Both the position numbers and the translations under genes were made by a program. Below the pieces are notes generated by a model. That model worked only from the letters and a program-made list of their open reading frames with translations. It did not search any database and had not been told where the DNA came from. Positions 1-64,000 of a stretch of DNA of 64,000 nucleotides are shown piece by piece. The first letter of the stretch is position 1, and the number at the start of each line of letters is the position of its first letter. The stretch lies in assembly GCF_044324875.1 (NCBI RefSeq), contig NZ_CP172185.1, one strand, 5' to 3'. The DNA is from Escherichia coli (GTDB lineage Bacteria; Pseudomonadota; Gammaproteobacteria; Enterobacterales; Enterobacteriaceae).

Positions 1-1725
<1,725 letters not shown>

Positions 1726-1793
1726 GTCTGAATCCGGCCGACCCAAAATTTTCCCCCAAGCTTCTCCCGGTATCTTTTAAGAGTATTGATTAC

Positions 1794-3002
1794 ATGAACG
1801 ACACCGTTTTAAACGTAATCCCGGTGCCTGTACGCACTTGGGTGGCTATAGCAGCGCTCGGTATCAGTGCATTTTCGATTGTGACCAGCGAGCTTGCGCC
1901 TGTTGGCATGCTTAGTATGCTAGCAAAGGACCTGAACCAGACTGAATCGGACACGGACCTTGTCGTGACTGCATACGGCTGGGTTGGGGCTCTGGCAGCA
2001 CTTTTGTCTGGATTGATACCAGCGAGAATTTCACGTAAGTCTTTGTTAGTGACTCTTATGGTAGTGTTTGCTTTGTCTTGTGTGGCGGCGACACAGTCAT
2101 CACTCGATGACCCTATTTATGGGGGCGCGTATGACAGGCGCTTTAGCACATGGTGCTTTCTGGGCTTTGATTGGAGCAGTGGCTTCACAGCTTGTTCCGG
2201 CTGAAAAACTAGGACTGGCCACCTCAGTTATTTTTGGCGGCGTTTCGGCTGCCAGCGTTCTGGGTGTGCCACTGTCGAGTTTTATTGCGGATATGGCCGG
2301 GTGGCGGAGTGCGTTTACGGCGATTTCTCTGCTGTCACTTGCCGCCGCCTGTGCTCTATTCTGGACGCTCCCCACACTGACGGTGCCACAACCACTGAGG
2401 CTGCGTGTTTACTACGGGATATTCAAAAACCCGGTGCTCCTTTCCCTCTATGGTGCCACTGCCTGTATTATTTCGGCTCATTTTGCGGCATTCACTTACC
2501 TCCAACCACTACTGACGAAGACTCAGGAAGTACCGACGGCTTCGATTTCTGGCCTACTGCTGATGTCCGGGCTCTCCGGTCTGGCCGGAAATATCATTGC
2601 CGGAAAGCTGATCGACCGTCATATCAAAGGGCTGATTTTCGCTTCACTGCTCCTGAGCGCAGGTGCGCTCGGCATACTTGGTATGAGGAGCGCTGCACCA
2701 CTGCCTTTCTGGTTCACAGGCATACTGCTCGCAGTTTGGGGCGCGGGTATCGCCATTGTATTCGTTGGGTTGCAGACAGGTTGCTCCGTAGCGCCGGGGA
2801 TGCTGTACAACCGGCGTCAGCCATTTACGTTACAATTTTTAACGCAGCGATCGGCACCGGTGCGCTTGTGGGAGGCCAGGTATTAGCCGTAAAAGGTATT
2901 CAGGGTATGGCCTTACTTGCTGCGGGCATCATTGCATGCAGCATAGCTCTGGTCGCAATGCTGAAAAGCCCCGCGAATAAGCTCAGGCCTGAAAGGTCGT
3001 GA
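1794..3002 (+). pseudogene. MFS transporter (12-TM efflux-type), disrupted by at least two frameshifts
   Basis: Three overlapping track ORFs (1722-2204, 2068-2886, 2301-3002) each carry consecutive pieces of one MFS protein. The sensible sequence switches frame near 2100 and near 2790-2820. Confidence 0.8.
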
Positions 3003-3370
3003 CGAATTCAAAAACGCATTAACCGACAGTAATTAAATGAGAGGGACGTGTCAGAAGAGGCTTCCCCTTATTTTATACGTCCAGTTCGGTAAAGAGTATT
3101 AGCCCACAGGACGAGGCTTATCCGAAACTACAACTCTGAAGGATTTAGTTAATCGCTTTAGAATTTCCAACTTCCGTTCCTCGCTCACAGCAGACCTTAA
3201 GATCTAGGAGGGAGTCCGCTCAGTGCCATGGGCGGACCTTAAGCTTCAGTAATTTGATTAGCACAATCCCTATGATAAATAGACTGGCCCCCTGAATCTC
3301 CAGACAACCAGTATCACTTAAATAAGTGATAGTCTTAATACTAGTTTTTAGACTAGTCATTGGAGAACAG

Positions 3371-3736
3371 ATGATTGATGTCTTAGGGCCGGAGAAACGC
3401 AGACGGCGTACCACACAGGAAAAGATCGCAATTGTTCAGCAGAGCTTTGAACCGGGGATGACGGTCTCCCTCGTTGCCCGGCAACATGGTGTAGCAGCCA
3501 GCCAGTTATTTCTCTGGCGTAAGCAATACCAGGAAGGAAGTCTTACTGCTGTCGCCGCCGGAGAACAGGTTGTTCCTGCCTCTGAACTTGCTGCCGCCAT
3601 GAAGCAGATTAAAGAACTCCAGCGCCTGCTCGGCAAGAAAACGATGGAAAATGAACTCCTCAAAGAAGCCGTTGAATATGGACGGGCAAAAAAGTGGATA
3701 GCGCACGCGCCCTTATTGCCCGGGGATGGGGAGTAA
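3371..3736 (+). CDS. insC: IS2 OrfA (InsC) HTH protein
   Basis: [41 protein letters not shown]... 121 aa. The start is taken at the ATG at 3371 rather than the longer track ORF. Confidence 0.9.
3688..3694 (+). promoter_or_regulatory. A6G slippery heptamer for programmed -1 frameshift (OrfA-OrfB fusion)
   Basis: aaaaaag lies in the orfA/orfB overlap, which is the known IS2/IS3-family mechanism. Confidence 0.7.
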
Positions 3737-4599
3737 GCTTAGTCAGCCGTTGTCTCCGGGTCTCACGTGCGCAACTGCATGCCATGGCCCGTCGGTCGAA
3801 GGACTGGCAGGATCGTCGGTGCAAGCGCAAGCCTGATGATACTGACGCGCTGGCCCGTATCCATACCGTTATCGGCGATCTGCCCACCTATGGTTATCGT
3901 CGGGTATGGGCACTGCTGCGCAGACAATCAGAAACTGACGACATGGCGGTGATCAATGCCAAACGCGTATACCGCATCATGCGTCAGAATGCGCTGCTGC
4001 TTGAGCGTAAACCGGAAATACCGCCATCGAAGCGGGCGCATACAGGGAAAGTGGCCGTTGGAGAAAGTAACCAGCGGTGGTGCTCTGACGGCTTCGAGTT
4101 CAGCTGTGATAACGGTGAAAAACTGCGGGTCACGTTCGCTCTGGACTGTTGCGATCGCGAGGCACTTTACTGGGCGGCCAGTAACGGTGGATATGACAGT
4201 GAAACCGTGCAGGACGTCATGCTGGGTGCCGTGGAGCGTCGTTTCGGTAACAGCCTGCCGACATCCCCAGTTGAGTGGCTGACAGACAACGGTTCAGCCT
4301 ACCGTTCTTATCAGACGCGTCAGTTCGCCAGAATGGTAGGACTGGAGCCTAAACATACGGCGGTACGTAGCCCGGAAAGCAACGGGATGGCAGAGAGCTT
4401 CGTGAAAACGATGAAGCGCGATTACATCAGCATCATGCCGAAACCCGACGGGTTAACAGCGGTAAAGAACCTTGCGGAGGCCTTCGAACATTACAACGAA
4501 TGGCATCCGCATAGTGCACTGGGGTATCGTTCGCCACGGGAATATCTGCGGCGGCGAACCAGTAATGGGTTAAGTGATAAAAAGTGTATGGAAATATAG
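3694..4599 (+). CDS. insD: IS2-like OrfB (InsD) DDE transposase, 301 aa
   Basis: The track ORF is collinear with IS2 InsD but has many substitutions after about residue 30. The DDE/rve core is present (LTDNGS...SPESNG). Confidence 0.9.
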
Positions 4600-4610
4600 G
4601 GGCCAATCCA

Positions 4611-4996
4611 ATTGCACTGTTTCGAGGCTATCCGGCGACGATAAGAACTGACCAGGGGCCGGAGTTCACTTGCCGTGCACTGGATCAATGGGCCTTTGAG
4701 CATGGTGTTGAGTTGCGCTTAATCCAGCCGGGCAAGCCAACGCAGAACGGATTTATTGAGAGCTTTAACGGACGATTTCGCGATGAATGTTTGAATGAGC
4801 TCTGGTTCAGCGATATCGTTCATGCCAGGAAAATTATTAATGACTGGCGGCAGGATTATAACGAATGCCGCCCGCACTCCACGCTGAATTATCAGACACT
4901 GTCTGAATTTGCAGCGGGCTGGAGAAAGGGTCATTCTGAGAATGAAGATTCCGACGTTACTAACTGAGTGTTGTATCTAATCGTGGGGGCAGGTCA
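4611..4996 (+). mobile_element. 3' fragment of a second IS3-family element (transposase C-terminus plus right end)
   Basis: The frame 4611-4967 reads ...[54 protein letters not shown]...[10 protein letters not shown], an OrfB C-terminus. The end ...cgtgggggcaggtca resembles IS3-type right termini (TG...CA). The 5' part is missing at the IS2-like junction. Confidence 0.8.
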
Positions 4997-5646
4997 CAGC
5001 TATACGGACACGGTCAAATAGAGCACTTGCTATAACTGATCTTAAACATCCTAAATTTGATGTTAGAGTTCAGATACATAGTTCTGCCGCAAGGTATGCA
5101 GATAAGTTAGCTGCTGAAATAGTTTCAGCATATTATGATAACTCTGAGCTGGCATATGAAAGCGATTCTCCGTTTCAATTTGGTGTTATTCGAGTTCCTC
5201 GTAACGCTACTCACTTTGAGCATTCATTATATGAAAAGTACTCAGGACTTAATAAGTTCGAGGCTCCTTTTGCTGAGGCTTTAGATAGGTCTGGTTACCC
5301 TTGGCACAGAAACCTGAGCAGTGGCGGTTTTCATATCCCACTATTGACAGAGGGTGATACAAGCTCATTTTATCCAGACTTTTTAGTATGGAAGTCAGAC
5401 CTTGTCTATTGCCTTGATACCAAGGGGGGCCATCTATTGACTGCTGCCGTAGCGCGCAAGCTTTTTAATATTCATGAAGATGGTCGGAGTAAGATTCTAG
5501 TGAGATTTATCACAGAAGGAAAGCAGACAGAGCTGCGCGGCAAAGCAACAAAGGGAGGATATACTGTATGGAAAATGAAATCTGGGCATCCTACCCCAAT
5601 TTATGTGGCGGATTTAGACAAAGCTGTTAGGGAATGTCTAAAATAG
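4997..5646 (+). pseudogene. 5'-truncated gene; retained C-terminus has a PD-(D/E)xK-like nuclease motif (restriction/helicase-nuclease type)
   Basis: The frame is open from the IS3-family end at 4997 (about 216 codons, no start). The C-terminal motif is FYPDFLVWKSDLVYCLDTKGGHL. The track shows only the last 100 aa (5344-5646). Confidence 0.5.
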
Positions 5647-5746
5647 CGAAGCCATAGCATAGAATTTTTAATGGCATTATGATCAGGACATAAAGGACTT
5701 CATGCAGGGAAAAAATATCCCAAAAGAAACTGGTCATGTCAGCACA

Positions 5747-5780
5747 CCAAAGGATCCTCGCCGGATCCTTTGGTTTTTCT
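5747..5780 (+). terminator. Rho-independent terminator hairpin
   Basis: An 11-bp perfect stem ccaaaggatcc / ggatcctttgg with loop tcgcc, followed by tttttct. Confidence 0.65.
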
Positions 5781-5792
5781 CAGCCACAATCG

Positions 5793-5830
5793 CTTAACGT
5801 GAGTTTTCGTTCCACTGAGCGTCAGACCCC
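5793..5830. repeat. Solo 38-bp Tn3-type terminal inverted repeat
   Basis: cttaacgtgagttttcgttccactgagcgtcagacccc is the exact reverse complement of the Tn3 IR GGGGTCTGACGCTCAGTGGAACGAAAACTCACGTTAAG. The outer (GGGG) end faces right, towards fosR. No partner IR was seen in the window. Confidence 0.85.
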
Positions 5831-5905
5831 TATAAACACCTTAGTGAAGTCATCCTCGCAGGTAAGGCAACACATCCGTAAGGTATTTGGCCAAATCAAA
5901 TACAA

Positions 5906-6901
5906 CTAGATTGACTCGCGGGGAAGCCAGGGACTCTCAACTATCACTTTATCCCGGTGGGTGTCACCATTGATAATGTGCAGTGTACTTAAGCGCCCAA
6001 TTTCATAATGCGGTAGCTGGACCGTGGATAATGGGGGTAAAAATAAGTTTCCAATGCCTACAAGATTGTCATAGCCAAGAACGGCAATATCCTGTGGGAT
6101 TCTGATACCCTGCGTTAACAATGTTTGATACACCATAAATGCAATACGATCGTTACCACAGATGACCGAATCAAATCGCGGTTTCCCCTGTTCGATATGC
6201 GCCAGCAACATCTCCGGAATATCTCGGTAGTGCTCATCGCCGAATTGCATATAGCAGTGCTCAAGCGTATCAGGATCGATACTGGCTTCCCTGCAGGCGC
6301 GATCAAGCCCACGACGACGACGACGCGTCGCCAGATGGTTGACGGGTAAATGCAGGCATAGAGGGCGGCTGTATCCTGCTGCCAGCAGTGCCTGTACGGC
6401 CGTATACTGGCCATGTTCATCGTCAGGTATATAGCTGGCAACCGGCTCTCCCTTGTTCTCGCAGTTGGCCAGAACGCAAGGAAGCTCCAGTAACCGGGGA
6501 GGAATACTGACTTCACGCAGCCCCATGGTAGTAAAAATGATCCCCCCGGGTCGATGGGCGAGCAGCAGGTCGACAATATCGTCAGGATTATCATCGGTAA
6601 ACATATTCACCACAAAGCTGTTCCAGCCATACGCCCGCGCGGTTTCTTCAATAGACAGCGTGATTTCTACTGAAAAAGGAGTGGTGACCGTATCCAGCGC
6701 AAGCACACCAATCGTTTTGTTCCGGGTGCCAACACGACGAATCTGCTGGGCAGAAAGGTCTGGCACATAATTTAACTGCGTGATCGCCTCCTGCACCCGA
6801 GCCAGAGTCTCAGGCTTTACGCGTTTCGGGTCATTCAGCACCCGTGAAACCGTCATGAGCGATACATTGGCCAGTTTGGCCACATCCTTTAAAGACGCCA
6901 T
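5906..6901 (-). CDS. fosR: LacI/GalR-family repressor of the fos locus
   Basis: 331 aa with an N-terminal HTH (MASLKDVAKLANVSLMTVSRVLN) and a periplasmic-binding-protein-like core. It is divergent from the fos operon. Confidence 0.85.
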   Translation of the reverse strand: MASLKDVAKLANVSLMTVSRVLNDPKRVKPETLARVQEAITQLNYVPDLSAQQIRRVGTRNKTIGVLALDTVTTPFSVEITLSIEETARAYGWNSFVVNMFTDDNPDDIVDLLLAHRPGGIIFTTMGLREVSIPPRLLELPCVLANCENKGEPVASYIPDDEHGQYTAVQALLAAGYSRPLCLHLPVNHLATRRRRRGLDRACREASIDPDTLEHCYMQFGDEHYRDIPEMLLAHIEQGKPRFDSVICGNDRIAFMVYQTLLTQGIRIPQDIAVLGYDNLVGIGNLFLPPLSTVQLPHYEIGRLSTLHIINGDTHRDKVIVESPWLPRESI

Positions 6902-7007
6902 AGTTTTCCATTATCTGAATGCATACACCCGGTAAGGTGTTGTGAGCAAATGCGAATGCCCTATTCTAGGCACGGACACCCAGGGTTATGCAGACCACTC
7001 TGATAAA

Positions 7008-7023
7008 TTTGAGCTAGATCTCA
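7008..7023. promoter_or_regulatory. Candidate CRP site (TTTGA-N6-TCTCA)
   Basis: tttgagctagatctca matches 4 of 5 positions in each half of TGTGA-N6-TCACA. It lies in the fosR-fosT divergent region. A second half-site, TGTGA-N6-TCGAC, lies at 7049-7064. Confidence 0.4.
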
Positions 7024-7033
7024 ACATTTCAAT

Positions 7034-7045
7034 GTTAACGTTAAC
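7034..7045. promoter_or_regulatory. Candidate LacI-family operator, perfect palindrome
   Basis: gttaacgttaac is a perfect 12-bp palindrome with the central CG typical of LacI/GalR operators. Confidence 0.5.
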
Positions 7046-7095
7046 TTTTGTGATTAACATCGACAAACAAATCAAAATCGAGTGTCCCCCCAAAA

Positions 7096-7109
7096 TGATA
7101 ACGTTACCA
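7096..7109. promoter_or_regulatory. Candidate LacI-family operator, near-perfect palindrome
   Basis: tgataacgttacca is a 14-bp palindrome with one mismatched pair and a central CG, 33 nt upstream of the fosT ATG. Confidence 0.5.
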
Positions 7110-7141
7110 TATTAGCATATCCTTCTTACGAGATTACGTAG

Positions 7142-8380
7142 ATGAAAAAACGGCCTACTCGAAGTTACATGCTGCTCAGCGCTCTGCTGTTCTTTTTCTT
7201 TGTGACCTGGTCCTCATCAAGTTCACTGCTCTCAATCTGGCTTCACCAGGAAGTGGGGCTAAAAGCATCGGAAACCGGCATTATTTTTTCAGTATTATCC
7301 GTCTCCGCGCTCTTCGCGCAGGTCTGTTATGGCTTTATTCAGGACCGACTTGGTCTGCGCAAACATTTGTTATGGTTTATCACCGCGTTGTTGATCCTCT
7401 CCGGCCCGGCTTATCTGCTTTTTAGTTATTTGCTGAGCGTTAATATTCTGCTGGGCAGCGTATTCGGGGGCTTATTTATCGGGCTGACGTTTAATGGGGG
7501 TATCGGCGTTCTGGAGTCCTATACCGAGCGCGTCGCGCGTCAAAGTACCTTTGAGTTTGGGCGGGCACGCATGTGGGGGTCTCTGGGCTGGGCAGTTGCC
7601 ACGTTTTTTGCCGGGTTACTGTTTAATATCAACCCTGACCTTAACTTCCTGGTGGCTTCATGCTCAGGGTTAATCTTCTTCTGCCTCCTGGCCCGATTAA
7701 AGGTGGCCGCGCCGGCAAGCATGGAGAAACTCGAAATTGGCGCTAAAAAAGTTTCTCTGGAAGACGCCCTGCGTCTGCTTACTCTGCCGCGCTTCTGGGC
7801 ACTGATATTCTTCGTGGTCGGAACCTGCATTTACGGCGTATACGATCAGCAATTCCCGGTCTATTTCTCATCACAGTTCCCGACATTACGCGAAGGGAAC
7901 GAGATGTTTGGCTATTTAAACTCTTTCCAGGTCTTTCTCGAGGCCGCAGGTATGTTTTGTGCGCCGTGGCTGGTTAATCGCATTGGTGCTAAAAATGGTC
8001 TGATATTCGCAGGAATGGTGATGGCGCTGCGCATGATTACTTCAGGGCTGGTGGAAGGCCCCCTGCTTATCTCCATTACCAAACTGCTTCACGCGGTCGA
8101 ACTGCCAATATTGTTAGTCGCCATATTTAAATACAACAGTCTGAATTTCGACAAACGTCTCTCCTCCACCATTTATCTGGTGGGATTTGCCTGCACCAGC
8201 TCCGTCATTGGTACCGTATTGTCCCCGCTGGCAGGCTTTAGCTATGAGAGATTTGGCTTCGCCCAATCCTATCTGATCATGGGCATCATGGTGTTCAGCA
8301 CCACGTTTATTTCCATTTTCCTTTTGCGCTCAACTAAATCCTCATCTGAGCCATCTTTTCTGCAGCAAAAAGCTGTGTAA
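7142..8380 (+). CDS. fosT: Oligosaccharide:H+ symporter (LacY/CscB-type MFS)
   Basis: 412 aa, 12-TM, resembles LacY/CscB/RafB. It is the first gene of the operon. Confidence 0.85.
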   Translation: MKKRPTRSYMLLSALLFFFFVTWSSSSSLLSIWLHQEVGLKASETGIIFSVLSVSALFAQVCYGFIQDRLGLRKHLLWFITALLILSGPAYLLFSYLLSVNILLGSVFGGLFIGLTFNGGIGVLESYTERVARQSTFEFGRARMWGSLGWAVATFFAGLLFNINPDLNFLVASCSGLIFFCLLARLKVAAPASMEKLEIGAKKVSLEDALRLLTLPRFWALIFFVVGTCIYGVYDQQFPVYFSSQFPTLREGNEMFGYLNSFQVFLEAAGMFCAPWLVNRIGAKNGLIFAGMVMALRMITSGLVEGPLLISITKLLHAVELPILLVAIFKYNSLNFDKRLSSTIYLVGFACTSSVIGTVLSPLAGFSYERFGFAQSYLIMGIMVFSTTFISIFLLRSTKSSSEPSFLQQKAV

Positions 8381-8399
8381 TGTACTGAGAATAAAGACG

Positions 8400-9833
8400 A
8401 TGACATCCTTATTAGAACAGGCTGAACAGGTGCTTGAAAAAGCACAATCCGGGATTAATCCGCGCTGGTATCCGCGCTATCACCTCGCCCCTCGCGCAGG
8501 CTGGATGAATGATCCTAATGGCCTGGTATGGTTTGACGGCTGGTATCACGCCTTTTATCAACACCATCCCTACTCCCCGAAATGGGGTCCGATGCACTGG
8601 GGGCACGCCCGAAGCAAAGATCTGGTGCATTGGGAACATTTGCCCGTCGCGCTAGCGCCGGAAGGCCCGGCGGACAAAGACGGCTGTTTCTCAGGTTCCG
8701 CCGTGGTGGACGGCGATACGCTGGCGCTCATCTATACCGGACATAAATTTCACGGCCCGTCGGACACTGACGACAACCTCTACCAGGTGCAGTGTCTGGC
8801 GACCAGTCGTGACGGCATCCATTTTGAACGGCACGGCAAGGTGATTGATACACCGCCCGGACTGCATCACTTTCGCGATCCGAAGGTGTGGCGCGAAGGT
8901 GAGTTCTGGTACATGGTTGTCGGTTCCCGCGTGGAAAATACCGGTCAGGTGCGCCTGTACCGTTCCACCGATCTCCGCGAATGGCATGACGAAGGTATTT
9001 TCGCCGAGGCTGATGAAGGCAAGGGCTTTATGTGGGAATGCCCGGATTTCTTCCCCCTGGGAGAGAAGCGTGTCCTGATGTTCTCGCCGCAGGGCATGGC
9101 GGCGGAAGGGTATCACTATCGCAACCTGTTCCAGAGCGGTTATTTACTTGGGGACTGGCAGCCAGGTCAACCGTTCACCCACAGCGGACAATTTACTGAG
9201 CTGGACCACGGCCACGACTTTTATGCCCCGCAGAGTTTCCTGACCCCGGATGGCCGACGCATTGTCATCGGGTGGCTGGATATGTGGGAATCATCGATGC
9301 CCGAACAGCAGGATGGCTGGGCCGGAATGCTCTCGCTTCCTCGCGAATTAAGCCTTGTCGATGGTCGTGTGAGAATGAAACCTGCTGCCGAAGTGACCGC
9401 GCTGCGTGGCAGCTATTATCCCACGCCCGTCCGCTGTCTGAACAATCAGAACGTCCTTGTCGCGGCAAATGCCGACGCGGTCGAAGTTCAGTTGGCATGG
9501 GATTTGAGCGCATCGACGGCTGAACAGTTTGGTATCGCGTTGGGCGACGGGTTGAGAATTTACGTCGATGATCAGGCTGGGCGTCTGGTGGTGGAGCGCC
9601 GCTATCCGGAATATTCGCTGGAAGGCACTCGCAGTATTCCGCTTCCAGCAGACAGCGTTCTGTCACTGCGAATTTTTATTGACCGCTCATCGGTGGAAGT
9701 TTTTGTTAACGATGGTGACGCTTGCTTAAGCAGTCGTATTTATCCGCAGCCGGGCGAGCGTGATATTTCATTGTTTGCAAATCTGGGGAAGGCCTCATTA
9801 TACGATGCGGGATACTGGTCTTTAGATAAATAA
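8400..9833 (+). CDS. fosGH2: Cytoplasmic GH32 beta-fructofuranosidase
   Basis: 477 aa with no signal peptide. It carries the GH32 motifs WMNDPNG, FRDPKV and WECPDF. Confidence 0.9.
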   Translation: MTSLLEQAEQVLEKAQSGINPRWYPRYHLAPRAGWMNDPNGLVWFDGWYHAFYQHHPYSPKWGPMHWGHARSKDLVHWEHLPVALAPEGPADKDGCFSGSAVVDGDTLALIYTGHKFHGPSDTDDNLYQVQCLATSRDGIHFERHGKVIDTPPGLHHFRDPKVWREGEFWYMVVGSRVENTGQVRLYRSTDLREWHDEGIFAEADEGKGFMWECPDFFPLGEKRVLMFSPQGMAAEGYHYRNLFQSGYLLGDWQPGQPFTHSGQFTELDHGHDFYAPQSFLTPDGRRIVIGWLDMWESSMPEQQDGWAGMLSLPRELSLVDGRVRMKPAAEVTALRGSYYPTPVRCLNNQNVLVAANADAVEVQLAWDLSASTAEQFGIALGDGLRIYVDDQAGRLVVERRYPEYSLEGTRSIPLPADSVLSLRIFIDRSSVEVFVNDGDACLSSRIYPQPGERDISLFANLGKASLYDAGYWSLDK

Positions 9834-9997
9834 TTCTCCGTTCCGACCTGTTTCTTGCAGGGTGAGTTTTTATTTCTGCCAGTCTCTGGCTGGCATGTTA
9901 TTGTCTGGAATAATGAGAGAGCAAAATGGATGAAAGCGTAATACCTCAAAATTGCATTACCTCGAAAGATAAAAATATATTTGTTCCAGGAAAACAG

Positions 9998-11191
9998 ATG
10001 CTGGCATTAATGGTGACATTAGCAGCATTTCCTGCCATTGCTGAAGACGTTACAGGAAACTATCAAAGCTATTTTCAGGATGAATCAGACACCAACGGTA
10101 CGAGTGTTTCATTAGCCAATCAAGGCAATGAAAAATCATCCCTTAGCGCTTCATCTTCTCCGGTTGCTGCAGGTCAAAAACCTGAACTCACGACCTCGTC
10201 AAAGCCAGTGACGTTATCGGCACCAATGGAGAATAAGAAAACTGCAGTAGAAAAACGTCCTAAAGGGGATAACCCTAAAGATGTCAGTCTGTTGCGTTTA
10301 AGGCAGGAAGATCCGCCGGTTCACTGGAACAGTATTGGTCGTAACATGGAAGTGGGTAGCTTGCATGGGAACATTGGATCTCAGATAGAAATTGACGATG
10401 TTCGCTGGAGCAATAATAAGAAAAACAGCGGCAAGTTTAAACTCGCCACCATTCAGGCTTTTTTAAGGCACGATGAATTGCCTAACTGGTATTTCGGTTT
10501 CTGGAATGCCAGAGAAGACAGTTATAAAGGACAGTTCAGTAATCAGGACTATAAAGGCACCAATACCATCAATGAATTTTTTGTGGGCCATATTTTCGAA
10601 ACCTGGCGGGGTAATATCGGTACGGAAGTCATGGTCGGCTCCGAAACGGCAACTAAACGCTGGAAAAACCGGTTCAAAGTCTGGCAGGACCTGCGACTGT
10701 CCAACAAATGGAGCCTGGCCGGATACGCGTATGGCGAGTATCAGCCTCAGGGGAACGAACCGGGGAATGGCGATCTGGAGCAGTACATTTTCGAAATTGA
10801 GCCAGCCATTCAATACCGCGTGAATCCGGATCTCGGACTCTATTTGCGGCCCTATTATTACCATAACCGCCAGGAGCGTCAGAGCTGGGGCGACATTGTA
10901 GAAGAAGAATGGAAAGTCACGGCCGGGCTCTGGCGAAACTGGTATCCATTATTAACCTCCCTGTATGTTGGATTTGGCCAGGACAAAATAGATAACGCCA
11001 GCAATGCCAGCGAAGTTTTCTATGACGGCCGTTATAAGTTTATCGGTGGAACGCTGAGTTATCCGGTATTTGGTGAGGTGCGATTATATGGTGAATTCAA
11101 GGCACAATTTACGAAAGAAACCGGACTTTGGACATCAACCGGTCACTCATGGAATCCGTTTACCGTGGTTGGCGTGAATTATAACTTCTGA
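9998..11191 (+). CDS. fosX: Predicted outer-membrane beta-barrel protein with a low-complexity N-terminal extension
   Basis: The start is chosen at the ATG at 9998 (AGGA 6 nt upstream), giving the signal peptide MLALMVTLAAFPAIA; the track ORF starts at 9926. The C-terminus ...VVGVNYNF has a terminal Phe, the OMP beta-signal. It is paralogous to fosY. Confidence 0.7.
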   Translation: MLALMVTLAAFPAIAEDVTGNYQSYFQDESDTNGTSVSLANQGNEKSSLSASSSPVAAGQKPELTTSSKPVTLSAPMENKKTAVEKRPKGDNPKDVSLLRLRQEDPPVHWNSIGRNMEVGSLHGNIGSQIEIDDVRWSNNKKNSGKFKLATIQAFLRHDELPNWYFGFWNAREDSYKGQFSNQDYKGTNTINEFFVGHIFETWRGNIGTEVMVGSETATKRWKNRFKVWQDLRLSNKWSLAGYAYGEYQPQGNEPGNGDLEQYIFEIEPAIQYRVNPDLGLYLRPYYYHNRQERQSWGDIVEEEWKVTAGLWRNWYPLLTSLYVGFGQDKIDNASNASEVFYDGRYKFIGGTLSYPVFGEVRLYGEFKAQFTKETGLWTSTGHSWNPFTVVGVNYNF

Positions 11192-11205
11192 TATTCAGGT
11201 GTAGC

Positions 11206-12699
11206 ATGAAAAAATTAATAGTTGCGGCATCTTTCGCTCTGCTTGCGCTTTCGCTCGGCAATAACCCTGCCTGGTCACAGCCTTCGAAAGAGACATTACA
11301 GAATAAAAGCATCACCCATATTAATGGCTTTTTTCCGAGGGTTGAAGGTTCATTCGTGGGCGACCCTATGCCCGTTTTTAACGATGGCAAATTTGATATT
11401 TATTATCTTAATGATGTCCGAGGCGGCAGCGATCTGGGGGTACATGCTTTTCATCTCTTGTCGAGTGCCAACTTGTATGATTATCAGAACCATTCGGAAG
11501 TGATCCCCTACGTTAACGACGTTGACGATCCTGAACTGTTATTGGGAACCGGTTCGATTATTAAAGTCGGCGATACCTGGCATGCCTGGTACACCGCACA
11601 CAATGAAAATGTGTTCCCGGTTGAGTCTGTTATGCACGCGACCAGTAAGGACCGCCTTCACTGGGTGAAACACCCGCAGGACACCCTGTTACCCGGCGGT
11701 AACTATCGGGGTAATGATTTCAGGGACCCTCACGTCGTTTGGGTTGAGGAAAAGAAAGAATACTGGATGTTAATTACTACGCGCAGTAATGGTCGTGGGG
11801 TTATTGCCCGATACAGTTCAACGGATTTAAAGCACTGGGAAGATCGCGGCGTATTTTTTGATAACGACACCATCACCAGCAATGCCAACCTCGAATGCCC
11901 GACACTGGTTTACTTCAACGGACGCTGGTATCTCAGCTTTAGCGACCAATGGCCGTTACGCCTGACACAATACCGGGTTGCGGACAATCCGGAGGGGCCG
12001 TGGCGGAAACTGGACAATTATGTGGTCGACGGCTCAGGTTTTTACGCGGGTAAACTGGTTCTCAAAAACGATCGGCTGTTTGTTTTCGGCTGGATCCCGA
12101 CGAAAGCCGGTAACCGTGACAGCGGCAACATTGATTGGGCAGGGAATCTGGTTGCTCATGAGCTCACCGCAGATGCCCAGGGCCAGCTCAACAGCATCCT
12201 CCCCCAGGAGCTTCAGAAGGTCATCAGTGAGAATCCTGGCCCGGAAACCACCTTGACGAGCACTAAGACACTCAAAACGGACACGTCGTTCGGCCCCTTA
12301 CAGTCGGCGCTGTACCCGGCCTTGCCTGAGCGCGGTGAGTTGAGTGCAACCATCGATGTTCCTTCTGCCGGAATGGTGATGAGCTTTGGTCTGACCGACG
12401 ACAGAGTCAGTGATGCGATGCTGAACGTTGTGTTCAATAAGAGCAAAGGAAAAGTCTATTTTTTCAACGCGCCGCTAGCGTCGATTCATCAGGCTAACGC
12501 GGAATCCTGGGTGGACATTCCGATCGGGGAAAAAATTGAGTTACGCGTTCTCATACAAAACTCAATTGCTGTCTTTTATATAAACAACAAAGTGGCATTC
12601 AGTACCCGGATGTATTCCATGCAGGAGAAACCGTGGAGTATTAGCCTGCCTCAAAACGACCATTTTCACGCGACGTTGAAAATAAAAGAAATGATTTAA
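11206..12699 (+). CDS. fosGH1: Secreted (periplasmic) GH32 fructan/FOS hydrolase
   Basis: 497 aa with the signal peptide MKKLIVAASFALLALSLGNNPAWS. The GH32-like motifs are DPMPVFNDG, FRDPHVVW and LECPTLV. Confidence 0.8.
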   Translation: MKKLIVAASFALLALSLGNNPAWSQPSKETLQNKSITHINGFFPRVEGSFVGDPMPVFNDGKFDIYYLNDVRGGSDLGVHAFHLLSSANLYDYQNHSEVIPYVNDVDDPELLLGTGSIIKVGDTWHAWYTAHNENVFPVESVMHATSKDRLHWVKHPQDTLLPGGNYRGNDFRDPHVVWVEEKKEYWMLITTRSNGRGVIARYSSTDLKHWEDRGVFFDNDTITSNANLECPTLVYFNGRWYLSFSDQWPLRLTQYRVADNPEGPWRKLDNYVVDGSGFYAGKLVLKNDRLFVFGWIPTKAGNRDSGNIDWAGNLVAHELTADAQGQLNSILPQELQKVISENPGPETTLTSTKTLKTDTSFGPLQSALYPALPERGELSATIDVPSAGMVMSFGLTDDRVSDAMLNVVFNKSKGKVYFFNAPLASIHQANAESWVDIPIGEKIELRVLIQNSIAVFYINNKVAFSTRMYSMQEKPWSISLPQNDHFHATLKIKEMI

Positions 12700-12711
12700 C
12701 GGGATATTATT

Positions 12712-13725
12712 ATGAAAAACTATCATGCCCTGTCTGTTATTTTTACTCTTATGTTACCCGCGCTGGCGAATGCGAGCATGAGCATCATGAAGGATCCGTC
12801 TGGAAAGGTTATCGCCGTGGACCCTTGGTCATATCTTGATGAAGATGTTATGTGGACCTCAGCCCGCTCCTCCAATCCTGCCGGTGGCCGCGTTCATGGC
12901 CAACTGAAAATGAAATATGCCATTGAGGATAATAACTGGCGTAACAGCCATTTCCACAACGGGAATGATTCGCTGACGTTTGTACAAGGTGTGATGCGGC
13001 ACGATGCGTTACCCGGTTGGTATCTGGCTTTCTCTGAGGGCAGAACCACTAACTATAACGGGACGTGGGAGGATCAGTCTTACCTCAGCCAAAACCAGTG
13101 GACTCAGTTGATCATCGGCCATGAATATTTTTACAAGCGTCTGCGCTATGGCTGGGATGTGATGGGAGGAAGCGCCTCAATCGAAGACCGCTGGCAAGGC
13201 CGCGTTAAGTTCTTTACCGATCTTCGGGTTACGGATAATTTCTCATTCTTTAACTACCTGTATCAGCAGATCGATCACCGGCGCAGCGGTGGGTCGCAAA
13301 ACGACCGTGACGTGCGTTCATTTCAGATTGAGCCAGGCGTGCAATACATTATTAATAACAACACCGGTGTCTGGTTCCGCCAGCAGTTCGCATCTGCCAT
13401 TTTAGACAGGGCGCAGTGGGGCGATATCGACGAAAAAAGCTGGACCACGTCAGTCGGCGTCTGGCGAAACTGGGGGAAGTTATCCACAACGCTCAGCGGC
13501 GGTTATGGTCATTATAAGAAATACAATGCGCAACCTGAGGATGGCGAAGTCTTTCAGAATACCCGCAATCGCTTCCTGAAGGTATCGGCAAATTATCCTT
13601 TGACCTCTCGTTTTACCGTGTCCGGAGAAGTTACTGGTTCGTTGATCAAACAGAACGGAAGTTGGGTCACTAACGGTGAGGCCATTACCACTGAGTATAA
13701 GCTGATGCTGGATTATAACTTTTAA
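12712..13725 (+). CDS. fosY: Predicted outer-membrane beta-barrel protein, paralogue of FosX
   Basis: 337 aa with the signal peptide MKNYHALSVIFTLMLPALANA and the C-terminus ...LMLDYNF. It shares blocks with FosX: RHDxLPxWY, F(E/Q)IEPxxQY, WGDIxExxW...WRNW. Confidence 0.7.
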   Translation: MKNYHALSVIFTLMLPALANASMSIMKDPSGKVIAVDPWSYLDEDVMWTSARSSNPAGGRVHGQLKMKYAIEDNNWRNSHFHNGNDSLTFVQGVMRHDALPGWYLAFSEGRTTNYNGTWEDQSYLSQNQWTQLIIGHEYFYKRLRYGWDVMGGSASIEDRWQGRVKFFTDLRVTDNFSFFNYLYQQIDHRRSGGSQNDRDVRSFQIEPGVQYIINNNTGVWFRQQFASAILDRAQWGDIDEKSWTTSVGVWRNWGKLSTTLSGGYGHYKKYNAQPEDGEVFQNTRNRFLKVSANYPLTSRFTVSGEVTGSLIKQNGSWVTNGEAITTEYKLMLDYNF

Positions 13726-13838
13726 ACCGTACGCTGGATAATCCATGCCACCTGAACACGCTGAAGCGTTAGTAAAAATAGTGACCTTACCGCAGGTCAC
13801 GTTTAAAAAAACAAGTTAATTATTATTAAGGAAATATC

Positions 13839-14801
13839 ATGAATATCTGGACTCTTGGCGATGCTGTTGTTGATCTTCTACCCCTTACAGATATGCAATT
13901 TCGTGCTTGTGCAGGAGGTGCGCCATTTAATGTTGCGATAGGTACTGCACAATTGAAATGTCGTACCGGCTTTATAGGTCGCGTAGGGGATGACGATTTT
14001 GGCCATTTCCTGAGAAAAACTCTCGAAGATTCAGGAGTTTCTACACAATGTATCCAAATGGATAAATATCATCGTACAAGTACAGTACTGGTTTCTCTTA
14101 AAGATCAGGGAGAACGTGGTTTTACATTTCTTACGAACCCTTCAGCCGACCAATTTCTAACACAAGATGCCCTTCCAGCTTTTAGTGATGATATCCTGCA
14201 TTTTTGTTCACTTGCGCTGGTTGCTGCAGATTGCCGCACGACTTTGACTAAAGCAGTCCAGGAAGTCATTGACCACGGTGGACTTATCAGCTTTGATGTT
14301 AATTTACGAGACCAAATGTGGCGTGATAAGGAAGAAATGTTTGCGACAGTGAGTCAATTCGCTGAAAAAGCCGATATCCTTAAACTCTCTGAAGAAGAGT
14401 GGTACTGGTTAATGGGTACACATGATTATACAGAGGCGTTAGAAGCACTCAAAACCCATCCTGCCAGATTAAAAGTGGTCACCTTTGGTGCGAGAGGTTC
14501 ATTGGTATTATGGCAAGATATGGTGATACATTTCAGAGGATTTAATGTTAAAAGTATTGACACAACAGGCGCTGGAGATGCTTTTATGGCTGGGTTACTT
14601 GCCAGCATCGCCAATAAAGGTTTGCCAATGAATTTTCCAGAACTTCAATTAGCAATCACTCAGGCCAGTGCCACCGGAGCGCTCGCAACTACCAAAAAAG
14701 GTGCACTTACCGCCCTTCCTGATACAGCCGCACTGGAAACGTTCATTAATCATTTTCCATTACCGGGCTATGAGATCCTTGGAGCAACCGCTACGGTGTA
14801 A
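13839..14801 (+). CDS. fosK: PfkB-family fructokinase
   Basis: 320 aa with the PfkB signatures (GDAVVD..., DTTGAGDAF). It is visibly more AT-rich than the upstream fos genes. Confidence 0.85.
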   Translation: MNIWTLGDAVVDLLPLTDMQFRACAGGAPFNVAIGTAQLKCRTGFIGRVGDDDFGHFLRKTLEDSGVSTQCIQMDKYHRTSTVLVSLKDQGERGFTFLTNPSADQFLTQDALPAFSDDILHFCSLALVAADCRTTLTKAVQEVIDHGGLISFDVNLRDQMWRDKEEMFATVSQFAEKADILKLSEEEWYWLMGTHDYTEALEALKTHPARLKVVTFGARGSLVLWQDMVIHFRGFNVKSIDTTGAGDAFMAGLLASIANKGLPMNFPELQLAITQASATGALATTKKGALTALPDTAALETFINHFPLPGYEILGATATV

Positions 14802-14909
14802 CAACTTTTCATGCTGTATGGTGTAGGAATATAGCAAACGTATCTTCAATTGTTAGTTATGACCTCTAGAAGTATGAGATATCTTTTGTAGATAATCATG
14901 GCTGTGTAT

Positions 14910-14935
14910 GGGCAGCCTTATACTGCCCCTTTTTC
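14910..14935 (+). terminator. Rho-independent terminator downstream of fosK
   Basis: gggcag-ccttata-ctgccc followed by ctttttc. Confidence 0.6.
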
Positions 14936-15081
14936 TATTACCTTAAGAAAGATAAGTACAGTTTGCTTTCCTGGAGATTAATGCATGCTCTGGATAGCAA
15001 TCCTCAACTATCAGCAGAAAGTAGATAAAATTTCAGGGTGGCCCTATAAAAATCATTAGATGCGTTTCTGACGTTACTTAG

Positions 15082-15393
<312 letters not shown>

Positions 15394-15416
15394 TTACTGA
15401 TTTAGTGTATGATGGT

Positions 15417-15424
15417 GATTTTAA
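15417..15424. repeat. 8-bp target-site duplication (left copy) of the IS66-family insertion
   Basis: gattttaa lies immediately before gtaagcg... Confidence 0.9.
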
Positions 15425-15454
15425 GTAAGCGACTCGTCAGAACCGTATTGATAT

Positions 15455-17026
15455 TTACTGAGAGCTCAGATCAACTTTCCAGGGCAACAGATCGCGTACC
15501 CGGTTTGCCGGCCAGTCCTGGATATGTTCAATGACGTAACGCAGCCACTTTTCTGGCTCCACATTGTTCAGACGGCATGTGCCGATCAGCGAGTACAACA
15601 CCGCCGCATGTTCACCACCGCTGTCGGAACCCGCGAACATCCAGTTTTTCCGGCCTACGGCCACTCCCCGTAAGGCGTTCTCTGCGATGTTGTTGTCGAT
15701 TTCCACCCAGCCATTACTGCAGTACACGTTCAGTGCATCCCACTGTTTCAGCAGGTATGCGAACGCTTTTGCCGTATCTGAGTGACGCGACAGTGTTTTC
15801 ATCTGTTGCTGTATCCAGTCATACAGTGACTGCATCAGTGGCGCGGCTCTGGCTTTTCTTGCCGCCAGACGCTGTTCTGCTGAACAGCCCCGGACCTCTG
15901 CCTCGATGGCATACAGTTCACCGATACGCTGCAGGGCTTCCGTGGTGATGTAGGTGGGCGCTCTTGCATGCACATCGTGGATTTTTCTCCGGGCATGAGC
16001 CATACACGCGGCTTCCGTTATTCTGCCGGATTCGTATAACGCCCGGTAACCACCGTAAGCATCGGCCTGAAGCACACCGCTGTAACCGGCCAGGTGATTT
16101 TGTGGATGGATACCTTTCCGGTCCGGACTGTACGCGAACCAGACCGCCGGGGGCATCTGTGAACCGGCGTTACGGTCATCACGGACGTAGACCCACAGCC
16201 GGGCTGTCCGGGTTTTACCGCTGCCCGGCTCCTGGACCGGGACGGGGATATCATCAGCATGGACTTTACCGGGCATCAGCACATACTGGCGCAGGACGTC
16301 ATACAGCGGCTCCAGCAGTTCAGCAACAGCACCTGTCCAGCGCCCCAGTGTGGCACGGCTCAGCTCCACTCCCTGACGACGGTATATTTCTGACTGGCGG
16401 TATAACGGCAGATGGTCTGCATATTTCCCGGTGACAACATGGGCCAGAAGCCCCGCTCCGGCATAACTGCGTGCAATGGGTTTTGAAGGTACTGGTGCCT
16501 GCACGATATGGTCGCACCGGCAACAGGCCTGTTTCGGACGTTGTGTTTCGATAACCTTAAAGGCGCTGCTGATAAGCTCCAGTTGCTCTGACACATCACA
16601 TCCCAGAGAACTGAGTTCACCACCACAGGCAGGACAGCATTCCTCTTCCGGCCGGATAACCCGGGTTTCACGGGGAAGTGAGGCCGGTAACGGTTTACGG
16701 GCTGAAGACTGGCGCAGGGCGGATGGCAGTACCGGGTCATATTGCTCACCCAGCGTTTCCGCCATTTCTTCCTGAAGTGCGCTGATTCGCTCCTGTGCTT
16801 CCTGTATCTGCCGTTCGGTTTTTGCACGAAGTTTTTCTGAGCTTTTACCGAACTGCATACGTTGCAGTTTCGCAACCAGCGCCTTCAGCCGGTTGATTTC
16901 GGAAGCATAAGCCGCCACCCGCTGTGAGAGCAGGCGGTTGTATTCAGCCATCTGGCGGATGGTGTCCTGTTGCGTCTGCAACAGTGCCCGCAGGCGGGCG
17001 TTCTCATGAGCAAGTGAGGTGTCCAT
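15455..17026 (-). CDS. tnpC: IS66-family transposase TnpC (523 aa)
   Basis: Track ORF with an N-terminal coiled coil/leucine zipper, a CxxC...CxxC zinc motif and a DDE core typical of IS66 transposases. Confidence 0.9.
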
Positions 17027-17045
17027 ATCCTCACTTTACAACGGG

Positions 17046-17393
17046 TTATATGCGGATTCCAGCGCGTTCCGTTCGTTTCGGGTGCTTCCAGTTGATACCT
17101 TCAAGAAGCATGGATAACTGAGCCGGAGTAAGGTGCACCTTGCCGTCACGGGTGACTGGCCAGACGAAGCGGCCCCGCTCCAGGCGTTTGGTGAAGAGGC
17201 ACAGTCCGTCACTGTCAGCCCACAACACTTTTATCTGGTCACCCCGGCGTCCGCGGAAGATGAACAGGTGTCCGGAGAACGGGTCATCCTTCAGGACGTT
17301 CTGAACTTTTGATGCCAGGCCGTTAAAGCCATTTCGCATATCGGTGATACCTGCAACCAGCCAGATACGCGAACCTGCAGGGAGAGATATCAT
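17046..17393 (-). CDS. tnpB: IS66-family accessory protein TnpB (115 aa)
   Basis: MISLPAGSRIWLVAGITDMRNGFNGLASKV..., the canonical IS66 Orf2. Its ATGA start overlaps the upstream ORF. Confidence 0.9.
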   Translation of the reverse strand: MISLPAGSRIWLVAGITDMRNGFNGLASKVQNVLKDDPFSGHLFIFRGRRGDQIKVLWADSDGLCLFTKRLERGRFVWPVTRDGKVHLTPAQLSMLLEGINWKHPKRTERAGIRI

Positions 17394-18070
17394 CAGTGGC
17401 TGCTCCCTTTTATTTCGCGGATAAGTGTCTGTAATAACGCCGGCGTCAGTTTACCTTTAAGCCTGAGAGTTCCGGCCGGCAGAACCAGCTCACAACACAG
17501 ACTGTCGGACGGTGTATTTATCTGCTCTGGTTCCTGTGCGGGGGCCGGGATTTTATTATCCGGCTCCGGCGTTAACGTCACGGGAAGCAGTGCCGGCATA
17601 TTTTTTCCGGAAGGCAGCAGGCCACCTTTCCGGTATTGATGGCGCCAGTTGAAGAGCAGGTTATCGTTGATTCCGTTTTCCCGGGCGATCTGCGCCACAC
17701 AGGCTCCGGGCTGCAGTGACTGCTCCACTAAGGCGATTTTAAACTCATAAGGGAAGTTGGGCCGCCGGGGACGTTTTTTTACCACGGGGGCTTCGGATAT
17801 AACGGTGCTTTCAGGACGTACGACTGGTACCGTGGAAAATTGTCCGTAAAGGCAGGCATCAAGTTCCTGCTCCGACATGCCTGCGGGCAAAGGCCACGAA
17901 AGGCCAGCTCTCCGAAAGCGCACGAACATACTACAAACTGTTGATTTTGGTACACCCAGGCGACGCCCGGCCACAACCCGGGGTAAATGTTCTTCAAAGT
18001 GAAGACGTAAAGCTTCAGTGATCCAGGTCCGGTGTTTCATACGATAGTGTCCATTAAAAATGATGGACAT
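17393..18070 (-). CDS. tnpA: IS66-family accessory protein TnpA-like (225 aa, two HTH-like segments)
   Basis: The C-terminal half (FKIALVEQSLQPGACVAQIARENGINDNLLFNWRHQYRKG) matches IS66 Orf1. There is an extra N-terminal HTH-like region. Confidence 0.75.
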   Translation of the reverse strand: MSIIFNGHYRMKHRTWITEALRLHFEEHLPRVVAGRRLGVPKSTVCSMFVRFRRAGLSWPLPAGMSEQELDACLYGQFSTVPVVRPESTVISEAPVVKKRPRRPNFPYEFKIALVEQSLQPGACVAQIARENGINDNLLFNWRHQYRKGGLLPSGKNMPALLPVTLTPEPDNKIPAPAQEPEQINTPSDSLCCELVLPAGTLRLKGKLTPALLQTLIREIKGSSH

Positions 18071-18123
18071 TATTTTTGTAGAGCCGGAGGAAACAGACCA
18101 GACGGTTTAAATGAGCCGGTTAC

Positions 18124-18131
18124 GATTTTAA
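18124..18131. repeat. 8-bp target-site duplication (right copy) of the IS66-family insertion
   Basis: gattttaa lies immediately after ...ccggttac. Confidence 0.9.
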
Positions 18132-18140
18132 GGTGCTTGC

Positions 18141-18416
18141 GTGGCTTCCATTTCCATCAGATGTCCTTCCTGCTCCGCTACTGAAGGCGTGGTGCGTAAC
18201 GGCAAAAGCACTGCCGGACATCAGCGCTATCTCTGCTCTCATTGCCGTAAAACATGGCAACTACAGTTCACTTACACCGCCTCTCAGCCCGGTACGCACC
18301 AGAAAATCATTGATATGGCCATGAATAGCGTCGGATGTCGCGCCAGTGCACGCATTATGGGCGTTGGCCTCAACACGGTTTTACGTCACTTAAAAAACTC
18401 AGGCCGCAGTCGGTAA
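18141..18416 (+). CDS. insA: IS1 InsA (91 aa)
   Basis: [43 protein letters not shown]... The A6C frameshift motif taaaaaac is at 18391-18398. Confidence 0.9.
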
Positions 18417-18790
18417 CCTCGCGCATACAACCGGGCAGTGATGTGATTGTCTGCGCTGAAATGGACGAACAGTGGGGCTACGTCGGTGCTAAATCACGTC
18501 AGCGCTGGCTGTTTTACGCGTATGACAGGATACGGAGGACGGTTGTGGCGCACGTCTTCGGTGAACGCACTCTGGCCACACTGGAGCGTCTTCTGAGCCT
18601 GCTGTCGGCCTTTGAGGTCGTGGTATGGATGACGGATGGCTGGCCGCTGTATGAATCACGCCTGAAGGGAAAGCTGCACGTTATCAGCAAGCGTTACACT
18701 CAGCGCATTGAGCGACATAATCTGAATCTGAGATCTGGCAAGGCTGGGACGGAAGTCACTGTCGTTCTCAAAATCGGTGGAGCTGCATGA
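18335..18790 (+). pseudogene. insB: IS1 InsB' frame with a 3' lesion
   Basis: The frame is collinear with InsB until ...RHNLNL, then reads [19 protein letters not shown] instead of [24 protein letters not shown].... The DNA has ctgagatctggcaagg where IS1 has ctgaggcagcacctggcacgg, a net 5-nt loss. Confidence 0.75.
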
Positions 18791-19430
18791 CAAGGTCATC
18801 GGGCATTATCTGAACATAAAACACTATCAGTAAGTTGGAGTCATTACCAACGGTAAATATCCATAAGTGTGGGCTTGCGGAATAAATAGTTTGGTTAAAG
18901 ATAAGGTGGTTTAATACTGCTGAGTATTTTATAGGAGATATGATGTTGTTTTATAAACAAACTAAAAAACATGAAGTTTAATTGATAGGGGACAATGAAA
19001 TCTCCTTTTTAAACTCAATTGCTATGTTGGGTTTATGGGGTTGCTATAAACGGTTTTGAATAAACGCTTTACTATTCTCATGAAAACAGTGTTATGTTGT
19101 TATTTTAACAACCCCGCATTGTTTTTTGATGGGATGGGTATTAAGACTTTAGAGAAACTTTATAAATAAATATATGTATTCAATAGTGGCGAAAATAATA
19201 ACCCATCTTATTATTACATTGTGGAAGTGCTCTTTTTTATTATCGCTCATGTTTTACCTTTCTGTTAAAACATATTCTTTCGGATATGTAAAATGGTAAG
19301 AGATAGTTAATCTACGTATGCATGGGGGCGTTTCATTGCATGGCGTTATAATCTGGCTTGTATATAAAGGCACTATAAGTTTTACTCTTACAGTGCCTTT
19401 ATTTGGCCATGATTTACCCTCTACAATAAA

Positions 19431-21812
19431 TTAATCATTACAGGATAGGTTCATATTCCATTCATAAGCCTCAATGCCGTTAATCAGTAGTTGACGACTT
19501 TCTCCCTGAGGAATTATCACTTTCAATGTTTCCCATGCAGGGCGATAATCTCCATGAGTGTTTATTCTTAACTCAATTGTAGTGGCTGTGCAGTCCAGCT
19601 CCCATTCAAGCCACAGAGCATTACCTTCAGTATATCCCCAAGTTTCGCCATCATCTTCAAACAGAAGTCCGGTGGATTTACCCGTTCCTTTAATTGGGAA
19701 TAATTTCAATTTACGATGATTATCTTCCGCTTCACTCACGTATGTTATACGTTCACTAAGAGGAATACCTGCACCTGCACGTACTAATAATGGTAGTTTT
19801 TCCAGTGGCGCGTCGATTGTTATCCATTGACCACCACAGAACCATTCGCCATTGTAAAAGTCGTACCATCCTGTTTTGTTGTCGGGTAACCATACTCGTC
19901 GTTGTCGTTGCCCTGCTTCCACGACACTTGCAACCAGAATATCGCGTCCCAGCATAAAATCATCACATTCTTCAAATGTCTGAACATCGTGCTCATGATC
20001 AAGGAAGGTTGGACGTAATATTGGCTCATCATCGGCATGTGCCTGCCACAATAATGTATATAAATAAGGCATAAGACGATAACGTAACTCAATTGCACTA
20101 CGAATCGCGGGTGTTACTTCCGGATACATCCATGGTTCATTGACAGTATGATCATCATTCCACGAGTGGATCGTAAATCGGGGGTGCATAACACCGTTCT
20201 GAACCCAACGAACAAATAATTCTGGATCAGGCTTATCACCAGAAAAACCACCGACATCATGACCAATGTTATACAATCCTGAGAGGCTCATTCCCAGCCC
20301 CATGCGGGTGTTGTATCGAAGGGTATCCCAGTTAGTTCGGTTGTCCCCACTCCATGTCTGAACATAACGCTGCAATCCGGCGCATCCAGAGCGGGAAATC
20401 AAATATGGTCGTTTGTTCGGTGCAAATTTTTGCTGTGCTTCCATAGATGCTCTGCACATTAAAAGAGGCATTACTGGCCGAATGTGTTTAATGGCGATTT
20501 CTTTGCCAAAACCATGACAGCGCGCTTCCCCATCCCATACTTCAAACTCATTGTTATCATTCCAGGTGGAATCAATTCCCATTTCAAGTAGTTGTGTGGT
20601 TACACCTTCCTGCCACCATGCGACTGTTTGTGGGTTCGTAAAGTCCAGATGAGAACCCTCATCATCCCAGAAGCTGGAGCGTTCCGGGACGTTGTATTCA
20701 GAGTCACGAATAAAGAGCTCTTGTTCTGCTACTTCGTTATAGCGAGGATGATCCTGCAATAAACATGGTTTTATATTAGCGGCCAGGTGTATCCCTGCAT
20801 TATGAAACTCCTGACTCATCATTTTAGGGTGTGGAACTTTGTCGTAATTCCAGTTGAATACGTAGCGTTTACCATTAATAGAAGTATAACCAGAAGATAG
20901 CTGGAAAGAATCACATGGAATAGCATGTTCCTTACAAAGACGAATAAACTGCATCAATTGATTCTGAGCATCCGGTGCATCTGTATAGTGCATCGTGGAA
21001 CCGCTGTACCCAAGACTCCATTTTGGACCGAAGAGTGTTTTCCCCGTCAAACGAACAAAGGCTTTGGTGATATCAAGTACACATCTGCCAGTGAAAAGAT
21101 AATAATCAATATCTCCCGCCTCAGCCTGCCAACGGCGGTAAGTTGTATGATAATTATCTATTTCATTACCTAAATCCAGCCAACTATTGCTGAGGTTATC
21201 ATAAAATAATCCAAAGCTAATATCGCTACGGTGAGTAATTGTAAATGGAATATGTTTATAAAGAGGGTCTGTACTTACTGCATTATATCCCATTGCGTCC
21301 AGGTTCCGCATTTCATAGCGTTTTCCTGTGCGTTGCAGATCCCCGGATTTATCACCAAGTCCATAAAAACGCTCGTCATTACGTCGACTTTGATAGTGTG
21401 CAACACCATCACCATGAGCGTTTATCAGATAAGCACTGGTAGGGCGATCATTAACAAGTTCCTGCCACTGACCAGCATTATCCTTATAATGCCATTCAAG
21501 CCATAAAGGCTTGTGAATAATTACGCGTAATGAACTGGTCGTGATTGTCAGTAATTCATCATTCTGCTCCATGTTCCAGGTCGGCAGTGAAAAACCGCTA
21601 ATATCTTCGCGATGACGCCCTTCCCACGGGACATCCTTTTCCGGAGCAATGCTCCAGGTTCGGTCCAGCGACAAAACCCCCTTCCGTTTTAATAGAACCC
21701 GGAACATATTTTCTTCGAGTATATACAGGCAAAGAGAATGCTGACCATCAACTAATAGCTCTATATGATGGGCTGACTGATTTTGTAGTTTCCAGTTTTT
21801 TAATGTTTTCAT
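19431..21812 (-). CDS. GH31 family alpha-glycosidase (about 793 aa)
   Basis: The GH31 catalytic motifs are present: ...DSTWNDNNEF (nucleophile Asp region) and GHDVGGF (acid/base region). The start is taken at the ATG at 21812 (GGGAG 9 nt upstream); the track ORF begins at the GTG at 21818. Confidence 0.85.
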   Translation of the reverse strand: MKTLKNWKLQNQSAHHIELLVDGQHSLCLYILEENMFRVLLKRKGVLSLDRTWSIAPEKDVPWEGRHREDISGFSLPTWNMEQNDELLTITTSSLRVIIHKPLWLEWHYKDNAGQWQELVNDRPTSAYLINAHGDGVAHYQSRRNDERFYGLGDKSGDLQRTGKRYEMRNLDAMGYNAVSTDPLYKHIPFTITHRSDISFGLFYDNLSNSWLDLGNEIDNYHTTYRRWQAEAGDIDYYLFTGRCVLDITKAFVRLTGKTLFGPKWSLGYSGSTMHYTDAPDAQNQLMQFIRLCKEHAIPCDSFQLSSGYTSINGKRYVFNWNYDKVPHPKMMSQEFHNAGIHLAANIKPCLLQDHPRYNEVAEQELFIRDSEYNVPERSSFWDDEGSHLDFTNPQTVAWWQEGVTTQLLEMGIDSTWNDNNEFEVWDGEARCHGFGKEIAIKHIRPVMPLLMCRASMEAQQKFAPNKRPYLISRSGCAGLQRYVQTWSGDNRTNWDTLRYNTRMGLGMSLSGLYNIGHDVGGFSGDKPDPELFVRWVQNGVMHPRFTIHSWNDDHTVNEPWMYPEVTPAIRSAIELRYRLMPYLYTLLWQAHADDEPILRPTFLDHEHDVQTFEECDDFMLGRDILVASVVEAGQRQRRVWLPDNKTGWYDFYNGEWFCGGQWITIDAPLEKLPLLVRAGAGIPLSERITYVSEAEDNHRKLKLFPIKGTGKSTGLLFEDDGETWGYTEGNALWLEWELDCTATTIELRINTHGDYRPAWETLKVIIPQGESRQLLINGIEAYEWNMNLSCND

Positions 21813-21826
21813 CTCCACATACTCCC

Positions 21827-23128
21827 TCAGGTGCGTTTTTTGCGACGTTCTGCAATAAAAGTAACCAGAAAAAAAGCACCAATAAGATCAAAAAATCCCA
21901 TGGCGATAAATAGCGGGTTAAAGCCTATTTTGTCAGCAGTAACGCCAATAATCAGTGAGAACAAAAAGCTGGCAATCCATGCGGCTGAACCACGCATTCC
22001 ATTAACAGTGGCCATCTGCCCCTTATCAAAAGATTCAACGACCAGGGCACTTAACATGCAGGAAATTATCTGATGACCAAAACCACCAATGGAGATAAGT
22101 ACAATAGCAATATATGGATTGTCGATAAAAGCAATCACAGCAAGCGAAACCATTAGAAATGCTCCGCTTACAGAGGACGCAATAACAGAATTTACTCTGC
22201 TTAACCCAAACAGACGGGTATAGAGTTTTGTCAGATATCCGCTGGCAATACTTCCTAAATCAGCGCAAAGAAATGGTAACCATGCAAACAGAGCTATTTG
22301 TTTAAGGTCCATGCCATATGCTTTTGCAAGATATAATGGCACCCAAAAGCTCATTACAGCCCATGCTGGCTCTGCCATAAATGCAGGGATAGCGATTCCA
22401 TAAAAGCGTTTATTTTTACTAACTGTTTTTAACGCGGTCAGAAAAGGCATTTTTACCGGAGGAGCTTCGTTATCCTGTCGGATAAAGTTGAGCTCATTTT
22501 TACTTAAGTTTGGGTGCTCTTCTGGTGTGTTATAACACGCCCACCAAAGGAAAACCCAAAGAATTGCAAGTGCACCTGTAAACATAAATGCACCCTGCCA
22601 ACCAAATGACGCATGTGCAAAGTAAATAATTGGTGGTGCAAGCATTGCACCGATAGAAAAACCGACACCCGCCCAGCCAGCAGCAACAGGACGTTCAGAT
22701 TTTGGAAACCACTCACCTATAATTTTTGCATTTGCAGGTGTCGCAGAAGCCTCAGCACCTCCCATGAAAAAACGAAGCAACGCAAGCTGTATCCAGCTTC
22801 CTGCTCCTGCATGCAGAAGACAAGCAATTCCCCATAATGAAGCACAAATCATAAATCCAATCTTGAGCCCAATAACATCAATTAGCCATCCACAAAGTGG
22901 CTGAAAAAGGGTATATGCAAGCTGAAATCCACCAACAATCCAGGAGTATTGTTCAGTTGTAATTCCAAGGCTGTCTTTTAACTCTGGTGCCAAAATACCT
23001 AATGAGTTTCTGGTAATATAATTGACAGTGACACCCATTAGAAAAAGGATTAACATCCACCACCGTAGTTGTCTTATTATTCGACGGTGTTTGCTGACAG
23101 CTATATTATTATTTATATCCTGACTCAT
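21827..23128 (-). CDS. MFS transporter of the anion:cation symporter type (ExuT hexuronate-transporter-like)
   Basis: Collinear similarity to E. coli ExuT as I recall it (LRWxM..., YLTRN, FPxxERxxAxG, AEPAWxxxxxW.PL, FAWxPxLxADLG). The start is chosen at MSQDINNN (23128). Confidence 0.8.
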   Translation of the reverse strand: MSQDINNNIAVSKHRRIIRQLRWWMLILFLMGVTVNYITRNSLGILAPELKDSLGITTEQYSWIVGGFQLAYTLFQPLCGWLIDVIGLKIGFMICASLWGIACLLHAGAGSWIQLALLRFFMGGAEASATPANAKIIGEWFPKSERPVAAGWAGVGFSIGAMLAPPIIYFAHASFGWQGAFMFTGALAILWVFLWWACYNTPEEHPNLSKNELNFIRQDNEAPPVKMPFLTALKTVSKNKRFYGIAIPAFMAEPAWAVMSFWVPLYLAKAYGMDLKQIALFAWLPFLCADLGSIASGYLTKLYTRLFGLSRVNSVIASSVSGAFLMVSLAVIAFIDNPYIAIVLISIGGFGHQIISCMLSALVVESFDKGQMATVNGMRGSAAWIASFLFSLIIGVTADKIGFNPLFIAMGFFDLIGAFFLVTFIAERRKKRT

Positions 23129-23389
23129 AATCACCCCACCGGATGTAATAAATGATCGAGCGACAACGCAGCTCGGGGTTGCCACATCCCACTTTACCTT
23201 TCGGCTTAATACTTAAACCGGAACTACTCATTCACAATAAAAGAGGGGGGCGATGAAAAAAAGTTGGTATTGTGCACGTTTTTTCATAAGTAGTTCATAT
23301 AAATTCTAAAAATAGTCAGAAGTCCTTGCAGTCAGGCTATTCCATCCCATGAGAATTTTTTCATTTTGAAATTAGAGATAGATCACAAT

Positions 23390-24460
23390 ATGGAAAAAAA
23401 ACTAAAGATTGCTGATATTGCCATGCGAACAGGCCTTTCATCCAGCACCGTGTCACGGGTTTTAGCGGGTAAAGCTAATACCAGTTATCGTGCCCGCGAG
23501 AAAGTATTGGCGTGTGCCAGAGAGCTTGGGGTTATGGATGGAATGGCATCCGGCCGTATGTTGTTAAACAACCTTGTCATTTTTGCTCCTCAACGGGCTT
23601 TTGATGAGCGAACAGACATTTTTTATTTCCGCGTAATCCAAAGCATCAGCAAGGCATTATCGCATTATGAGGTTCGGTTGCGTTACTGTGCCCTTGATGA
23701 GTTCGATAGTACACCTTCAAAATTCCTGGCGCGCATGAATGAGGCAGAAACACAGGCTGCAATATTGCTTGGTATTGATGATCCTCATATACATGATCTT
23801 GCAGCAGATTTTTCTAAGCCGTGCGTAATGATTAACTGCCATGATCGACGTATGCGTCTTCCCACAGTTGCTCCAGATCACAAAAACATTGGTGCTTTTG
23901 CGTCTCACTTTCTGTTTGAAATGGGGCATCGCAGAGTAATGAACATTATGTGTTTACGTCGATACACAATGGAACTGCGACTTGCCGGAATTAAAGAAGC
24001 ATGGGAGAGACAGAATCAGAACTTTAAAGATGACAGAGATTTACTCACTATTAATAGTTTCAGCGCCAAAGAAGCCGAAGAAAAAGTCGGAGCATGGCTG
24101 GATATGACAGAGAAAAGTATGCTACCGACTGCTTTTTTGGCAAGTGGGGACTTCATTGCTGCAGGTATAATTAACGCTTTAAAAAAACGTAATATACGAG
24201 TGCCACAAGATGTGTCCGTAATGAGTATTGATGGGTTTAATCTGGCTGCAATAGAAGATGTGCCACTTACGGCAGTACATGTACCTCGCGATGAACTGGG
24301 TACTGAAGCGGTACATATGTTACAACAAAGACTTGTACGTCCTGATGCAACTGTTGGTGCATTACTTTTGTATGGGAAACTGGTAATACGAGAATCTGTT
24401 CGCCGTATACGGCCAGGGAAAGAGCCAACTCCGATTAAAGGAGATGGACTGTATGACTGA
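23390..24460 (+). CDS. LacI/GalR-family transcriptional regulator
   Basis: It has the HTH KIADIAMRTGLSSSTVSRVLAGK and a sugar-binding core. It is divergent from the MFS-GH31 pair. The start is taken at the ATG at 23390. Confidence 0.85.
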   Translation: MEKKLKIADIAMRTGLSSSTVSRVLAGKANTSYRAREKVLACARELGVMDGMASGRMLLNNLVIFAPQRAFDERTDIFYFRVIQSISKALSHYEVRLRYCALDEFDSTPSKFLARMNEAETQAAILLGIDDPHIHDLAADFSKPCVMINCHDRRMRLPTVAPDHKNIGAFASHFLFEMGHRRVMNIMCLRRYTMELRLAGIKEAWERQNQNFKDDRDLLTINSFSAKEAEEKVGAWLDMTEKSMLPTAFLASGDFIAAGIINALKKRNIRVPQDVSVMSIDGFNLAAIEDVPLTAVHVPRDELGTEAVHMLQQRLVRPDATVGALLLYGKLVIRESVRRIRPGKEPTPIKGDGLYD

Positions 24461-24755
24461 AACCACAGCCTCTGATTCTTCCGGTCAAGGGAAAATAAGC
24501 GTAATGTTCATCACCAGATTATGTACGATGAGTTTTCCACTGTTTATAGCAATTATCTTGCTAATAACCAGACAGGAGTAACCAGACCAACCGAAAACAC
24601 CGGGAAGGTGATTACCCGCTGGCAGAGGAAATCCGGTTTTTTTTGATGTCAGCCATAACGTGTTTGACAATAAAGCATTATGAAAGGGTGTTAATGAGTC
24701 CATGGGATAATTCATAAAAATAATTTACTGTGTTATCCTTTTCAAAAGAAATATT

Positions 24756-24786
24756 CAGAAGATAACCCCTGGCTGACAACCAGGGG
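24756..24786 (-). terminator. Stem-loop downstream of the TPR-like gene
   Basis: cccctgg-N7-ccagggg; on the minus strand it is followed by ttatcttctg, a weak U tract. Confidence 0.4.
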
Positions 24787-24857
24787 AAGGGGACATTAAC
24801 AGTGTTATTATTGGTGGATAAATTATTACTTGTGTGCAGGATACACTAATGCAATAT

Positions 24858-25901
24858 CTACTGATACTGTATGCCAGTATGTTTCATGCCTGCCGCTGAA
24901 AACGGCAATATCCAGGGCCAGACATATTCACCATTCATATTTCTGCATTTCTGTACAATTTTTTCAGAAAGCGTCTCATCAATTCTTTCACGCAACTTCT
25001 CCTGCTGTCTTAAAATACTTTCGCATATTTCGAAATCACCTTCCTGCATCAGCATTTCGGCGCATTTAATGATTTCTGCCCGTTCATGCAGCACAGAGGA
25101 ATGATTATAGAGCCAGTTTACAAACAGCAATGCTTCCGGATATTGTCCCCATAATGGTGAGTATGTTGCATAGTAATCTTCTGCCGTATCCAGAGAGCCG
25201 GAGAAGTCATGCCACACAGCAAGTGGAAATGGATGCAGATTTCCGCACAGCATTTCTGCGATGTAAGTGTTTGTGGCAAAGCCATGGCGAAAATCTGTGG
25301 CGGCCTTAACATGTTCCCCGTTCAGAAAATGCAGGAGACCGAGTTCATACCAGTAAGGTGAAAATTCATCAGCATGCTCTTTCAGTACACTGAAGGCTCG
25401 CTCATGATCGCCGGTGCGTAACAGCTCTGAACCCAACAACCAGCGAGCCCCCTGATTATCTTCAGGATTGTATGCCAGTATTTTATCAGTGAGCATAACC
25501 GCATCCTGATGGCGCTGTAAGTGCACATTTGCGAGAATTGCTGCATAAAGCGCGCGCAGATAAGGCCGGTTTTCGGGATGCATCCAGATTATTTCACCAC
25601 AGAAACTTTCCGGGATGATACGATTACCTGCCGCCAGTCCTTTAAGAGCGGCGTTCAGTGCCTTACGCGGGGCATTCTGTTCCAGAAATGCATATGCCAG
25701 ATGAGCGTGTATATCAATAAAATCCGGCTCCCGTTGAGCAAGGCGTCGGAGTTTGTTGATGTAACTCGTCTCGCTGATTTCATCAGCGTCGTATGCATCA
25801 AGCACTTCTTCAAACTCCCCCAGCAATGGGCCAAACCAGGTATCCGGAAATACGAAATAACCCTGGTTATCGTGCACTTCAAAGCATAATCTATCGTTCA
25901 T
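24858..25901 (-). CDS. Hypothetical protein with TPR-like helical repeats (347 aa)
   Basis: Track ORF with repeated amphipathic helix pairs (e.g. HAHLAYAFLEQNAPRKALNAALKGL; YLRALYAAILANVHLQRHQDAVMLTDKILAYNPED; WYELGLLHFLNGEHVKAATDFRHG). I recognise no catalytic motif. Confidence 0.6.
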   Translation of the reverse strand: MNDRLCFEVHDNQGYFVFPDTWFGPLLGEFEEVLDAYDADEISETSYINKLRRLAQREPDFIDIHAHLAYAFLEQNAPRKALNAALKGLAAGNRIIPESFCGEIIWMHPENRPYLRALYAAILANVHLQRHQDAVMLTDKILAYNPEDNQGARWLLGSELLRTGDHERAFSVLKEHADEFSPYWYELGLLHFLNGEHVKAATDFRHGFATNTYIAEMLCGNLHPFPLAVWHDFSGSLDTAEDYYATYSPLWGQYPEALLFVNWLYNHSSVLHERAEIIKCAEMLMQEGDFEICESILRQQEKLRERIDETLSEKIVQKCRNMNGEYVWPWILPFSAAGMKHTGIQYQ

Positions 25902-26311
25902 TTTCTGAGCCTGTAAAACATGTGGTGATATAGTCTGAGAGCATAAAAGTTGAGATTCTGTGTATCAAGTCCTGTCTTGGCACTGAATGAATATTGCTTA
26001 CAAAGCCCCTTCATGCTTTCCTTGAGAACAATAATTTTATCTTTATGTGAATCTCATTTTTTATAATGATGTCAGATGATTGAAATGCTAAATTATATCT
26101 GAATCAACTTTTCCTTTGCTAAAGGTATCGAAATAACTGCAAGGCTGTATTTTGTAATTGCCAATTTTAAAATGTCAATTTGCTTTTAATTATGTTTTTG
26201 TAATAAGTTTGAAGACGCAAAAAATAATATAATAACAAAAATCCTCCAGCCTTGTAGGCCAGAGGATAAAATACTTAATTGAGGAAAACATCAGGGAAAA
26301 GTATTTTTGAC

Positions 26312-27496
26312 TTAACTTTCCCGGCTGGAGAGTGAATCAATGTAATCAGCGTACCATTGCATCATTTCACGGCGGCCATCGAGATACAGGGCATGATTAT
26401 AGGTACCCCTGATGGAATTTTTATCCACATGAGCTAACTGCATTTCAATCCAGGCGGAATTAAAGCCTTGTTCATGCAGAATTGTACTCATGGTGTGTCT
26501 GAAACCGTGCCCTGTGAGTCTTCCCTTATATCCAAGTAATTCAATTACTTGGTTAATGCTTTCCTTACTAATTGGTTTGCGGGGATCATTTCTACCGATA
26601 AAGACTAGGGGATGATGTTTTGAGATTGGTTCAAGCTGCTTAAATAGCATAATGACCTGCTCAGAGAGCGGCACAATATGAGGTCGCTTCATCTTCATTA
26701 CTTCTGCCGGGATCTCCCACAATTTTGTCTCAAAATCGATATCTTCCCAGCGTGCAAAACGCAGTTCTTGTGTTCGTACGCCGGTTAACATAATGATCTG
26801 AGTAGCTGTCTTAGTGATTATACTTCCGGTATAACCCGCCAGATCGTTGAGGAAGTGGGGAAGTTCATTAGCAGTAAGAAAGGGAAAATGTACTTTTTTC
26901 GGTGTAGCTAAAGCACTGGCAAGATCGGGGGCTGGGTTATAGTCTGCCCGGCCAGTAACAATTGCATAGCGGAACACCTCACCACAGCGCTGGCGGACCT
27001 TGCGCATTTTCTCCAGAGCTCCACGTTTTTCCATTTTACGCAGTGCTTCCAGTAACTCCATTGGTTTGATTTCGGCAATAGGGCGCTTGCCAATGTAGGG
27101 AAAAATGTCTTTTTCAAAGGTATCAATGATTTCATCACGATAGCGTAATGACCACCGATCGGCTTTTGACTGGTGCCATTCGCGAGCAATAGCCTCGAAC
27201 GTATTTTGCAGACTCATTTGCTGCGCGATTTTTTCTTCCTTTTTTGCCTCCCCTGGATCGCCTCCAGCAGCGAGGAGTTTCCTGGCTTCACTGCGTTTCT
27301 CGCGAGCATCGGCTAGCGTTACATCGGGGTATACGCCAATAGAAAGCATCTTTTCTTTACCAGCAAAGCGGTACTTCATGCGCCAGTATTTAGAACCATT
27401 AGTGTTAATCAGTAGATACATACCGCCGCCATCAGCAAGCTTATAGGGTTTGTCTTTGGGTTTTGCGGTTTTCACTTTGATATCGGTTAATGCCAT
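26312..27496 (-). CDS. int: P4-type tyrosine integrase (394 aa), intact
   Basis: It has the N-terminal DUF4102-like arm domain (KPYKLADGGGMYLLI...GSKYWRMKYRFAGKEK) and the catalytic residues ...HGFRHT... and ...RGTYNH.... It lies 300 bp from the 3' end of selC. Confidence 0.9.
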   Translation of the reverse strand: MALTDIKVKTAKPKDKPYKLADGGGMYLLINTNGSKYWRMKYRFAGKEKMLSIGVYPDVTLADAREKRSEARKLLAAGGDPGEAKKEEKIAQQMSLQNTFEAIAREWHQSKADRWSLRYRDEIIDTFEKDIFPYIGKRPIAEIKPMELLEALRKMEKRGALEKMRKVRQRCGEVFRYAIVTGRADYNPAPDLASALATPKKVHFPFLTANELPHFLNDLAGYTGSIITKTATQIIMLTGVRTQELRFARWEDIDFETKLWEIPAEVMKMKRPHIVPLSEQVIMLFKQLEPISKHHPLVFIGRNDPRKPISKESINQVIELLGYKGRLTGHGFRHTMSTILHEQGFNSAWIEMQLAHVDKNSIRGTYNHALYLDGRREMMQWYADYIDSLSSRES

Positions 27497-27795
27497 GACA
27501 TCCTCCGGCTTTTGATGAATTCATGTTCCTGAGGGGGATTTCTGCCAGTAACTAACCTGATACCCCCAATACACCCCTTGTATAACAAAGATGTTGTTAA
27601 AAGCCGTTGTTATATATCATATTTTTCCTATTATGGGGGTGCTGGTATTTCAATAGGAAATAACACCCCCTAAAGTACCCCCAAAAGAAACTTGATACGG
27701 GGTGAAGTAGGTTGACCTCTGGATACAAATAAATACTGATATACAAGGGATTAGAAGAGATTTATTGACATTGGGAGAGTTCAGAAGAGGTAAAC

Positions 27796-27890
27796 TGGCG
27801 GAAGATCACAGGAGTCGAACCTGCCCGGGACCGCTGGCGGCCCCAACTGGATTTGAAGTCCAGCCGCCTCACCGGAGACGACGATCTTCC
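27796..27890 (-). tRNA. selC: tRNA-Sec (selenocysteine, UCA anticodon)
   Basis: The minus strand reads GGAAGATCGTCGTCTCCGGTGAGGCGGCTGGACTTCAAATCCAGTTGGGGCCGCCAGCGGTCCCGGGCAGGTTCGACTCCTGTGATCTTCCGCCA, 95 nt with the long extra arm. Confidence 0.95.
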
Positions 27891-28182
27891 GCGCCTCGAT
27901 TGCTACATGGAGGCGGGGCGCATTATAGCTACTTCCTTGAGTTTCTACATCCCCCAGATCAGTTTTTTCCGCCTAATACACGCAGCGTATTATCACGGAA
28001 GCATTATAATTCATATAAAACCCATATTTTACAATGATATATGAGCGGAATTAACGCTACCACGATCACATAAAACAAGAATCATAAATTAATAACCAGA
28101 TATCGGAATATTCGCTCTCACAGGGATGGTTTACAAAATGCGTTATCGGTCTCAGCACCCCTATAGCATCAAGGAAAAGCAG

Positions 28183-29565
28183 ATGAAGAGTGAAGTGTTG
28201 TCCGTTAAAGAGAAAATTGGTTATGGCATGGGAGACGCCGCCAGCCACATTATTTTCGATAACGTAATGTTATATATGATGTTCTTTTATACCGATATTT
28301 TTGGCATTCCTGCCGGATTTGTCGGAACTATGTTTTTGGTCGCTCGTGCACTGGATGCGATTTCCGATCCTTGCATGGGGTTGTTGGCCGATCGAGCGCG
28401 CTCTCGCTGGGGTAAATTTCGTCCGTGGGTACTGTTTGGCGCACTGCCATTTGGGATCGTCTGTGTACTGGCCTATAGCACGCCAGATCTCAGTATGAAC
28501 GGAAAAATGATTTATGCAGCAATTACTTACACCCTACTTACCTTACTTTATACCATCGTTAATATCCCTTACTGCGCATTGGGTGGTGTAATCACCAATG
28601 ACCCGACTCAGCGTATCTCGCTGCAATCCTGGCGTTTTGTGCTGGCGACCGCGGGAGGCATGCTCTCTACTGTGCTGATGATGCCGCTGGTTAATTTAAT
28701 TGGTGGTGATAATAAACCACTCGGTTTCCAGGGCGGTATCGCGGTCCTTTCCGTGGTGGCATTCATGATGCTGGCATTTTGTTTCTTTACCACTAAAGAA
28801 CGCGTTGAAGCACCACCTACAACGACGTCTATGCGGGAAGATTTACGTGATATCTGGCAAAACGATCAGTGGCGGATTGTCGGTTTACTGACCATTTTCA
28901 ATATTCTGGCGGTGTGCGTACGCGGCGGGGCGATGATGTATTACGTCACATGGATTTTGGGTACGCCGGAAGTGTTTGTCGCTTTTCTTACCACTTATTG
29001 CGTGGGTAACCTGATTGGTTCCGCACTGGCGAAACCGCTGACCGACTGGAAATGTAAAGTCACTATCTTCTGGTGGACGAACGCCCTGCTGGCAGTGATT
29101 AGCCTCGCGATGTTCTTTGTTCCTATGCAGGCCAGCATCACTATGTTTGTCTTCATCTTCGTGATTGGTGTGTTGCATCAACTGGTGACACCTATCCAGT
29201 GGGTAATGATGTCCGATACCGTCGACTACGGCGAGTGGTGCAATGGTAAACGCCTGACCGGGATCAGTTTTGCTGGCACGCTGTTTGTGCTCAAGCTGGG
29301 GTTGGCCTTCGGCGGCGCTCTTATCGGCTGGATGCTGGCTTATGGCGGATATGATGCGGCAGAAAAAGCGCAGAACAGCGCCACGATTAGCATCATTATC
29401 GCGCTATTCACGATTGTTCCGGCGATCTGTTATTTGCTGAGCGCGATTATCGCTAAACGCTACTACTCACTCACGACGCACAATCTGAAAACCGTTATGG
29501 AACAGCTGGCTCAGGGCAAACGCCGTTGCCAGCAACAATTCACCTCTCAAAATGTGCAGAACTAA
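28183..29565 (+). CDS. yicJ: GPH-family glycoside/pentoside:cation symporter
   Basis: Matches K-12 YicJ (MKSEVLSVKEKIGYGMGDAASH...). Confidence 0.95.
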   Translation: MKSEVLSVKEKIGYGMGDAASHIIFDNVMLYMMFFYTDIFGIPAGFVGTMFLVARALDAISDPCMGLLADRARSRWGKFRPWVLFGALPFGIVCVLAYSTPDLSMNGKMIYAAITYTLLTLLYTIVNIPYCALGGVITNDPTQRISLQSWRFVLATAGGMLSTVLMMPLVNLIGGDNKPLGFQGGIAVLSVVAFMMLAFCFFTTKERVEAPPTTTSMREDLRDIWQNDQWRIVGLLTIFNILAVCVRGGAMMYYVTWILGTPEVFVAFLTTYCVGNLIGSALAKPLTDWKCKVTIFWWTNALLAVISLAMFFVPMQASITMFVFIFVIGVLHQLVTPIQWVMMSDTVDYGEWCNGKRLTGISFAGTLFVLKLGLAFGGALIGWMLAYGGYDAAEKAQNSATISIIIALFTIVPAICYLLSAIIAKRYYSLTTHNLKTVMEQLAQGKRRCQQQFTSQNVQN

Positions 29566-29574
29566 GGAACGGCA

Positions 29575-31893
29575 ATGAAAATTAGCGACGGAAACTGGTT
29601 GATTCAACCTGGCCTCAATTTGATTCACCCGCTTCAGGTGTTCGAGGTTGAACAGCAGGGTAATGAAATGGTGGTCTATGCTGCCCCTCGTGATGTGCGT
29701 GAACGTACCTGGCAGCTTGATACGCCTTTATTTACGCTGCGCTTTTTCTCCCCACAGGAAGGTATTGTCGGTGTACGGATTGAGCATTTTCAGGGGGCGC
29801 TGAATAACGGTCCTCATTACCCGCTCAATATTTTGCAGGACGTGAAGGTCACAATCGAAAACACAGAACGTTACGCTGAGTTTAAAAGTGGCAACTTAAG
29901 TGCGCGTGTCAGCAAAGGTGAGTTCTGGTCACTGGATTTTCTGCGTAACGGCGAACGTATTACCGGTAGTCAGGTGAAAAATAATGGCTACGTGCAGGAC
30001 ACGAATAATCAACGAAATTATATGTTTGAGCGGCTGGATCTTGGCGTTGGCGAAACAGTTTACGGTCTGGGAGAGCGCTTTACTGCGCTGGTGCGCAATG
30101 GCCAGACGGTAGAGACCTGGAACCGGGACGGCGGCACAAGTACTGAACAGGCGTATAAAAATATCCCGTTCTATATGACTAACCGTGGCTATGGGGTACT
30201 GGTCAATCATCCTCAATGCGTCTCTTTTGAAGTGGGATCGGAGAAAGTCTCCAAAGTGCAGTTCAGCGTTGAGAGTGAATATCTCGAATACTTTGTTATC
30301 GACGGCCCGACGCCGAAAGCGGTACTTGATCGTTATACCCGTTTTACTGGTCGTCCGGCGCTGCCGCCCGCGTGGTCCTTCGGCCTGTGGCTAACCACTT
30401 CATTTACCACCAACTACGACGAAGCGACGGTAAACAGTTTTATCGATGGTATGGCGGAACGCAATCTGCCACTGCATGTTTTCCACTTTGACTGTTTCTG
30501 GATGAAAGCCTTCCAGTGGTGCGATTTTGAGTGGGACCCGCTGACTTTCCCGGACCCGGAAGGGATGATCCGCCGCCTGAAAGCGAAAGGGCTAAAAATC
30601 TGCGTCTGGATTAACCCCTATATCGGGCAAAAATCCCCTGTCTTTAAAGAGTTACAAGAGAAAGGCTATTTACTCAAACGCCCGGACGGTTCGTTATGGC
30701 AGTGGGATAAATGGCAGCCAGGTCTGGCGATTTATGACTTTACCAATCCGGATGCCTGCAAATGGTACGCCGACAAACTGAAAGGTCTGGTCGCGATGGG
30801 CGTTGATTGCTTTAAGACCGACTTTGGCGAACGTATTCCAACCGATGTTCAGTGGTTTGACGGTTCCGATCCGCAGAAAATGCATAACCATTATGCGTAC
30901 ATCTACAACGAACTGGTGTGGAAAGTGCTCAAGGAAACCGTTGGCGAGGAAGAAGCCGTCTTGTTTGCTCGCTCGGCCTCCGTTGGTGCGCAGAAATTCC
31001 CGGTACACTGGGGTGGTGACTGTTACGCTAACTACGAATCAATGGCGGAAAGCCTGCGCGGTGGTTTGTCTATTGGCCTTTCAGGTTTTGGTTTCTGGAG
31101 CCACGATATCGGCGGCTTTGAGAATACCGCGCCGGCGCACGTTTACAAACGCTGGTGCGCGTTTGGTTTGCTCTCCAGCCATAGCCGTTTACACGGCAGC
31201 AAATCTTATCGTGTGCCGTGGGCCTACGATGATGAGTCCTGTGATGTGGTGCGCTTCTTCACGCAACTGAAATGCCGCATGATGCCGTATCTGTATCGTG
31301 AAGCTGCTCGTGCGAACGCGCGGGGTACGCCGATGATGCGGGCCATGATGATGGAGTTTCCGGACGATCCGGCTTGTGATTACCTTGACCGTCAATACAT
31401 GTTAGGCGACAACGTGATGGTTGCGCCTGTGTTCACTGAATCGGGCGATGTGCAGTTCTACTTGCCTGAAGGTCGCTGGACACACCTGTGGCACAACGAT
31501 GAACTCGATGGTAGTCGCTGGCATAAACAGCAGCACAGCTTCCTGAGTCTGCCCGTTTATGTGCGTGATAACACCCTACTGGCGCTGGGCAACAACGAGC
31601 AACGTCCCGATTACGCGTGGCACGAAGGCACGGCATTCCAGCTCTTTAATCTACAAGACGGGCATGAAGCCATCTGTGAAGTGCCCGCTGCTGACGGTTC
31701 CGTTCTTTTCACCCTGAAAGCGGCGCGTACTGGCAACACGATTACTGTGACTGGTGCGGGCGAGGCGAAGAACTGGACACTGTGCTTGCGCAATATTGTG
31801 AAAGTAAATGGTCTGCAAGGTGGTTCGCAGGCTGAAAGTGAGCAGGGACTGGTGGTGACTCCTCAAGGGAATGCGCTGACAATTACGTTGTAA
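29575..31893 (+). CDS. yicI: GH31 alpha-xylosidase
   Basis: 772 aa, matches K-12 YicI (KTDFGE nucleophile region, HDIGGF). Confidence 0.95.
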
Positions 31894-32187
31894 TCTATTG
31901 AAGAATGCCGGATACGAATGGTTTTGTGTCGTATCCGGTAAATAATCTCACATCTGGTAATAAATATTTCTTCCATCGTATTTGCGAGCATGATCACGAT
32001 TATTCATCACGAAAATGTGATCTGTGCCGAAAAATATCTATTAACCGCCCCGTTTTGTTTTATACATGTCCGGACTACGGACAGATTTTAGTATTGTTGT
32101 GAAATTATTCTGCTTTATATTTACCCTCAGAGATGGCAACTGAAGCTCTTCCACATGGGGCTTCTTAATCTGTGATAAGGGTAAAAA

Positions 32188-33741
32188 ATGCAAATGATTA
32201 CCTCGCGACAAAACAGATTATTACGATTCCTTTTACCACGAAGGGAATATACGACTATTGTTACGATTGCCGGCTATTTAAATGTTTCGGAAAAAACCAT
32301 TCAACGTGATTTACGTTTACTTGAGCAATGGCTGGAACAATGGCGAATAACCGTTGAGAAGCGTGCTGGCGCAGGTGTGATGTTAGACTCGAAGAATATT
32401 ACTGATTTGCTGCATCTTGATCATTTGTTGGGAGCAGAATGTGAAGAGATTGATGGTGTAATGAATAATGCCAGGCGCGTTAAAATAGCGTCGCAGTTAT
32501 TAATTGAAACACCGAATGAAACGTCGATCAGTAAATTGTCAGAGCGCTATTTTATCAGTGGAGCCTCTATTGTTAATGACCTGAGAGTGATTGAGTCCTG
32601 GCTTGCGCCGTTGGGGTTATCATTGATCCGCAGCCCAAGTGGTACGCATATTGAAGGTAGTGAAGGGCAAGTCCGACAGGCAATGGCATTACTGATTAAC
32701 GGCATTATTAACCATAATGAGCCGCAAGGTGTCGTGTATTCACGTCTGGATCCCGGAAGTTATAAAGCATTAGTCCATTATTTTGGAGAAGAAGAGGTGT
32801 TATTTGTCCAGTCATTGTTACTGGATATGGAAAATGAATTAAGTTGGTCTTTGGGAGAGCCTTATTACGTTAACATTTTTACTCACATCCTTATTATGAT
32901 GTATCGCAACACGCACGGGAATGCGTTATCCAGAGAAGAAGATCAAACCAGGCAATATGATGAAAATATCTTTAATGTTGCCAGTCAGATGATTCATAAG
33001 ATAGAACAACGAATTGCACATACATTGCCCGATGATGAAGTCTGGTTTATTTATCAATATATCATTTCATCAGGTGTGGCGATTGATGGACAAAAAGATG
33101 TTAGCATTATTTCACATATGCAGGCCAGCAATGAAGCGCGTCTGATTACCTGGCGTTTAATTACGGTATTCAGTGACATCGTGGACTGCGATTTTAGTGA
33201 AGACAGCGCATTATATGATGGCTTGTTGGTTCATATTAAGCCGCTGATTAACCGACTAAATTATCGCATTCATATCCGTAATCCATTGCTGGAAGATATT
33301 AAAGCAGAATTAGCGGATGTCTGGCGGTTGACGCAATATGTGGTGAATCAGGTATTTAAAACCTGGGGTGAGAATGCAGTGAGCGAGGATGAAGTAGGTT
33401 ACCTGACCGTTCATTTTCAGGCTGCGATGGAGCGGCAAATTGCCCGTAAACGTGTATTACTGGTCTGTTCAACCGGAATCGGAACTTCGCATCTACTGAA
33501 AAGCCGTATTCTGCGAGCATTTCCTGAATGGACGATTGTTGATGTTATTTCAGCAGCGAATTTATCACAGGTTTTGCCTGACAATATCGAACTGATTATT
33601 TCGACCATTAATTTGCCTACAGTCACTATGCCGGTCGCTTATGTTACCGCTTTTTTTAATGATGCCGATATTAAGCGAGTCACTGAAATGGTGATTACGG
33701 GAAAATTACATCATGCGACATCTCGGGTCGTTGAAATTTAA
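32188..33741 (+). CDS. PRD/PTS-domain transcriptional regulator (Mga/MtlR/LicR-type activator), 517 aa
   Basis: It has an N-terminal winged-HTH (ITSRQNRLLRFLL...TIAGYLNVSEKTIQRDLR), central PRD-like regions and a C-terminal EIIB-like segment (RVLLVCSTGIGTSHLL). Confidence 0.8.
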   Translation: MQMITSRQNRLLRFLLPRREYTTIVTIAGYLNVSEKTIQRDLRLLEQWLEQWRITVEKRAGAGVMLDSKNITDLLHLDHLLGAECEEIDGVMNNARRVKIASQLLIETPNETSISKLSERYFISGASIVNDLRVIESWLAPLGLSLIRSPSGTHIEGSEGQVRQAMALLINGIINHNEPQGVVYSRLDPGSYKALVHYFGEEEVLFVQSLLLDMENELSWSLGEPYYVNIFTHILIMMYRNTHGNALSREEDQTRQYDENIFNVASQMIHKIEQRIAHTLPDDEVWFIYQYIISSGVAIDGQKDVSIISHMQASNEARLITWRLITVFSDIVDCDFSEDSALYDGLLVHIKPLINRLNYRIHIRNPLLEDIKAELADVWRLTQYVVNQVFKTWGENAVSEDEVGYLTVHFQAAMERQIARKRVLLVCSTGIGTSHLLKSRILRAFPEWTIVDVISAANLSQVLPDNIELIISTINLPTVTMPVAYVTAFFNDADIKRVTEMVITGKLHHATSRVVEI

Positions 33742-33767
33742 TGTCAGAATTTTATGAGGTATGACGA

Positions 33768-34238
33768 ATGGACATAACAAAAATCCTGAATACGAATCGC
33801 GTTATTTTAGATATGCAAGCGACGAATAAAGCGGAGGCGATTGAAGAATTAACTAATCTTCTCAAAAAAGATGGTGCGATCGATTGTCGGGAAACCTTTA
33901 TTAAAGATGTCTGGCAGCGCGAAGCGGAAGGCTCGACTGGTTTTGAAAATCATATTGCGATCCCGCATGGTAAATCTTCTGCGGTAATTAATACCACGCT
34001 GGCTATCGGGCGTACCCGGCAGGATATTCCCTGGGAAACACTGGATGGCAGTAGCGTACGCTGTATTATTTTATTTGCGGTACGTCTTGAAGATCAAAAT
34101 ACCACTCATATCCGTTTACTTTCCCAGGTCGCGGGCGCGCTTGCAGATGATGACATCATAGCGCAATTGCTGGTTGAGACGAGCCCGCAAAAAATCATTG
34201 ATCTCTTTAGTCAGTATGCACAATCCGATGTCTACTAA
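33768..34238 (+). CDS. PTS EIIA component (fructose/mannitol family)
   Basis: 156 aa with the phosphorylatable His in the IAIPHGKS context. Confidence 0.85.
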   Translation: MDITKILNTNRVILDMQATNKAEAIEELTNLLKKDGAIDCRETFIKDVWQREAEGSTGFENHIAIPHGKSSAVINTTLAIGRTRQDIPWETLDGSSVRCIILFAVRLEDQNTTHIRLLSQVAGALADDDIIAQLLVETSPQKIIDLFSQYAQSDVY

Positions 34239-34255
34239 ATAACAGGGAGTATATC

Positions 34256-34570
34256 ATGAATATTGTCTGTGTTGCCGCCTGCACGGCGGGTATTGCTCAC
34301 ACCTATATTGCTCGTGAAAAGTTAATTAAAGGGGCAAAAGCACTGGGCCACACCATTAAAGTTGAAACCCAGGGAACCATTGGTACAGAAAACGAATTAC
34401 AGGCGGCAGAGATCTCTGCTGCTGACGTCGTGATTCTTGCTGTGGATGTGAAAATAAAAGGAGAAGAACGTTTTACCAATAAACGCATTGTGCGAGTAAA
34501 GACAGAGATCGTCATTAAATCGCCCGTTCAATTTCTTGAAAAGGTCGAAAAATCACTGGGAAATAAATGA
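34256..34570 (+). CDS. PTS EIIB component (fructose family)
   Basis: 104 aa with the active-site Cys in VAACTAGIAHTYIA. Confidence 0.85.
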   Translation: MNIVCVAACTAGIAHTYIAREKLIKGAKALGHTIKVETQGTIGTENELQAAEISAADVVILAVDVKIKGEERFTNKRIVRVKTEIVIKSPVQFLEKVEKSLGNK

Positions 34571-34594
34571 TCCTTATACTGGAGGGATCTTAAT

Positions 34595-35686
34595 ATGAAA
34601 GAAAATGAAATTCCGGTTTCACAGGAAATTAAAAAACATTTATTAACCGGCATCTCGTGGATGATACCCCTTATTGTGGCCGCCGGGATATGTATTGCGT
34701 TGGGGCAAGTTCTTGGCGGTACAGATGTTGGTGAAAAAACAGGAACAATCCCGTGGATGCTTAATCAGATTGGCGGCTGGGGAATGGGGCTGATTGTGCC
34801 GCTGATTAGCGCGGCAATTGCCTATTCTATTGCCGATCGTCCCGGATTTGCCCCGGGCCTGATTGTCGGCTTTCTCTGTGGGCAAATCCATACCGGATTT
34901 ATTGGCGGTATGTTGGGTGGTTTCCTGGTGGGCTACACCATTTTGCTACTTAAACGCTATATTCGCCTGCCGCAGTCGATGCAAGGACTCATGCCAATCA
35001 TGGTGTTGCCGGTATTAAGCACCATTATCGGTGGGCTGTTAATGATGACGCTGATTGGTAAACCCATCGCCTGGTTACAAGAAGCACTGATTCATTTGCT
35101 CGAGTCGATGCAGGGCGGATCGCGCTTCCTGATGGGGGCCATACTTGGCGCGATGGCAACCTTCGATTTCGGTGGTCCGGTCAACAAAACCATGTCGCTG
35201 TTTTCCGATGGCTTGCTGGTCAGTGGCGTCTACGGACCAGAAGCCGTGAAATTTGTCGGCTCAATCATCCCTCCGTTTGGCATCACACTTTCGTTCTTAC
35301 TGACACGCCATAAATACACCCGTGCGGAGCGCGAGGCGCTGAAAGCCGCGTTTCCGATGGGGATCTGCATGATCACTGAAGGAGTCATTCCGATCGCCGC
35401 GCGTGACCTGTTGCGAGTAGTGGGATCTTGTGTGGTGGCATCGGCGGTCGCGGGCGGCTTAATCATGGTGTGGGGCGTGGAGAGTCCGGTTCCACATGGC
35501 GGCATGTTTGTTGTGCCTCTGTTCACCCATCCTCTGCTGTTTTGCCTGGCGCTGGGTATAGGCACGGTGATTTGTGGCGTGATGCTTTCACTCTGGAAGA
35601 AACCGGTAACGGAACGCGACGAAGAGTTTGACGAACTGAGCGATCAAAAGCTGAAAGATGAAGAGATCATTTTCACCCTCGAATAA
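34595..35686 (+). CDS. PTS EIIC component (fructose family)
   Basis: 363 aa polytopic membrane protein, FruA/FrvB-like. Confidence 0.85.
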   Translation: MKENEIPVSQEIKKHLLTGISWMIPLIVAAGICIALGQVLGGTDVGEKTGTIPWMLNQIGGWGMGLIVPLISAAIAYSIADRPGFAPGLIVGFLCGQIHTGFIGGMLGGFLVGYTILLLKRYIRLPQSMQGLMPIMVLPVLSTIIGGLLMMTLIGKPIAWLQEALIHLLESMQGGSRFLMGAILGAMATFDFGGPVNKTMSLFSDGLLVSGVYGPEAVKFVGSIIPPFGITLSFLLTRHKYTRAEREALKAAFPMGICMITEGVIPIAARDLLRVVGSCVVASAVAGGLIMVWGVESPVPHGGMFVVPLFTHPLLFCLALGIGTVICGVMLSLWKKPVTERDEEFDELSDQKLKDEEIIFTLE

Positions 35687-35697
35687 CCGGAGGCCCT

Positions 35698-36549
35698 ATG
35701 TTTGCCGATATGAAAAGTATGGTGATGAAAGCCTGGCATGAACATTACGCCTTGCTGGCGATCAACTGTATGAATCTGGAAAGTGCTCGCGCAGCTATCC
35801 GCGTGGCGGAGAAGAATCGCGCTCCGATCATTCTCAATCTCTATCAGGGGCATCTGGCGCATTTTCCTGCACCCGTCGCGGCGGCAGTGGTTAAAACGCT
35901 CGCGGAATCTGCCTCAGTACCGGTCACTCTGGCGCTTGATCATGGCAAAAATCCGGACTGTATTCGTCAGGCGTTTCGTGCTGGTTTCAGCGGATTAATG
36001 ATTGATGCTTCTGCTTTTCCCTTGGAGGAAAACGTGCGCCAGACCAAGGCGGTGGTGGAACTCGCCGCCAGCGCGCAGCTCTGCGTTGAAGGCGAACTGG
36101 GCCATCTGGCAGATGCGCCGCGTTACGACCAGGCCGCCAATGCAGACATGATGACGCAACCCACTGATGTGGAAGCGTTTATCGCGCAGACAGGCATTGA
36201 TCTACTGGCCGTTTCGGTAGGCACGGCGCACGGCATGTACGCGCCTGGTGTTGTACCTGCTATTGATTTTCAGCGTCTGGCGGAGATTTTCCACTGCTCG
36301 AGCGTGCCTCTGGCATTACATGGTTGTAGCGGTACGCCGTTCGATCAGCTCCAGCTCTGTACGACTCTGGGGGTAGCAAAAATCAACGTGGGGGCGGCCA
36401 TTTTTGAACGGGGGAAATCCGCGCTCCTGCATACCCTCTGTCACGATATATCCATTGAACTGGTGGACGCGCTGAAAGCTATGGAACTGGCCTTCGAAGA
36501 AGCGATTACACCGTATTTACAGGCGAGCGGCTCTATCGGCAAAGCCTGA
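35698..36549 (+). CDS. Class II ketose-1,6-bisphosphate aldolase, paralogue 1
   Basis: 283 aa, resembles GatY/KbaY/FbaA class II enzymes (LALDHGK..., HGCSG). Confidence 0.8.
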   Translation: MFADMKSMVMKAWHEHYALLAINCMNLESARAAIRVAEKNRAPIILNLYQGHLAHFPAPVAAAVVKTLAESASVPVTLALDHGKNPDCIRQAFRAGFSGLMIDASAFPLEENVRQTKAVVELAASAQLCVEGELGHLADAPRYDQAANADMMTQPTDVEAFIAQTGIDLLAVSVGTAHGMYAPGVVPAIDFQRLAEIFHCSSVPLALHGCSGTPFDQLQLCTTLGVAKINVGAAIFERGKSALLHTLCHDISIELVDALKAMELAFEEAITPYLQASGSIGKA

Positions 36550-36629
36550 TTCATTTTCTGTCATGGCCTTTATGCCAGTGCAATAACGCACCGGCAGGGC
36601 GGACTACACGCTGAAACTGGAGATTTAAC

Positions 36630-37490
36630 ATGTTAGTTTCGATGAAAGAATTACTGCAACCTACCCGCCAGCACGGCTTTGCCATTGGCGCATTTAATGT
36701 GGCGGATAACTGTTTCCTTCGCGCAGTCGTGGATGAAGCAGAAGCGACAAATACTCCGGCGATTATTGCCATCCATCCCAGCGAACATGATTTTGTGGGC
36801 GATGCCTTTTTCGCTCACGTTCGCGAAATTACCCAGCGTAGTCCGGTCCCGTTTGTACTGCACCTCGATCATGGTGCCTCTGTAGAGCATGTTTTGCGTG
36901 CGATTCGCTGCGGATTTACCTCAGTAATGATCGACGGTTCGCTGCTGCCGTATGAAGAAAACGTGGCGCTGACCGCAGAAGTGGTTCGCCTCGCTCACGC
37001 GGTTGGAGTGTCGGTTGAGGGTGAACTGGGAACCATCGGACAAACAGGAACGTCGGTAGAAGGTGGTGTTTCACAAGTGACCTACACAGATCCGGCGCAG
37101 GCCGCCGATTTTATTGCTCGTACAGGTGCCGACACTCTGGCTGTGGCGATTGGTACAGCGCATGGCATCTATCCAAAAGGGATGCAGCCGAAGCTGCAAA
37201 TGGACATTTTGCGCGACATTGCCGGACGTATTGATATTCCGCTGGTGCTACACGGTGGTTCGGCAAACCCGGACGCGGAGATTGCTGAATCAGTTACGCT
37301 CGGCGTCGGCAAAATCAATATCTCCAGCGATATGAAATACGCCTATTTCCAGAAAGTGCGTGAAATTCTCGCTAAAGAGAGCTGGTGGGACCCGAACGTC
37401 ATCTATCCGGATGCGATTAACGCGGCGCGGGAAGTCATTCGCCACAAAATGAAACTGTTCGGTTCGCTCGGTAAAGCATCACTGTACTAA
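36630..37490 (+). CDS. Class II ketose-1,6-bisphosphate aldolase, paralogue 2
   Basis: 286 aa (LHLDHGAS..., LVLHGGSA). Confidence 0.85.
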   Translation: MLVSMKELLQPTRQHGFAIGAFNVADNCFLRAVVDEAEATNTPAIIAIHPSEHDFVGDAFFAHVREITQRSPVPFVLHLDHGASVEHVLRAIRCGFTSVMIDGSLLPYEENVALTAEVVRLAHAVGVSVEGELGTIGQTGTSVEGGVSQVTYTDPAQAADFIARTGADTLAVAIGTAHGIYPKGMQPKLQMDILRDIAGRIDIPLVLHGGSANPDAEIAESVTLGVGKINISSDMKYAYFQKVREILAKESWWDPNVIYPDAINAAREVIRHKMKLFGSLGKASLY

Positions 37491-37537
37491 GCCAGAAGGG
37501 CGGGGTGACCCGCCTTTTACGCAACAAGGAACGAGAT

Positions 37538-38470
37538 ATGCACTATCTGGGGTTGGATATTGGTGGGACCAAAATCGCCGCCGTCGTCATGGATGCGCAT
37601 GGCTGGGAGATTCGCCGTTACCGCTGCCCGACGCAAAAGTCGACATATCAACAATTTGTCTCATGCGTTGTGGCGTTTATCGAGCAGATTAGGCGGGACG
37701 TTCAACGACCGATGCTGACAGGGATCGCCTTACCCGGCAGTATCTCGCCACTCACTGGCCTGATTAAAAACGCGAATATTCAGGTGATTAACGGTCATGC
37801 GTTACAGGCTGATTTGCAGCAATTGCTTGGGCAACCGGTGGTGATAGCCAATGATGGTAACTGTTTCGCGCTATCAGAAGCTTGCGACGGTGCCGGGCAA
37901 GATTATGACGTGGTATTTGGTATTACGCTTGGTACGGGCTGCGGCGGTGGCATTGCCATCAAGCAACGACCGTTTATAGGGGCCTGGGGAAATGCTGCCG
38001 AATGCGGTCATATCACGTTGCCAGGCTATACGGAGCAGGAAGATGGTCCATCAGTCAGTTGCTATTGCGGCAAACACAACTGCGTGGAGTCGTTTGTTTC
38101 CGGCAGCGGTTTTAGTGAACGCTATCAACAGATGACTGGTAACTTGCTCACTCCTGCGGCGATTGTCACCCTGGCACAACGTGGTGATGCTTGTGCCATG
38201 CAGCAGGTGGCACGTTTTCGCCAACAGCTTGCCCGCACGCTGGCAACCATCGTTAACGTTGTTGACCCTGGCGTGATTGTGATCGGCGGCGGGCTTTCGA
38301 ATGTGGAACTGCTTATCACCGCTCTGAACGCAGAAGTTGCTCCACTGGTTTTCACCGATCAATTCACCACTCCCATTGTAAAAGCACAGCACGGCGACAG
38401 TAGCGGAATGCGTGGCGCTGCCTGGCTTGCTATGCGCAACGGAGAAGCCAATGAAACGTTCACAAATTAA
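37538..38470 (+). CDS. ROK-family sugar kinase
   Basis: It has LGLDIGGTK (ATP-binding) and the ROK zinc motif CYCGKHNCVE. The start is taken at the ATG at 37538. Confidence 0.85.
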   Translation: MHYLGLDIGGTKIAAVVMDAHGWEIRRYRCPTQKSTYQQFVSCVVAFIEQIRRDVQRPMLTGIALPGSISPLTGLIKNANIQVINGHALQADLQQLLGQPVVIANDGNCFALSEACDGAGQDYDVVFGITLGTGCGGGIAIKQRPFIGAWGNAAECGHITLPGYTEQEDGPSVSCYCGKHNCVESFVSGSGFSERYQQMTGNLLTPAAIVTLAQRGDACAMQQVARFRQQLARTLATIVNVVDPGVIVIGGGLSNVELLITALNAEVAPLVFTDQFTTPIVKAQHGDSSGMRGAAWLAMRNGEANETFTN

Positions 38471-39131
38471 TTATGTTATTGATAAAGCACATGCCATTGC
38501 GCAGACCTTCCGCGTTTGTTTGCCAGAGTTCGCCTATTTTACGGTGGATGACTGGCTGCAGCGGGAACGGGATAACTGGCAAGAAGTGGTCGACTTACAG
38601 CTCGGTTGGGATATCACCGATTTTGGTCGTGGTGATTTCAACCAAACGGGACTAACACTGCTAACGATGCGCAACGGCGCGCTGGGGGCGGCGGCATATC
38701 CAAAACCGTATGCTGAGAAAATGTTGCAGATCCAACAAGATCAGCAGACTCCCTGGCATTTTCACACCCACAAAATGGAAGATATCCTCAATCGGGGCGG
38801 TGGAGACTTATGCATGCAGTTGGCCTGGGCCAACGAAGCCAATCTCTGTGATGATCAGCGGGTTATTACCGTGAGTGTTGATGGTCAGCGGCGTGCCGTG
38901 AAACCTGGTGAAACGCTGGTGCTAAAGCCGGGGCAGGGCATTTGCCTGCCGCCGCGTCTGTATCATCGCTTCTGGGCGGAAAAAGCGTTTGTTCTCGGCT
39001 GGGAAATTTCGATGGTAAATGATGACCAACATGATAACCATTTTCTTGAGCCGGGAGGACGTTTTCCGGCGATAGAAGAAGATGAACCGGTGAAATGGTT
39101 ATTGTGTAGTGAGTATGCTGTTTTGCGGTAA
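38451..39131 (+). CDS. Cupin-fold sugar isomerase (D-lyxose/D-mannose isomerase-like)
   Basis: 226 aa with the metal-binding pattern WHFHxxKxEDI...H of the YdaE/lyxose-isomerase family. Its ATG at 38451 overlaps the ROK gene end by 20 nt. Confidence 0.7.
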   Translation: MKRSQINYVIDKAHAIAQTFRVCLPEFAYFTVDDWLQRERDNWQEVVDLQLGWDITDFGRGDFNQTGLTLLTMRNGALGAAAYPKPYAEKMLQIQQDQQTPWHFHTHKMEDILNRGGGDLCMQLAWANEANLCDDQRVITVSVDGQRRAVKPGETLVLKPGQGICLPPRLYHRFWAEKAFVLGWEISMVNDDQHDNHFLEPGGRFPAIEEDEPVKWLLCSEYAVLR

Positions 39132-39173
39132 TAGCGGGGACGCTAACGTTGATATCCGTTAGCGCCCGCGTAT

Positions 39174-40883
39174 TTACTGCACCGGCTCCGTCGATGTAAC
39201 TTCGCCACTGGAAACGACGCCTGCATTCATGGTTTGAGTCACTTGCTGCTTTGTGGCGTTCATGGCATGCAATTGCCCGCTAACCGTAGGTTTCAGCGGG
39301 ATATTGGCCTGAATATCGCCGCTGGCGGTAAGCTGAATATTGCCGTCGCCAGTCAACGGTAATTCAGGCCATCCCCACTGTTGCAAAATATTCACCGGCA
39401 CACCGCGTCCATTCAGGCTGATATGGGTCTGACGTTGTGGCGTTTGTGAAACACTGGCGGTGGCTTCCAGAATGCCTTTTTCAGTAAATGCACTCAGTTC
39501 GCTGATATTCACCGTGCTGCTGTTGGCGGTCAGCGCCAGCGATGGGCGACGAACATCAACACGATTGAATGTCGCGGCGGCGGCATTCAGATTCGCCGAA
39601 CCACTCCAGACGCCCCATTTATGATCGGTAACCAGCGTCAGGTTGGCACCGTAACCATCGAGCGCGGTGAGCTGCCACGGGAAGTCAGGGTCGATATCAA
39701 TGATCAGATTGCGGCTGGCGCTAAATCTCTTCAGTTGCAGGCTGTTTAACCAGCCGGGTGTCGTTTCCATCCACAACTGTTGCCAGTTTTTCGGCAAGGT
39801 ATATTCCAGCCCGGCAATTGCCGCATCATCAAGGATCAACGTTTTCCCGTCACGCAGCCAGTTCCCTGACGTTCTGACCATGCCCCCTTCCCAGCGGCTG
39901 GTGAACTGGCGCAGCGCTACGCCCTGCGGGGAAAATTCCGCGTTTATAATCGGGTCAAATAAATGCAGCGAACCATAAATGAACTCGCTGGCGTTCATCG
40001 ACAGTTTGCCTTCCTGTGTCTGCCAGTCATCTTTACTGAAGGTCATGTTGCGCAAGCTGAGATCGAGGTCGGTCACCGCCCAGTCCGGACCTTGCAGACG
40101 AGCGTCAATGACTTCCAGGCGACCAATCTGCAACGACGGGACAGAGCGTAATGGCGCAAAGAAATCGGTTAGCGATTTTTCGCTTTGTAGACGGATATCC
40201 GCCATGCGCAGGTTTTCCACTTGCCAGCTGCCGTCAGCGTTACGCTGCGCGTTTCCGGTTAATGTCCCGCGGGCGATGTCGGCACCCAGGTTAGTCAGCG
40301 TAACGCGATCGTTATCAATACTGCCTTCAATCAGTACATTGGTGGCAGGAACATCATTGAGCGAAAGCGATCCGGCACTAAACTGAATCTGCGCCTTCGT
40401 ACCCAGCACTTTACCGGCTTCTGGTGACCACGGAACCACGCCGCCATTTACCCGCTGCGCGCTCAGTTTCCATTCGCTATTCGGGCTATTAAACGCCATC
40501 TCACGCAGTTGCAGACGATCGGCTTTGAACGGTAGCGGCGCGGTCTGGTCGGTGAGATTCAGCGTCCCGTTTTCCAGCAGGATGGTATCGACATGGCGTG
40601 GTTCGGTCAGTTGCCGACTGCTTAGCGCAATGTCGACACTTTTTGCCACCAGGGTCGCGGGCTGGCCATCACGGCCAAACGTGACGTTCTCCAGCACGAT
40701 ATGAGATGGCGCGGAAAAACGGTGATCCATCGCCCCGAAGGCCAGATGATAGTCGCTATTCTCGGAAACCCATGCGCTGATATGTTCTGCTCCCCAGCGG
40801 GTTTGCAGAAGAAAATAGAGGCCAGCGATCACCACTAACAGAGCGATGAAAATGTAGAGAAGCAGCTTCCCAATAAATTTCAT
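39174..40883 (-). CDS. yicH: AsmA-family inner-membrane-anchored protein
   Basis: Matches K-12 YicH (MKFIGKLLLYI...), 569 aa. Confidence 0.95.
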   Translation of the reverse strand: MKFIGKLLLYIFIALLVVIAGLYFLLQTRWGAEHISAWVSENSDYHLAFGAMDHRFSAPSHIVLENVTFGRDGQPATLVAKSVDIALSSRQLTEPRHVDTILLENGTLNLTDQTAPLPFKADRLQLREMAFNSPNSEWKLSAQRVNGGVVPWSPEAGKVLGTKAQIQFSAGSLSLNDVPATNVLIEGSIDNDRVTLTNLGADIARGTLTGNAQRNADGSWQVENLRMADIRLQSEKSLTDFFAPLRSVPSLQIGRLEVIDARLQGPDWAVTDLDLSLRNMTFSKDDWQTQEGKLSMNASEFIYGSLHLFDPIINAEFSPQGVALRQFTSRWEGGMVRTSGNWLRDGKTLILDDAAIAGLEYTLPKNWQQLWMETTPGWLNSLQLKRFSASRNLIIDIDPDFPWQLTALDGYGANLTLVTDHKWGVWSGSANLNAAAATFNRVDVRRPSLALTANSSTVNISELSAFTEKGILEATASVSQTPQRQTHISLNGRGVPVNILQQWGWPELPLTGDGNIQLTASGDIQANIPLKPTVSGQLHAMNATKQQVTQTMNAGVVSSGEVTSTEPVQ

Positions 40884-41003
40884 GGTCTTCCATCCCGTGA
40901 AATGCACATAAGGGAGTTATGCACGATTTACGCGCAATCCTCAAGGCGGGAATGGTGAAAGAGGTGAGACTGCGGCGGTAATTATCTTACCGCCGCCAGT
41001 GAA

Positions 41004-42395
41004 TTACTGTTTTTCTGGTGGGAAAATCAGATTCAGCACGATGGCAGTAATACCGCCCGCGGCGATCCCGGAGGAGAGCAGGTTTTTCAGCCACTCAGGG
41101 GCAAACTGCAAAATCAGCGGCTGCTGAGAGACGCCCAGACCAACCGCCAGCGACAGCGCGATAATCAGAATCGCCCGACGGTTCAGCGGCTCACGAGACA
41201 CAATGCGCACACCGGAGGCGGCGATGGTGCCAAACATTACAAGTGTTGCGCCGCCCAGAACCGGTTCTGGAATATGTTGTACAAAACCGCTCACTGCCGG
41301 GAACAGACCCAGCACGATCAACATCAGCGCGACGACAAAACCGACATAGCGGCTGGCAACCCCGGTCAACTGGATCACTCCGTTGTTCTGCCCGAAGCAG
41401 GAGTTCGGGAAGGTGTTAAACACCGCCGAAACAAACGAGTTCAGGCCGTTTGCTAGCACGCCGCCTTTCAGGCGTTTCATGTACAGTGGACCGGACACTG
41501 GCTGTTCGGAAACGTCAGAGGTCGCCGTGATATCGCCAATGGTTTCCAGTGAAGTGATCATAAAGACCAGCATCAGCGGCAGCAGCAGACTCCATTCAAT
41601 GCCAAGACCGTAATAGAGCGGCGTTGGCACCATAATCAGTTCTTGCGTCATCGGTTCGTTGCTTTCTGGCAACATGCCCATAAACCACGCCAGCGCATAT
41701 CCGGCCGCCATCGCAATCACCAGTGAGGCCACGCGTAAGTAAGGGTTACGTTGACGGTTAAGCAGGATAATTAAGGCTAAGACCACGCCTGCCAGCAGCA
41801 GATTTTTCGGTGCGCCGAAGGTGTTATCGCTCATGGCTGCGTAACCGCCGCCAATGGATGTTAGCCCCACCTGAATTAGCGACAGGCCGATAATCATCAC
41901 CACAACGCCAGAAACCAGCGGCGTAATAATGCGGCGCGCCAGATGCAGAACGCGGGAGATCACCATCTCGGTGCAACTTGCCAGCATCAACGTGCCGAAC
42001 AAAGCCGCCATCATGGTAGGAACATCAGCACCACCGGTTTTCAGCGCGGTACCGCCCATAATCAGTGGGGCAACAAAGTTGAAGCTGGTGCCCTGAATAG
42101 ACAACAGCCCGGAGCCAACCGGACCCCAGGCCTTAATTTGAATAATCGATGCCACACCGGAGGCAAACAGCGACATACTAATAATGTGTTGCGTGTCTTG
42201 TGCCGGTAAACCCAGCGCCTGGCAGATTAATAGCGCTGGCGTGATCACCGCAACGAACATCGCCAGCAAATGCTGACAGGCGGCAAACAGAGTTTGAGGA
42301 AGCGGCGGACGATCTTCAAGACGGTAAATCAGTTCGCTGTTTTGAGTCTGCGCAACCGGTTGCGCATTTTCTGACTCGAGGGTGGAAACAGACAT
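41004..42395 (-). CDS. xanP: Xanthine:H+ symporter (NCS2)
   Basis: Matches K-12 XanP/YicE, 463 aa. Confidence 0.95.
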
Positions 42396-42673
42396 CGAAA
42401 ACAATCCCGTGGTAGCAAAGCGGGCATTTTAGCTGACCGAAAGAGAAAAGCAAACGTTTGCTACGGCCTCTGCTAAATATTTAAATGAGATAAATGCACT
42501 TTTTTATATAACTTTTGGTATTTTTCTGCTTAAAATCCATGCCATTTGTTCATTAACAGCTGAGAATTTGACCCAGGAAAGCATAACTCGATACCCGTCA
42601 TAGTTCATAAGTTGCCACTGCGCGATGAAGTATGACGAGTATGAAAGAGTGATGCGGATACAAAGGAGTAACT

Positions 42674-43879
42674 ATGTTTCATCTCGATACTTTAGCAACG
42701 CTTGTTGCCGCAACGCTGACGTTGCTGCTCGGGCGTAAGTTGGTCCATTCCGTCTCCTTTTTGAAGAAATACACCATACCGGAACCTGTTGCGGGTGGTT
42801 TGTTGGTGGCGCTGGCGCTACTGGTACTGAAAAAAAGCATGGGCTGGGAAGTCAACTTTGATATGTCCCTGCGCGATCCGTTAATGCTGGCTTTCTTCGC
42901 CACCATTGGCCTGAACGCCAACATTGCCAGTTTGCGTGCCGGTGGGCGTGTGGTTGGCATCTTCTTGATTGTGGTTGTTGGTCTGTTGGTGATGCAAAAT
43001 GCCATTGGCATTGGTATGGCTAGCCTGTTAGGGCTTGATCCGCTGATGGGGCTGTTGGCCGGTTCTATTACGCTTTCCGGCGGTCACGGTACGGGCGCTG
43101 CGTGGAGTAAATTGTTCATTGAACGCTATGGCTTCACCAATGCGACGGAAGTGGCGATGGCCTGTGCGACGTTTGGTCTGGTGCTGGGCGGCTTGATTGG
43201 CGGTCCGGTAGCGCGCTATCTGGTGAAACACTCCACCACGCCGAACGGTATTCCGGATGACCAGGAAGTCCCGACGGCGTTCGAAAAGCCGGATGTGGGC
43301 CGCATGATCACCTCGCTGGTGCTGATTGAAACTATCGCGCTGATTGCTATCTGCCTGACGGTGGGGAAAATTGTTGCGCAACTTTTGGCTGGCACTGCTT
43401 TTGAACTGCCGACCTTCGTCTGTGTACTGTTTGTTGGCGTGATTCTGAGCAACGGTCTGTCAATGATGGGCTTTTACCGCGTCTTTGAGCGTGCGGTATC
43501 CGTGCTGGGTAACGTAAGCCTGTCGTTGTTCCTGGCGATGGCGCTGATGGGGCTGAAACTATGGGAGCTGGCTTCGCTGGCGCTGCCGATGCTGGCGATT
43601 CTGGTGGTACAGACCATCTTCATGGCGTTGTATGCCATCTTCGTTACCTGGCGCATGATGGGCAAAAACTACGATGCGGCGGTGCTGGCTGCGGGTCATT
43701 GTGGTTTTGGCCTCGGTGCAACGCCAACGGCAATCGCCAACATGCAGGCGATCACTGAACGTTTTGGCCCGTCGCACATGGCGTTCCTGGTAGTGCCGAT
43801 GGTCGGTGCGTTCTTTATTGATATCGTTAACGCGCTGGTGATTAAGCTGTATTTAATGTTGCCGATTTTTGCCGGTTAA
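42674..43879 (+). CDS. gltS: Sodium/glutamate symporter
   Basis: 401 aa, matches K-12 GltS. Confidence 0.95.
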   Translation: MFHLDTLATLVAATLTLLLGRKLVHSVSFLKKYTIPEPVAGGLLVALALLVLKKSMGWEVNFDMSLRDPLMLAFFATIGLNANIASLRAGGRVVGIFLIVVVGLLVMQNAIGIGMASLLGLDPLMGLLAGSITLSGGHGTGAAWSKLFIERYGFTNATEVAMACATFGLVLGGLIGGPVARYLVKHSTTPNGIPDDQEVPTAFEKPDVGRMITSLVLIETIALIAICLTVGKIVAQLLAGTAFELPTFVCVLFVGVILSNGLSMMGFYRVFERAVSVLGNVSLSLFLAMALMGLKLWELASLALPMLAILVVQTIFMALYAIFVTWRMMGKNYDAAVLAAGHCGFGLGATPTAIANMQAITERFGPSHMAFLVVPMVGAFFIDIVNALVIKLYLMLPIFAG

Positions 43880-43912
43880 CCGATGAAGCGGCGGTCTTCT
43901 CACCGCCGCCTT

Positions 43913-45994
43913 TTACGCATTCGAGTAACGTTCCGTCTCCGGCATCCAGCGTTCTATCAGGGCTTTTGCTTGTTGTGGGTAACGTTCGTGAATATGTCGC
44001 GCCAGGCGCTGAACTTCCGGGATCATCGCCTGGTCGCGCAGTAAATCCGCCACTTTAAACTCAGCATTACCCGTCTGACGCGTACCTAACAGTTCACCCG
44101 GTCCGCGAATCTCTAAGTCTTTCTGTGCAATCACAAACCCGTCATTGCTGTCGCGCAGCACTTGCAGGCGAATTTGCGCCGTTTTAGAAAGCGGCGTTTT
44201 GTAGAGCAGCACGCAGTGAGAAGCCACCGCACCACGACCTACACGCCCGCGAAGCTGGTGTAACTGCGCCAGACCCAGACGCTCAGGGTTTTCGATAATC
44301 ATCAGACTGGCGTTAGGCACATCAACGCCGACTTCAATAACGGTAGTGGCAACCAGCAGGTGTAACTCGCCTTGTTTAAATGATGCCATGACGGCCTGCT
44401 TCTCGGCTGGTTTCATCCGTCCGTGTACCAGACCAACATTCAACTCTGGTAGCGCCAGTTTCAACTCTTCCCAGGTAGCTTCCGCCGCCTGCGCTTCCAG
44501 TAACTCTGACTCTTCAATCAACGTACAAACCCAGTATGCCTGACGACCTTCAGTTATGCAGGCGTGGCGCACGCGGTCAATAATGTCGGTACGGCGGGTA
44601 TCAGGAATAGCGACCGTAGTCACTGGCGTGCGGCCTGGCGGCAGCTCATCTATCACCGAGGTATCGAGATCAGCATACGCAGTCATTGCCAGCGTTCGGG
44701 GGATCGGCGTGGCGGTCATGATCAACTGATGAGGATGGAAGCCTTGCTGCTGGCCTTTCTCCCATAACGCCAGACGCTGATGCACGCCAAAACGATGCTG
44801 TTCGTCGATAATCACCAGCGCCAGGCCGTTAAACTGCACCTGTTCCTGGAAGATGGCGTGTGTTCCGACAATCATCTGCACCTGACCGCTGGCGATGGCT
44901 TCCTGCTGTGCCAGCCGCGCTTTACCTTTCTGCTTACCGGCGAGCCAGCCCACTTCGATACCGAGCGGTGCAAACCAGTTACGGAAGTTATTGGCGTGCT
45001 GTTCGGCGAGTAATTCGGTTGGTGCCATCAATGCCACCTGTTTGCCGTGGGCAATCGCACGCAGCGCGGCGATGGCAGCGACCAGCGTTTTACCGGAACC
45101 TACATCGCCCTGTACCAGGCGCATCATCGGCGCATCCAGCGCCATATCGCGCTCGATCTCCGCCACCACGCGTGCCTGTGCGCCCGTTGGCTTGAACGGT
45201 AAGGCTGCGAGGAGTTTATTTTTCAGCGCGTCATTGGCGCTCAGCGGCTGGGCATGGAAACGTTGTGCACCAGCGCGTAACGCCAACATGCTGAGGTTGT
45301 GCGCAAGCAGTTCTTCCAGAATCAGCCGGCGTTGTGCCGGATGCTGCCCGGTTTCCAGATCGCTAAGCTGTAGCGTCGGTGGCGGGCGGTGCAAAGTGCG
45401 CAACGCTTCCGGTAGCGTCATCATTCCTTGTGACAGTTCCGGCGGCAGGAGTTCTTCAATGGCGCAGGTGTCGAGCAGATCCAGCGCCTGGTCGGTTAAT
45501 TTACGCAGCGTGGCCTGCTTTACGCCTTCCGTTGTTGGGTAAACCGGCGTTAGCGTTTCCTGCAACTCTGGCGTACTGAGATCGCCCTGCACGCGGTATT
45601 CCGGGTGGATCATCTCCGCGCCATATTTACCGCGCTTTGCTTCTCCATAGGCCAGCACGCGGCGGCCCGTCGTCAGGCTATTTTTCATTGCCGCGTTGAA
45701 GTTGAAAAAGCGCATGGTGAGAATGCCGGAACCGTCGCTGATCTGGCAGGTCATCATCCGCCGACCGCCGAAGGAGATATTGCAGTTCAGTACTTCGCCT
45801 TCTACCGTGGCATAAACGCCCGGTAGTAGTTCTCCGATGGGGTAGAGATGGGTGCGATCTTCGTAGCGCAGGGGAAGGTGTAAGAGTAGATCCTGCACGG
45901 TATGCAGGTTGATTTTCGCCAGCTTGTTACTAAGCGCTGCACCAACGCCCGTTAGGGAACTGAGCGGGACAGCATCTAACAGGCGACCTTTCAT
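43913..45994 (-). CDS. recG: ATP-dependent DNA helicase RecG
   Basis: 693 aa from MKGRLLDAVPLSSL. Walker A is GDVGSGKT and the DEQH box is present. Confidence 0.95.
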   Translation of the reverse strand: MKGRLLDAVPLSSLTGVGAALSNKLAKINLHTVQDLLLHLPLRYEDRTHLYPIGELLPGVYATVEGEVLNCNISFGGRRMMTCQISDGSGILTMRFFNFNAAMKNSLTTGRRVLAYGEAKRGKYGAEMIHPEYRVQGDLSTPELQETLTPVYPTTEGVKQATLRKLTDQALDLLDTCAIEELLPPELSQGMMTLPEALRTLHRPPPTLQLSDLETGQHPAQRRLILEELLAHNLSMLALRAGAQRFHAQPLSANDALKNKLLAALPFKPTGAQARVVAEIERDMALDAPMMRLVQGDVGSGKTLVAAIAALRAIAHGKQVALMAPTELLAEQHANNFRNWFAPLGIEVGWLAGKQKGKARLAQQEAIASGQVQMIVGTHAIFQEQVQFNGLALVIIDEQHRFGVHQRLALWEKGQQQGFHPHQLIMTATPIPRTLAMTAYADLDTSVIDELPPGRTPVTTVAIPDTRRTDIIDRVRHACITEGRQAYWVCTLIEESELLEAQAAEATWEELKLALPELNVGLVHGRMKPAEKQAVMASFKQGELHLLVATTVIEVGVDVPNASLMIIENPERLGLAQLHQLRGRVGRGAVASHCVLLYKTPLSKTAQIRLQVLRDSNDGFVIAQKDLEIRGPGELLGTRQTGNAEFKVADLLRDQAMIPEVQRLARHIHERYPQQAKALIERWMPETERYSNA

Positions 45995-45999
45995 GGTAC

Positions 46000-46689
46000 T
46001 TACCCTGCAGCTTGCATAGTGGCCCACCAGTCGGCATCGGCTTCAATTTCGCCCTGCTGATTGACGTGGGGGTAAGGCAGGCCTTTGCGTTTTGCGACTT
46101 TCGCCAGCACCGGATAGCCGCCTTCAAACAGCAGGCGTTGTTGCTCTGCTTCCGGCAACATGCTGTTTTCACGCAGGTACATGCCCGCATTTTGCCGCTG
46201 GCGCTGGGCTTCGTAAAGAATGAGGGCTGAGGCAACGGAAACATTCAGCGATTGCACCATGCCAATCATCGGAATGATGATGTCCCGATCCGCCAGGGCC
46301 AACGCTTCCTGCGTGATGCCTGTTTTCTCCTGTCCCATCAAAATACAGGTCGGGCGAGTGTAATCAATTTCGCGGAAATCGACAGCGTTATCAGAAAGAT
46401 GGGTTGCCAGAATCTGCATGCCCTGGCCTTTCAGATGAGCGACGGCATCGCCAATGGTGCGGTGCGTTTTCACCTGTACCCAGCTGTTACTACCCGCAGC
46501 TGCCGAAGCCATGGTGCGCATCCGGCTACCAGGCCAGACAGCATGAACTTCATGTACACCAACGGCATCTGCGGTACGAATAATCGCAGAAACGTTATGA
46601 GGTTTGTGGACCTGCTCCATGCAGACGGTCAGATCAGGCTGCCGCCTGGCGAGCATTTCGCAGATACGTGCATAACGTGTTGGGTTCAT
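46000..46689 (-). CDS. trmH: tRNA (Gm18) 2'-O-methyltransferase
   Basis: 229 aa, matches K-12 TrmH/SpoU. Confidence 0.95.
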   Translation of the reverse strand: MNPTRYARICEMLARRQPDLTVCMEQVHKPHNVSAIIRTADAVGVHEVHAVWPGSRMRTMASAAAGSNSWVQVKTHRTIGDAVAHLKGQGMQILATHLSDNAVDFREIDYTRPTCILMGQEKTGITQEALALADRDIIIPMIGMVQSLNVSVASALILYEAQRQRQNAGMYLRENSMLPEAEQQRLLFEGGYPVLAKVAKRKGLPYPHVNQQGEIEADADWWATMQAAG

Positions 46690-46695
46690 AAAACA

Positions 46696-48804
46696 TTAAT
46701 TTCGGTTTCGGGTGACTTTAATCACGTCTGGCATCACGCGGATTTTGCGCATGATATTCGCCAGATGCACACGGTCACGGGCGGTCAGACGAATAAAGGC
46801 GCTGTAGACGCGACCATCTTTCTCTTCCGTATTCAAACTTTGAATATTCGAGGTGGTGGTGTTAATTGCCGCTGTCAGGTTTGCCAGCGCGCCCTGATGA
46901 TTGAACATCTCCACCTTGATTTCGGTGATGAACTCCTGCGCCGTCTCTTTATCCCATTCCACAGCCATAAACTTCTCTGGCTCTTTCTGGTAGCCACGGA
47001 TGTTACGGCAGGATTCATGGTGGATCACCAGACCTTTACCGGGGCTGACGTGGGCGATAATCGGGTCGCCAGGAATAGGGCGGCAGCATTTCGCAAAGGT
47101 GATCAACACGCCATCGGCACCTTTAATGGGCAGATGTCCGTGACTTTGGGTTGCCGGTGGAATGGAGGCGTCCCCATGTTGCAGATTTTTCGCGACCACC
47201 ACGCTCATTGCGTTACCAAGGCCGATTTCAGCCAGCAGATCGTCAAGCGTTGCCAGCTTCATGCGGTCCAGCTCGCGCTGAATATTTTCCTGCGGGATTT
47301 CATTGAGCTTGCGGCTGCCACCCAACGCATGGTTGAGCAGACGACGGCCCAGGCTTACAGAATCATCACGCTTGAGGTTTTTCAGCAATTGACGAATTTT
47401 GGCGCGCGCTTTCGAGCTAACGACAAAGTTCAGCCACGCGGCATTCGGGCGAGCGCCAGGTGCGGTAATAATTTCAACGGTTTGACCGCTGGTAAGCGGC
47501 TGCGACAGCGGGTAAGGCTGGCGGTCGACGCGTGCGCCCACGCAGGCATGACCGATATCGGTATGCACCGCATAAGCGAAGTCGACGGGCGTTGCACCGG
47601 CAGGCAGCTCTACAATGCGCCCTTCCGGTGTGAAAACGTAAATTTCATCCGGGAAGAGATCGGATTTAACGCTCTCGATAAATTCAAACGAGCTACCGGC
47701 ACTCTGTTGCAGCTCCAGCAGGCTTTGCATCCAGCGCTGGGCGCGGATTTGTGCGGTGGTACTGGTTTCGCCGTGCTCTTTATAAGCCCAGTGCGCGGCA
47801 ACACCCATCTCTGCCATCTGATCCATATCTTCGGTACGGATCTGGACCTCAACCGGCACGCCGTGCGGGCCAATCATCGAGGTGTGCAACGACTGATAGC
47901 CGTTTGCTTTGGGAATGGCGATGTAGTCTTTCACACGACCCGGACGCGGCTTGTACAGGCTATGCATTTGCCCGAGCACGCGATAACAGGTGTCGGAATC
48001 ATTGACGATCACGCGGAAGGCGTAGATGTCCATAATCGAGTGAAAACGCTGCTCTTTGAGCACCATTTTGCAGTAAATCGAATAAAGATGCTTCTCGCGA
48101 CCACTGACGCGGCACGGTATTCCCGCTTCCTGCAAACGCCCTTCGATTTCAGAGAGGATTTTTTGGATCATCTCTTTACGGTTGCCGCGCGCGGCTTTCA
48201 CCACTTCTTTGATTACGCGGTAACGGTTGGGATACAGCGCCTCAAAACCCAGCTCTTCGAGTTCGGTTTTAATGTGGTGGATACCTAAACGGTGCGCCAG
48301 CGGGCTGTAAATTTCGAGTGTTTCACGGGCGATGCGGCGACGTTTGTCCGGGCGAAGTGAGCCCAGCGTGCGCATGTTGTGGGTACGGTCGGCAAGTTTG
48401 ATGAGAATGACGCGGATATCCTGCACCATCGCCATAATCATCTTGCGAAAGTTTTCGGCCTGCGCCTCTTTCTTATCGCGGAACTTGAGCTTATCAAGTT
48501 TCGACACCCCCTCTACCAGCTCGGCGACGCTTTTACCAAAAAGCTGTTCCATGTCCTGGTAGGTGGCGGGAGTATCTTCAATCACGTCATGCAGCAGCGC
48601 CGCCATAAGCGTTTCATAGTCGAGTTTCATCTCGGCCAGAATGCAGGCAACCGCCACCGGGTGCGTGATATAGGGTTCACCGCTTGAACGTGTTTGCCCC
48701 TCGTGAGCATCACGTGCAACGAGATACGCCTGCCGCAGACGCTTGATTTGGTCTTCCGGCAGGTAGGTTTGAATCAGTTGATTCAGGCTTTCAAACAGAT
48801 ACAA
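46696..48804 (-). CDS. spoT: Bifunctional (p)ppGpp synthetase/hydrolase
   Basis: 702 aa, matches K-12 SpoT. Confidence 0.95.
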   Translation of the reverse strand: MYLFESLNQLIQTYLPEDQIKRLRQAYLVARDAHEGQTRSSGEPYITHPVAVACILAEMKLDYETLMAALLHDVIEDTPATYQDMEQLFGKSVAELVEGVSKLDKLKFRDKKEAQAENFRKMIMAMVQDIRVILIKLADRTHNMRTLGSLRPDKRRRIARETLEIYSPLAHRLGIHHIKTELEELGFEALYPNRYRVIKEVVKAARGNRKEMIQKILSEIEGRLQEAGIPCRVSGREKHLYSIYCKMVLKEQRFHSIMDIYAFRVIVNDSDTCYRVLGQMHSLYKPRPGRVKDYIAIPKANGYQSLHTSMIGPHGVPVEVQIRTEDMDQMAEMGVAAHWAYKEHGETSTTAQIRAQRWMQSLLELQQSAGSSFEFIESVKSDLFPDEIYVFTPEGRIVELPAGATPVDFAYAVHTDIGHACVGARVDRQPYPLSQPLTSGQTVEIITAPGARPNAAWLNFVVSSKARAKIRQLLKNLKRDDSVSLGRRLLNHALGGSRKLNEIPQENIQRELDRMKLATLDDLLAEIGLGNAMSVVVAKNLQHGDASIPPATQSHGHLPIKGADGVLITFAKCCRPIPGDPIIAHVSPGKGLVIHHESCRNIRGYQKEPEKFMAVEWDKETAQEFITEIKVEMFNHQGALANLTAAINTTTSNIQSLNTEEKDGRVYSAFIRLTARDRVHLANIMRKIRVMPDVIKVTRNRN

Positions 48805-48822
48805 GGGCGACCCGCTTTGTGA

Positions 48823-49098
48823 TTAACGACGACCTTCAGCAATAGCGGTAACGGCTTGTAATTCAGCGGCTTCCTGCTCTTGCTGTTCCTGGCGTTCACG
48901 AACGTCGAGGATCTGGTTGTTGATCAGACCTTCTTCGATTTCGCGCAGCGCGATTACAGTGGTTTTATCGTTTTCTTCCGGTACCAGCGGATCCTTTCCG
49001 CCTACCTGCATCTGACGAGCGCGACGCGCGGCGACCAGTACCAGGTCAAAACGGTTACCAATTTTCTCTACAGCGTCCTGAACAGTTACGCGTGCCAT
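48823..49098 (-). CDS. rpoZ: RNA polymerase omega subunit
   Basis: 91 aa, [21 protein letters not shown]... Confidence 0.95.
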
Positions 49099-49152
49099 AC
49101 TTAAAAAGCTCCACAGGTGAAGAAATGACTGGGCATGATACTGAAATCAGGT

Positions 49153-49940
<788 letters not shown>

Positions 49941-49941
49941 C

Positions 49942-52330
<2,389 letters not shown>

Positions 52331-52620
52331 GGTTCTCTCCCTAAAAATCTGTCTGGCAGGGTAGCGATTTGTGCGTATTGTCACGATTGAGATTTTTTAA
52401 GGTGAGAGGAAATTGATAACTTGTAGTTATGTGAAATCGCTATTTTCTGTAGCGTAGATGCATTCTTCTGACTTCTTGTCTGAGAAAATGCATAAGAAAA
52501 AATAGGTTAAAATTGAGGGGTGGAAAAGAAAGGTGCAATGTTTAGCCATTGTGTTCACCGCACCTGGACTTTGGCTTACGCATCGGGTATCTCAATCAAC
52601 AAAAGAGTTTTTAGTTTCTG

Positions 52621-53445
52621 CTATTTCTTCTCTGTAATTTTTACACTGTTTTCCAACTGCTTGATGCTGACCTGCGGGGTCGGCAACTCCTCAGGCATGG
52701 TTCCGCCAAGTTCCTGAATGGTTTGCCTCACCTTGCTACCCACGTCAAAGTGTGTGGTATTAGCTTGCTGTTTTGAATTCACGCCATCCCGCTTGAGTTT
52801 TTCTTCTGTTTGGGTAGCTCGAAAGAGATTAGCCGCCAGTTCTGTTGAACCCATATGATCCAGGATCTTCTGACTCTTTTTCAGCCCCTTCCGCTGATGG
52901 ATGGCTTTCTGATCTAATCCACCATACAGCCCCCGGTAACCATGATTCTGAAATATGGCGAAATCGATAGCTGTCGCTACCCCAGCTTGCTGCGCTGCCT
53001 CAACTAATTGTTTGTTATGTTCTTTCAACTCATTTCTCAGAAAAAGACGCTTTTCGTCTTCACGAAGTTGCCTGAAAGCTTCATCGTCAGCCAGCTCCTG
53101 TCGTCGGGTCTGGATAGCAAAATAAGTTTGCCCTGCCGCAATAACCGGTTTCGCAGGGTCGCCGTTTTGTACTACCAGGTAACAGGCATAGCGGGAGAGT
53201 ACGATGTCTTTTAATGCTCTTTTGGCATTTGAGCCAATTTTGACCATATCGAGGATCTCCTCGAAATGGTCATCAATTGTGTGACCACTATTCAGACAAG
53301 CTTCTTTGGCGCGCGTTAATACAGGTATAAAGTGACGATACTCTGAATAACCCAGTAGTTTCCCAAGTTGTCTTGCTGACCATTGTTCTGCTCCGTTTGC
53401 ATTAATCAGCTTTATCTCTTCAAAAGGTTGATGATGTTCGTTCAT
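52621..53445 (-). CDS. dinD: DNA-damage-inducible protein D
   Basis: 274 aa from MNEHHQPFEEIKLINANGAEQW. Confidence 0.9.
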   Translation of the reverse strand: MNEHHQPFEEIKLINANGAEQWSARQLGKLLGYSEYRHFIPVLTRAKEACLNSGHTIDDHFEEILDMVKIGSNAKRALKDIVLSRYACYLVVQNGDPAKPVIAAGQTYFAIQTRRQELADDEAFRQLREDEKRLFLRNELKEHNKQLVEAAQQAGVATAIDFAIFQNHGYRGLYGGLDQKAIHQRKGLKKSQKILDHMGSTELAANLFRATQTEEKLKRDGVNSKQQANTTHFDVGSKVRQTIQELGGTMPEELPTPQVSIKQLENSVKITEKK

Positions 53446-53488
53446 TGCCCACTCCATGTGATATCGATTGCAAGGAAAGTAAGTCTAC

Positions 53489-53508
53489 AACTGTGTTTAT
53501 ATACAGTT
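53489..53508. promoter_or_regulatory. LexA (SOS) box upstream of dinD
   Basis: aactgtgtttatatacagtt fits CTGT-N8-ACAG, 44 nt upstream of the dinD start. Confidence 0.8.
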
Positions 53509-53665
53509 GTGAGTATCTCACGTTCTCACTGCGCTGGGCAAAAAAACATCGCAAAATCTGGAGCAGGCACGCAAAACAGAATTGAATGTTGCGGGGAAGA
53601 AAAATGCCGCTCTGTTTTAGTGGCGGCATTTGTGAAGGCGGAAAAGTAAGAATTGGCGTTACGAG

Positions 53666-54529
53666 TTACTCGATATTCTGGATCTGCTCGCGCATCTGCT
53701 CAATCAACACTTTCAGCTCAATCGCGGAGTTTGTCACTTCGGCATTGATAGACTTCGACGCAAGAGTGTTCGACTCGCGGTTGAATTCCTGCATCATAAA
53801 GTCCAGACGACGACCAACGGCTTCTTTTTTCTTCAGAATGTTGTAGGTCTCTTTGACATGCGCTTCTAGGCGGTCCAGTTCTTCGGCAACGTCAATTCGT
53901 TGTGCCAGCAGAACCAACTCCTGCTCCAGACGGTTGTTTTCCAACTGAACCTGAGCATCTTCCAGCTTCGCGACCAGACGCTCACGCTGCCATTGCAGGA
54001 TTTCCGGCATATGGGCGCGGACTTTGACCACTTCGGCGGTGACGCCTTCCAGACGCTGCTCGATCAATGCTTTCAGCGCCTGACCTTCGGTTTCGCGCGC
54101 GACGATAAAGTCGTCCAGCGTACCATCCAACGCCGCGAGAATTTCAGCGGCAATCGCGTCGAGATCCTGCTCCTGGGCTGCCATCACGCCCGGCCAGCGT
54201 AGAATATCAACCGGGTTGATTTCCCCTTCGTCACTCTGCATTTTTACCCAGTTCGCGGCAGTTACCAGCTGTTTAGCCAGTTTTTCGTTGAGGATCAGCT
54301 CACCTTGTGCGCTAACATCTGGTTCATAGCGCAGGGTACATTCCACTTTACCGCGCGTCAGGCGAGAACGAATACGCTCGCGAACGACAGGTTCAAGGCT
54401 ACGGAACTGCTCCGGCAGACGAAAGTAAGTTTCCAGATAACGCTGGTTTACCGAGCGCATTTCCCAGGTTGCGCTCCCCCATTCACCCTTGATTTCACGC
54501 CGGGCGTAGGCGGTCATACTGCGGATCAT
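53666..54529 (-). CDS. yicC: YicC-family protein (UPF0701)
   Basis: 287 aa, matches K-12 YicC. Confidence 0.95.
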   Translation of the reverse strand: MIRSMTAYARREIKGEWGSATWEMRSVNQRYLETYFRLPEQFRSLEPVVRERIRSRLTRGKVECTLRYEPDVSAQGELILNEKLAKQLVTAANWVKMQSDEGEINPVDILRWPGVMAAQEQDLDAIAAEILAALDGTLDDFIVARETEGQALKALIEQRLEGVTAEVVKVRAHMPEILQWQRERLVAKLEDAQVQLENNRLEQELVLLAQRIDVAEELDRLEAHVKETYNILKKKEAVGRRLDFMMQEFNRESNTLASKSINAEVTNSAIELKVLIEQMREQIQNIE

Positions 54530-54655
54530 AGACGTTCCTGTTTATAAAAGGAGAGGTGGAAGGATTATAGCCATCGATGCCTTGTCAGGATAGGAATAAC
54601 CGCCGGAAGTCCGTATAATGCGCAGCCACATTTGTTTCAAGCCGGAGATTTCAAT

Positions 54656-55372
54656 ATGCGTCCAGCAGGCCGTAGCAATAATCAGGTGCGTCCCGTTACC
54701 CTGACTCGTAACTATACAAAACATGCAGAAGGCTCGGTGCTGGTCGAATTTGGCGATACCAAAGTATTGTGTACCGCCTCTATTGAAGAAGGCGTGCCGC
54801 GCTTCCTGAAAGGTCTGGGCCAGGGCTGGATCACCGCAGAGTACGGCATGCTGCCACGTTCTACCCACACCCGTAACGCGCGTGAAGCGGCGAAAGGTAA
54901 GCAGGGTGGACGCACCATGGAAATCCAGCGTCTGATCGCCCGTGCTCTTCGTGCGGCAGTAGATTTGAAAGCGCTGGGTGAGTTCACTATTACGCTGGAC
55001 TGCGACGTGCTTCAGGCTGATGGTGGCACGCGTACCGCTTCGATTACGGGTGCCTGCGTGGCGCTGGCAGATGCGCTACAGAAGCTGGTGGAAAACGGCA
55101 AGCTGAAAACCAACCCGATGAAAGGGATGGTAGCCGCAGTTTCTGTCGGGATTGTGAACGGCGAAGCGGTTTGCGATCTGGAATACGTTGAAGACTCTGC
55201 CGCTGAAACGGACATGAACGTGGTGATGACTGAAGACGGGCGCATCATTGAAGTGCAGGGGACGGCAGAAGGCGAGCCGTTCACCCATGAAGAGCTTCTC
55301 ACCTTGTTGGCGCTGGCCCGAGGGGGAATCGAATCCATTGTAGCGACGCAGAAGGCGGCGCTGGCAAACTGA
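54656..55372 (+). CDS. rph: RNase PH, full-length 238 aa
   Basis: Intact to ...ATQKAALAN, with no K-12-type rph-1 frameshift. Confidence 0.95.
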
Positions 55373-55379
55373 TTTTTAA

Positions 55380-55405
55380 GGCGACTGATGAGTCGCCTTT
55401 TTTTT
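55380..55405 (+). terminator. pyrE attenuator/terminator hairpin
   Basis: ggcgact-gatg-agtcgcc followed by T8, between rph and pyrE. This is the known UTP-sensitive attenuator location. Confidence 0.85.
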
Positions 55406-55437
55406 GTCTGTAGAAAAGTAAGATGAGGAGCGAAGGC

Positions 55438-56079
55438 ATGAAACCATATCAGCGCCAGTTTATTGAATTTGCGCTTAGCAAGCAGGTGTTAAAGTTTGGC
55501 GAGTTTACGCTGAAATCCGGGCGCAAAAGCCCCTATTTCTTCAACGCCGGGCTGTTTAATACCGGGCGCGATCTGGCACTGTTAGGCCGTTTTTACGCTG
55601 AAGCATTGGTGGATTCCGGCATTGAGTTCGATCTGCTGTTTGGCCCTGCTTACAAAGGGATCCCGATTGCGACCACTACCGCCGTGGCGCTGGCGGAGCA
55701 TCATGACCTTGACCTGCCGTACTGCTTTAACCGCAAAGAGGCAAAATACCACGGTGAAGGCGGCAATCTGGTTGGTAGCGCGTTACAAGGACGCGTAATG
55801 CTGGTAGATGATGTGATCACCGCCGGAACGGCGATCCGCGAGTCGATGGAAATTATTCAGGCCAATGGCGCGACGCTTGCTGGCGTATTGATTTCGCTCG
55901 ATCGTCAGGAACGGGGGCGCGGCGAGATTTCGGCAATTCAGGAAGTTGAGCGTGATTACAACTGCAAAGTGATCTCTATCATCACCCTGAAAGACCTGAT
56001 TGCTTACCTGGAAGAGAAGCCGGAAATGGCGAAACATCTGGCGGCGGTTAAGGCCTATCGCGAAGAGTTCGGCGTTTAA
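55438..56079 (+). CDS. pyrE: Orotate phosphoribosyltransferase
   Basis: 213 aa from [23 protein letters not shown]. Confidence 0.95.
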
Positions 56080-56115
56080 AGAAACTCGCCGGATGAAAAG
56101 TCATCCGGCGTCATA

Positions 56116-56712
56116 TTACTGCAACTGTGCGGCAATTAGCGGCCAGCGGGCGTCAAAATCATCCGTCGGGCGGTATTTAAACTCGCTGCGGACAAAGCGT
56201 GACAGCATACCTTCACAGAAGGCCAGGATCTGGCTTGCCAGCAGGGTTTCATCGGTGGTGTAACCTTCACCCTCACGCATTCTCTTTTCGCGCAATACCT
56301 GACGCAACTGCGCTTCAATACGCTCGAACAGCTGGTTGATGCGCCCTTGCAGGCGATCCTGTTCAAACATTAGTGCATGACCAGTGAGGATGCGAGTCAG
56401 GCCAGGATTACGCTCACCAAAACCGAGAAGCAGCAACACAATCAGACGCAGGCGCGCTGTGGTGTCCTTCTCATCTTTCAGAATCAGATTGATGCGAGTA
56501 ATCAGGCTATCTTCGATAAACTCAATCAGGCTATCGAACATGCGGGTCTTACTGGGGAAGTGGCGATACAGTGCCGCTTCGGAAACGCCGACAGAGGCGG
56601 CCAGTTTTGCCGTCGTGATACGTTGGCTTCCATCGCTGGATTCCAGCATCAGCGCCAGAGACTGAAGTATTTCCTCGCGACGGTTCCTTTTCGCAGTTTG
56701 TTTTTCTGCCAT
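56116..56712 (-). CDS. slmA: Nucleoid occlusion factor SlmA (TetR family)
   Basis: 198 aa from [20 protein letters not shown]. Confidence 0.95.
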
Positions 56713-56818
56713 GTTACAAAATACCCCTGAAAATAAGCACTTGCCAGGCGGCACCCACGCTATGACCGCAAACGAAATGTTTGCGGCTATGTTATGACGT
56801 TATTCGGATGCGTATGTG

Positions 56819-57277
56819 TTACTGACGACCAGAGTGACCAAAGCCGCCTTCACCGCGGTCGGTGGCGTCGAAATCTTCCACCAGATTAAATTCAGCCTGT
56901 ACTACCGGAACAAAAATCATCTGGGCGATGCGTTCACCAGGTTGAATGGTGAAGCTGTCCTGACCACGGTTCCACACGGAAATCATTAACTGGCCCTGAT
57001 AGTCGGAATCGATCAATCCTACCAGGTTACCAAGCACGATACCGTGCTTATGTCCCAATCCGGAGCGCGGCAGCATCATTGCCGCCAGTGAAGGATCGGC
57101 AATATGAATCGCCAGCCCGGTCGGAACCAGCGTAGTGTCACCCGGAGCCAGTTCTACGGCGTCGTCGAGACAGGCACGCAGGTCAAGTCCGGCAGAGCCA
57201 GAGGTGGCATAAGTCGGGAGCGGAAATTCCTTCCCAACGCGCGGGTCCAGAATCTTAACGTCGATTTTTTTCATCAT
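56819..57277 (-). CDS. dut: dUTP diphosphatase
   Basis: [35 protein letters not shown]... Confidence 0.95.
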
Positions 57278-58475
57278 AACGGGTCACGATCTCGTCGAGT
57301 AATAATTGGCCAAGGAGCTCTTTGCGCTCAAGCGGTAAGACTTTATCTCCGTCCTGCCAGAAAAGGTGTAATGCGTTGTTGTCGCTGTTAAATCCTTGAG
57401 TTGGCTGGGAAACATCGTTCGCGCAGATCAGATCAAGGTTTTTACGGATACGTTTTTGCCGGGCGTATTCTTCCACATTATTTGTTTCGGCGGCAAATCC
57501 AACGACGTAGGGTCGATGGTCTTTTAGTGCGGCAACGCCTGCGACGATATCGGGGTTTTTAACCATTTTTATTGTTAATTCATCACCCTGCGTGGCCTGC
57601 TTTTTGATTTTTTCTGGGGCCACGGTAGCTGCGCGATAATCCGCCACGGCGGCGCAACCGATAAAAATATTTTGCTGCTGTACAGAAGCATTCACGGCGG
57701 CTTCCATTTCCAGCGCGGTCATCACATCAACACGTTTAACAAACGGTGGCGTCGGTAGTGAAACTGGACCTGATACCAGCGTGACGTTCGCGCCACGACG
57801 GGCAGCAGCGGCGGCGATAGCAAAACCCATCTTGCCGGAGCTGTGATTAGAGATATAACGCACCGGATCGAGCGGTTCACGCGTCGGGCCGGCGGTAATC
57901 ATAATGTTCAGATGTTTCAGGTCGTTGACGGGCGAAAAATGCGCTACTGCCATATCCACAATGGTTAACGGATCGAGCATTCGCCCAGGACCGATATCAC
58001 CACAAGCCTGACTGCCACTGTCTGGCCCCCAGATGAGCAAACCACGGGAAGCAAGCACCTCTAAATTATGCTGCGTGGCAGCGGCACGGTACATCTGCTG
58101 GTTCATGGCGGGGAGCACGGCTACAGGCGCAGGTGTAGCCAGACAAATCGTCGATACCAGGTCATTCGCCATTCCGGCAGCAACACGGGCAATCAAATCT
58201 GCCGTGGCAGGGGCGAGAATCACTAAATCAGCCCATTTACCCAGCTCAATATGGCCCATAGCGGCTTCGGCTGCCGGGTCCAGCAAACTGTCGGAAACGG
58301 GATAACCAGAAACCGCCTGCAAGCTAAGTGGGGTGATAAAGGCTTTTGCCGCTTCGGTCATGGCTACGCGGACGTCGGCCCCGCGATCGCGCAAACGACG
58401 CACCAGTTCAGGGGTTTTATAGGCAGCAATACCGCCGCTGACGCCGAGAACGATTTTTTTACCGGCCAGGCTCAT
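57255..58475 (-). CDS. coaBC: Bifunctional phosphopantothenoylcysteine decarboxylase/synthetase
   Basis: 406 aa from [20 protein letters not shown]. Its 3' end overlaps the dut start. Confidence 0.95.
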
Positions 58476-58646
58476 GATGATTTTTCCTGTTTGGTGACAC
58501 CAGAAGTTGGCGATTTTATCACAATACTTTTGTTGTCGTGCCTTCACCTGAGAATCACTTTGCGAGGCGCTTTCCAGGATTGAAAACTGGCCGTCGATTT
58601 AACGGAACGGCTATGACAGGATGCGAGCACCACAAAGGAGGTGAAG

Positions 58647-59315
58647 GTGAAAAACAATTCACAGCTGTTGATGCCGCGCGAAAAAATGCTGAAGTTTGGT
58701 ATTAGCGCCTTAACGGATGTCGAGCTGCTGGCGCTATTTCTGCGTACCGGAACGCGCGGTAAAGATGTATTAACCCTGGCAAAAGAGATGCTGGAGAATT
58801 TCGGCTCTCTTTATGGCTTGTTAACCTCTGAATATGAACAATTTAGTGGCGTTCATGGAATTGGCGTGGCGAAATTTGCCCAGTTAAAGGGGATTGCTGA
58901 ACTGGCGCGGCGTTACTACAACGTGCGGATGCGTGAAGAAAGCCCTTTACTCAGCCCGGAGATGACGAGGGAATTTTTACAAAGCCAGCTCACGGGTGAG
59001 GAGCGGGAGATCTTTATGGTGATCTTTCTCGACTCCCAACACCGGGTTATAACGCATAGCCGCCTTTTTTCCGGCACGCTAAACCATGTTGAAGTCCATC
59101 CTCGGGAAATTATCCGCGAAGCGATAAAAATAAATGCCTCGGCGCTGATCCTTGCACATAATCACCCTTCGGGTTGTGCTGAACCCAGTAAAGCGGATAA
59201 ACTCATTACTGAACGGATAATAAAGAGTTGTCAGTTCATGGATTTACGCGTGCTCGACCATATCGTGATTGGGCGTGGAGAGTATGTTTCTTTTGCCGAA
59301 CGCGGCTGGATTTAA
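58647..59315 (+). CDS. yicR: RadC-like JAB-domain protein
   Basis: 222 aa from (V)[17 protein letters not shown], with the HNHPSG motif. Confidence 0.9.
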
Positions 59316-59510
59316 CCCGCTATGCGCGATCCTTCGGGATCTTTGTCTGTTCGGGACTTGAGCACATCGCTGAGTCAGCGTATACTACGCCACCTTTGAG
59401 AATCTCGGGTTTGGCATTTGGGCCTGGCAATCGAGAGTTCACATAGAACTGCGATGACCGGGCTGTAAAGCCTGACGAGGCGCCAATACCCCATACGAAG
59501 CTCGAGCTAA

Positions 59511-59768
<258 letters not shown>

Positions 59769-59785
59769 GTACTTAGAGGAAATAA

Positions 59786-59956
<171 letters not shown>

Positions 59957-59975
59957 TTCTCGCTTTGATGTAACG

Positions 59976-60004
59976 AAAAACCTCGCTCCGGCGGGGTTTT
60001 TTGT
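59976..60004 (+). terminator. rpmBG terminator
   Basis: aaaaacctcgc-tccg-gcggggtttttt. Confidence 0.75.
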
Positions 60005-60053
60005 TATCTGCTTACCCCCATATTGATTGCATCTGTTCATTCCTGGAGATGCT

Positions 60054-60863
60054 ATGCCTGAATTACCCGAAGTTGAAACCAGCCGTCGCGGCATAGAACC
60101 GCATCTCGTTGGTGCAACCATTCTTCATGCGGTGGTGCGCAACGGACGCTTGCGCTGGCCGGTTTCAGAAGAGATTTACCGATTAAGTGATCAACCAGTG
60201 CTTAGCGTGCAGCGGCGGGCTAAATATCTGCTGCTGGAGCTGCCGGAGGGCTGGATTATCATTCATTTGGGGATGTCTGGCAGCCTGCGCATCCTTCCAG
60301 AAGAATTTCCCCCTGAAAAGCATGACCATGTTGATTTGGTGATGAGCAACGGTAAAGTGCTGCGCTACACCGATCCGCGCCGCTTTGGTGCCTGGCTGTG
60401 GACCAAAGAGCTGGAAGGGCATAATGTGCTGGCCCATCTTGGACCGGAGCCGCTTAGCGACGATTTCAACGGTGAGTACCTGCATCAGAAGTGCGCGAAG
60501 AAAAAAACGGCGATTAAACCGTGGCTGATGGATAACAAGCTGGTGGTAGGCGTAGGGAATATCTATGCCAGCGAATCTCTGTTTGCGGCGGGGATCCATC
60601 CGGATCGGCTGGCGTCATCACTGTCGCTGGCAGAGTGTGAATTGTTAACTCAGGTGATTAAAGCGGTGTTGCTGCGTTCGATTGAGCAGGGCGGTACAAC
60701 GCTGAAAGATTTTCTGCAAAGCGACGGTAAACCGGGCTATTTCGCTCAAGAATTGCAGGTTTACGGGCGAAAAGGCGAGCCGTGTCGGGTGTGCGGTACG
60801 CCGATTGTGGCGACTAAACATGCGCAGCGGGCAACGTTTTATTGTCGGCAGTGCCAGAAGTAA
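60054..60863 (+). CDS. mutM: Formamidopyrimidine-DNA glycosylase
   Basis: 269 aa from [14 protein letters not shown], with a C-terminal zinc finger CRVCGTPI...CRQCQ. Confidence 0.95.
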
Positions 60864-60901
60864 TTCATGCGCGCCGGATGGCGTACCATCCGGCATAAAC
60901 G

Positions 60902-62666
<1,765 letters not shown>

Positions 62667-63017
62667 AGTAAATAGCTGACTTATGGATGTGCTGGGGATT
62701 CTATGTATTTAGCTGTGGCTTTACCATTACTTTTCCCGTTTTTGACTTAAATAGCAATTTAGCCGCCAATTCTTGCTGAACATCTATACTTTTTTTGTAT
62801 TTTTATGCGTTTCATTGATTTCTGCAGTACGTGCAGGAAGGAATCGCAGAGCAACAGTGAAAGAATATGGTTGCTAATGATTTTATTTGATTGATTTCTT
62901 TATTGAAAATCAACAATGTGCTTAAAAATCATTCGGGTCGGATTGCCGCGAAAGAAGTGATACACTAGCGCGTCAATATCAGTGCGGTATCAGTATTCAG
63001 GTAGCTGTTGAGCCTGG

Positions 63018-63029
63018 GGCGGTAGCGTG
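63018..63029 (+). promoter_or_regulatory. ops element (RfaH recruitment) within the JUMPstart sequence of the waaQ operon leader
   Basis: ggcggtagcgtg is an exact ops consensus, about 50 nt upstream of the waaQ start. Confidence 0.85.
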
Positions 63030-63078
63030 CTTTTTCTGCTTCACCTTAATCGGATAATCTCAACAAAAAGAGTTACTT

Positions 63079-64000
63079 GTGGATAAGCCATTTCGAAGAA
63101 TTTTGCTCATTAAGATGCGTTTTCATGGGGATATGTTATTAACTACTCCCGTCATTAGTTCGCTGAAAAAAAATTACCCTGACGCAAAAATCGATGTGCT
63201 GCTTTATCAGGACACCATCCCGATCCTATCTGAAAATCCAGAGATTAACGCGCTCTACGGCATAAAAAATAAAAAAGCAAAAGCCGCAGAAAAAATTGCC
63301 AACTTTTTTCATCTCATCAAGGTATTACGTGCCAATAAGTATGACCTTATCGTTAATCTTACCGAACAATGGATGGTTGCTATACTGGTTCGCTTATTAA
63401 ATGCCCGTGTGAAAATTTCCCAGGATTATCATCATCGGCAGTCTGCTTTTTGGCGTAATAGTTTCACTCATTTGGTGCCGTTGCAGGGTGGAAATGTGGT
63501 GGAAAGTAACTTATCCGTGCTGACACCATTGGGACTTGATTCGTTGGTGAAGCAGACAACCATGAGTTACCCGCCTGCAAGCTGGAAACGTATGCGTCGC
63601 GAACTTGATCACGCTGGTGTTGGACAAAATTATGTGGTTATCCAACCTACGGCGCGGCAAATCTTCAAATGTTGGGACAACGCCAAGTTTTCCGCTGTGA
63701 TTGATGCCTTACATGCTCGTGGTTATGAAGTCGTTCTGACGTCCGGCCCAGATAAAGACGATCTGGCCTGCGTCAATGAAATTGCGCAGGGATGCCAGAC
63801 GCCACCAGTAACGGCGCTGGCTGGAAAGGTGACCTTCCCGGAACTTGGTGCGTTAATCGATCATGCGCAGCTGTTTATTGGCGTTGATTCCGCACCGGCG
63901 CATATTGCCGCTGCAGTTAATACGCCGCTGATATCGCTGTTTGGTGCGACAGACCATATTTTCTGGCGTCCATGGTCAAATAACATGATTCAATTCTGGG
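63079..64000 (+). CDS. waaQ: LPS heptosyltransferase III, 5' part (runs off the right window edge; absent from the ORF track)
   Basis: My own translation from the GTG at 63079 is (M)DKPFRRILLIKMRFHGDMLLTTPVISSLKKNYPDAKIDVLLYQDTIPILSENPEINALYG..., GT9 heptosyltransferase, open to the window end. Confidence 0.85.
   Translation, partial: MDKPFRRILLIKMRFHGDMLLTTPVISSLKKNYPDAKIDVLLYQDTIPILSENPEINALYGIKNKKAKAAEKIANFFHLIKVLRANKYDLIVNLTEQWMVAILVRLLNARVKISQDYHHRQSAFWRNSFTHLVPLQGGNVVESNLSVLTPLGLDSLVKQTTMSYPPASWKRMRRELDHAGVGQNYVVIQPTARQIFKCWDNAKFSAVIDALHARGYEVVLTSGPDKDDLACVNEIAQGCQTPPVTALAGKVTFPELGALIDHAQLFIGVDSAPAHIAAAVNTPLISLFGATDHIFWRPWSNNMIQFW

Follow-up and report, generated by a model that had tools for sequence, protein, structure and literature searches.

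This analysis suggests that a three-gene module at positions 19431-24460 of a 64,000-nucleotide stretch of Escherichia coli DNA (the window) forms a self-contained system that takes up and hydrolyses a small alpha-D-glucuronide, in which a cytoplasmic GH31 alpha-glucuronidase would feed the Ashwell pathway. On sequence evidence, we regard this reading as rather likely; the gene order, family memberships, conserved residues and gene-neighbourhood statistics on which it draws were observed directly. An earlier note on this DNA had proposed an acidic alpha-glycoside as the substrate and named uronate-, sulfo- and phospho-glycosides as candidates. The acidic substrate was supported, and it is narrowed to a uronate because three independent lines, namely the ExuT/DgoT-type carrier, the glucuronate-gene context and the predicted remodelling of the -1 subsite, point in the same direction. 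The absence of linked sulfoglycolysis or phosphosugar genes makes the sulfo- and phospho-glycosides less attractive candidates.

In the mechanism that we infer, including the glycone, the transport substrate and the inducer, the ExuT-paralogous MFS transporter would import the acidic glycoside uncleaved, along with a proton, the carboxylate being held by the sugar-acid Arg of the family. The GH31 protein would act in the cytoplasm as a retaining hydrolase with Asp419 as the nucleophile and Asp490 as the acid/base, and its -1 subsite would take a glucuronosyl unit, with Arg316, Ser306/Ser307, Asn346 and Asn420 replacing the canonical Asp and hydrophobic residues around C4-C6. The products of this EC 3.2.1.139-like activity would be the aglycone and free D-glucuronate, which would enter the core Ashwell pathway (UxaC, UxuB, UxuA, KdgK, Eda). 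The LacI-family protein would act as a repressor on two palindromes in the divergent promoter region, from which the glycoside would presumably release it.

The locus and its genomic setting

The module consists of an aec-37-type GH31 glycosidase (19431-21812, minus strand; 793 aa from the RefSeq ATG, WP_001313395.1), an aec-36-type MFS transporter that belongs with the anion:cation symporters ExuT and DgoT (21827-23128, minus strand; 433 aa) and a divergent aec-35-type LacI/GalR-family regulator (23390-24460, plus strand; 356 aa); the regulator gene and the MFS-GH31 operon diverge from a regulatory region at 23129-23389. The assignments were made from open reading frames and Pfam for all three genes, with NCBIfam for the transporter and the regulator and alignments for the GH31 protein and the transporter. 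They bear out the three-gene module described earlier, including the 14-nt gap that separates the MFS and GH31 genes within the operon and the AT-rich composition (GC 0.38-0.44 over 19-25 kb vs about 0.52 in the flanks). The window also contains the fos genes (5906-14801), a P4-type integrase (26312-27496), tRNA-Sec (selC, 27796-27890) and yicJ and yicI (28183-31893); yicJ matches Pfam MFS_2, in agreement with the previous statement that YicI has a GPH-type partner.

Chouikha et al. (2006, J Bacteriol 188:977) reportedly described an aec-35/aec-36/aec-37 cluster in the AGI-3 selC island carried by BEN2908, an avian ExPEC strain. The E. coli trio is this published cluster, because it has the same gene types and order and lies in an AT-rich AGI-3-type selC island, with the P4-type integrase alongside, that also bears fos. 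The trio shows no structural difference from the BEN2908 cluster; the cluster itself was already known, and the proposed uronate substrate class is the new part. The earlier note had mentioned such a trio in the avian ExPEC selC island, rightly so, as aec35-37 are named and serve as APEC markers (PMC10189387) and the fos locus of AGI-3 has been described (PMC3325963). A plasmid-borne origin was considered and rejected, since only four plasmid-collection records carried the MFS-GH31 pair and one of them was 4.9 Mb, making the pair essentially chromosomal. A review sums up the aec cluster as trehalose-uptake genes (PMC7549927), the only published phenotype retrieved and one that the alpha-glucuronide model does not predict.

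The GH31 enzyme

All four GH31 domains were found in the protein (Pfam PF01055, E 1.4e-89, PF13802, PF21365 and PF17137), which thus has the catalytic TIM-barrel and the N-terminal, proximal and distal beta-domains of the family; only GH31 domains were detected by Pfam over the 793 aa. The N-terminus (MKTLKNWKLQNQ) is without a signal peptide. An AlphaFold2 model from a 15-sequence orthologue alignment had a mean pLDDT of 48.7, a value that stayed under 50 in the catalytic domain, and was set aside; residue roles were read from alignments with solved structures that are 23-30% identical in sequence. The predicted nucleophile, Asp419 in W-N-D-N-N-E, aligned with YicI D416 and YihQ D405, and the predicted acid/base, Asp490 in T-W-S-G-D, aligned with YicI D482 and YihQ D472. 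It had been claimed that both catalytic Asp regions are intact, in WNDNNEF and HDVGGF. The first assignment holds and the second catalytic Asp is indeed intact, but it is Asp490 by alignment, and the Asp of HDVGGF (D519) is not the acid/base. The best NCBIfam match was the alpha-glucosidase MalA (313.7 bits vs a cut-off of 800), while PRK10658 (YicI, alpha-xylosidase) gave 232.5 bits vs 606 and PRK10426 (sulfoquinovosidase) 139 bits vs 553; the best solved relatives were a GH31 dextranase and ER glucosidase II.

The clade signature of the E. coli enzyme is S306-S307-G308-Y309, K315-R316, N346 and N420. S-S-G-Y, an invariant Arg316, N346 and N420 are common to about 100 representatives at 34-52% identity, and clade members inside glucuronate operons agree with the E. 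coli protein at these residues. In contrast, neighbouring sequences of the canonical alpha-glucosidase-like kind show D-I-D-Y, lack the Arg and carry I/M and M, the last within WNDMNE. The canonical glycone Asp is absent clade-wide (D-I-D-Y to S-S-G-Y) and WNDNNE replaces WxDMNE, so that both the Asp of D-[IL]-D-Y-M and the Met after the nucleophile, as found in canonical GH31 alpha-glucosidases (MalA, GAA, MGAM, glucosidase II), are missing. The missing Asp is the counterpart of GAA Asp404, a direct glycone ligand (PMC9389588). The O2/O3-binding residues of alpha-glucosidases are all retained (R474, H549, W382, W417, W487 and F523).

Arg316 aligned with YihQ Arg301, and Gln304 with YihQ Gln288, by both MAFFT and hhalign. 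The Q/E-RWY motif binds the sulfonate and the aglycone of sulfoquinovosyl glycerol (PMC12780224); of the GH31_13 motif (YihQ Q288, R301, W304, Y508), Q304 and R316 are kept, while W is replaced by F319 and Y by F523. The bulky residues with which the YicI type (GH31_3) fills the C6 pocket are not preserved either, YicI F277, C307, F308, W315 and W345 becoming H275, S307, G308, R316 and N346. In the subsite comparison that the earlier note had called for, the signature fits none of the sulfoquinovosidase, alpha-xylosidase and alpha-glucosidase clades, and the Arg is shared with YihQ. These alignments support a predicted -1 subsite that is remodelled throughout the clade, with an Arg at the sulfonate-binding position of sulfoquinovosidase, and we infer a role of Arg316 in substrate binding. 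The balance tips slightly toward the aec37 clade being a large uncharacterised GH31 clade of alpha-glucuronidases, a new GH31 specificity reached through loss of the canonical glycone Asp and gain of an Arg where sulfoquinovosidases hold the C6 sulfonate. No alpha-glucuronidase in GH31 was described in the literature searched, and so there is no precedent; a search for glucuronosyl-glycerol-active enzymes gave no relevant result.

The transporter

The transporter is collinear with K-12 ExuT, with 43% identity over 414 aa (E 5e-120). It has a Pfam MFS_1 domain, and its best NCBIfam model was the anion:cation symporter TIGR00893 (266 bits, under the cut-off of 395), as expected from the earlier assignment to this type. 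The best solved relative was the galactonate symporter DgoT, followed by VGLUT and sialin; all of them transport organic anions. In the DgoT structure, R47 is said to be the carboxylate-binding Arg and E133 the coupling Glu, and both are kept in the alignment, as R40 and E126. Similarity and these two residues place the protein in the anion:cation symporter family (TC 2.A.1.14; ExuT, DgoT). Nevertheless, it is a paralogue and not ExuT, because it is only 42-43% identical to ExuT, yet island-carrier orthologues are 69-90% identical across genera.

Gene neighbourhoods of the clade

The 168 loci collected were grouped into 77 clusters at 90% identity, and neighbours were counted within 8 kb. The GH31 gene was adjacent to an ExuT-like ACS-MFS gene in 49 of the 77 clusters and to a TRAP DctPQM carboxylate transporter in 13; its partners belong to three unrelated transporter families, ACS-MFS, TRAP and a GPH type closest to the glucuronide transporter model. 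Glucuronate-pathway genes (UxaC, UxuA, UxuB, ManD, KdgK or Eda) were present within 8 kb in 26 of the 77, often in the same operon, and UxaA in none of them. Uronate genes were missing from the 8-kb surroundings of many clusters, including 34 of the 36 of the LacI type, and from the immediate neighbourhood of the E. coli locus itself. For example, one locus (L094) has uxaC-uxuB-eda-kdgK-GH31 in one operon with manD adjoining, the latter encoding an NCBIfam ManD equivalog (750 bits). Another (L096) has the order manD-kdgK-eda-dctQ-dctM-GH31-dctP, and two (L100 and L119) have uxaC-uxuA-uxuB-dctPQM-GH31. In Erwinia, Pantoea, Pragia and Aeromonas, uxuA-uxuB-uxaC-gntR is divergent from MFS-GH31, and the UxuB of these uxu-type loci matches the NCBIfam fructuronate reductase (803 bits). 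This context spans Enterobacterales, Aeromonas, Paraburkholderia and uncultured bacteria, and the 14-nt MFS-GH31 junction is kept in essentially every locus with the MFS. Among the identified neighbours in the approximately 168 loci, no sulfoquinovose catabolic genes were found; the labelled neighbours were glucuronate genes. The flanks in Yersiniaceae (der, xseA, guaB, guaA) and Klebsiella (ybiX/ybiT region) are housekeeping genes and were dropped as uninformative.

The regulator and its predicted operators

The regulator contains Pfam PF00356 (LacI HTH), PF13377 (Peripla_BP_3) and PF00532. With an HTH, an effector domain and a predicted palindromic operator close to its own promoter, it is probably a repressor of the LacI/GalR family. 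Comparative motif analysis predicted operator O1, TGAGAATTTTTTCA, at 23350-23363 and a second operator O2, TGCACGTTTTTTCA (reverse complement TGAAAAAACGTGCA), at 23273-23286, 77 bp apart centre to centre. The palindrome TGAAAnnnTTTTCA was found at the same place in nearly all of the 52 LacI-type loci, 26-30 bp from the lacI start (to about 60 bp in some genera), and an O2-related second site, TGAAAAnnnnTGCA, is kept in the Serratia, Pectobacterium, Buttiauxella and Enterobacter loci. An inverted repeat (23253-23264 / 23276-23287) was considered as the operator and rejected in favour of the two sites to which the comparative motif points.

Upstream of the MFS gene, perfect TTGGTnnACCAA boxes were found in the uxu-type loci, and many LacI-type loci have them too. 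UxuR sites have the form GT-2nt-AC, with a 2-nt spacer, and ExuR sites have a 3-nt spacer (PMC4494728). Only the spacer of TTGGTnnACCAA, which matches that of UxuR, underlies the name UxuR-type box; in the E. coli locus the box has decayed to one half-site. The same difference in spacer explains why a positive-control scan of the K-12 uxaC-exuT intergenic region found no perfect TTGGTnnACCAA site.

Alternative explanations

The linkage to glucuronate genes and carboxylate transporters would also be accounted for if the glycone were neutral (alpha-glucose or alpha-xylose) and the acid were the aglycone, as in an alpha-glucosyl- or alpha-xylosyl-(1->x)-glucuronate, in which case the transporter would read the uronate end and glucuronate would still be released. 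Such a substrate would suit the retained O2/O3-binding residues and could fit a weak trehalose or alpha-glucoside phenotype (PMC7549927). However, the changed residues sit at the -1 subsite (the equivalents of GAA D404 and YicI D306/C307/F308) and include an Arg at the YihQ C6-anion position, and a glucose glycone would be expected to retain the D-I-D-Y Asp, which makes this explanation unlikely. Less likely still is that the enzyme is an alpha-D-galacturonidase with saturated di- or oligogalacturonates from pectin as substrates. In favour of this, both hexuronates are carried by ExuT, an axial O4 could be accommodated once the Asp contacting the equatorial O4 region is lost, the module is present in the pectinolytic genera Pectobacterium and Brenneria, and according to the abstract of Chouikha 2006 a deletion reportedly slowed growth on galacturonate. 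Nevertheless, the linked dehydratases and reductases are those of the glucuronate branch (UxuA, the ManD equivalog and fructuronate reductase), UxaA is missing from all 77 clusters, and the regulatory boxes have UxuR-type spacing.

We consider it improbable, to a greater degree, that the enzyme is an ordinary neutral alpha-glucosidase (of the trehalose, nigerose or isomaltose type) and the MFS a second hexuronate carrier, the genes co-travelling without a common substrate. MalA as the top family match, dextranase and ER glucosidase II as the top solved relatives and the trehalose-uptake summary (PMC7549927) would agree with it, but the family matches are far under their cut-offs (313.7 bits vs 800 at best), the signature residues are unlike those of canonical alpha-glucosidases, the MFS-GH31 junction is conserved, and the GH31 keeps carboxylate transporters of three unrelated families and sits in glucuronate operons. 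A second sulfoquinovosidase, releasing sulfoquinovose, is hardly credible: sulfoquinovosidase activity has arisen independently in other GH31 clades (PMC12780224), and Arg316 and Gln304 align with two residues of the motif, but its Trp and Tyr are Phe319 and Phe523, no locus examined has sulfoglycolysis genes, and E. coli already has YihQ with its GPH carriers.

Comparison with known systems and implications

In the E. coli exuT/uxaCA/exuR and uxuAB/uxuR system, the place of K-12 exuT, divergent from uxu/uxa genes, is that of MFS-GH31 in Erwiniaceae, Pragia and Aeromonas. In contrast to ExuT, to which it is 43% identical, the island carrier always has a glycosidase gene after it, and the E. 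coli module is under a LacI-family and not a GntR-family regulator. The proposed module resembles YihQ (GH31_13) and the yih operon in that a GH31 for a C6-anionic alpha-glycoside would feed a dedicated sugar-acid pathway, with Arg and Gln at the same aligned positions. However, the island GH31 is only 23% identical to YihQ, the Trp and Tyr of RWY are Phe, the carrier is of the ACS and not the GPH type, and glucuronate rather than sulfoquinovose genes are linked to the clade. The alpha-glucuronidase loci (GH67 AguA, GH115, GH4) share the proposed logic of alpha-glucuronide import and cytoplasmic hydrolysis with Ashwell genes alongside, although their enzymes belong to fold families unrelated to the island GH31; the Geobacillus aldouronate cluster of Shulami 1999, for instance, reportedly includes kdgK-kdgA-uxaC-uxuA-uxuB. 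The uidABC genes of E. coli, like the proposed module, combine a transporter with a cytoplasmic glucuronidase feeding the same pathway, but they serve the beta anomer; their enzyme is of family GH2, their carrier of the GPH type and their regulator the TetR-family UidR.

If the alpha-glucuronide reading is correct, the island module would be the alpha-anomer counterpart of uidABC, and aec-35..37, an APEC fitness or virulence marker for twenty years with an undefined substrate, would gain a testable substrate class and become a defined nutrient-acquisition trait. Alpha-glucuronides from plants, fungi or bacteria would become accessible to ExPEC and commensals, for example aldobiouronic acid or GIPC and glucuronosyl-diacylglycerol head groups, and the module would point to an alpha-glucuronide pool evidently harvested by many soil, plant and gut bacteria. 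GH31 would gain a new activity with the signature S-S-G-Y ... K-R ... N ... W-N-D-N-N-E, the second instance, after sulfoquinovosidases, of the family fitting a C6 anion via the same loop position. Furthermore, the label "alpha-glucosidase" could be corrected for thousands of proteins in Proteobacteria and gut Firmicutes; among the best matches, the clade comprises about 100 clusters at 50% identity, one of which holds about 6,000 sequences from human-gut Eubacterium.

Proposed function of the module

We propose, with moderate confidence, that the gene trio serves the import of a small alpha-D-glucuronide, its hydrolysis by a GH31 glycosidase (Aec37) and an Ashwell-type glucuronate pathway, under the control of a LacI-family regulator (Aec35). 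The glucuronide would be taken in by the MFS carrier (Aec36) and split in the cytoplasm by Aec37, whose Arg316 would pair with the C6 carboxylate; the released glucuronate would then enter the core UxaC-UxuB-UxuA-KdgK-Eda pathway. In the form found in E. coli, a mobile and self-contained version of the module, the LacI repressor would make control specific to the substrate. The earlier note had argued from the anion-type transporter that the substrate may be an acidic alpha-glycoside, an idea that is supported by the carrier type, the glucuronate gene context and the signature residues of the enzyme, which would narrow it to a uronate. Candidate sources of the aglycone are aldobiouronic acid from xylan, glucuronosyl-glycerol derived from glucuronosyl-diacylglycerol, and the GlcA-inositol head group that GIPCs of plants and fungi carry. 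The Geobacillus aguA locus offers an analogy for such an alpha-glucuronide feeder. An alpha-glucuronide role for aec-35/36/37 or for the large GH31 clade was absent from the literature searched, and action on alpha-glucuronides, if true, would extend GH31 to a new specificity. The new part would be a uronide feeder module with a new enzyme family and signature; the locus is known.

The trio and its island

The ORF listing returned the three genes where the earlier note had placed them: the GH31 gene (ORF 19431-21818, minus strand; 793 aa from the ATG at 21812, the start used by RefSeq, WP_001313395.1), the MFS carrier gene (ORF 21827-23185, minus strand; 433 aa from the ATG at 23128) and the LacI-family gene (23390-24460, plus strand; 356 aa from the ATG at 23390). 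The domain types given in the earlier note were recovered by Pfam, with four of four GH31 domains in the glycosidase, MFS_1 in the carrier and LacI and Peripla_BP_3 in the regulator, and it was also right about the 14 nt between the MFS stop and the GH31 start and about the AT-richness of the module (GC 0.38-0.44 over 19-25 kb, against ~0.52 in the surroundings). Aec37 has no signal peptide at its N-terminus and is therefore a cytoplasmic enzyme, whose substrate has to enter the cell intact.

The surroundings of the trio are the selC island, with tRNA-Sec at 27796-27890, a tyrosine integrase at 26312-27496, the native yicJ-yicI pair at 28183-31893, whose carrier YicJ is of the GPH type (Pfam MFS_2) as had been described, IS1 and IS66 elements at 15455-18790, and at 5906-14801 a fos locus (LacI, a LacY-type carrier, two GH32 genes and PfkB) of the kind described for island AGI-3 of avian ExPEC BEN2908 (PMC3325963). 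Because of the selC position and the fos locus, the trio is the published aec-35/36/37 cluster, which bears out the likeness that the earlier note drew to an avian ExPEC island and means that the locus itself was already known; the cluster is still in use as an APEC marker (PMC10189387). Of 5,426 complete E. coli genomes, 329 contain the 6-kb block in full, and the plasmid collection has it in only four records.

Gene neighbourhoods of the GH31 clade

Loci carrying the Aec37 clade were collected as a genomic set of 80, one per species, from Enterobacterales, Pseudomonas and Aeromonas, to which 80 metagenomic loci and nine look-ups of distant members were added; neighbouring ORFs were identified through BLAST comparison with a set of reference proteins, and the GH31 sequences were collapsed at 90% identity into 77 clusters. 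An ExuT-like MFS gene lay directly upstream of GH31 in 49 of the 77 clusters, a TRAP DctPQM carboxylate transporter adjoined it in 13, and a divergent LacI gene was near it in 36. UxaC, UxuA, UxuB, ManD, KdgK or Eda was found within 8 kb in 26 clusters, 24 of which fall among the 41 without LacI, and UxaA, of the galacturonate branch, in 0 of 77. Among the arrangements are uxaC-uxuB-eda-kdgK-GH31 with manD alongside (L094), manD-kdgK-eda-dctQ-dctM-GH31-dctP (L096), uxaC-uxuA-uxuB-dctP-dctQ-dctM-GH31 (L100 and L119), and an exuR-like gene and dctP divergent to dctQ-dctM-GH31-uxaC-uxuB-uxuA (L114). Divergent to MFS-GH31, Erwinia amylovora, Pantoea dispersa and Erwinia phyllosphaerae have uxuA-(uxuB)-uxaC-gntR and Aeromonas has uxaC-uxuB, while in Pragia fontium uxuA is divergent to MFS-GH31-uxuB-uxaC. 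The ManD assignment reached the NCBIfam equivalog level (750 bits, cut-off 550), a 493-aa neighbour is fructuronate reductase (NCBIfam, 803 bits against 603), and the identity of UxuA was confirmed by Pfam. A single-copy gene such as uxaC is expected within 8 kb of a random gene in well under 1% of cases, so chance does not explain why it recurs alongside three unrelated transporter families. The glycosidase itself, and not the MFS carrier alone, is tied to glucuronate catabolism. No aglycone-specific genes were consistently linked to GH31 among the loci examined.

Further partners of GH31 agree with this. A Paraburkholderia operon reads ACS-MFS-GH31-porin, and its MFS protein is 45% identical to Aec36. 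A very abundant gut Eubacterium lineage has a GPH carrier-carboxylesterase-GH31 operon, whose carrier matched the general GPH subfamily model of NCBIfam first and "glucuronide transporter" second; this gene order hints that a common gut substrate is an esterified acidic glycoside. The GH31 of these human-gut Eubacterium sp. loci (L088-L090) belongs to a 90% cluster of ~6,055 sequences in 406 blocks of the collection. After GH31 in one metagenomic locus (L095:12383-16416) come genes for a GDE_C/GH63-like glycosidase, a deacetylase of the PIG-L family and a GPH-type carrier, and downstream there is a convergent uxaC; a larger pathway may act there on an N-acetylated oligosaccharide that contains uronate.

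Active-site signature and carrier

Alignment placed the Aec37 nucleophile at Asp419 in W-N-D-N-N-E and the acid/base at Asp490 in T-W-S-G-D, aligned to YicI D482 and YihQ D472. Both catalytic residues are intact, as the earlier note had said, and its WNDNNEF motif does hold the nucleophile; the Asp of HDVGGF, which it had taken as the other, is not the acid/base. When the best 150 matches from an exhaustive search of 1.8 billion representatives were aligned by MAFFT, ~100 of them (34-52% identity) shared with Aec37 the signature S306-S307-G308-Y309, Asn346, Asn420 (W-N-D-N-N-E) and an invariant Arg316, which sits in a 2-3-residue insertion, mostly after Lys or Arg. The next-nearest sequences are canonical: they read D-I-D-Y, lack such an Arg and have Ile/Met at 346 and Met at 420 (W-N-D-M-N-E). 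Both groups keep W382, W417, D419, R474, W487, D490, F523 and H549. The positions that differ match GAA Asp404 and its neighbour, equivalent to YicI D306-C307-F308, to GAA Met519, and to YicI W315 and W345. The YicI C307I/F308D double mutant reportedly gained alpha-glucosidase activity, and these positions would therefore be at the C6 pocket. GAA Asp404 is a direct glycone ligand (PMC9389588, PMC7357040). Members from the glucuronate operons have signature residues identical to those of the E. coli enzyme and, having exactly the same residues, are probably isofunctional with it. The closest solved structure to Aec37, at ~30% identity, is the Flavobacterium GH31 dextranase 6jr6. A separate subclade (L093:10001-12376) has Gly306 and Asn in place of His549, keeps Arg316 and WNDNNE, follows a sugar ABC transporter (SBP_bac_1, two permeases and MalK) and has no uronate genes beside it; it may have another specificity.

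Aec36 resembles ExuT and is of the anion:cation symporter type, as had been proposed: an alignment of 414 residues with K-12 ExuT shows 43% identity (E 5e-120), and its best NCBIfam model is TIGR00893 of that subfamily. Clustering with neutral-sugar carriers was looked for and not seen; its best relatives of solved structure are the D-galactonate:H+ symporter DgoT (8e-37), followed by VGLUT and sialin, all three organic-anion carriers. DgoT R47 and E133, reportedly the carboxylate-binding Arg and the coupling Glu of that carrier, are kept in the alignment as R40 and E126. The island carrier's orthologues from other genera share 69-90% identity with Aec36 but only ~42% with ExuT, which makes Aec36 a paralogue of ExuT rather than ExuT itself.

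Alternative explanations

A substrate in which the glycone is neutral and glucuronate forms the aglycone is unlikely. Less weight still is given to an alpha-galacturonidase, against which stand the complete absence of uxaA from the 77 clusters and a gene context of uxu and manD. The study by Chouikha in 2006 reportedly lists seven affected carbohydrates and a galacturonate phenotype of the deletion. An ordinary alpha-glucosidase linked to these genes by coincidence is slightly less probable again; in the comparison of subsite residues with sulfoquinovosidase, alpha-xylosidase and alpha-glucosidase that had been called for, Aec37 lacked the canonical D-I-D-Y and had Arg at YihQ Arg301.

A second sulfoquinovosidase is highly improbable. 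MAFFT and an independent profile alignment agree in placing Arg316 on YihQ Arg301 and Gln304 on Gln288; these two YihQ residues are part of the Q/E-RWY motif, by which both the sulfonate and the aglycone of sulfoquinovosyl glycerol are recognised (PMC12780224). Aec37 has Phe where this motif has Trp and Tyr. The phenotype "uptake of trehalose", given second-hand for the cluster (PMC7549927), is not predicted by the alpha-glucuronide model, although the regulator, too, was removed in the published deletion.

Regulation

Nearly all of the 52 LacI-type loci share a palindrome of 14 bp, TGAAAnnnTTTTCA, at a distance of 26-30 bp from the start of lacI, or ~60 bp in some genera. Its E. coli form (O1, TGAGAATTTTTTCA, 23350-23363) and a related second site ~77 bp away (O2, TGCACGTTTTTTCA, 23273-23286) are predicted to be the Aec35 operators. 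There are perfect TTGGTnnACCAA palindromes ahead of the MFS gene in uxu-type loci, and Pectobacterium, Serratia, Brenneria, Yersinia and Atlantibacter have them in loci of the LacI type too. Where they coexist with LacI-type operators (L043, L044, L046, L047, L049, L052, L061, L084, L034 and L037), they are 135-217 bp upstream of the MFS start. UxuR sites are described as FadR-type TKGT/ACMA boxes whose spacer is 2 nt, compared with 3 nt for ExuR (PMC4494728). This suggests that the operon is part of the glucuronate regulon in genera with TTGGTnnACCAA, and the presence of both kinds of site suggests dual control by a local LacI repressor and a global glucuronate regulator. A single UxuR-type half-site, TTGGTA at 23264-23269, is left in E. 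coli.

Other features of the locus

The fos locus of AGI-3, for short-chain fructooligosaccharide, is complete at 5906-14801. FosX (9926-11191) and FosY (12712-13725), described as proteins of unknown function, match Pfam Porin_OmpG_1_2 (E ~1e-129 each) and are probably outer-membrane oligosaccharide porins. Between this locus and the aec module are an IS66-family transposase (15455-17026), an IS fragment (17393-18070) and a frameshifted IS1 (18141-18790), whereas in strain 7/2 the module abuts IS1 and a truncated sugar-transporter pseudogene, beside yicL, nlpA and ETT2 remnants; the differing borders indicate that the island is mosaic between strains. A TPR-repeat protein of 347 aa (24858-25901, minus strand), encoded in the stretch that separates the LacI gene from the integrase of the island, is kept with the module across E. 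coli genomes and was not found adjoining it in other genera. Downstream of yicI, an ORF run at 32188-38470 matches by position a cluster annotated in strain 7/2 (L001) with a BglG-type antiterminator, fructose-type PTS IIA/IIB/IIC, two aldolases, a ROK kinase and a lyxose/mannose isomerase; this run, which we take to be the ExPEC frz operon, is a third accessory sugar system at the locus.

Follow-up and report, generated by a model that had tools for sequence, protein, structure and literature searches.

Which gene occupies the slot beside the integrase of a selC island in Escherichia coli, and what does its protein do there? The question is raised by a 64,000-nucleotide stretch of DNA, the window of this analysis, which is AGI-3, the island that avian pathogenic E. 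coli BEN2908 carries at selC, with a 100% match to that strain. A first-pass annotation described an intact, separate ORF of 347 amino acids in the integrase-proximal position, and the ORF list and RefSeq agree on its coordinates (Table 1). RefSeq labels the product 'tetratricopeptide repeat protein' (WP_097416716.1).

Table 1. Features of the selC end of the island, in coordinates of the window
Feature	Coordinates	Strand	Evidence or remarks
tRNA-Sec (selC), island attachment site	27796..27890	(-)	ARAGORN; Rfam RF01852, 83.8 bits
P4-type tyrosine integrase of AGI-3	26312..27496	(-)	ORF list and RefSeq
Integrase terminator	26267-26241		inside the 410-bp spacer
Spacer upstream of the gene	25902..26311	(-)	410 bp, 31% GC against 50% GC window-wide
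Best promoter-like hexamers for the gene	26178-26149		TTGACA-18-CAAAAT; consensus match only
Further promoter-like hexamers	25968-25940 and 25917-25888		consensus matches only
shiA/sisB-family gene	24858..25901	(-)	ATG start, 347 aa; ORF and RefSeq CDS
Downstream gap	24461..24857	.	397 bp, 38.5% GC
Stem-loop, terminator-like	24766..24786	(-)	72 nt past the stop codon; CCCCTGGTT-GTC-AGCCAGGGG
Annotated 76-aa ORF	24485-24715	(-)	antisense to the ept remnant
LacI/MFS/GH31 module	19431-24460		ORF list and RefSeq

Regarded at first as an orphan and as the least explained gene of the window, the ORF is neither, being almost certainly the allele of shiA/sisB that AGI-3 carries, and belonging to the selC/SisB type. 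The encoded protein is 96% identical over all 347 residues to the S. flexneri TPR protein (cluster P0001) and 84% identical to P0006, a cluster widespread in E. coli. Alleles fall into two main classes, at 84-87% and 96% identity, in agreement with the published identities to ShiA of 83.3% for SisA and 96.8% for SisB (PMC13340028); the same study equates the 1,044-bp 'TPR protein' of PGAP with SisA. The window gene is likewise 1,044 bp long and comes directly after a P4-type integrase, the tRNA gene here being selC. The order selC, P4-type integrase, shiA is that of the SHI-2 island of S. flexneri, whose cargo is aerobactin, whereas the window carries sugar-utilisation modules. One selC island has been described whose first 2.9 kb, shiA included, are 99% common to SHI-2 and whose first 3.7 kb are 96.8% common to a 49.6-kb avian island. 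SisA and SisB from the uropathogenic strain CFT073 of E. coli and SisA from the STEC LAA island belong to the same family, which is represented in 1964 of 5426 complete E. coli genomes, with up to five copies each. The gene is thus already named and known, as a backbone gene of selC and pheV islands; according to later papers that cite the original accounts, the first of which dates from 2003, family members have been mutated and show in-vivo phenotypes.

The flanks were described as about 400 bp of AT-rich non-coding DNA on each side. Their length and composition are as stated, but the downstream segment is not simply non-coding, as it holds the 76-aa ORF and a remnant of ept. It consists of shiA-ept intergenic DNA and the 3' remnant of a convergent, deleted phosphoethanolamine-transferase gene, of which the last 13 codons are preserved at 92% identity before homology stops at about 24457. 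This segment, present in 1646 genomes, is 98-99% identical in nucleotides to pheV islands, whereas the shiA coding sequence there is just 87-90% identical and its product shares 86-90% of its amino acids with the window protein. The 76-aa ORF is probably not a partner gene, lying antisense to the ept remnant and being frameshifted in several genomes. The upstream spacer contains 12 promoter-like sites, compared with 4.9 +/- 2.1 in shuffled sequences. The downstream stem-loop noted earlier does exist, with a 9-bp stem including six G-C pairs and a weak T-tract (TTATCTTCTG) behind it; taken alone it is unremarkable, because the region holds three terminator-like sites against 1.7 +/- 1.2 in shuffles. 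A search of Rfam over 24300-28100 recovered tRNA-Sec and, within the coding sequence, one sub-threshold COG2908 match (22 bits; gathering score 58.7), which was set aside as chance.

The product is a 40-kDa, acidic (pI 5.1), soluble, all-helical TPR/TCF25-like protein. All of its Pfam matches are of TPR type and span approximately residues 49-206, with ANAPC3 reaching 36.4 bits (cut-off 27.2), so that a profile match above the curated threshold and a structure of repeated helix pairs both place it among TPR proteins. Searches of NCBIfam returned generic TPR models only (SctY, PrsT and MamA, all below threshold), and nothing meaningful was matched in PHROGs. The earlier statement that the protein bears no catalytic, DNA-binding, secretion or membrane signature is upheld: only TPR profiles are matched, a signal peptide and transmembrane segments are absent (maximum KD(19) 0.75), and neither a known-defence signature nor a housekeeping family is found. 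Its mechanism also remains unreadable from sequence, as had been anticipated. The AlphaFold2 model (pLDDT 86.4, pTM 0.79) begins with a beta-hairpin (residues 6-17), continues with TPR pairs and ends in a conserved helical cap. Polar residues invariant in the family are H67, H131, D148, E159, E186 and W230-H231, the last pair located in a low-confidence loop of the model, and the E. coli proteins retain every invariant residue. Among alleles, dN/dS is 0.11-0.25 with dS up to 0.64; the alleles are under strong purifying selection and are long-lived, with no rapid turnover. Expression of orthologues, on which the first-pass annotation had made its case partly depend, is documented in Shigella and, for SisA, during human urinary infection (in patients' urine), and together with the selection it marks the gene as functional. 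Some papers label ShiA a 'quinone reductase' or a 'transporter'. No oxidoreductase match, for quinone reductase or NADPH oxidoreductase, was obtained in Pfam or NCBIfam even at E<=10, and no profile match in these collections backs the transporter label.

A survey of whether the pairing of integrase and TPR gene persists across islands with different cargo had been proposed, and the pairing proves to be conserved: among 12 chromosomal E. coli loci sampled through their annotation, 11 have an integrase directly upstream, with at least eight different cargos. The order tRNA, integrase, TPR gene is seen at selC, pheV and pheU. Megablast of integrase plus TPR gene was discarded as a measure of linkage, the pheV integrases being too divergent at the nucleotide level. 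A remnant ST131 island has been reduced to intP4 and shiA, and intP4 is the sole universally conserved gene of GI-pheV. Near-identical integrases (97-99%) are accompanied by the TPR gene in some cases (identity measured on amino acids) and lack it in others (measured on nucleotides); since the same integrase persists in its absence and intP4 alone is universal in GI-pheV, the gene is dispensable for integrase maintenance. Across islands, identity is 43-63% among the adjoining integrases, against 86-92% for the TPR protein.

The family extends well beyond E. coli. Full-length homologues of 40-48% identity are found in free-living beta- and alpha-proteobacteria of soil, water and plants, and in the loci examined the homologues of environmental Proteobacteria are always on mobile elements. 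Homologues occur on 75 plasmid records and in SXT/IncC-like conjugative elements, where the homologue sits between traJ-like and traL genes; in one conjugative element it is divergent from FlhDC/SetCD-like master activators, with toxin-antitoxin genes nearby. In Morganella, Serratia, Klebsiella and Pseudomonas, a homologue forms an operon with tnpR, overlaps it and lies beside the Tn3 tnpA, and remote family members also adjoin Tn3 modules. The interval between tnpA and tnpR is otherwise known for toxin-antitoxin pairs only, and ordinary passenger genes avoid it. The relatives placed there in four genera are co-transcribed with tnpR. The analogy to those pairs is one of position only; the shiA-like gene is single and carries neither a toxin nor an antitoxin domain. 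A P4-type integrase adjoins the gene in E. coli and elsewhere weakly, in two loci, and the majority of homologous loci lack a recombinase within 6 kb. Over 22 full-length loci, no conserved neighbour was detected except shadow ORFs. The viral structure library returned generic giant-virus TPR proteins only.

In a fold search, the best counterpart of the predicted architecture was the structured core of Rqc1/TCF25 from eukaryotes, and the model of the window protein shares the overall fold of that core. The Pfam family Tcf25 (PF04910) is matched by 20 of 74 family members at E<=1, with a best E-value of 2.5e-10; P0136 (26.0 bits) and P0199 (26.3 bits), both related to the window family over their full length (E 1.5e-52 and 7e-36), exceed its gathering score of 24.2 with collinear alignments, whereas the window protein itself gives no match to PF04910 at E<=10. 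A homologue search seeded with the Tcf25-matching members yielded few new proteins, and P0136 carries a precomputed PF04910 match. When PDB sequences were searched with three profiles, TPR proteins, canonical or designed, filled the results. PF04184 (ST7) is found in some of the remote relatives.

Both TCF25/Rqc1 and the window protein have a single small beta-sheet packed on an invariant Asn, and the spacing from the invariant Asn to the invariant Asp is 37 residues in the window family and 38 in Rqc1; the structural alignment to Rqc1 has 13% sequence identity. The differences are considerable, as the window protein is prokaryotic, about 340 amino acids long and has no ubiquitin system nearby. 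[quoted passage not shown] The core of TCF25/Rqc1 binds the RING domain of Listerin through a helix bearing a conserved Phe (TCF25 F195, Rqc1 F214; F214/D215 in the Rqc1 contact) and the acceptor ubiquitin through the acidic Rqc1 residues E637/E657. If N111 corresponds to N423 and D148 to D461, the RING-contact region of Rqc1 would lie ahead of the first residue of the window protein, with the ubiquitin contacts landing at its extreme C-terminus. The helices that contact the Listerin RING thus appear to be missing. It is tentatively conceivable, though rather doubtful, that the ShiA/SisA family is a so far unrecognised prokaryotic branch of the TCF25/Rqc1 fold that mobile elements keep next to their genes for recombination or transfer, with the anti-inflammatory virulence phenotype as a side effect or a later re-use; the protein might then serve the element in a new way, for example by neutralising a defence or a conserved host factor, or through binding of a ubiquitin-like protein.

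Taken together, the favoured reading is of a soluble scaffold for protein binding, part of the backbone of mobile elements and active inside the bacterium. The helical-repeat protein would be cytoplasmic and non-enzymatic, and a binding scaffold without catalysis is its likely biochemical nature, while an element-related role within the bacterium is close to an even call, leaning slightly against. The gene behaves like part of the element backbone and not like interchangeable cargo, in that it stays beside the recombinase as cargo changes, and its relatives lie within or next to modules for recombination or transfer in three kinds of element that are unrelated to one another. A ShiA-type protein may act as an intracellular adaptor for a conserved partner, benefiting the element or its host, and the lower host inflammation associated with ShiA, SisA and SisB may be an indirect, organism-level consequence in pathogens. 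Several observations run against this explanation. The many invariant polar residues could mean catalysis instead of binding; the 22 loci share no neighbour; the published phenotypes, as later papers relate them, are host-directed; the same integrase persists without the gene; and the Tcf25 match is missing from the window protein.

These phenotypes bring forward a different proposal, in which ShiA/SisB enters host cells and suppresses inflammatory signalling there. In reviews and later papers, shiA mutants are reported to provoke more inflammation and SisA and SisB to suppress the early host response. The closeness of the fold to Rqc1, the Pfam Tcf25 link and the binding of a RING domain and ubiquitin by the TCF25/Rqc1 core also speak for it; by analogy, ubiquitin or an E3/E2 complex might be the target of ShiA/SisB, with the building of ubiquitin chains in NF-kB-type pathways skewed as a result. 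It is nevertheless improbable. The protein has neither a signal peptide nor a membrane segment, and uropathogenic E. coli, the source of the reported SisA/SisB phenotypes, is not known to have a Shigella-type injection system. The family is, moreover, common in free-living bacteria, on transposons and conjugative elements, and the E. coli proteins keep the same invariant residues; under the residue correspondence given above, the RING-contact region would be missing and the ubiquitin contacts barely reached.

The surroundings of the gene suggest two further readings, both framed by mobile-element biology. As a conflict gene, it would provide a single-gene anti-phage or anti-plasmid defence, or act as an anti-defence factor protecting the incoming element, the latter being more plausible for a binding protein. 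Its place next to the integrase in tRNA islands, and between a traJ-like gene and traL in SXT/IncC-like elements, is typical of such genes, and defence-related neighbours recur: one homologue abuts and overlaps a Wadjet jetABCD operon, Zorya II is close to the gene in one E. coli island, toxin-antitoxin genes lie nearby, and an antirestriction gene is 0.6 kb downstream in a Klebsiella plasmid. The anti-phage role suggested at first nonetheless finds no backing in PADLOC, where neither the window protein nor P0029, P0046, P0056, P0097, P0136 and P0199 had a match (PADLOC-DB 2.0, dating from 2023, contains no anti-defence models), nor in phage genomes, where 0 of 50,697 records hold a homologue. 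The lack of an effector domain, the strong purifying selection and the long-lived alleles count against a conflict gene as well, and the idea has a small chance of being right. Alternatively, the protein would be an accessory of the recombination module that tunes the expression or activity of the adjacent recombinase, in island excision or integration or in Tn3 cointegrate resolution and immunity, much as Rap-type TPR regulators govern the excision and transfer of Gram-positive elements. Its gene neighbours tyrosine integrases in E. coli, shows translational coupling to serine resolvases within the Tn3-family modules of four genera and is divergent from master activators in a conjugative element, and RapI and the pLS20 Rap are among the structural neighbours of the protein. 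One direct cofactor for both recombinase types is unlikely, however, because tyrosine and serine recombinases are mechanistically unrelated. The adjoining integrases diverge far more than the TPR protein, the same integrase is found without the gene, no DNA-binding domain is present, and a recombinase within 6 kb is missing at most homologous loci, all of which make this reading very unlikely. In structure the window protein resembles Rap proteins no more closely than it does other TPR proteins, and, in contrast to Rap/RRNPP systems (RapI of ICEBs1, Rap of pLS20), it lacks an N-terminal effector/HTH domain and its gene an adjacent signalling-peptide gene. An excisionase or recombination directionality factor was also rejected, the protein having 347 amino acids and no DNA-binding domain, and integrases of 99% nucleotide identity being maintained without the gene.

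The new leads are the TCF25/Rqc1-like architecture, the membership in the element backbone, the Tn3 embedding and the occurrence in non-pathogenic environmental bacteria. At present shiA, sisA and sisB are routinely scored as virulence markers; if these leads hold, they would caution against taking the presence of the gene as evidence of immune-evasion capacity, and would make its mechanism accessible to concrete experiments. In the STEC deletion reported in 2026, ept, hes and part of atoS were removed together with sisA (PMC13340028), and its phenotypes are therefore not assignable to sisA alone.

Among the neighbours of more distant homologues, an AAA_22 ATPase is confined to a single betaproteobacterial lineage, where it lies behind the gene, and in P0097 the two are fused; this ATPase has only a weak match, to mad8.

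The 347-aa open reading frame described in the first-pass annotation was confirmed, coinciding in coordinates and strand with a RefSeq CDS named 'tetratricopeptide repeat protein' (WP_097416716.1). While this observation held and the pairing with an integrase proved real, the label 'orphan' was wrong, so the first-pass interpretation is partly supported. The nearest database cluster is from Shigella flexneri, with 96% identity over the full length, and a second class of matches is a very large E. coli cluster at 84% identity. In the LAA island, the 1,044-bp gene called 'tetratricopeptide repeat protein' by PGAP is SisA, and SisA and SisB of CFT073 share 83.3% and 96.8% identity, respectively, with Shigella ShiA (2026 paper, PMC13340028). 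These published classes are the same as the two allele classes met here. A 2018 study described a selC island whose first 2.9 kb, 'including shiA', is common with SHI-2, and whose first 3.7 kb is 96.8% identical to a 49.6-kb avian island. The window gene is an already known, named shiA/sisB-family gene.

Reviews and later papers describe ShiA, SisA, and SisB as dampening inflammation in the host. The Shigella shiA gene is transcribed and anaerobically induced, and in women with urinary infection, six of eight strains expressed sisA in the urine. The labels 'quinone reductase', used for ShiA in some papers, and 'transporter', used in one, found no support in any profile search. The latter is probably a mix-up with the K-12 shikimate transporter gene, likewise named shiA, which marks the edge of a region in one paper.

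The window matches the chromosome of BEN2908, an avian pathogenic E. coli strain, at 100% identity. It carries the selC island AGI-3, reportedly described by Chouikha et al. (2006), with the order yicI-yicJ, tRNA-Sec, P4-type integrase, shiA-family gene, LacI/MFS/GH31 module, IS remnants, and fos (GH32) cluster. Upstream of the gene, a 410-bp spacer (GC 31%) contains the strong integrase terminator and several promoter-like hexamer pairs matching the consensus, while the stem-loop noted earlier on the 3' side is present 72 nt past the stop codon and is followed by a weak T-tract. Together, these elements make the gene look like a separate transcription unit. The gene encodes a soluble, acidic protein of 40 kDa (pI 5.1) in which neither a signal peptide nor a membrane segment was found; its profile matches are of the TPR type only (residues about 49-206). 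A weak match to the COG2908 RNA motif (Rfam) on the opposite strand of the CDS, at 22.1 bits (E 0.013) and far under the gathering score of 58.7, was taken as chance.

Features of the window and of loci (L-numbers) fetched around homologues in other genomes and plasmids
Feature	Coordinates	Remark
tRNA-Sec (selC)	27796-27890	
P4-type integrase	26312-27496	
Integrase terminator	26267-26241	in 410-bp spacer
Top promoter-like pair	26178-26149	TTGACA-18-CAAAAT
shiA-family gene	24858-25901	minus strand
COG2908 match	25241-25289	plus strand
Stem-loop	24766-24786	
Downstream segment	24461-24857	
Annotated 76-aa ORF	24485-24715	antisense to ept remnant
LacI regulator, MFS transporter, GH31 hydrolase		behind shiA-family gene, away from integrase
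IS remnants, then fos (GH32) cluster		beyond GH31 module
Klebsiella pCAV1344-40 Tn3 context	L108:1813-6577	other loci L099, L107, L109
Wadjet locus	L103:976-8664	
Betaproteobacterial conjugative-element lineage	L094:8001-10327	also L007, L011
Zorya locus, strain ET358	L112:6659-8041	
AAA-protein locus, strain 20KM2228	L111:5059-8044	

The DNA downstream of the gene had been read as non-coding. It is indeed the intergenic stretch that separates shiA from a convergent phosphoethanolamine-transferase gene (ept), but it also holds the last ept codons and an annotated 76-aa ORF, which was rejected as a partner gene, being antisense to the ept remnant and frameshifted in several genomes. The 397 bp past the stop codon are present in 1646 genomes and share 98-99% identity with pheV islands whose TPR CDS is only 87-90% identical to that of the window in nucleotides and 86-90% in amino acids, a sharp mosaic break that falls at the stop codon. 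Homology of the segment ends at about 24457, the start of the AGI-3 LacI gene. The conserved shiA-ept flank, the ept 3' codons, and this break at LacI show that the ancestral backbone was int-shiA-ept-(tia/hes-type OMP), of which AGI-3 has lost everything past the ept 3' end. The ept remnant marks the point where AGI-3 cargo displaced this backbone.

The pairing with an integrase was borne out across other islands. Of 5426 complete E. coli genomes, 1964 carry a shiA-family gene, in up to five copies each, with alleles diverging to about 87% nucleotide identity. A P4-type integrase lies directly upstream in 11 of 12 sampled chromosomal loci, at selC, pheV, or pheU, with an IS21 intervening in one; in the twelfth, IS remnants stand in its place. 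Behind the gene, at least eight kinds of cargo were found: sugar-utilisation genes (the window), pap fimbriae, ept-leoABC-tia, ept-OMP-subAB, a large AAA protein, Zorya II, a decarboxylase/antiporter pair, and IS66. Between selC and pheV types, the neighbouring integrases share 43-63% identity and the TPR proteins 86-92%. Allele pairs show dN/dS of 0.11-0.25 with dS up to 0.64, so the alleles are old and under purifying selection. Integrases 99% identical in nucleotides are also found without the gene, as in an IS1-mediated deletion ending a few bases inside the CDS start, and the sole universally conserved gene of GI-pheV is intP4; the shiA-family gene is therefore not needed for integrase maintenance.

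For the wider family, searching 1.8 billion cluster representatives with a profile gave 164 clusters at E<=1e-30; at E<=1e-10 there were 1615, and almost all are about 330-350 aa long. Free-living beta- and alphaproteobacteria (Rubrivivax, Massilia, Undibacterium, Janthinobacterium, Methylobacterium, Rhizobium, and a marine roseobacter) carry full-length homologues with 40-48% identity, and weaker ones are found in many phyla; therefore, the ancestral function cannot be a role specific to mammalian immunity. Every family-invariant residue is retained in the E. coli proteins.

AlphaFold2, run on 24 homologues, modelled the window protein confidently (pLDDT 86.4, pTM 0.79), with an N-terminal beta-hairpin (residues 6-17) followed by 17 helices; the loop 228-234, which holds the invariant W230-H231, is poorly defined. 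The predicted fold comes closest to Rqc1/TCF25, and sequence evidence agrees with this: among 74 diverse family members, 20 match Pfam Tcf25 (PF04910) at E<=1, the best at 2.5e-10. Two unambiguous full-length relatives, P0136 and P0199, score above the gathering score in collinear alignments (protein about 47-219 against profile 27-216 of 337); the Pfam search gave no Tcf25 match for the window protein itself. In Rqc1, the most conserved residues are N423, D461, and P531, with N423 packed against the sole beta-sheet of the protein (preprint), and the deposited core is an AlphaFold model placed in low-resolution density. The invariant N111 and D148 of the ShiA family are spaced 37 residues apart, compared with 38 for the Rqc1 pair, and the model likewise has a single beta-hairpin. 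[quoted passage not shown] By the N111/D148 offset, the bacterial protein would lack the RING-binding helix and basic N-terminus and barely reach the ubiquitin contacts. Membership of the same fold family is therefore moderately supported, whereas working like TCF25 is not. No link between ShiA or SisA and TCF25 was found in the literature searched. Some remote relatives (P0220-P0224) have precomputed matches to PF04184 (ST7), a eukaryotic TPR-containing tumour-suppressor family and the second eukaryotic family touching the bacterial group.

Across 22 loci of full-length homologues, no conserved neighbour gene was found, and the contexts are consistently mobile elements. Conjugative elements of the SXT/IncC-like type have the shiA-like gene either between their coupling-protein/traJ-like genes and their SLT-OmpA-traLEKB block or in divergent orientation to FlhDC-type activators. 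Seventy-five plasmid records from at least 10 genera carry it, 45 of them conjugative. A divergent Tn3-family transposase and a serine resolvase flank it in Morganella, Serratia (annotated 'shiA' there), Klebsiella, and Pseudomonas amygdali, and it overlaps the resolvase start codon by 4-34 nt; Tn3 passenger genes ordinarily lie outside the transposition module, the known exception being toxin-antitoxin pairs. In Hydrogenophaga and one or more other MAGs, remote members (about 30% identity) adjoin a Tn3 transposase and resolvase; in a Methylobacterium and an Acetobacteraceae MAG, only the resolvase is alongside.

As the best explanation, more likely than not overall by an estimate that the certainty of gene identification dominates, the ShiA-family protein would act inside the cell as a protein-binding adaptor serving the element or the bacterium that carries it. 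The anti-inflammatory phenotype seen in pathogens would then be a downstream effect. This reading draws on a non-enzymatic helical-repeat scaffold with strongly conserved surface-type polar residues and no export signal, on a gene that stays by recombinases as cargo changes and sits in Tn3 modules, and on its presence in conjugative elements, plasmids, and non-pathogens. A translocated host effector, perhaps using the TCF25-like surface, is a less likely possibility, as is a regulator of the neighbouring recombinase. An anti-defence or defence gene is likewise less likely; PADLOC, whose models are of defence genes, found no match in the window protein and six homologues spanning the family, and none of 50,697 phage records held a homologue. 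For this very common 'virulence marker', three leads did not turn up in the literature searched: a fold like that of TCF25/Rqc1, the association with recombination modules on three mobile-element classes, and the environmental distribution.

The gene for P0062, a homologue with 40% identity, runs 24 nt into the opening gene of a complete jetABCD (Wadjet) operon, an overlap that suggests co-transcription or a shared hot spot. In a betaproteobacterial conjugative-element lineage, an AAA_22 ATPase (382-396 aa) follows about 80-108 bp past the shiA-like gene, and P0097 (513 aa) fuses an AAA_22 domain to a shiA-like domain; the ATPase could be a functional partner. Additionally, anti-phage genes lie just behind int-shiA in some E. 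coli islands: in strain ET358 this is type II Zorya zorA2, and in strain 20KM2228 a gene whose large AAA-domain product exceeds about 1,170 aa.
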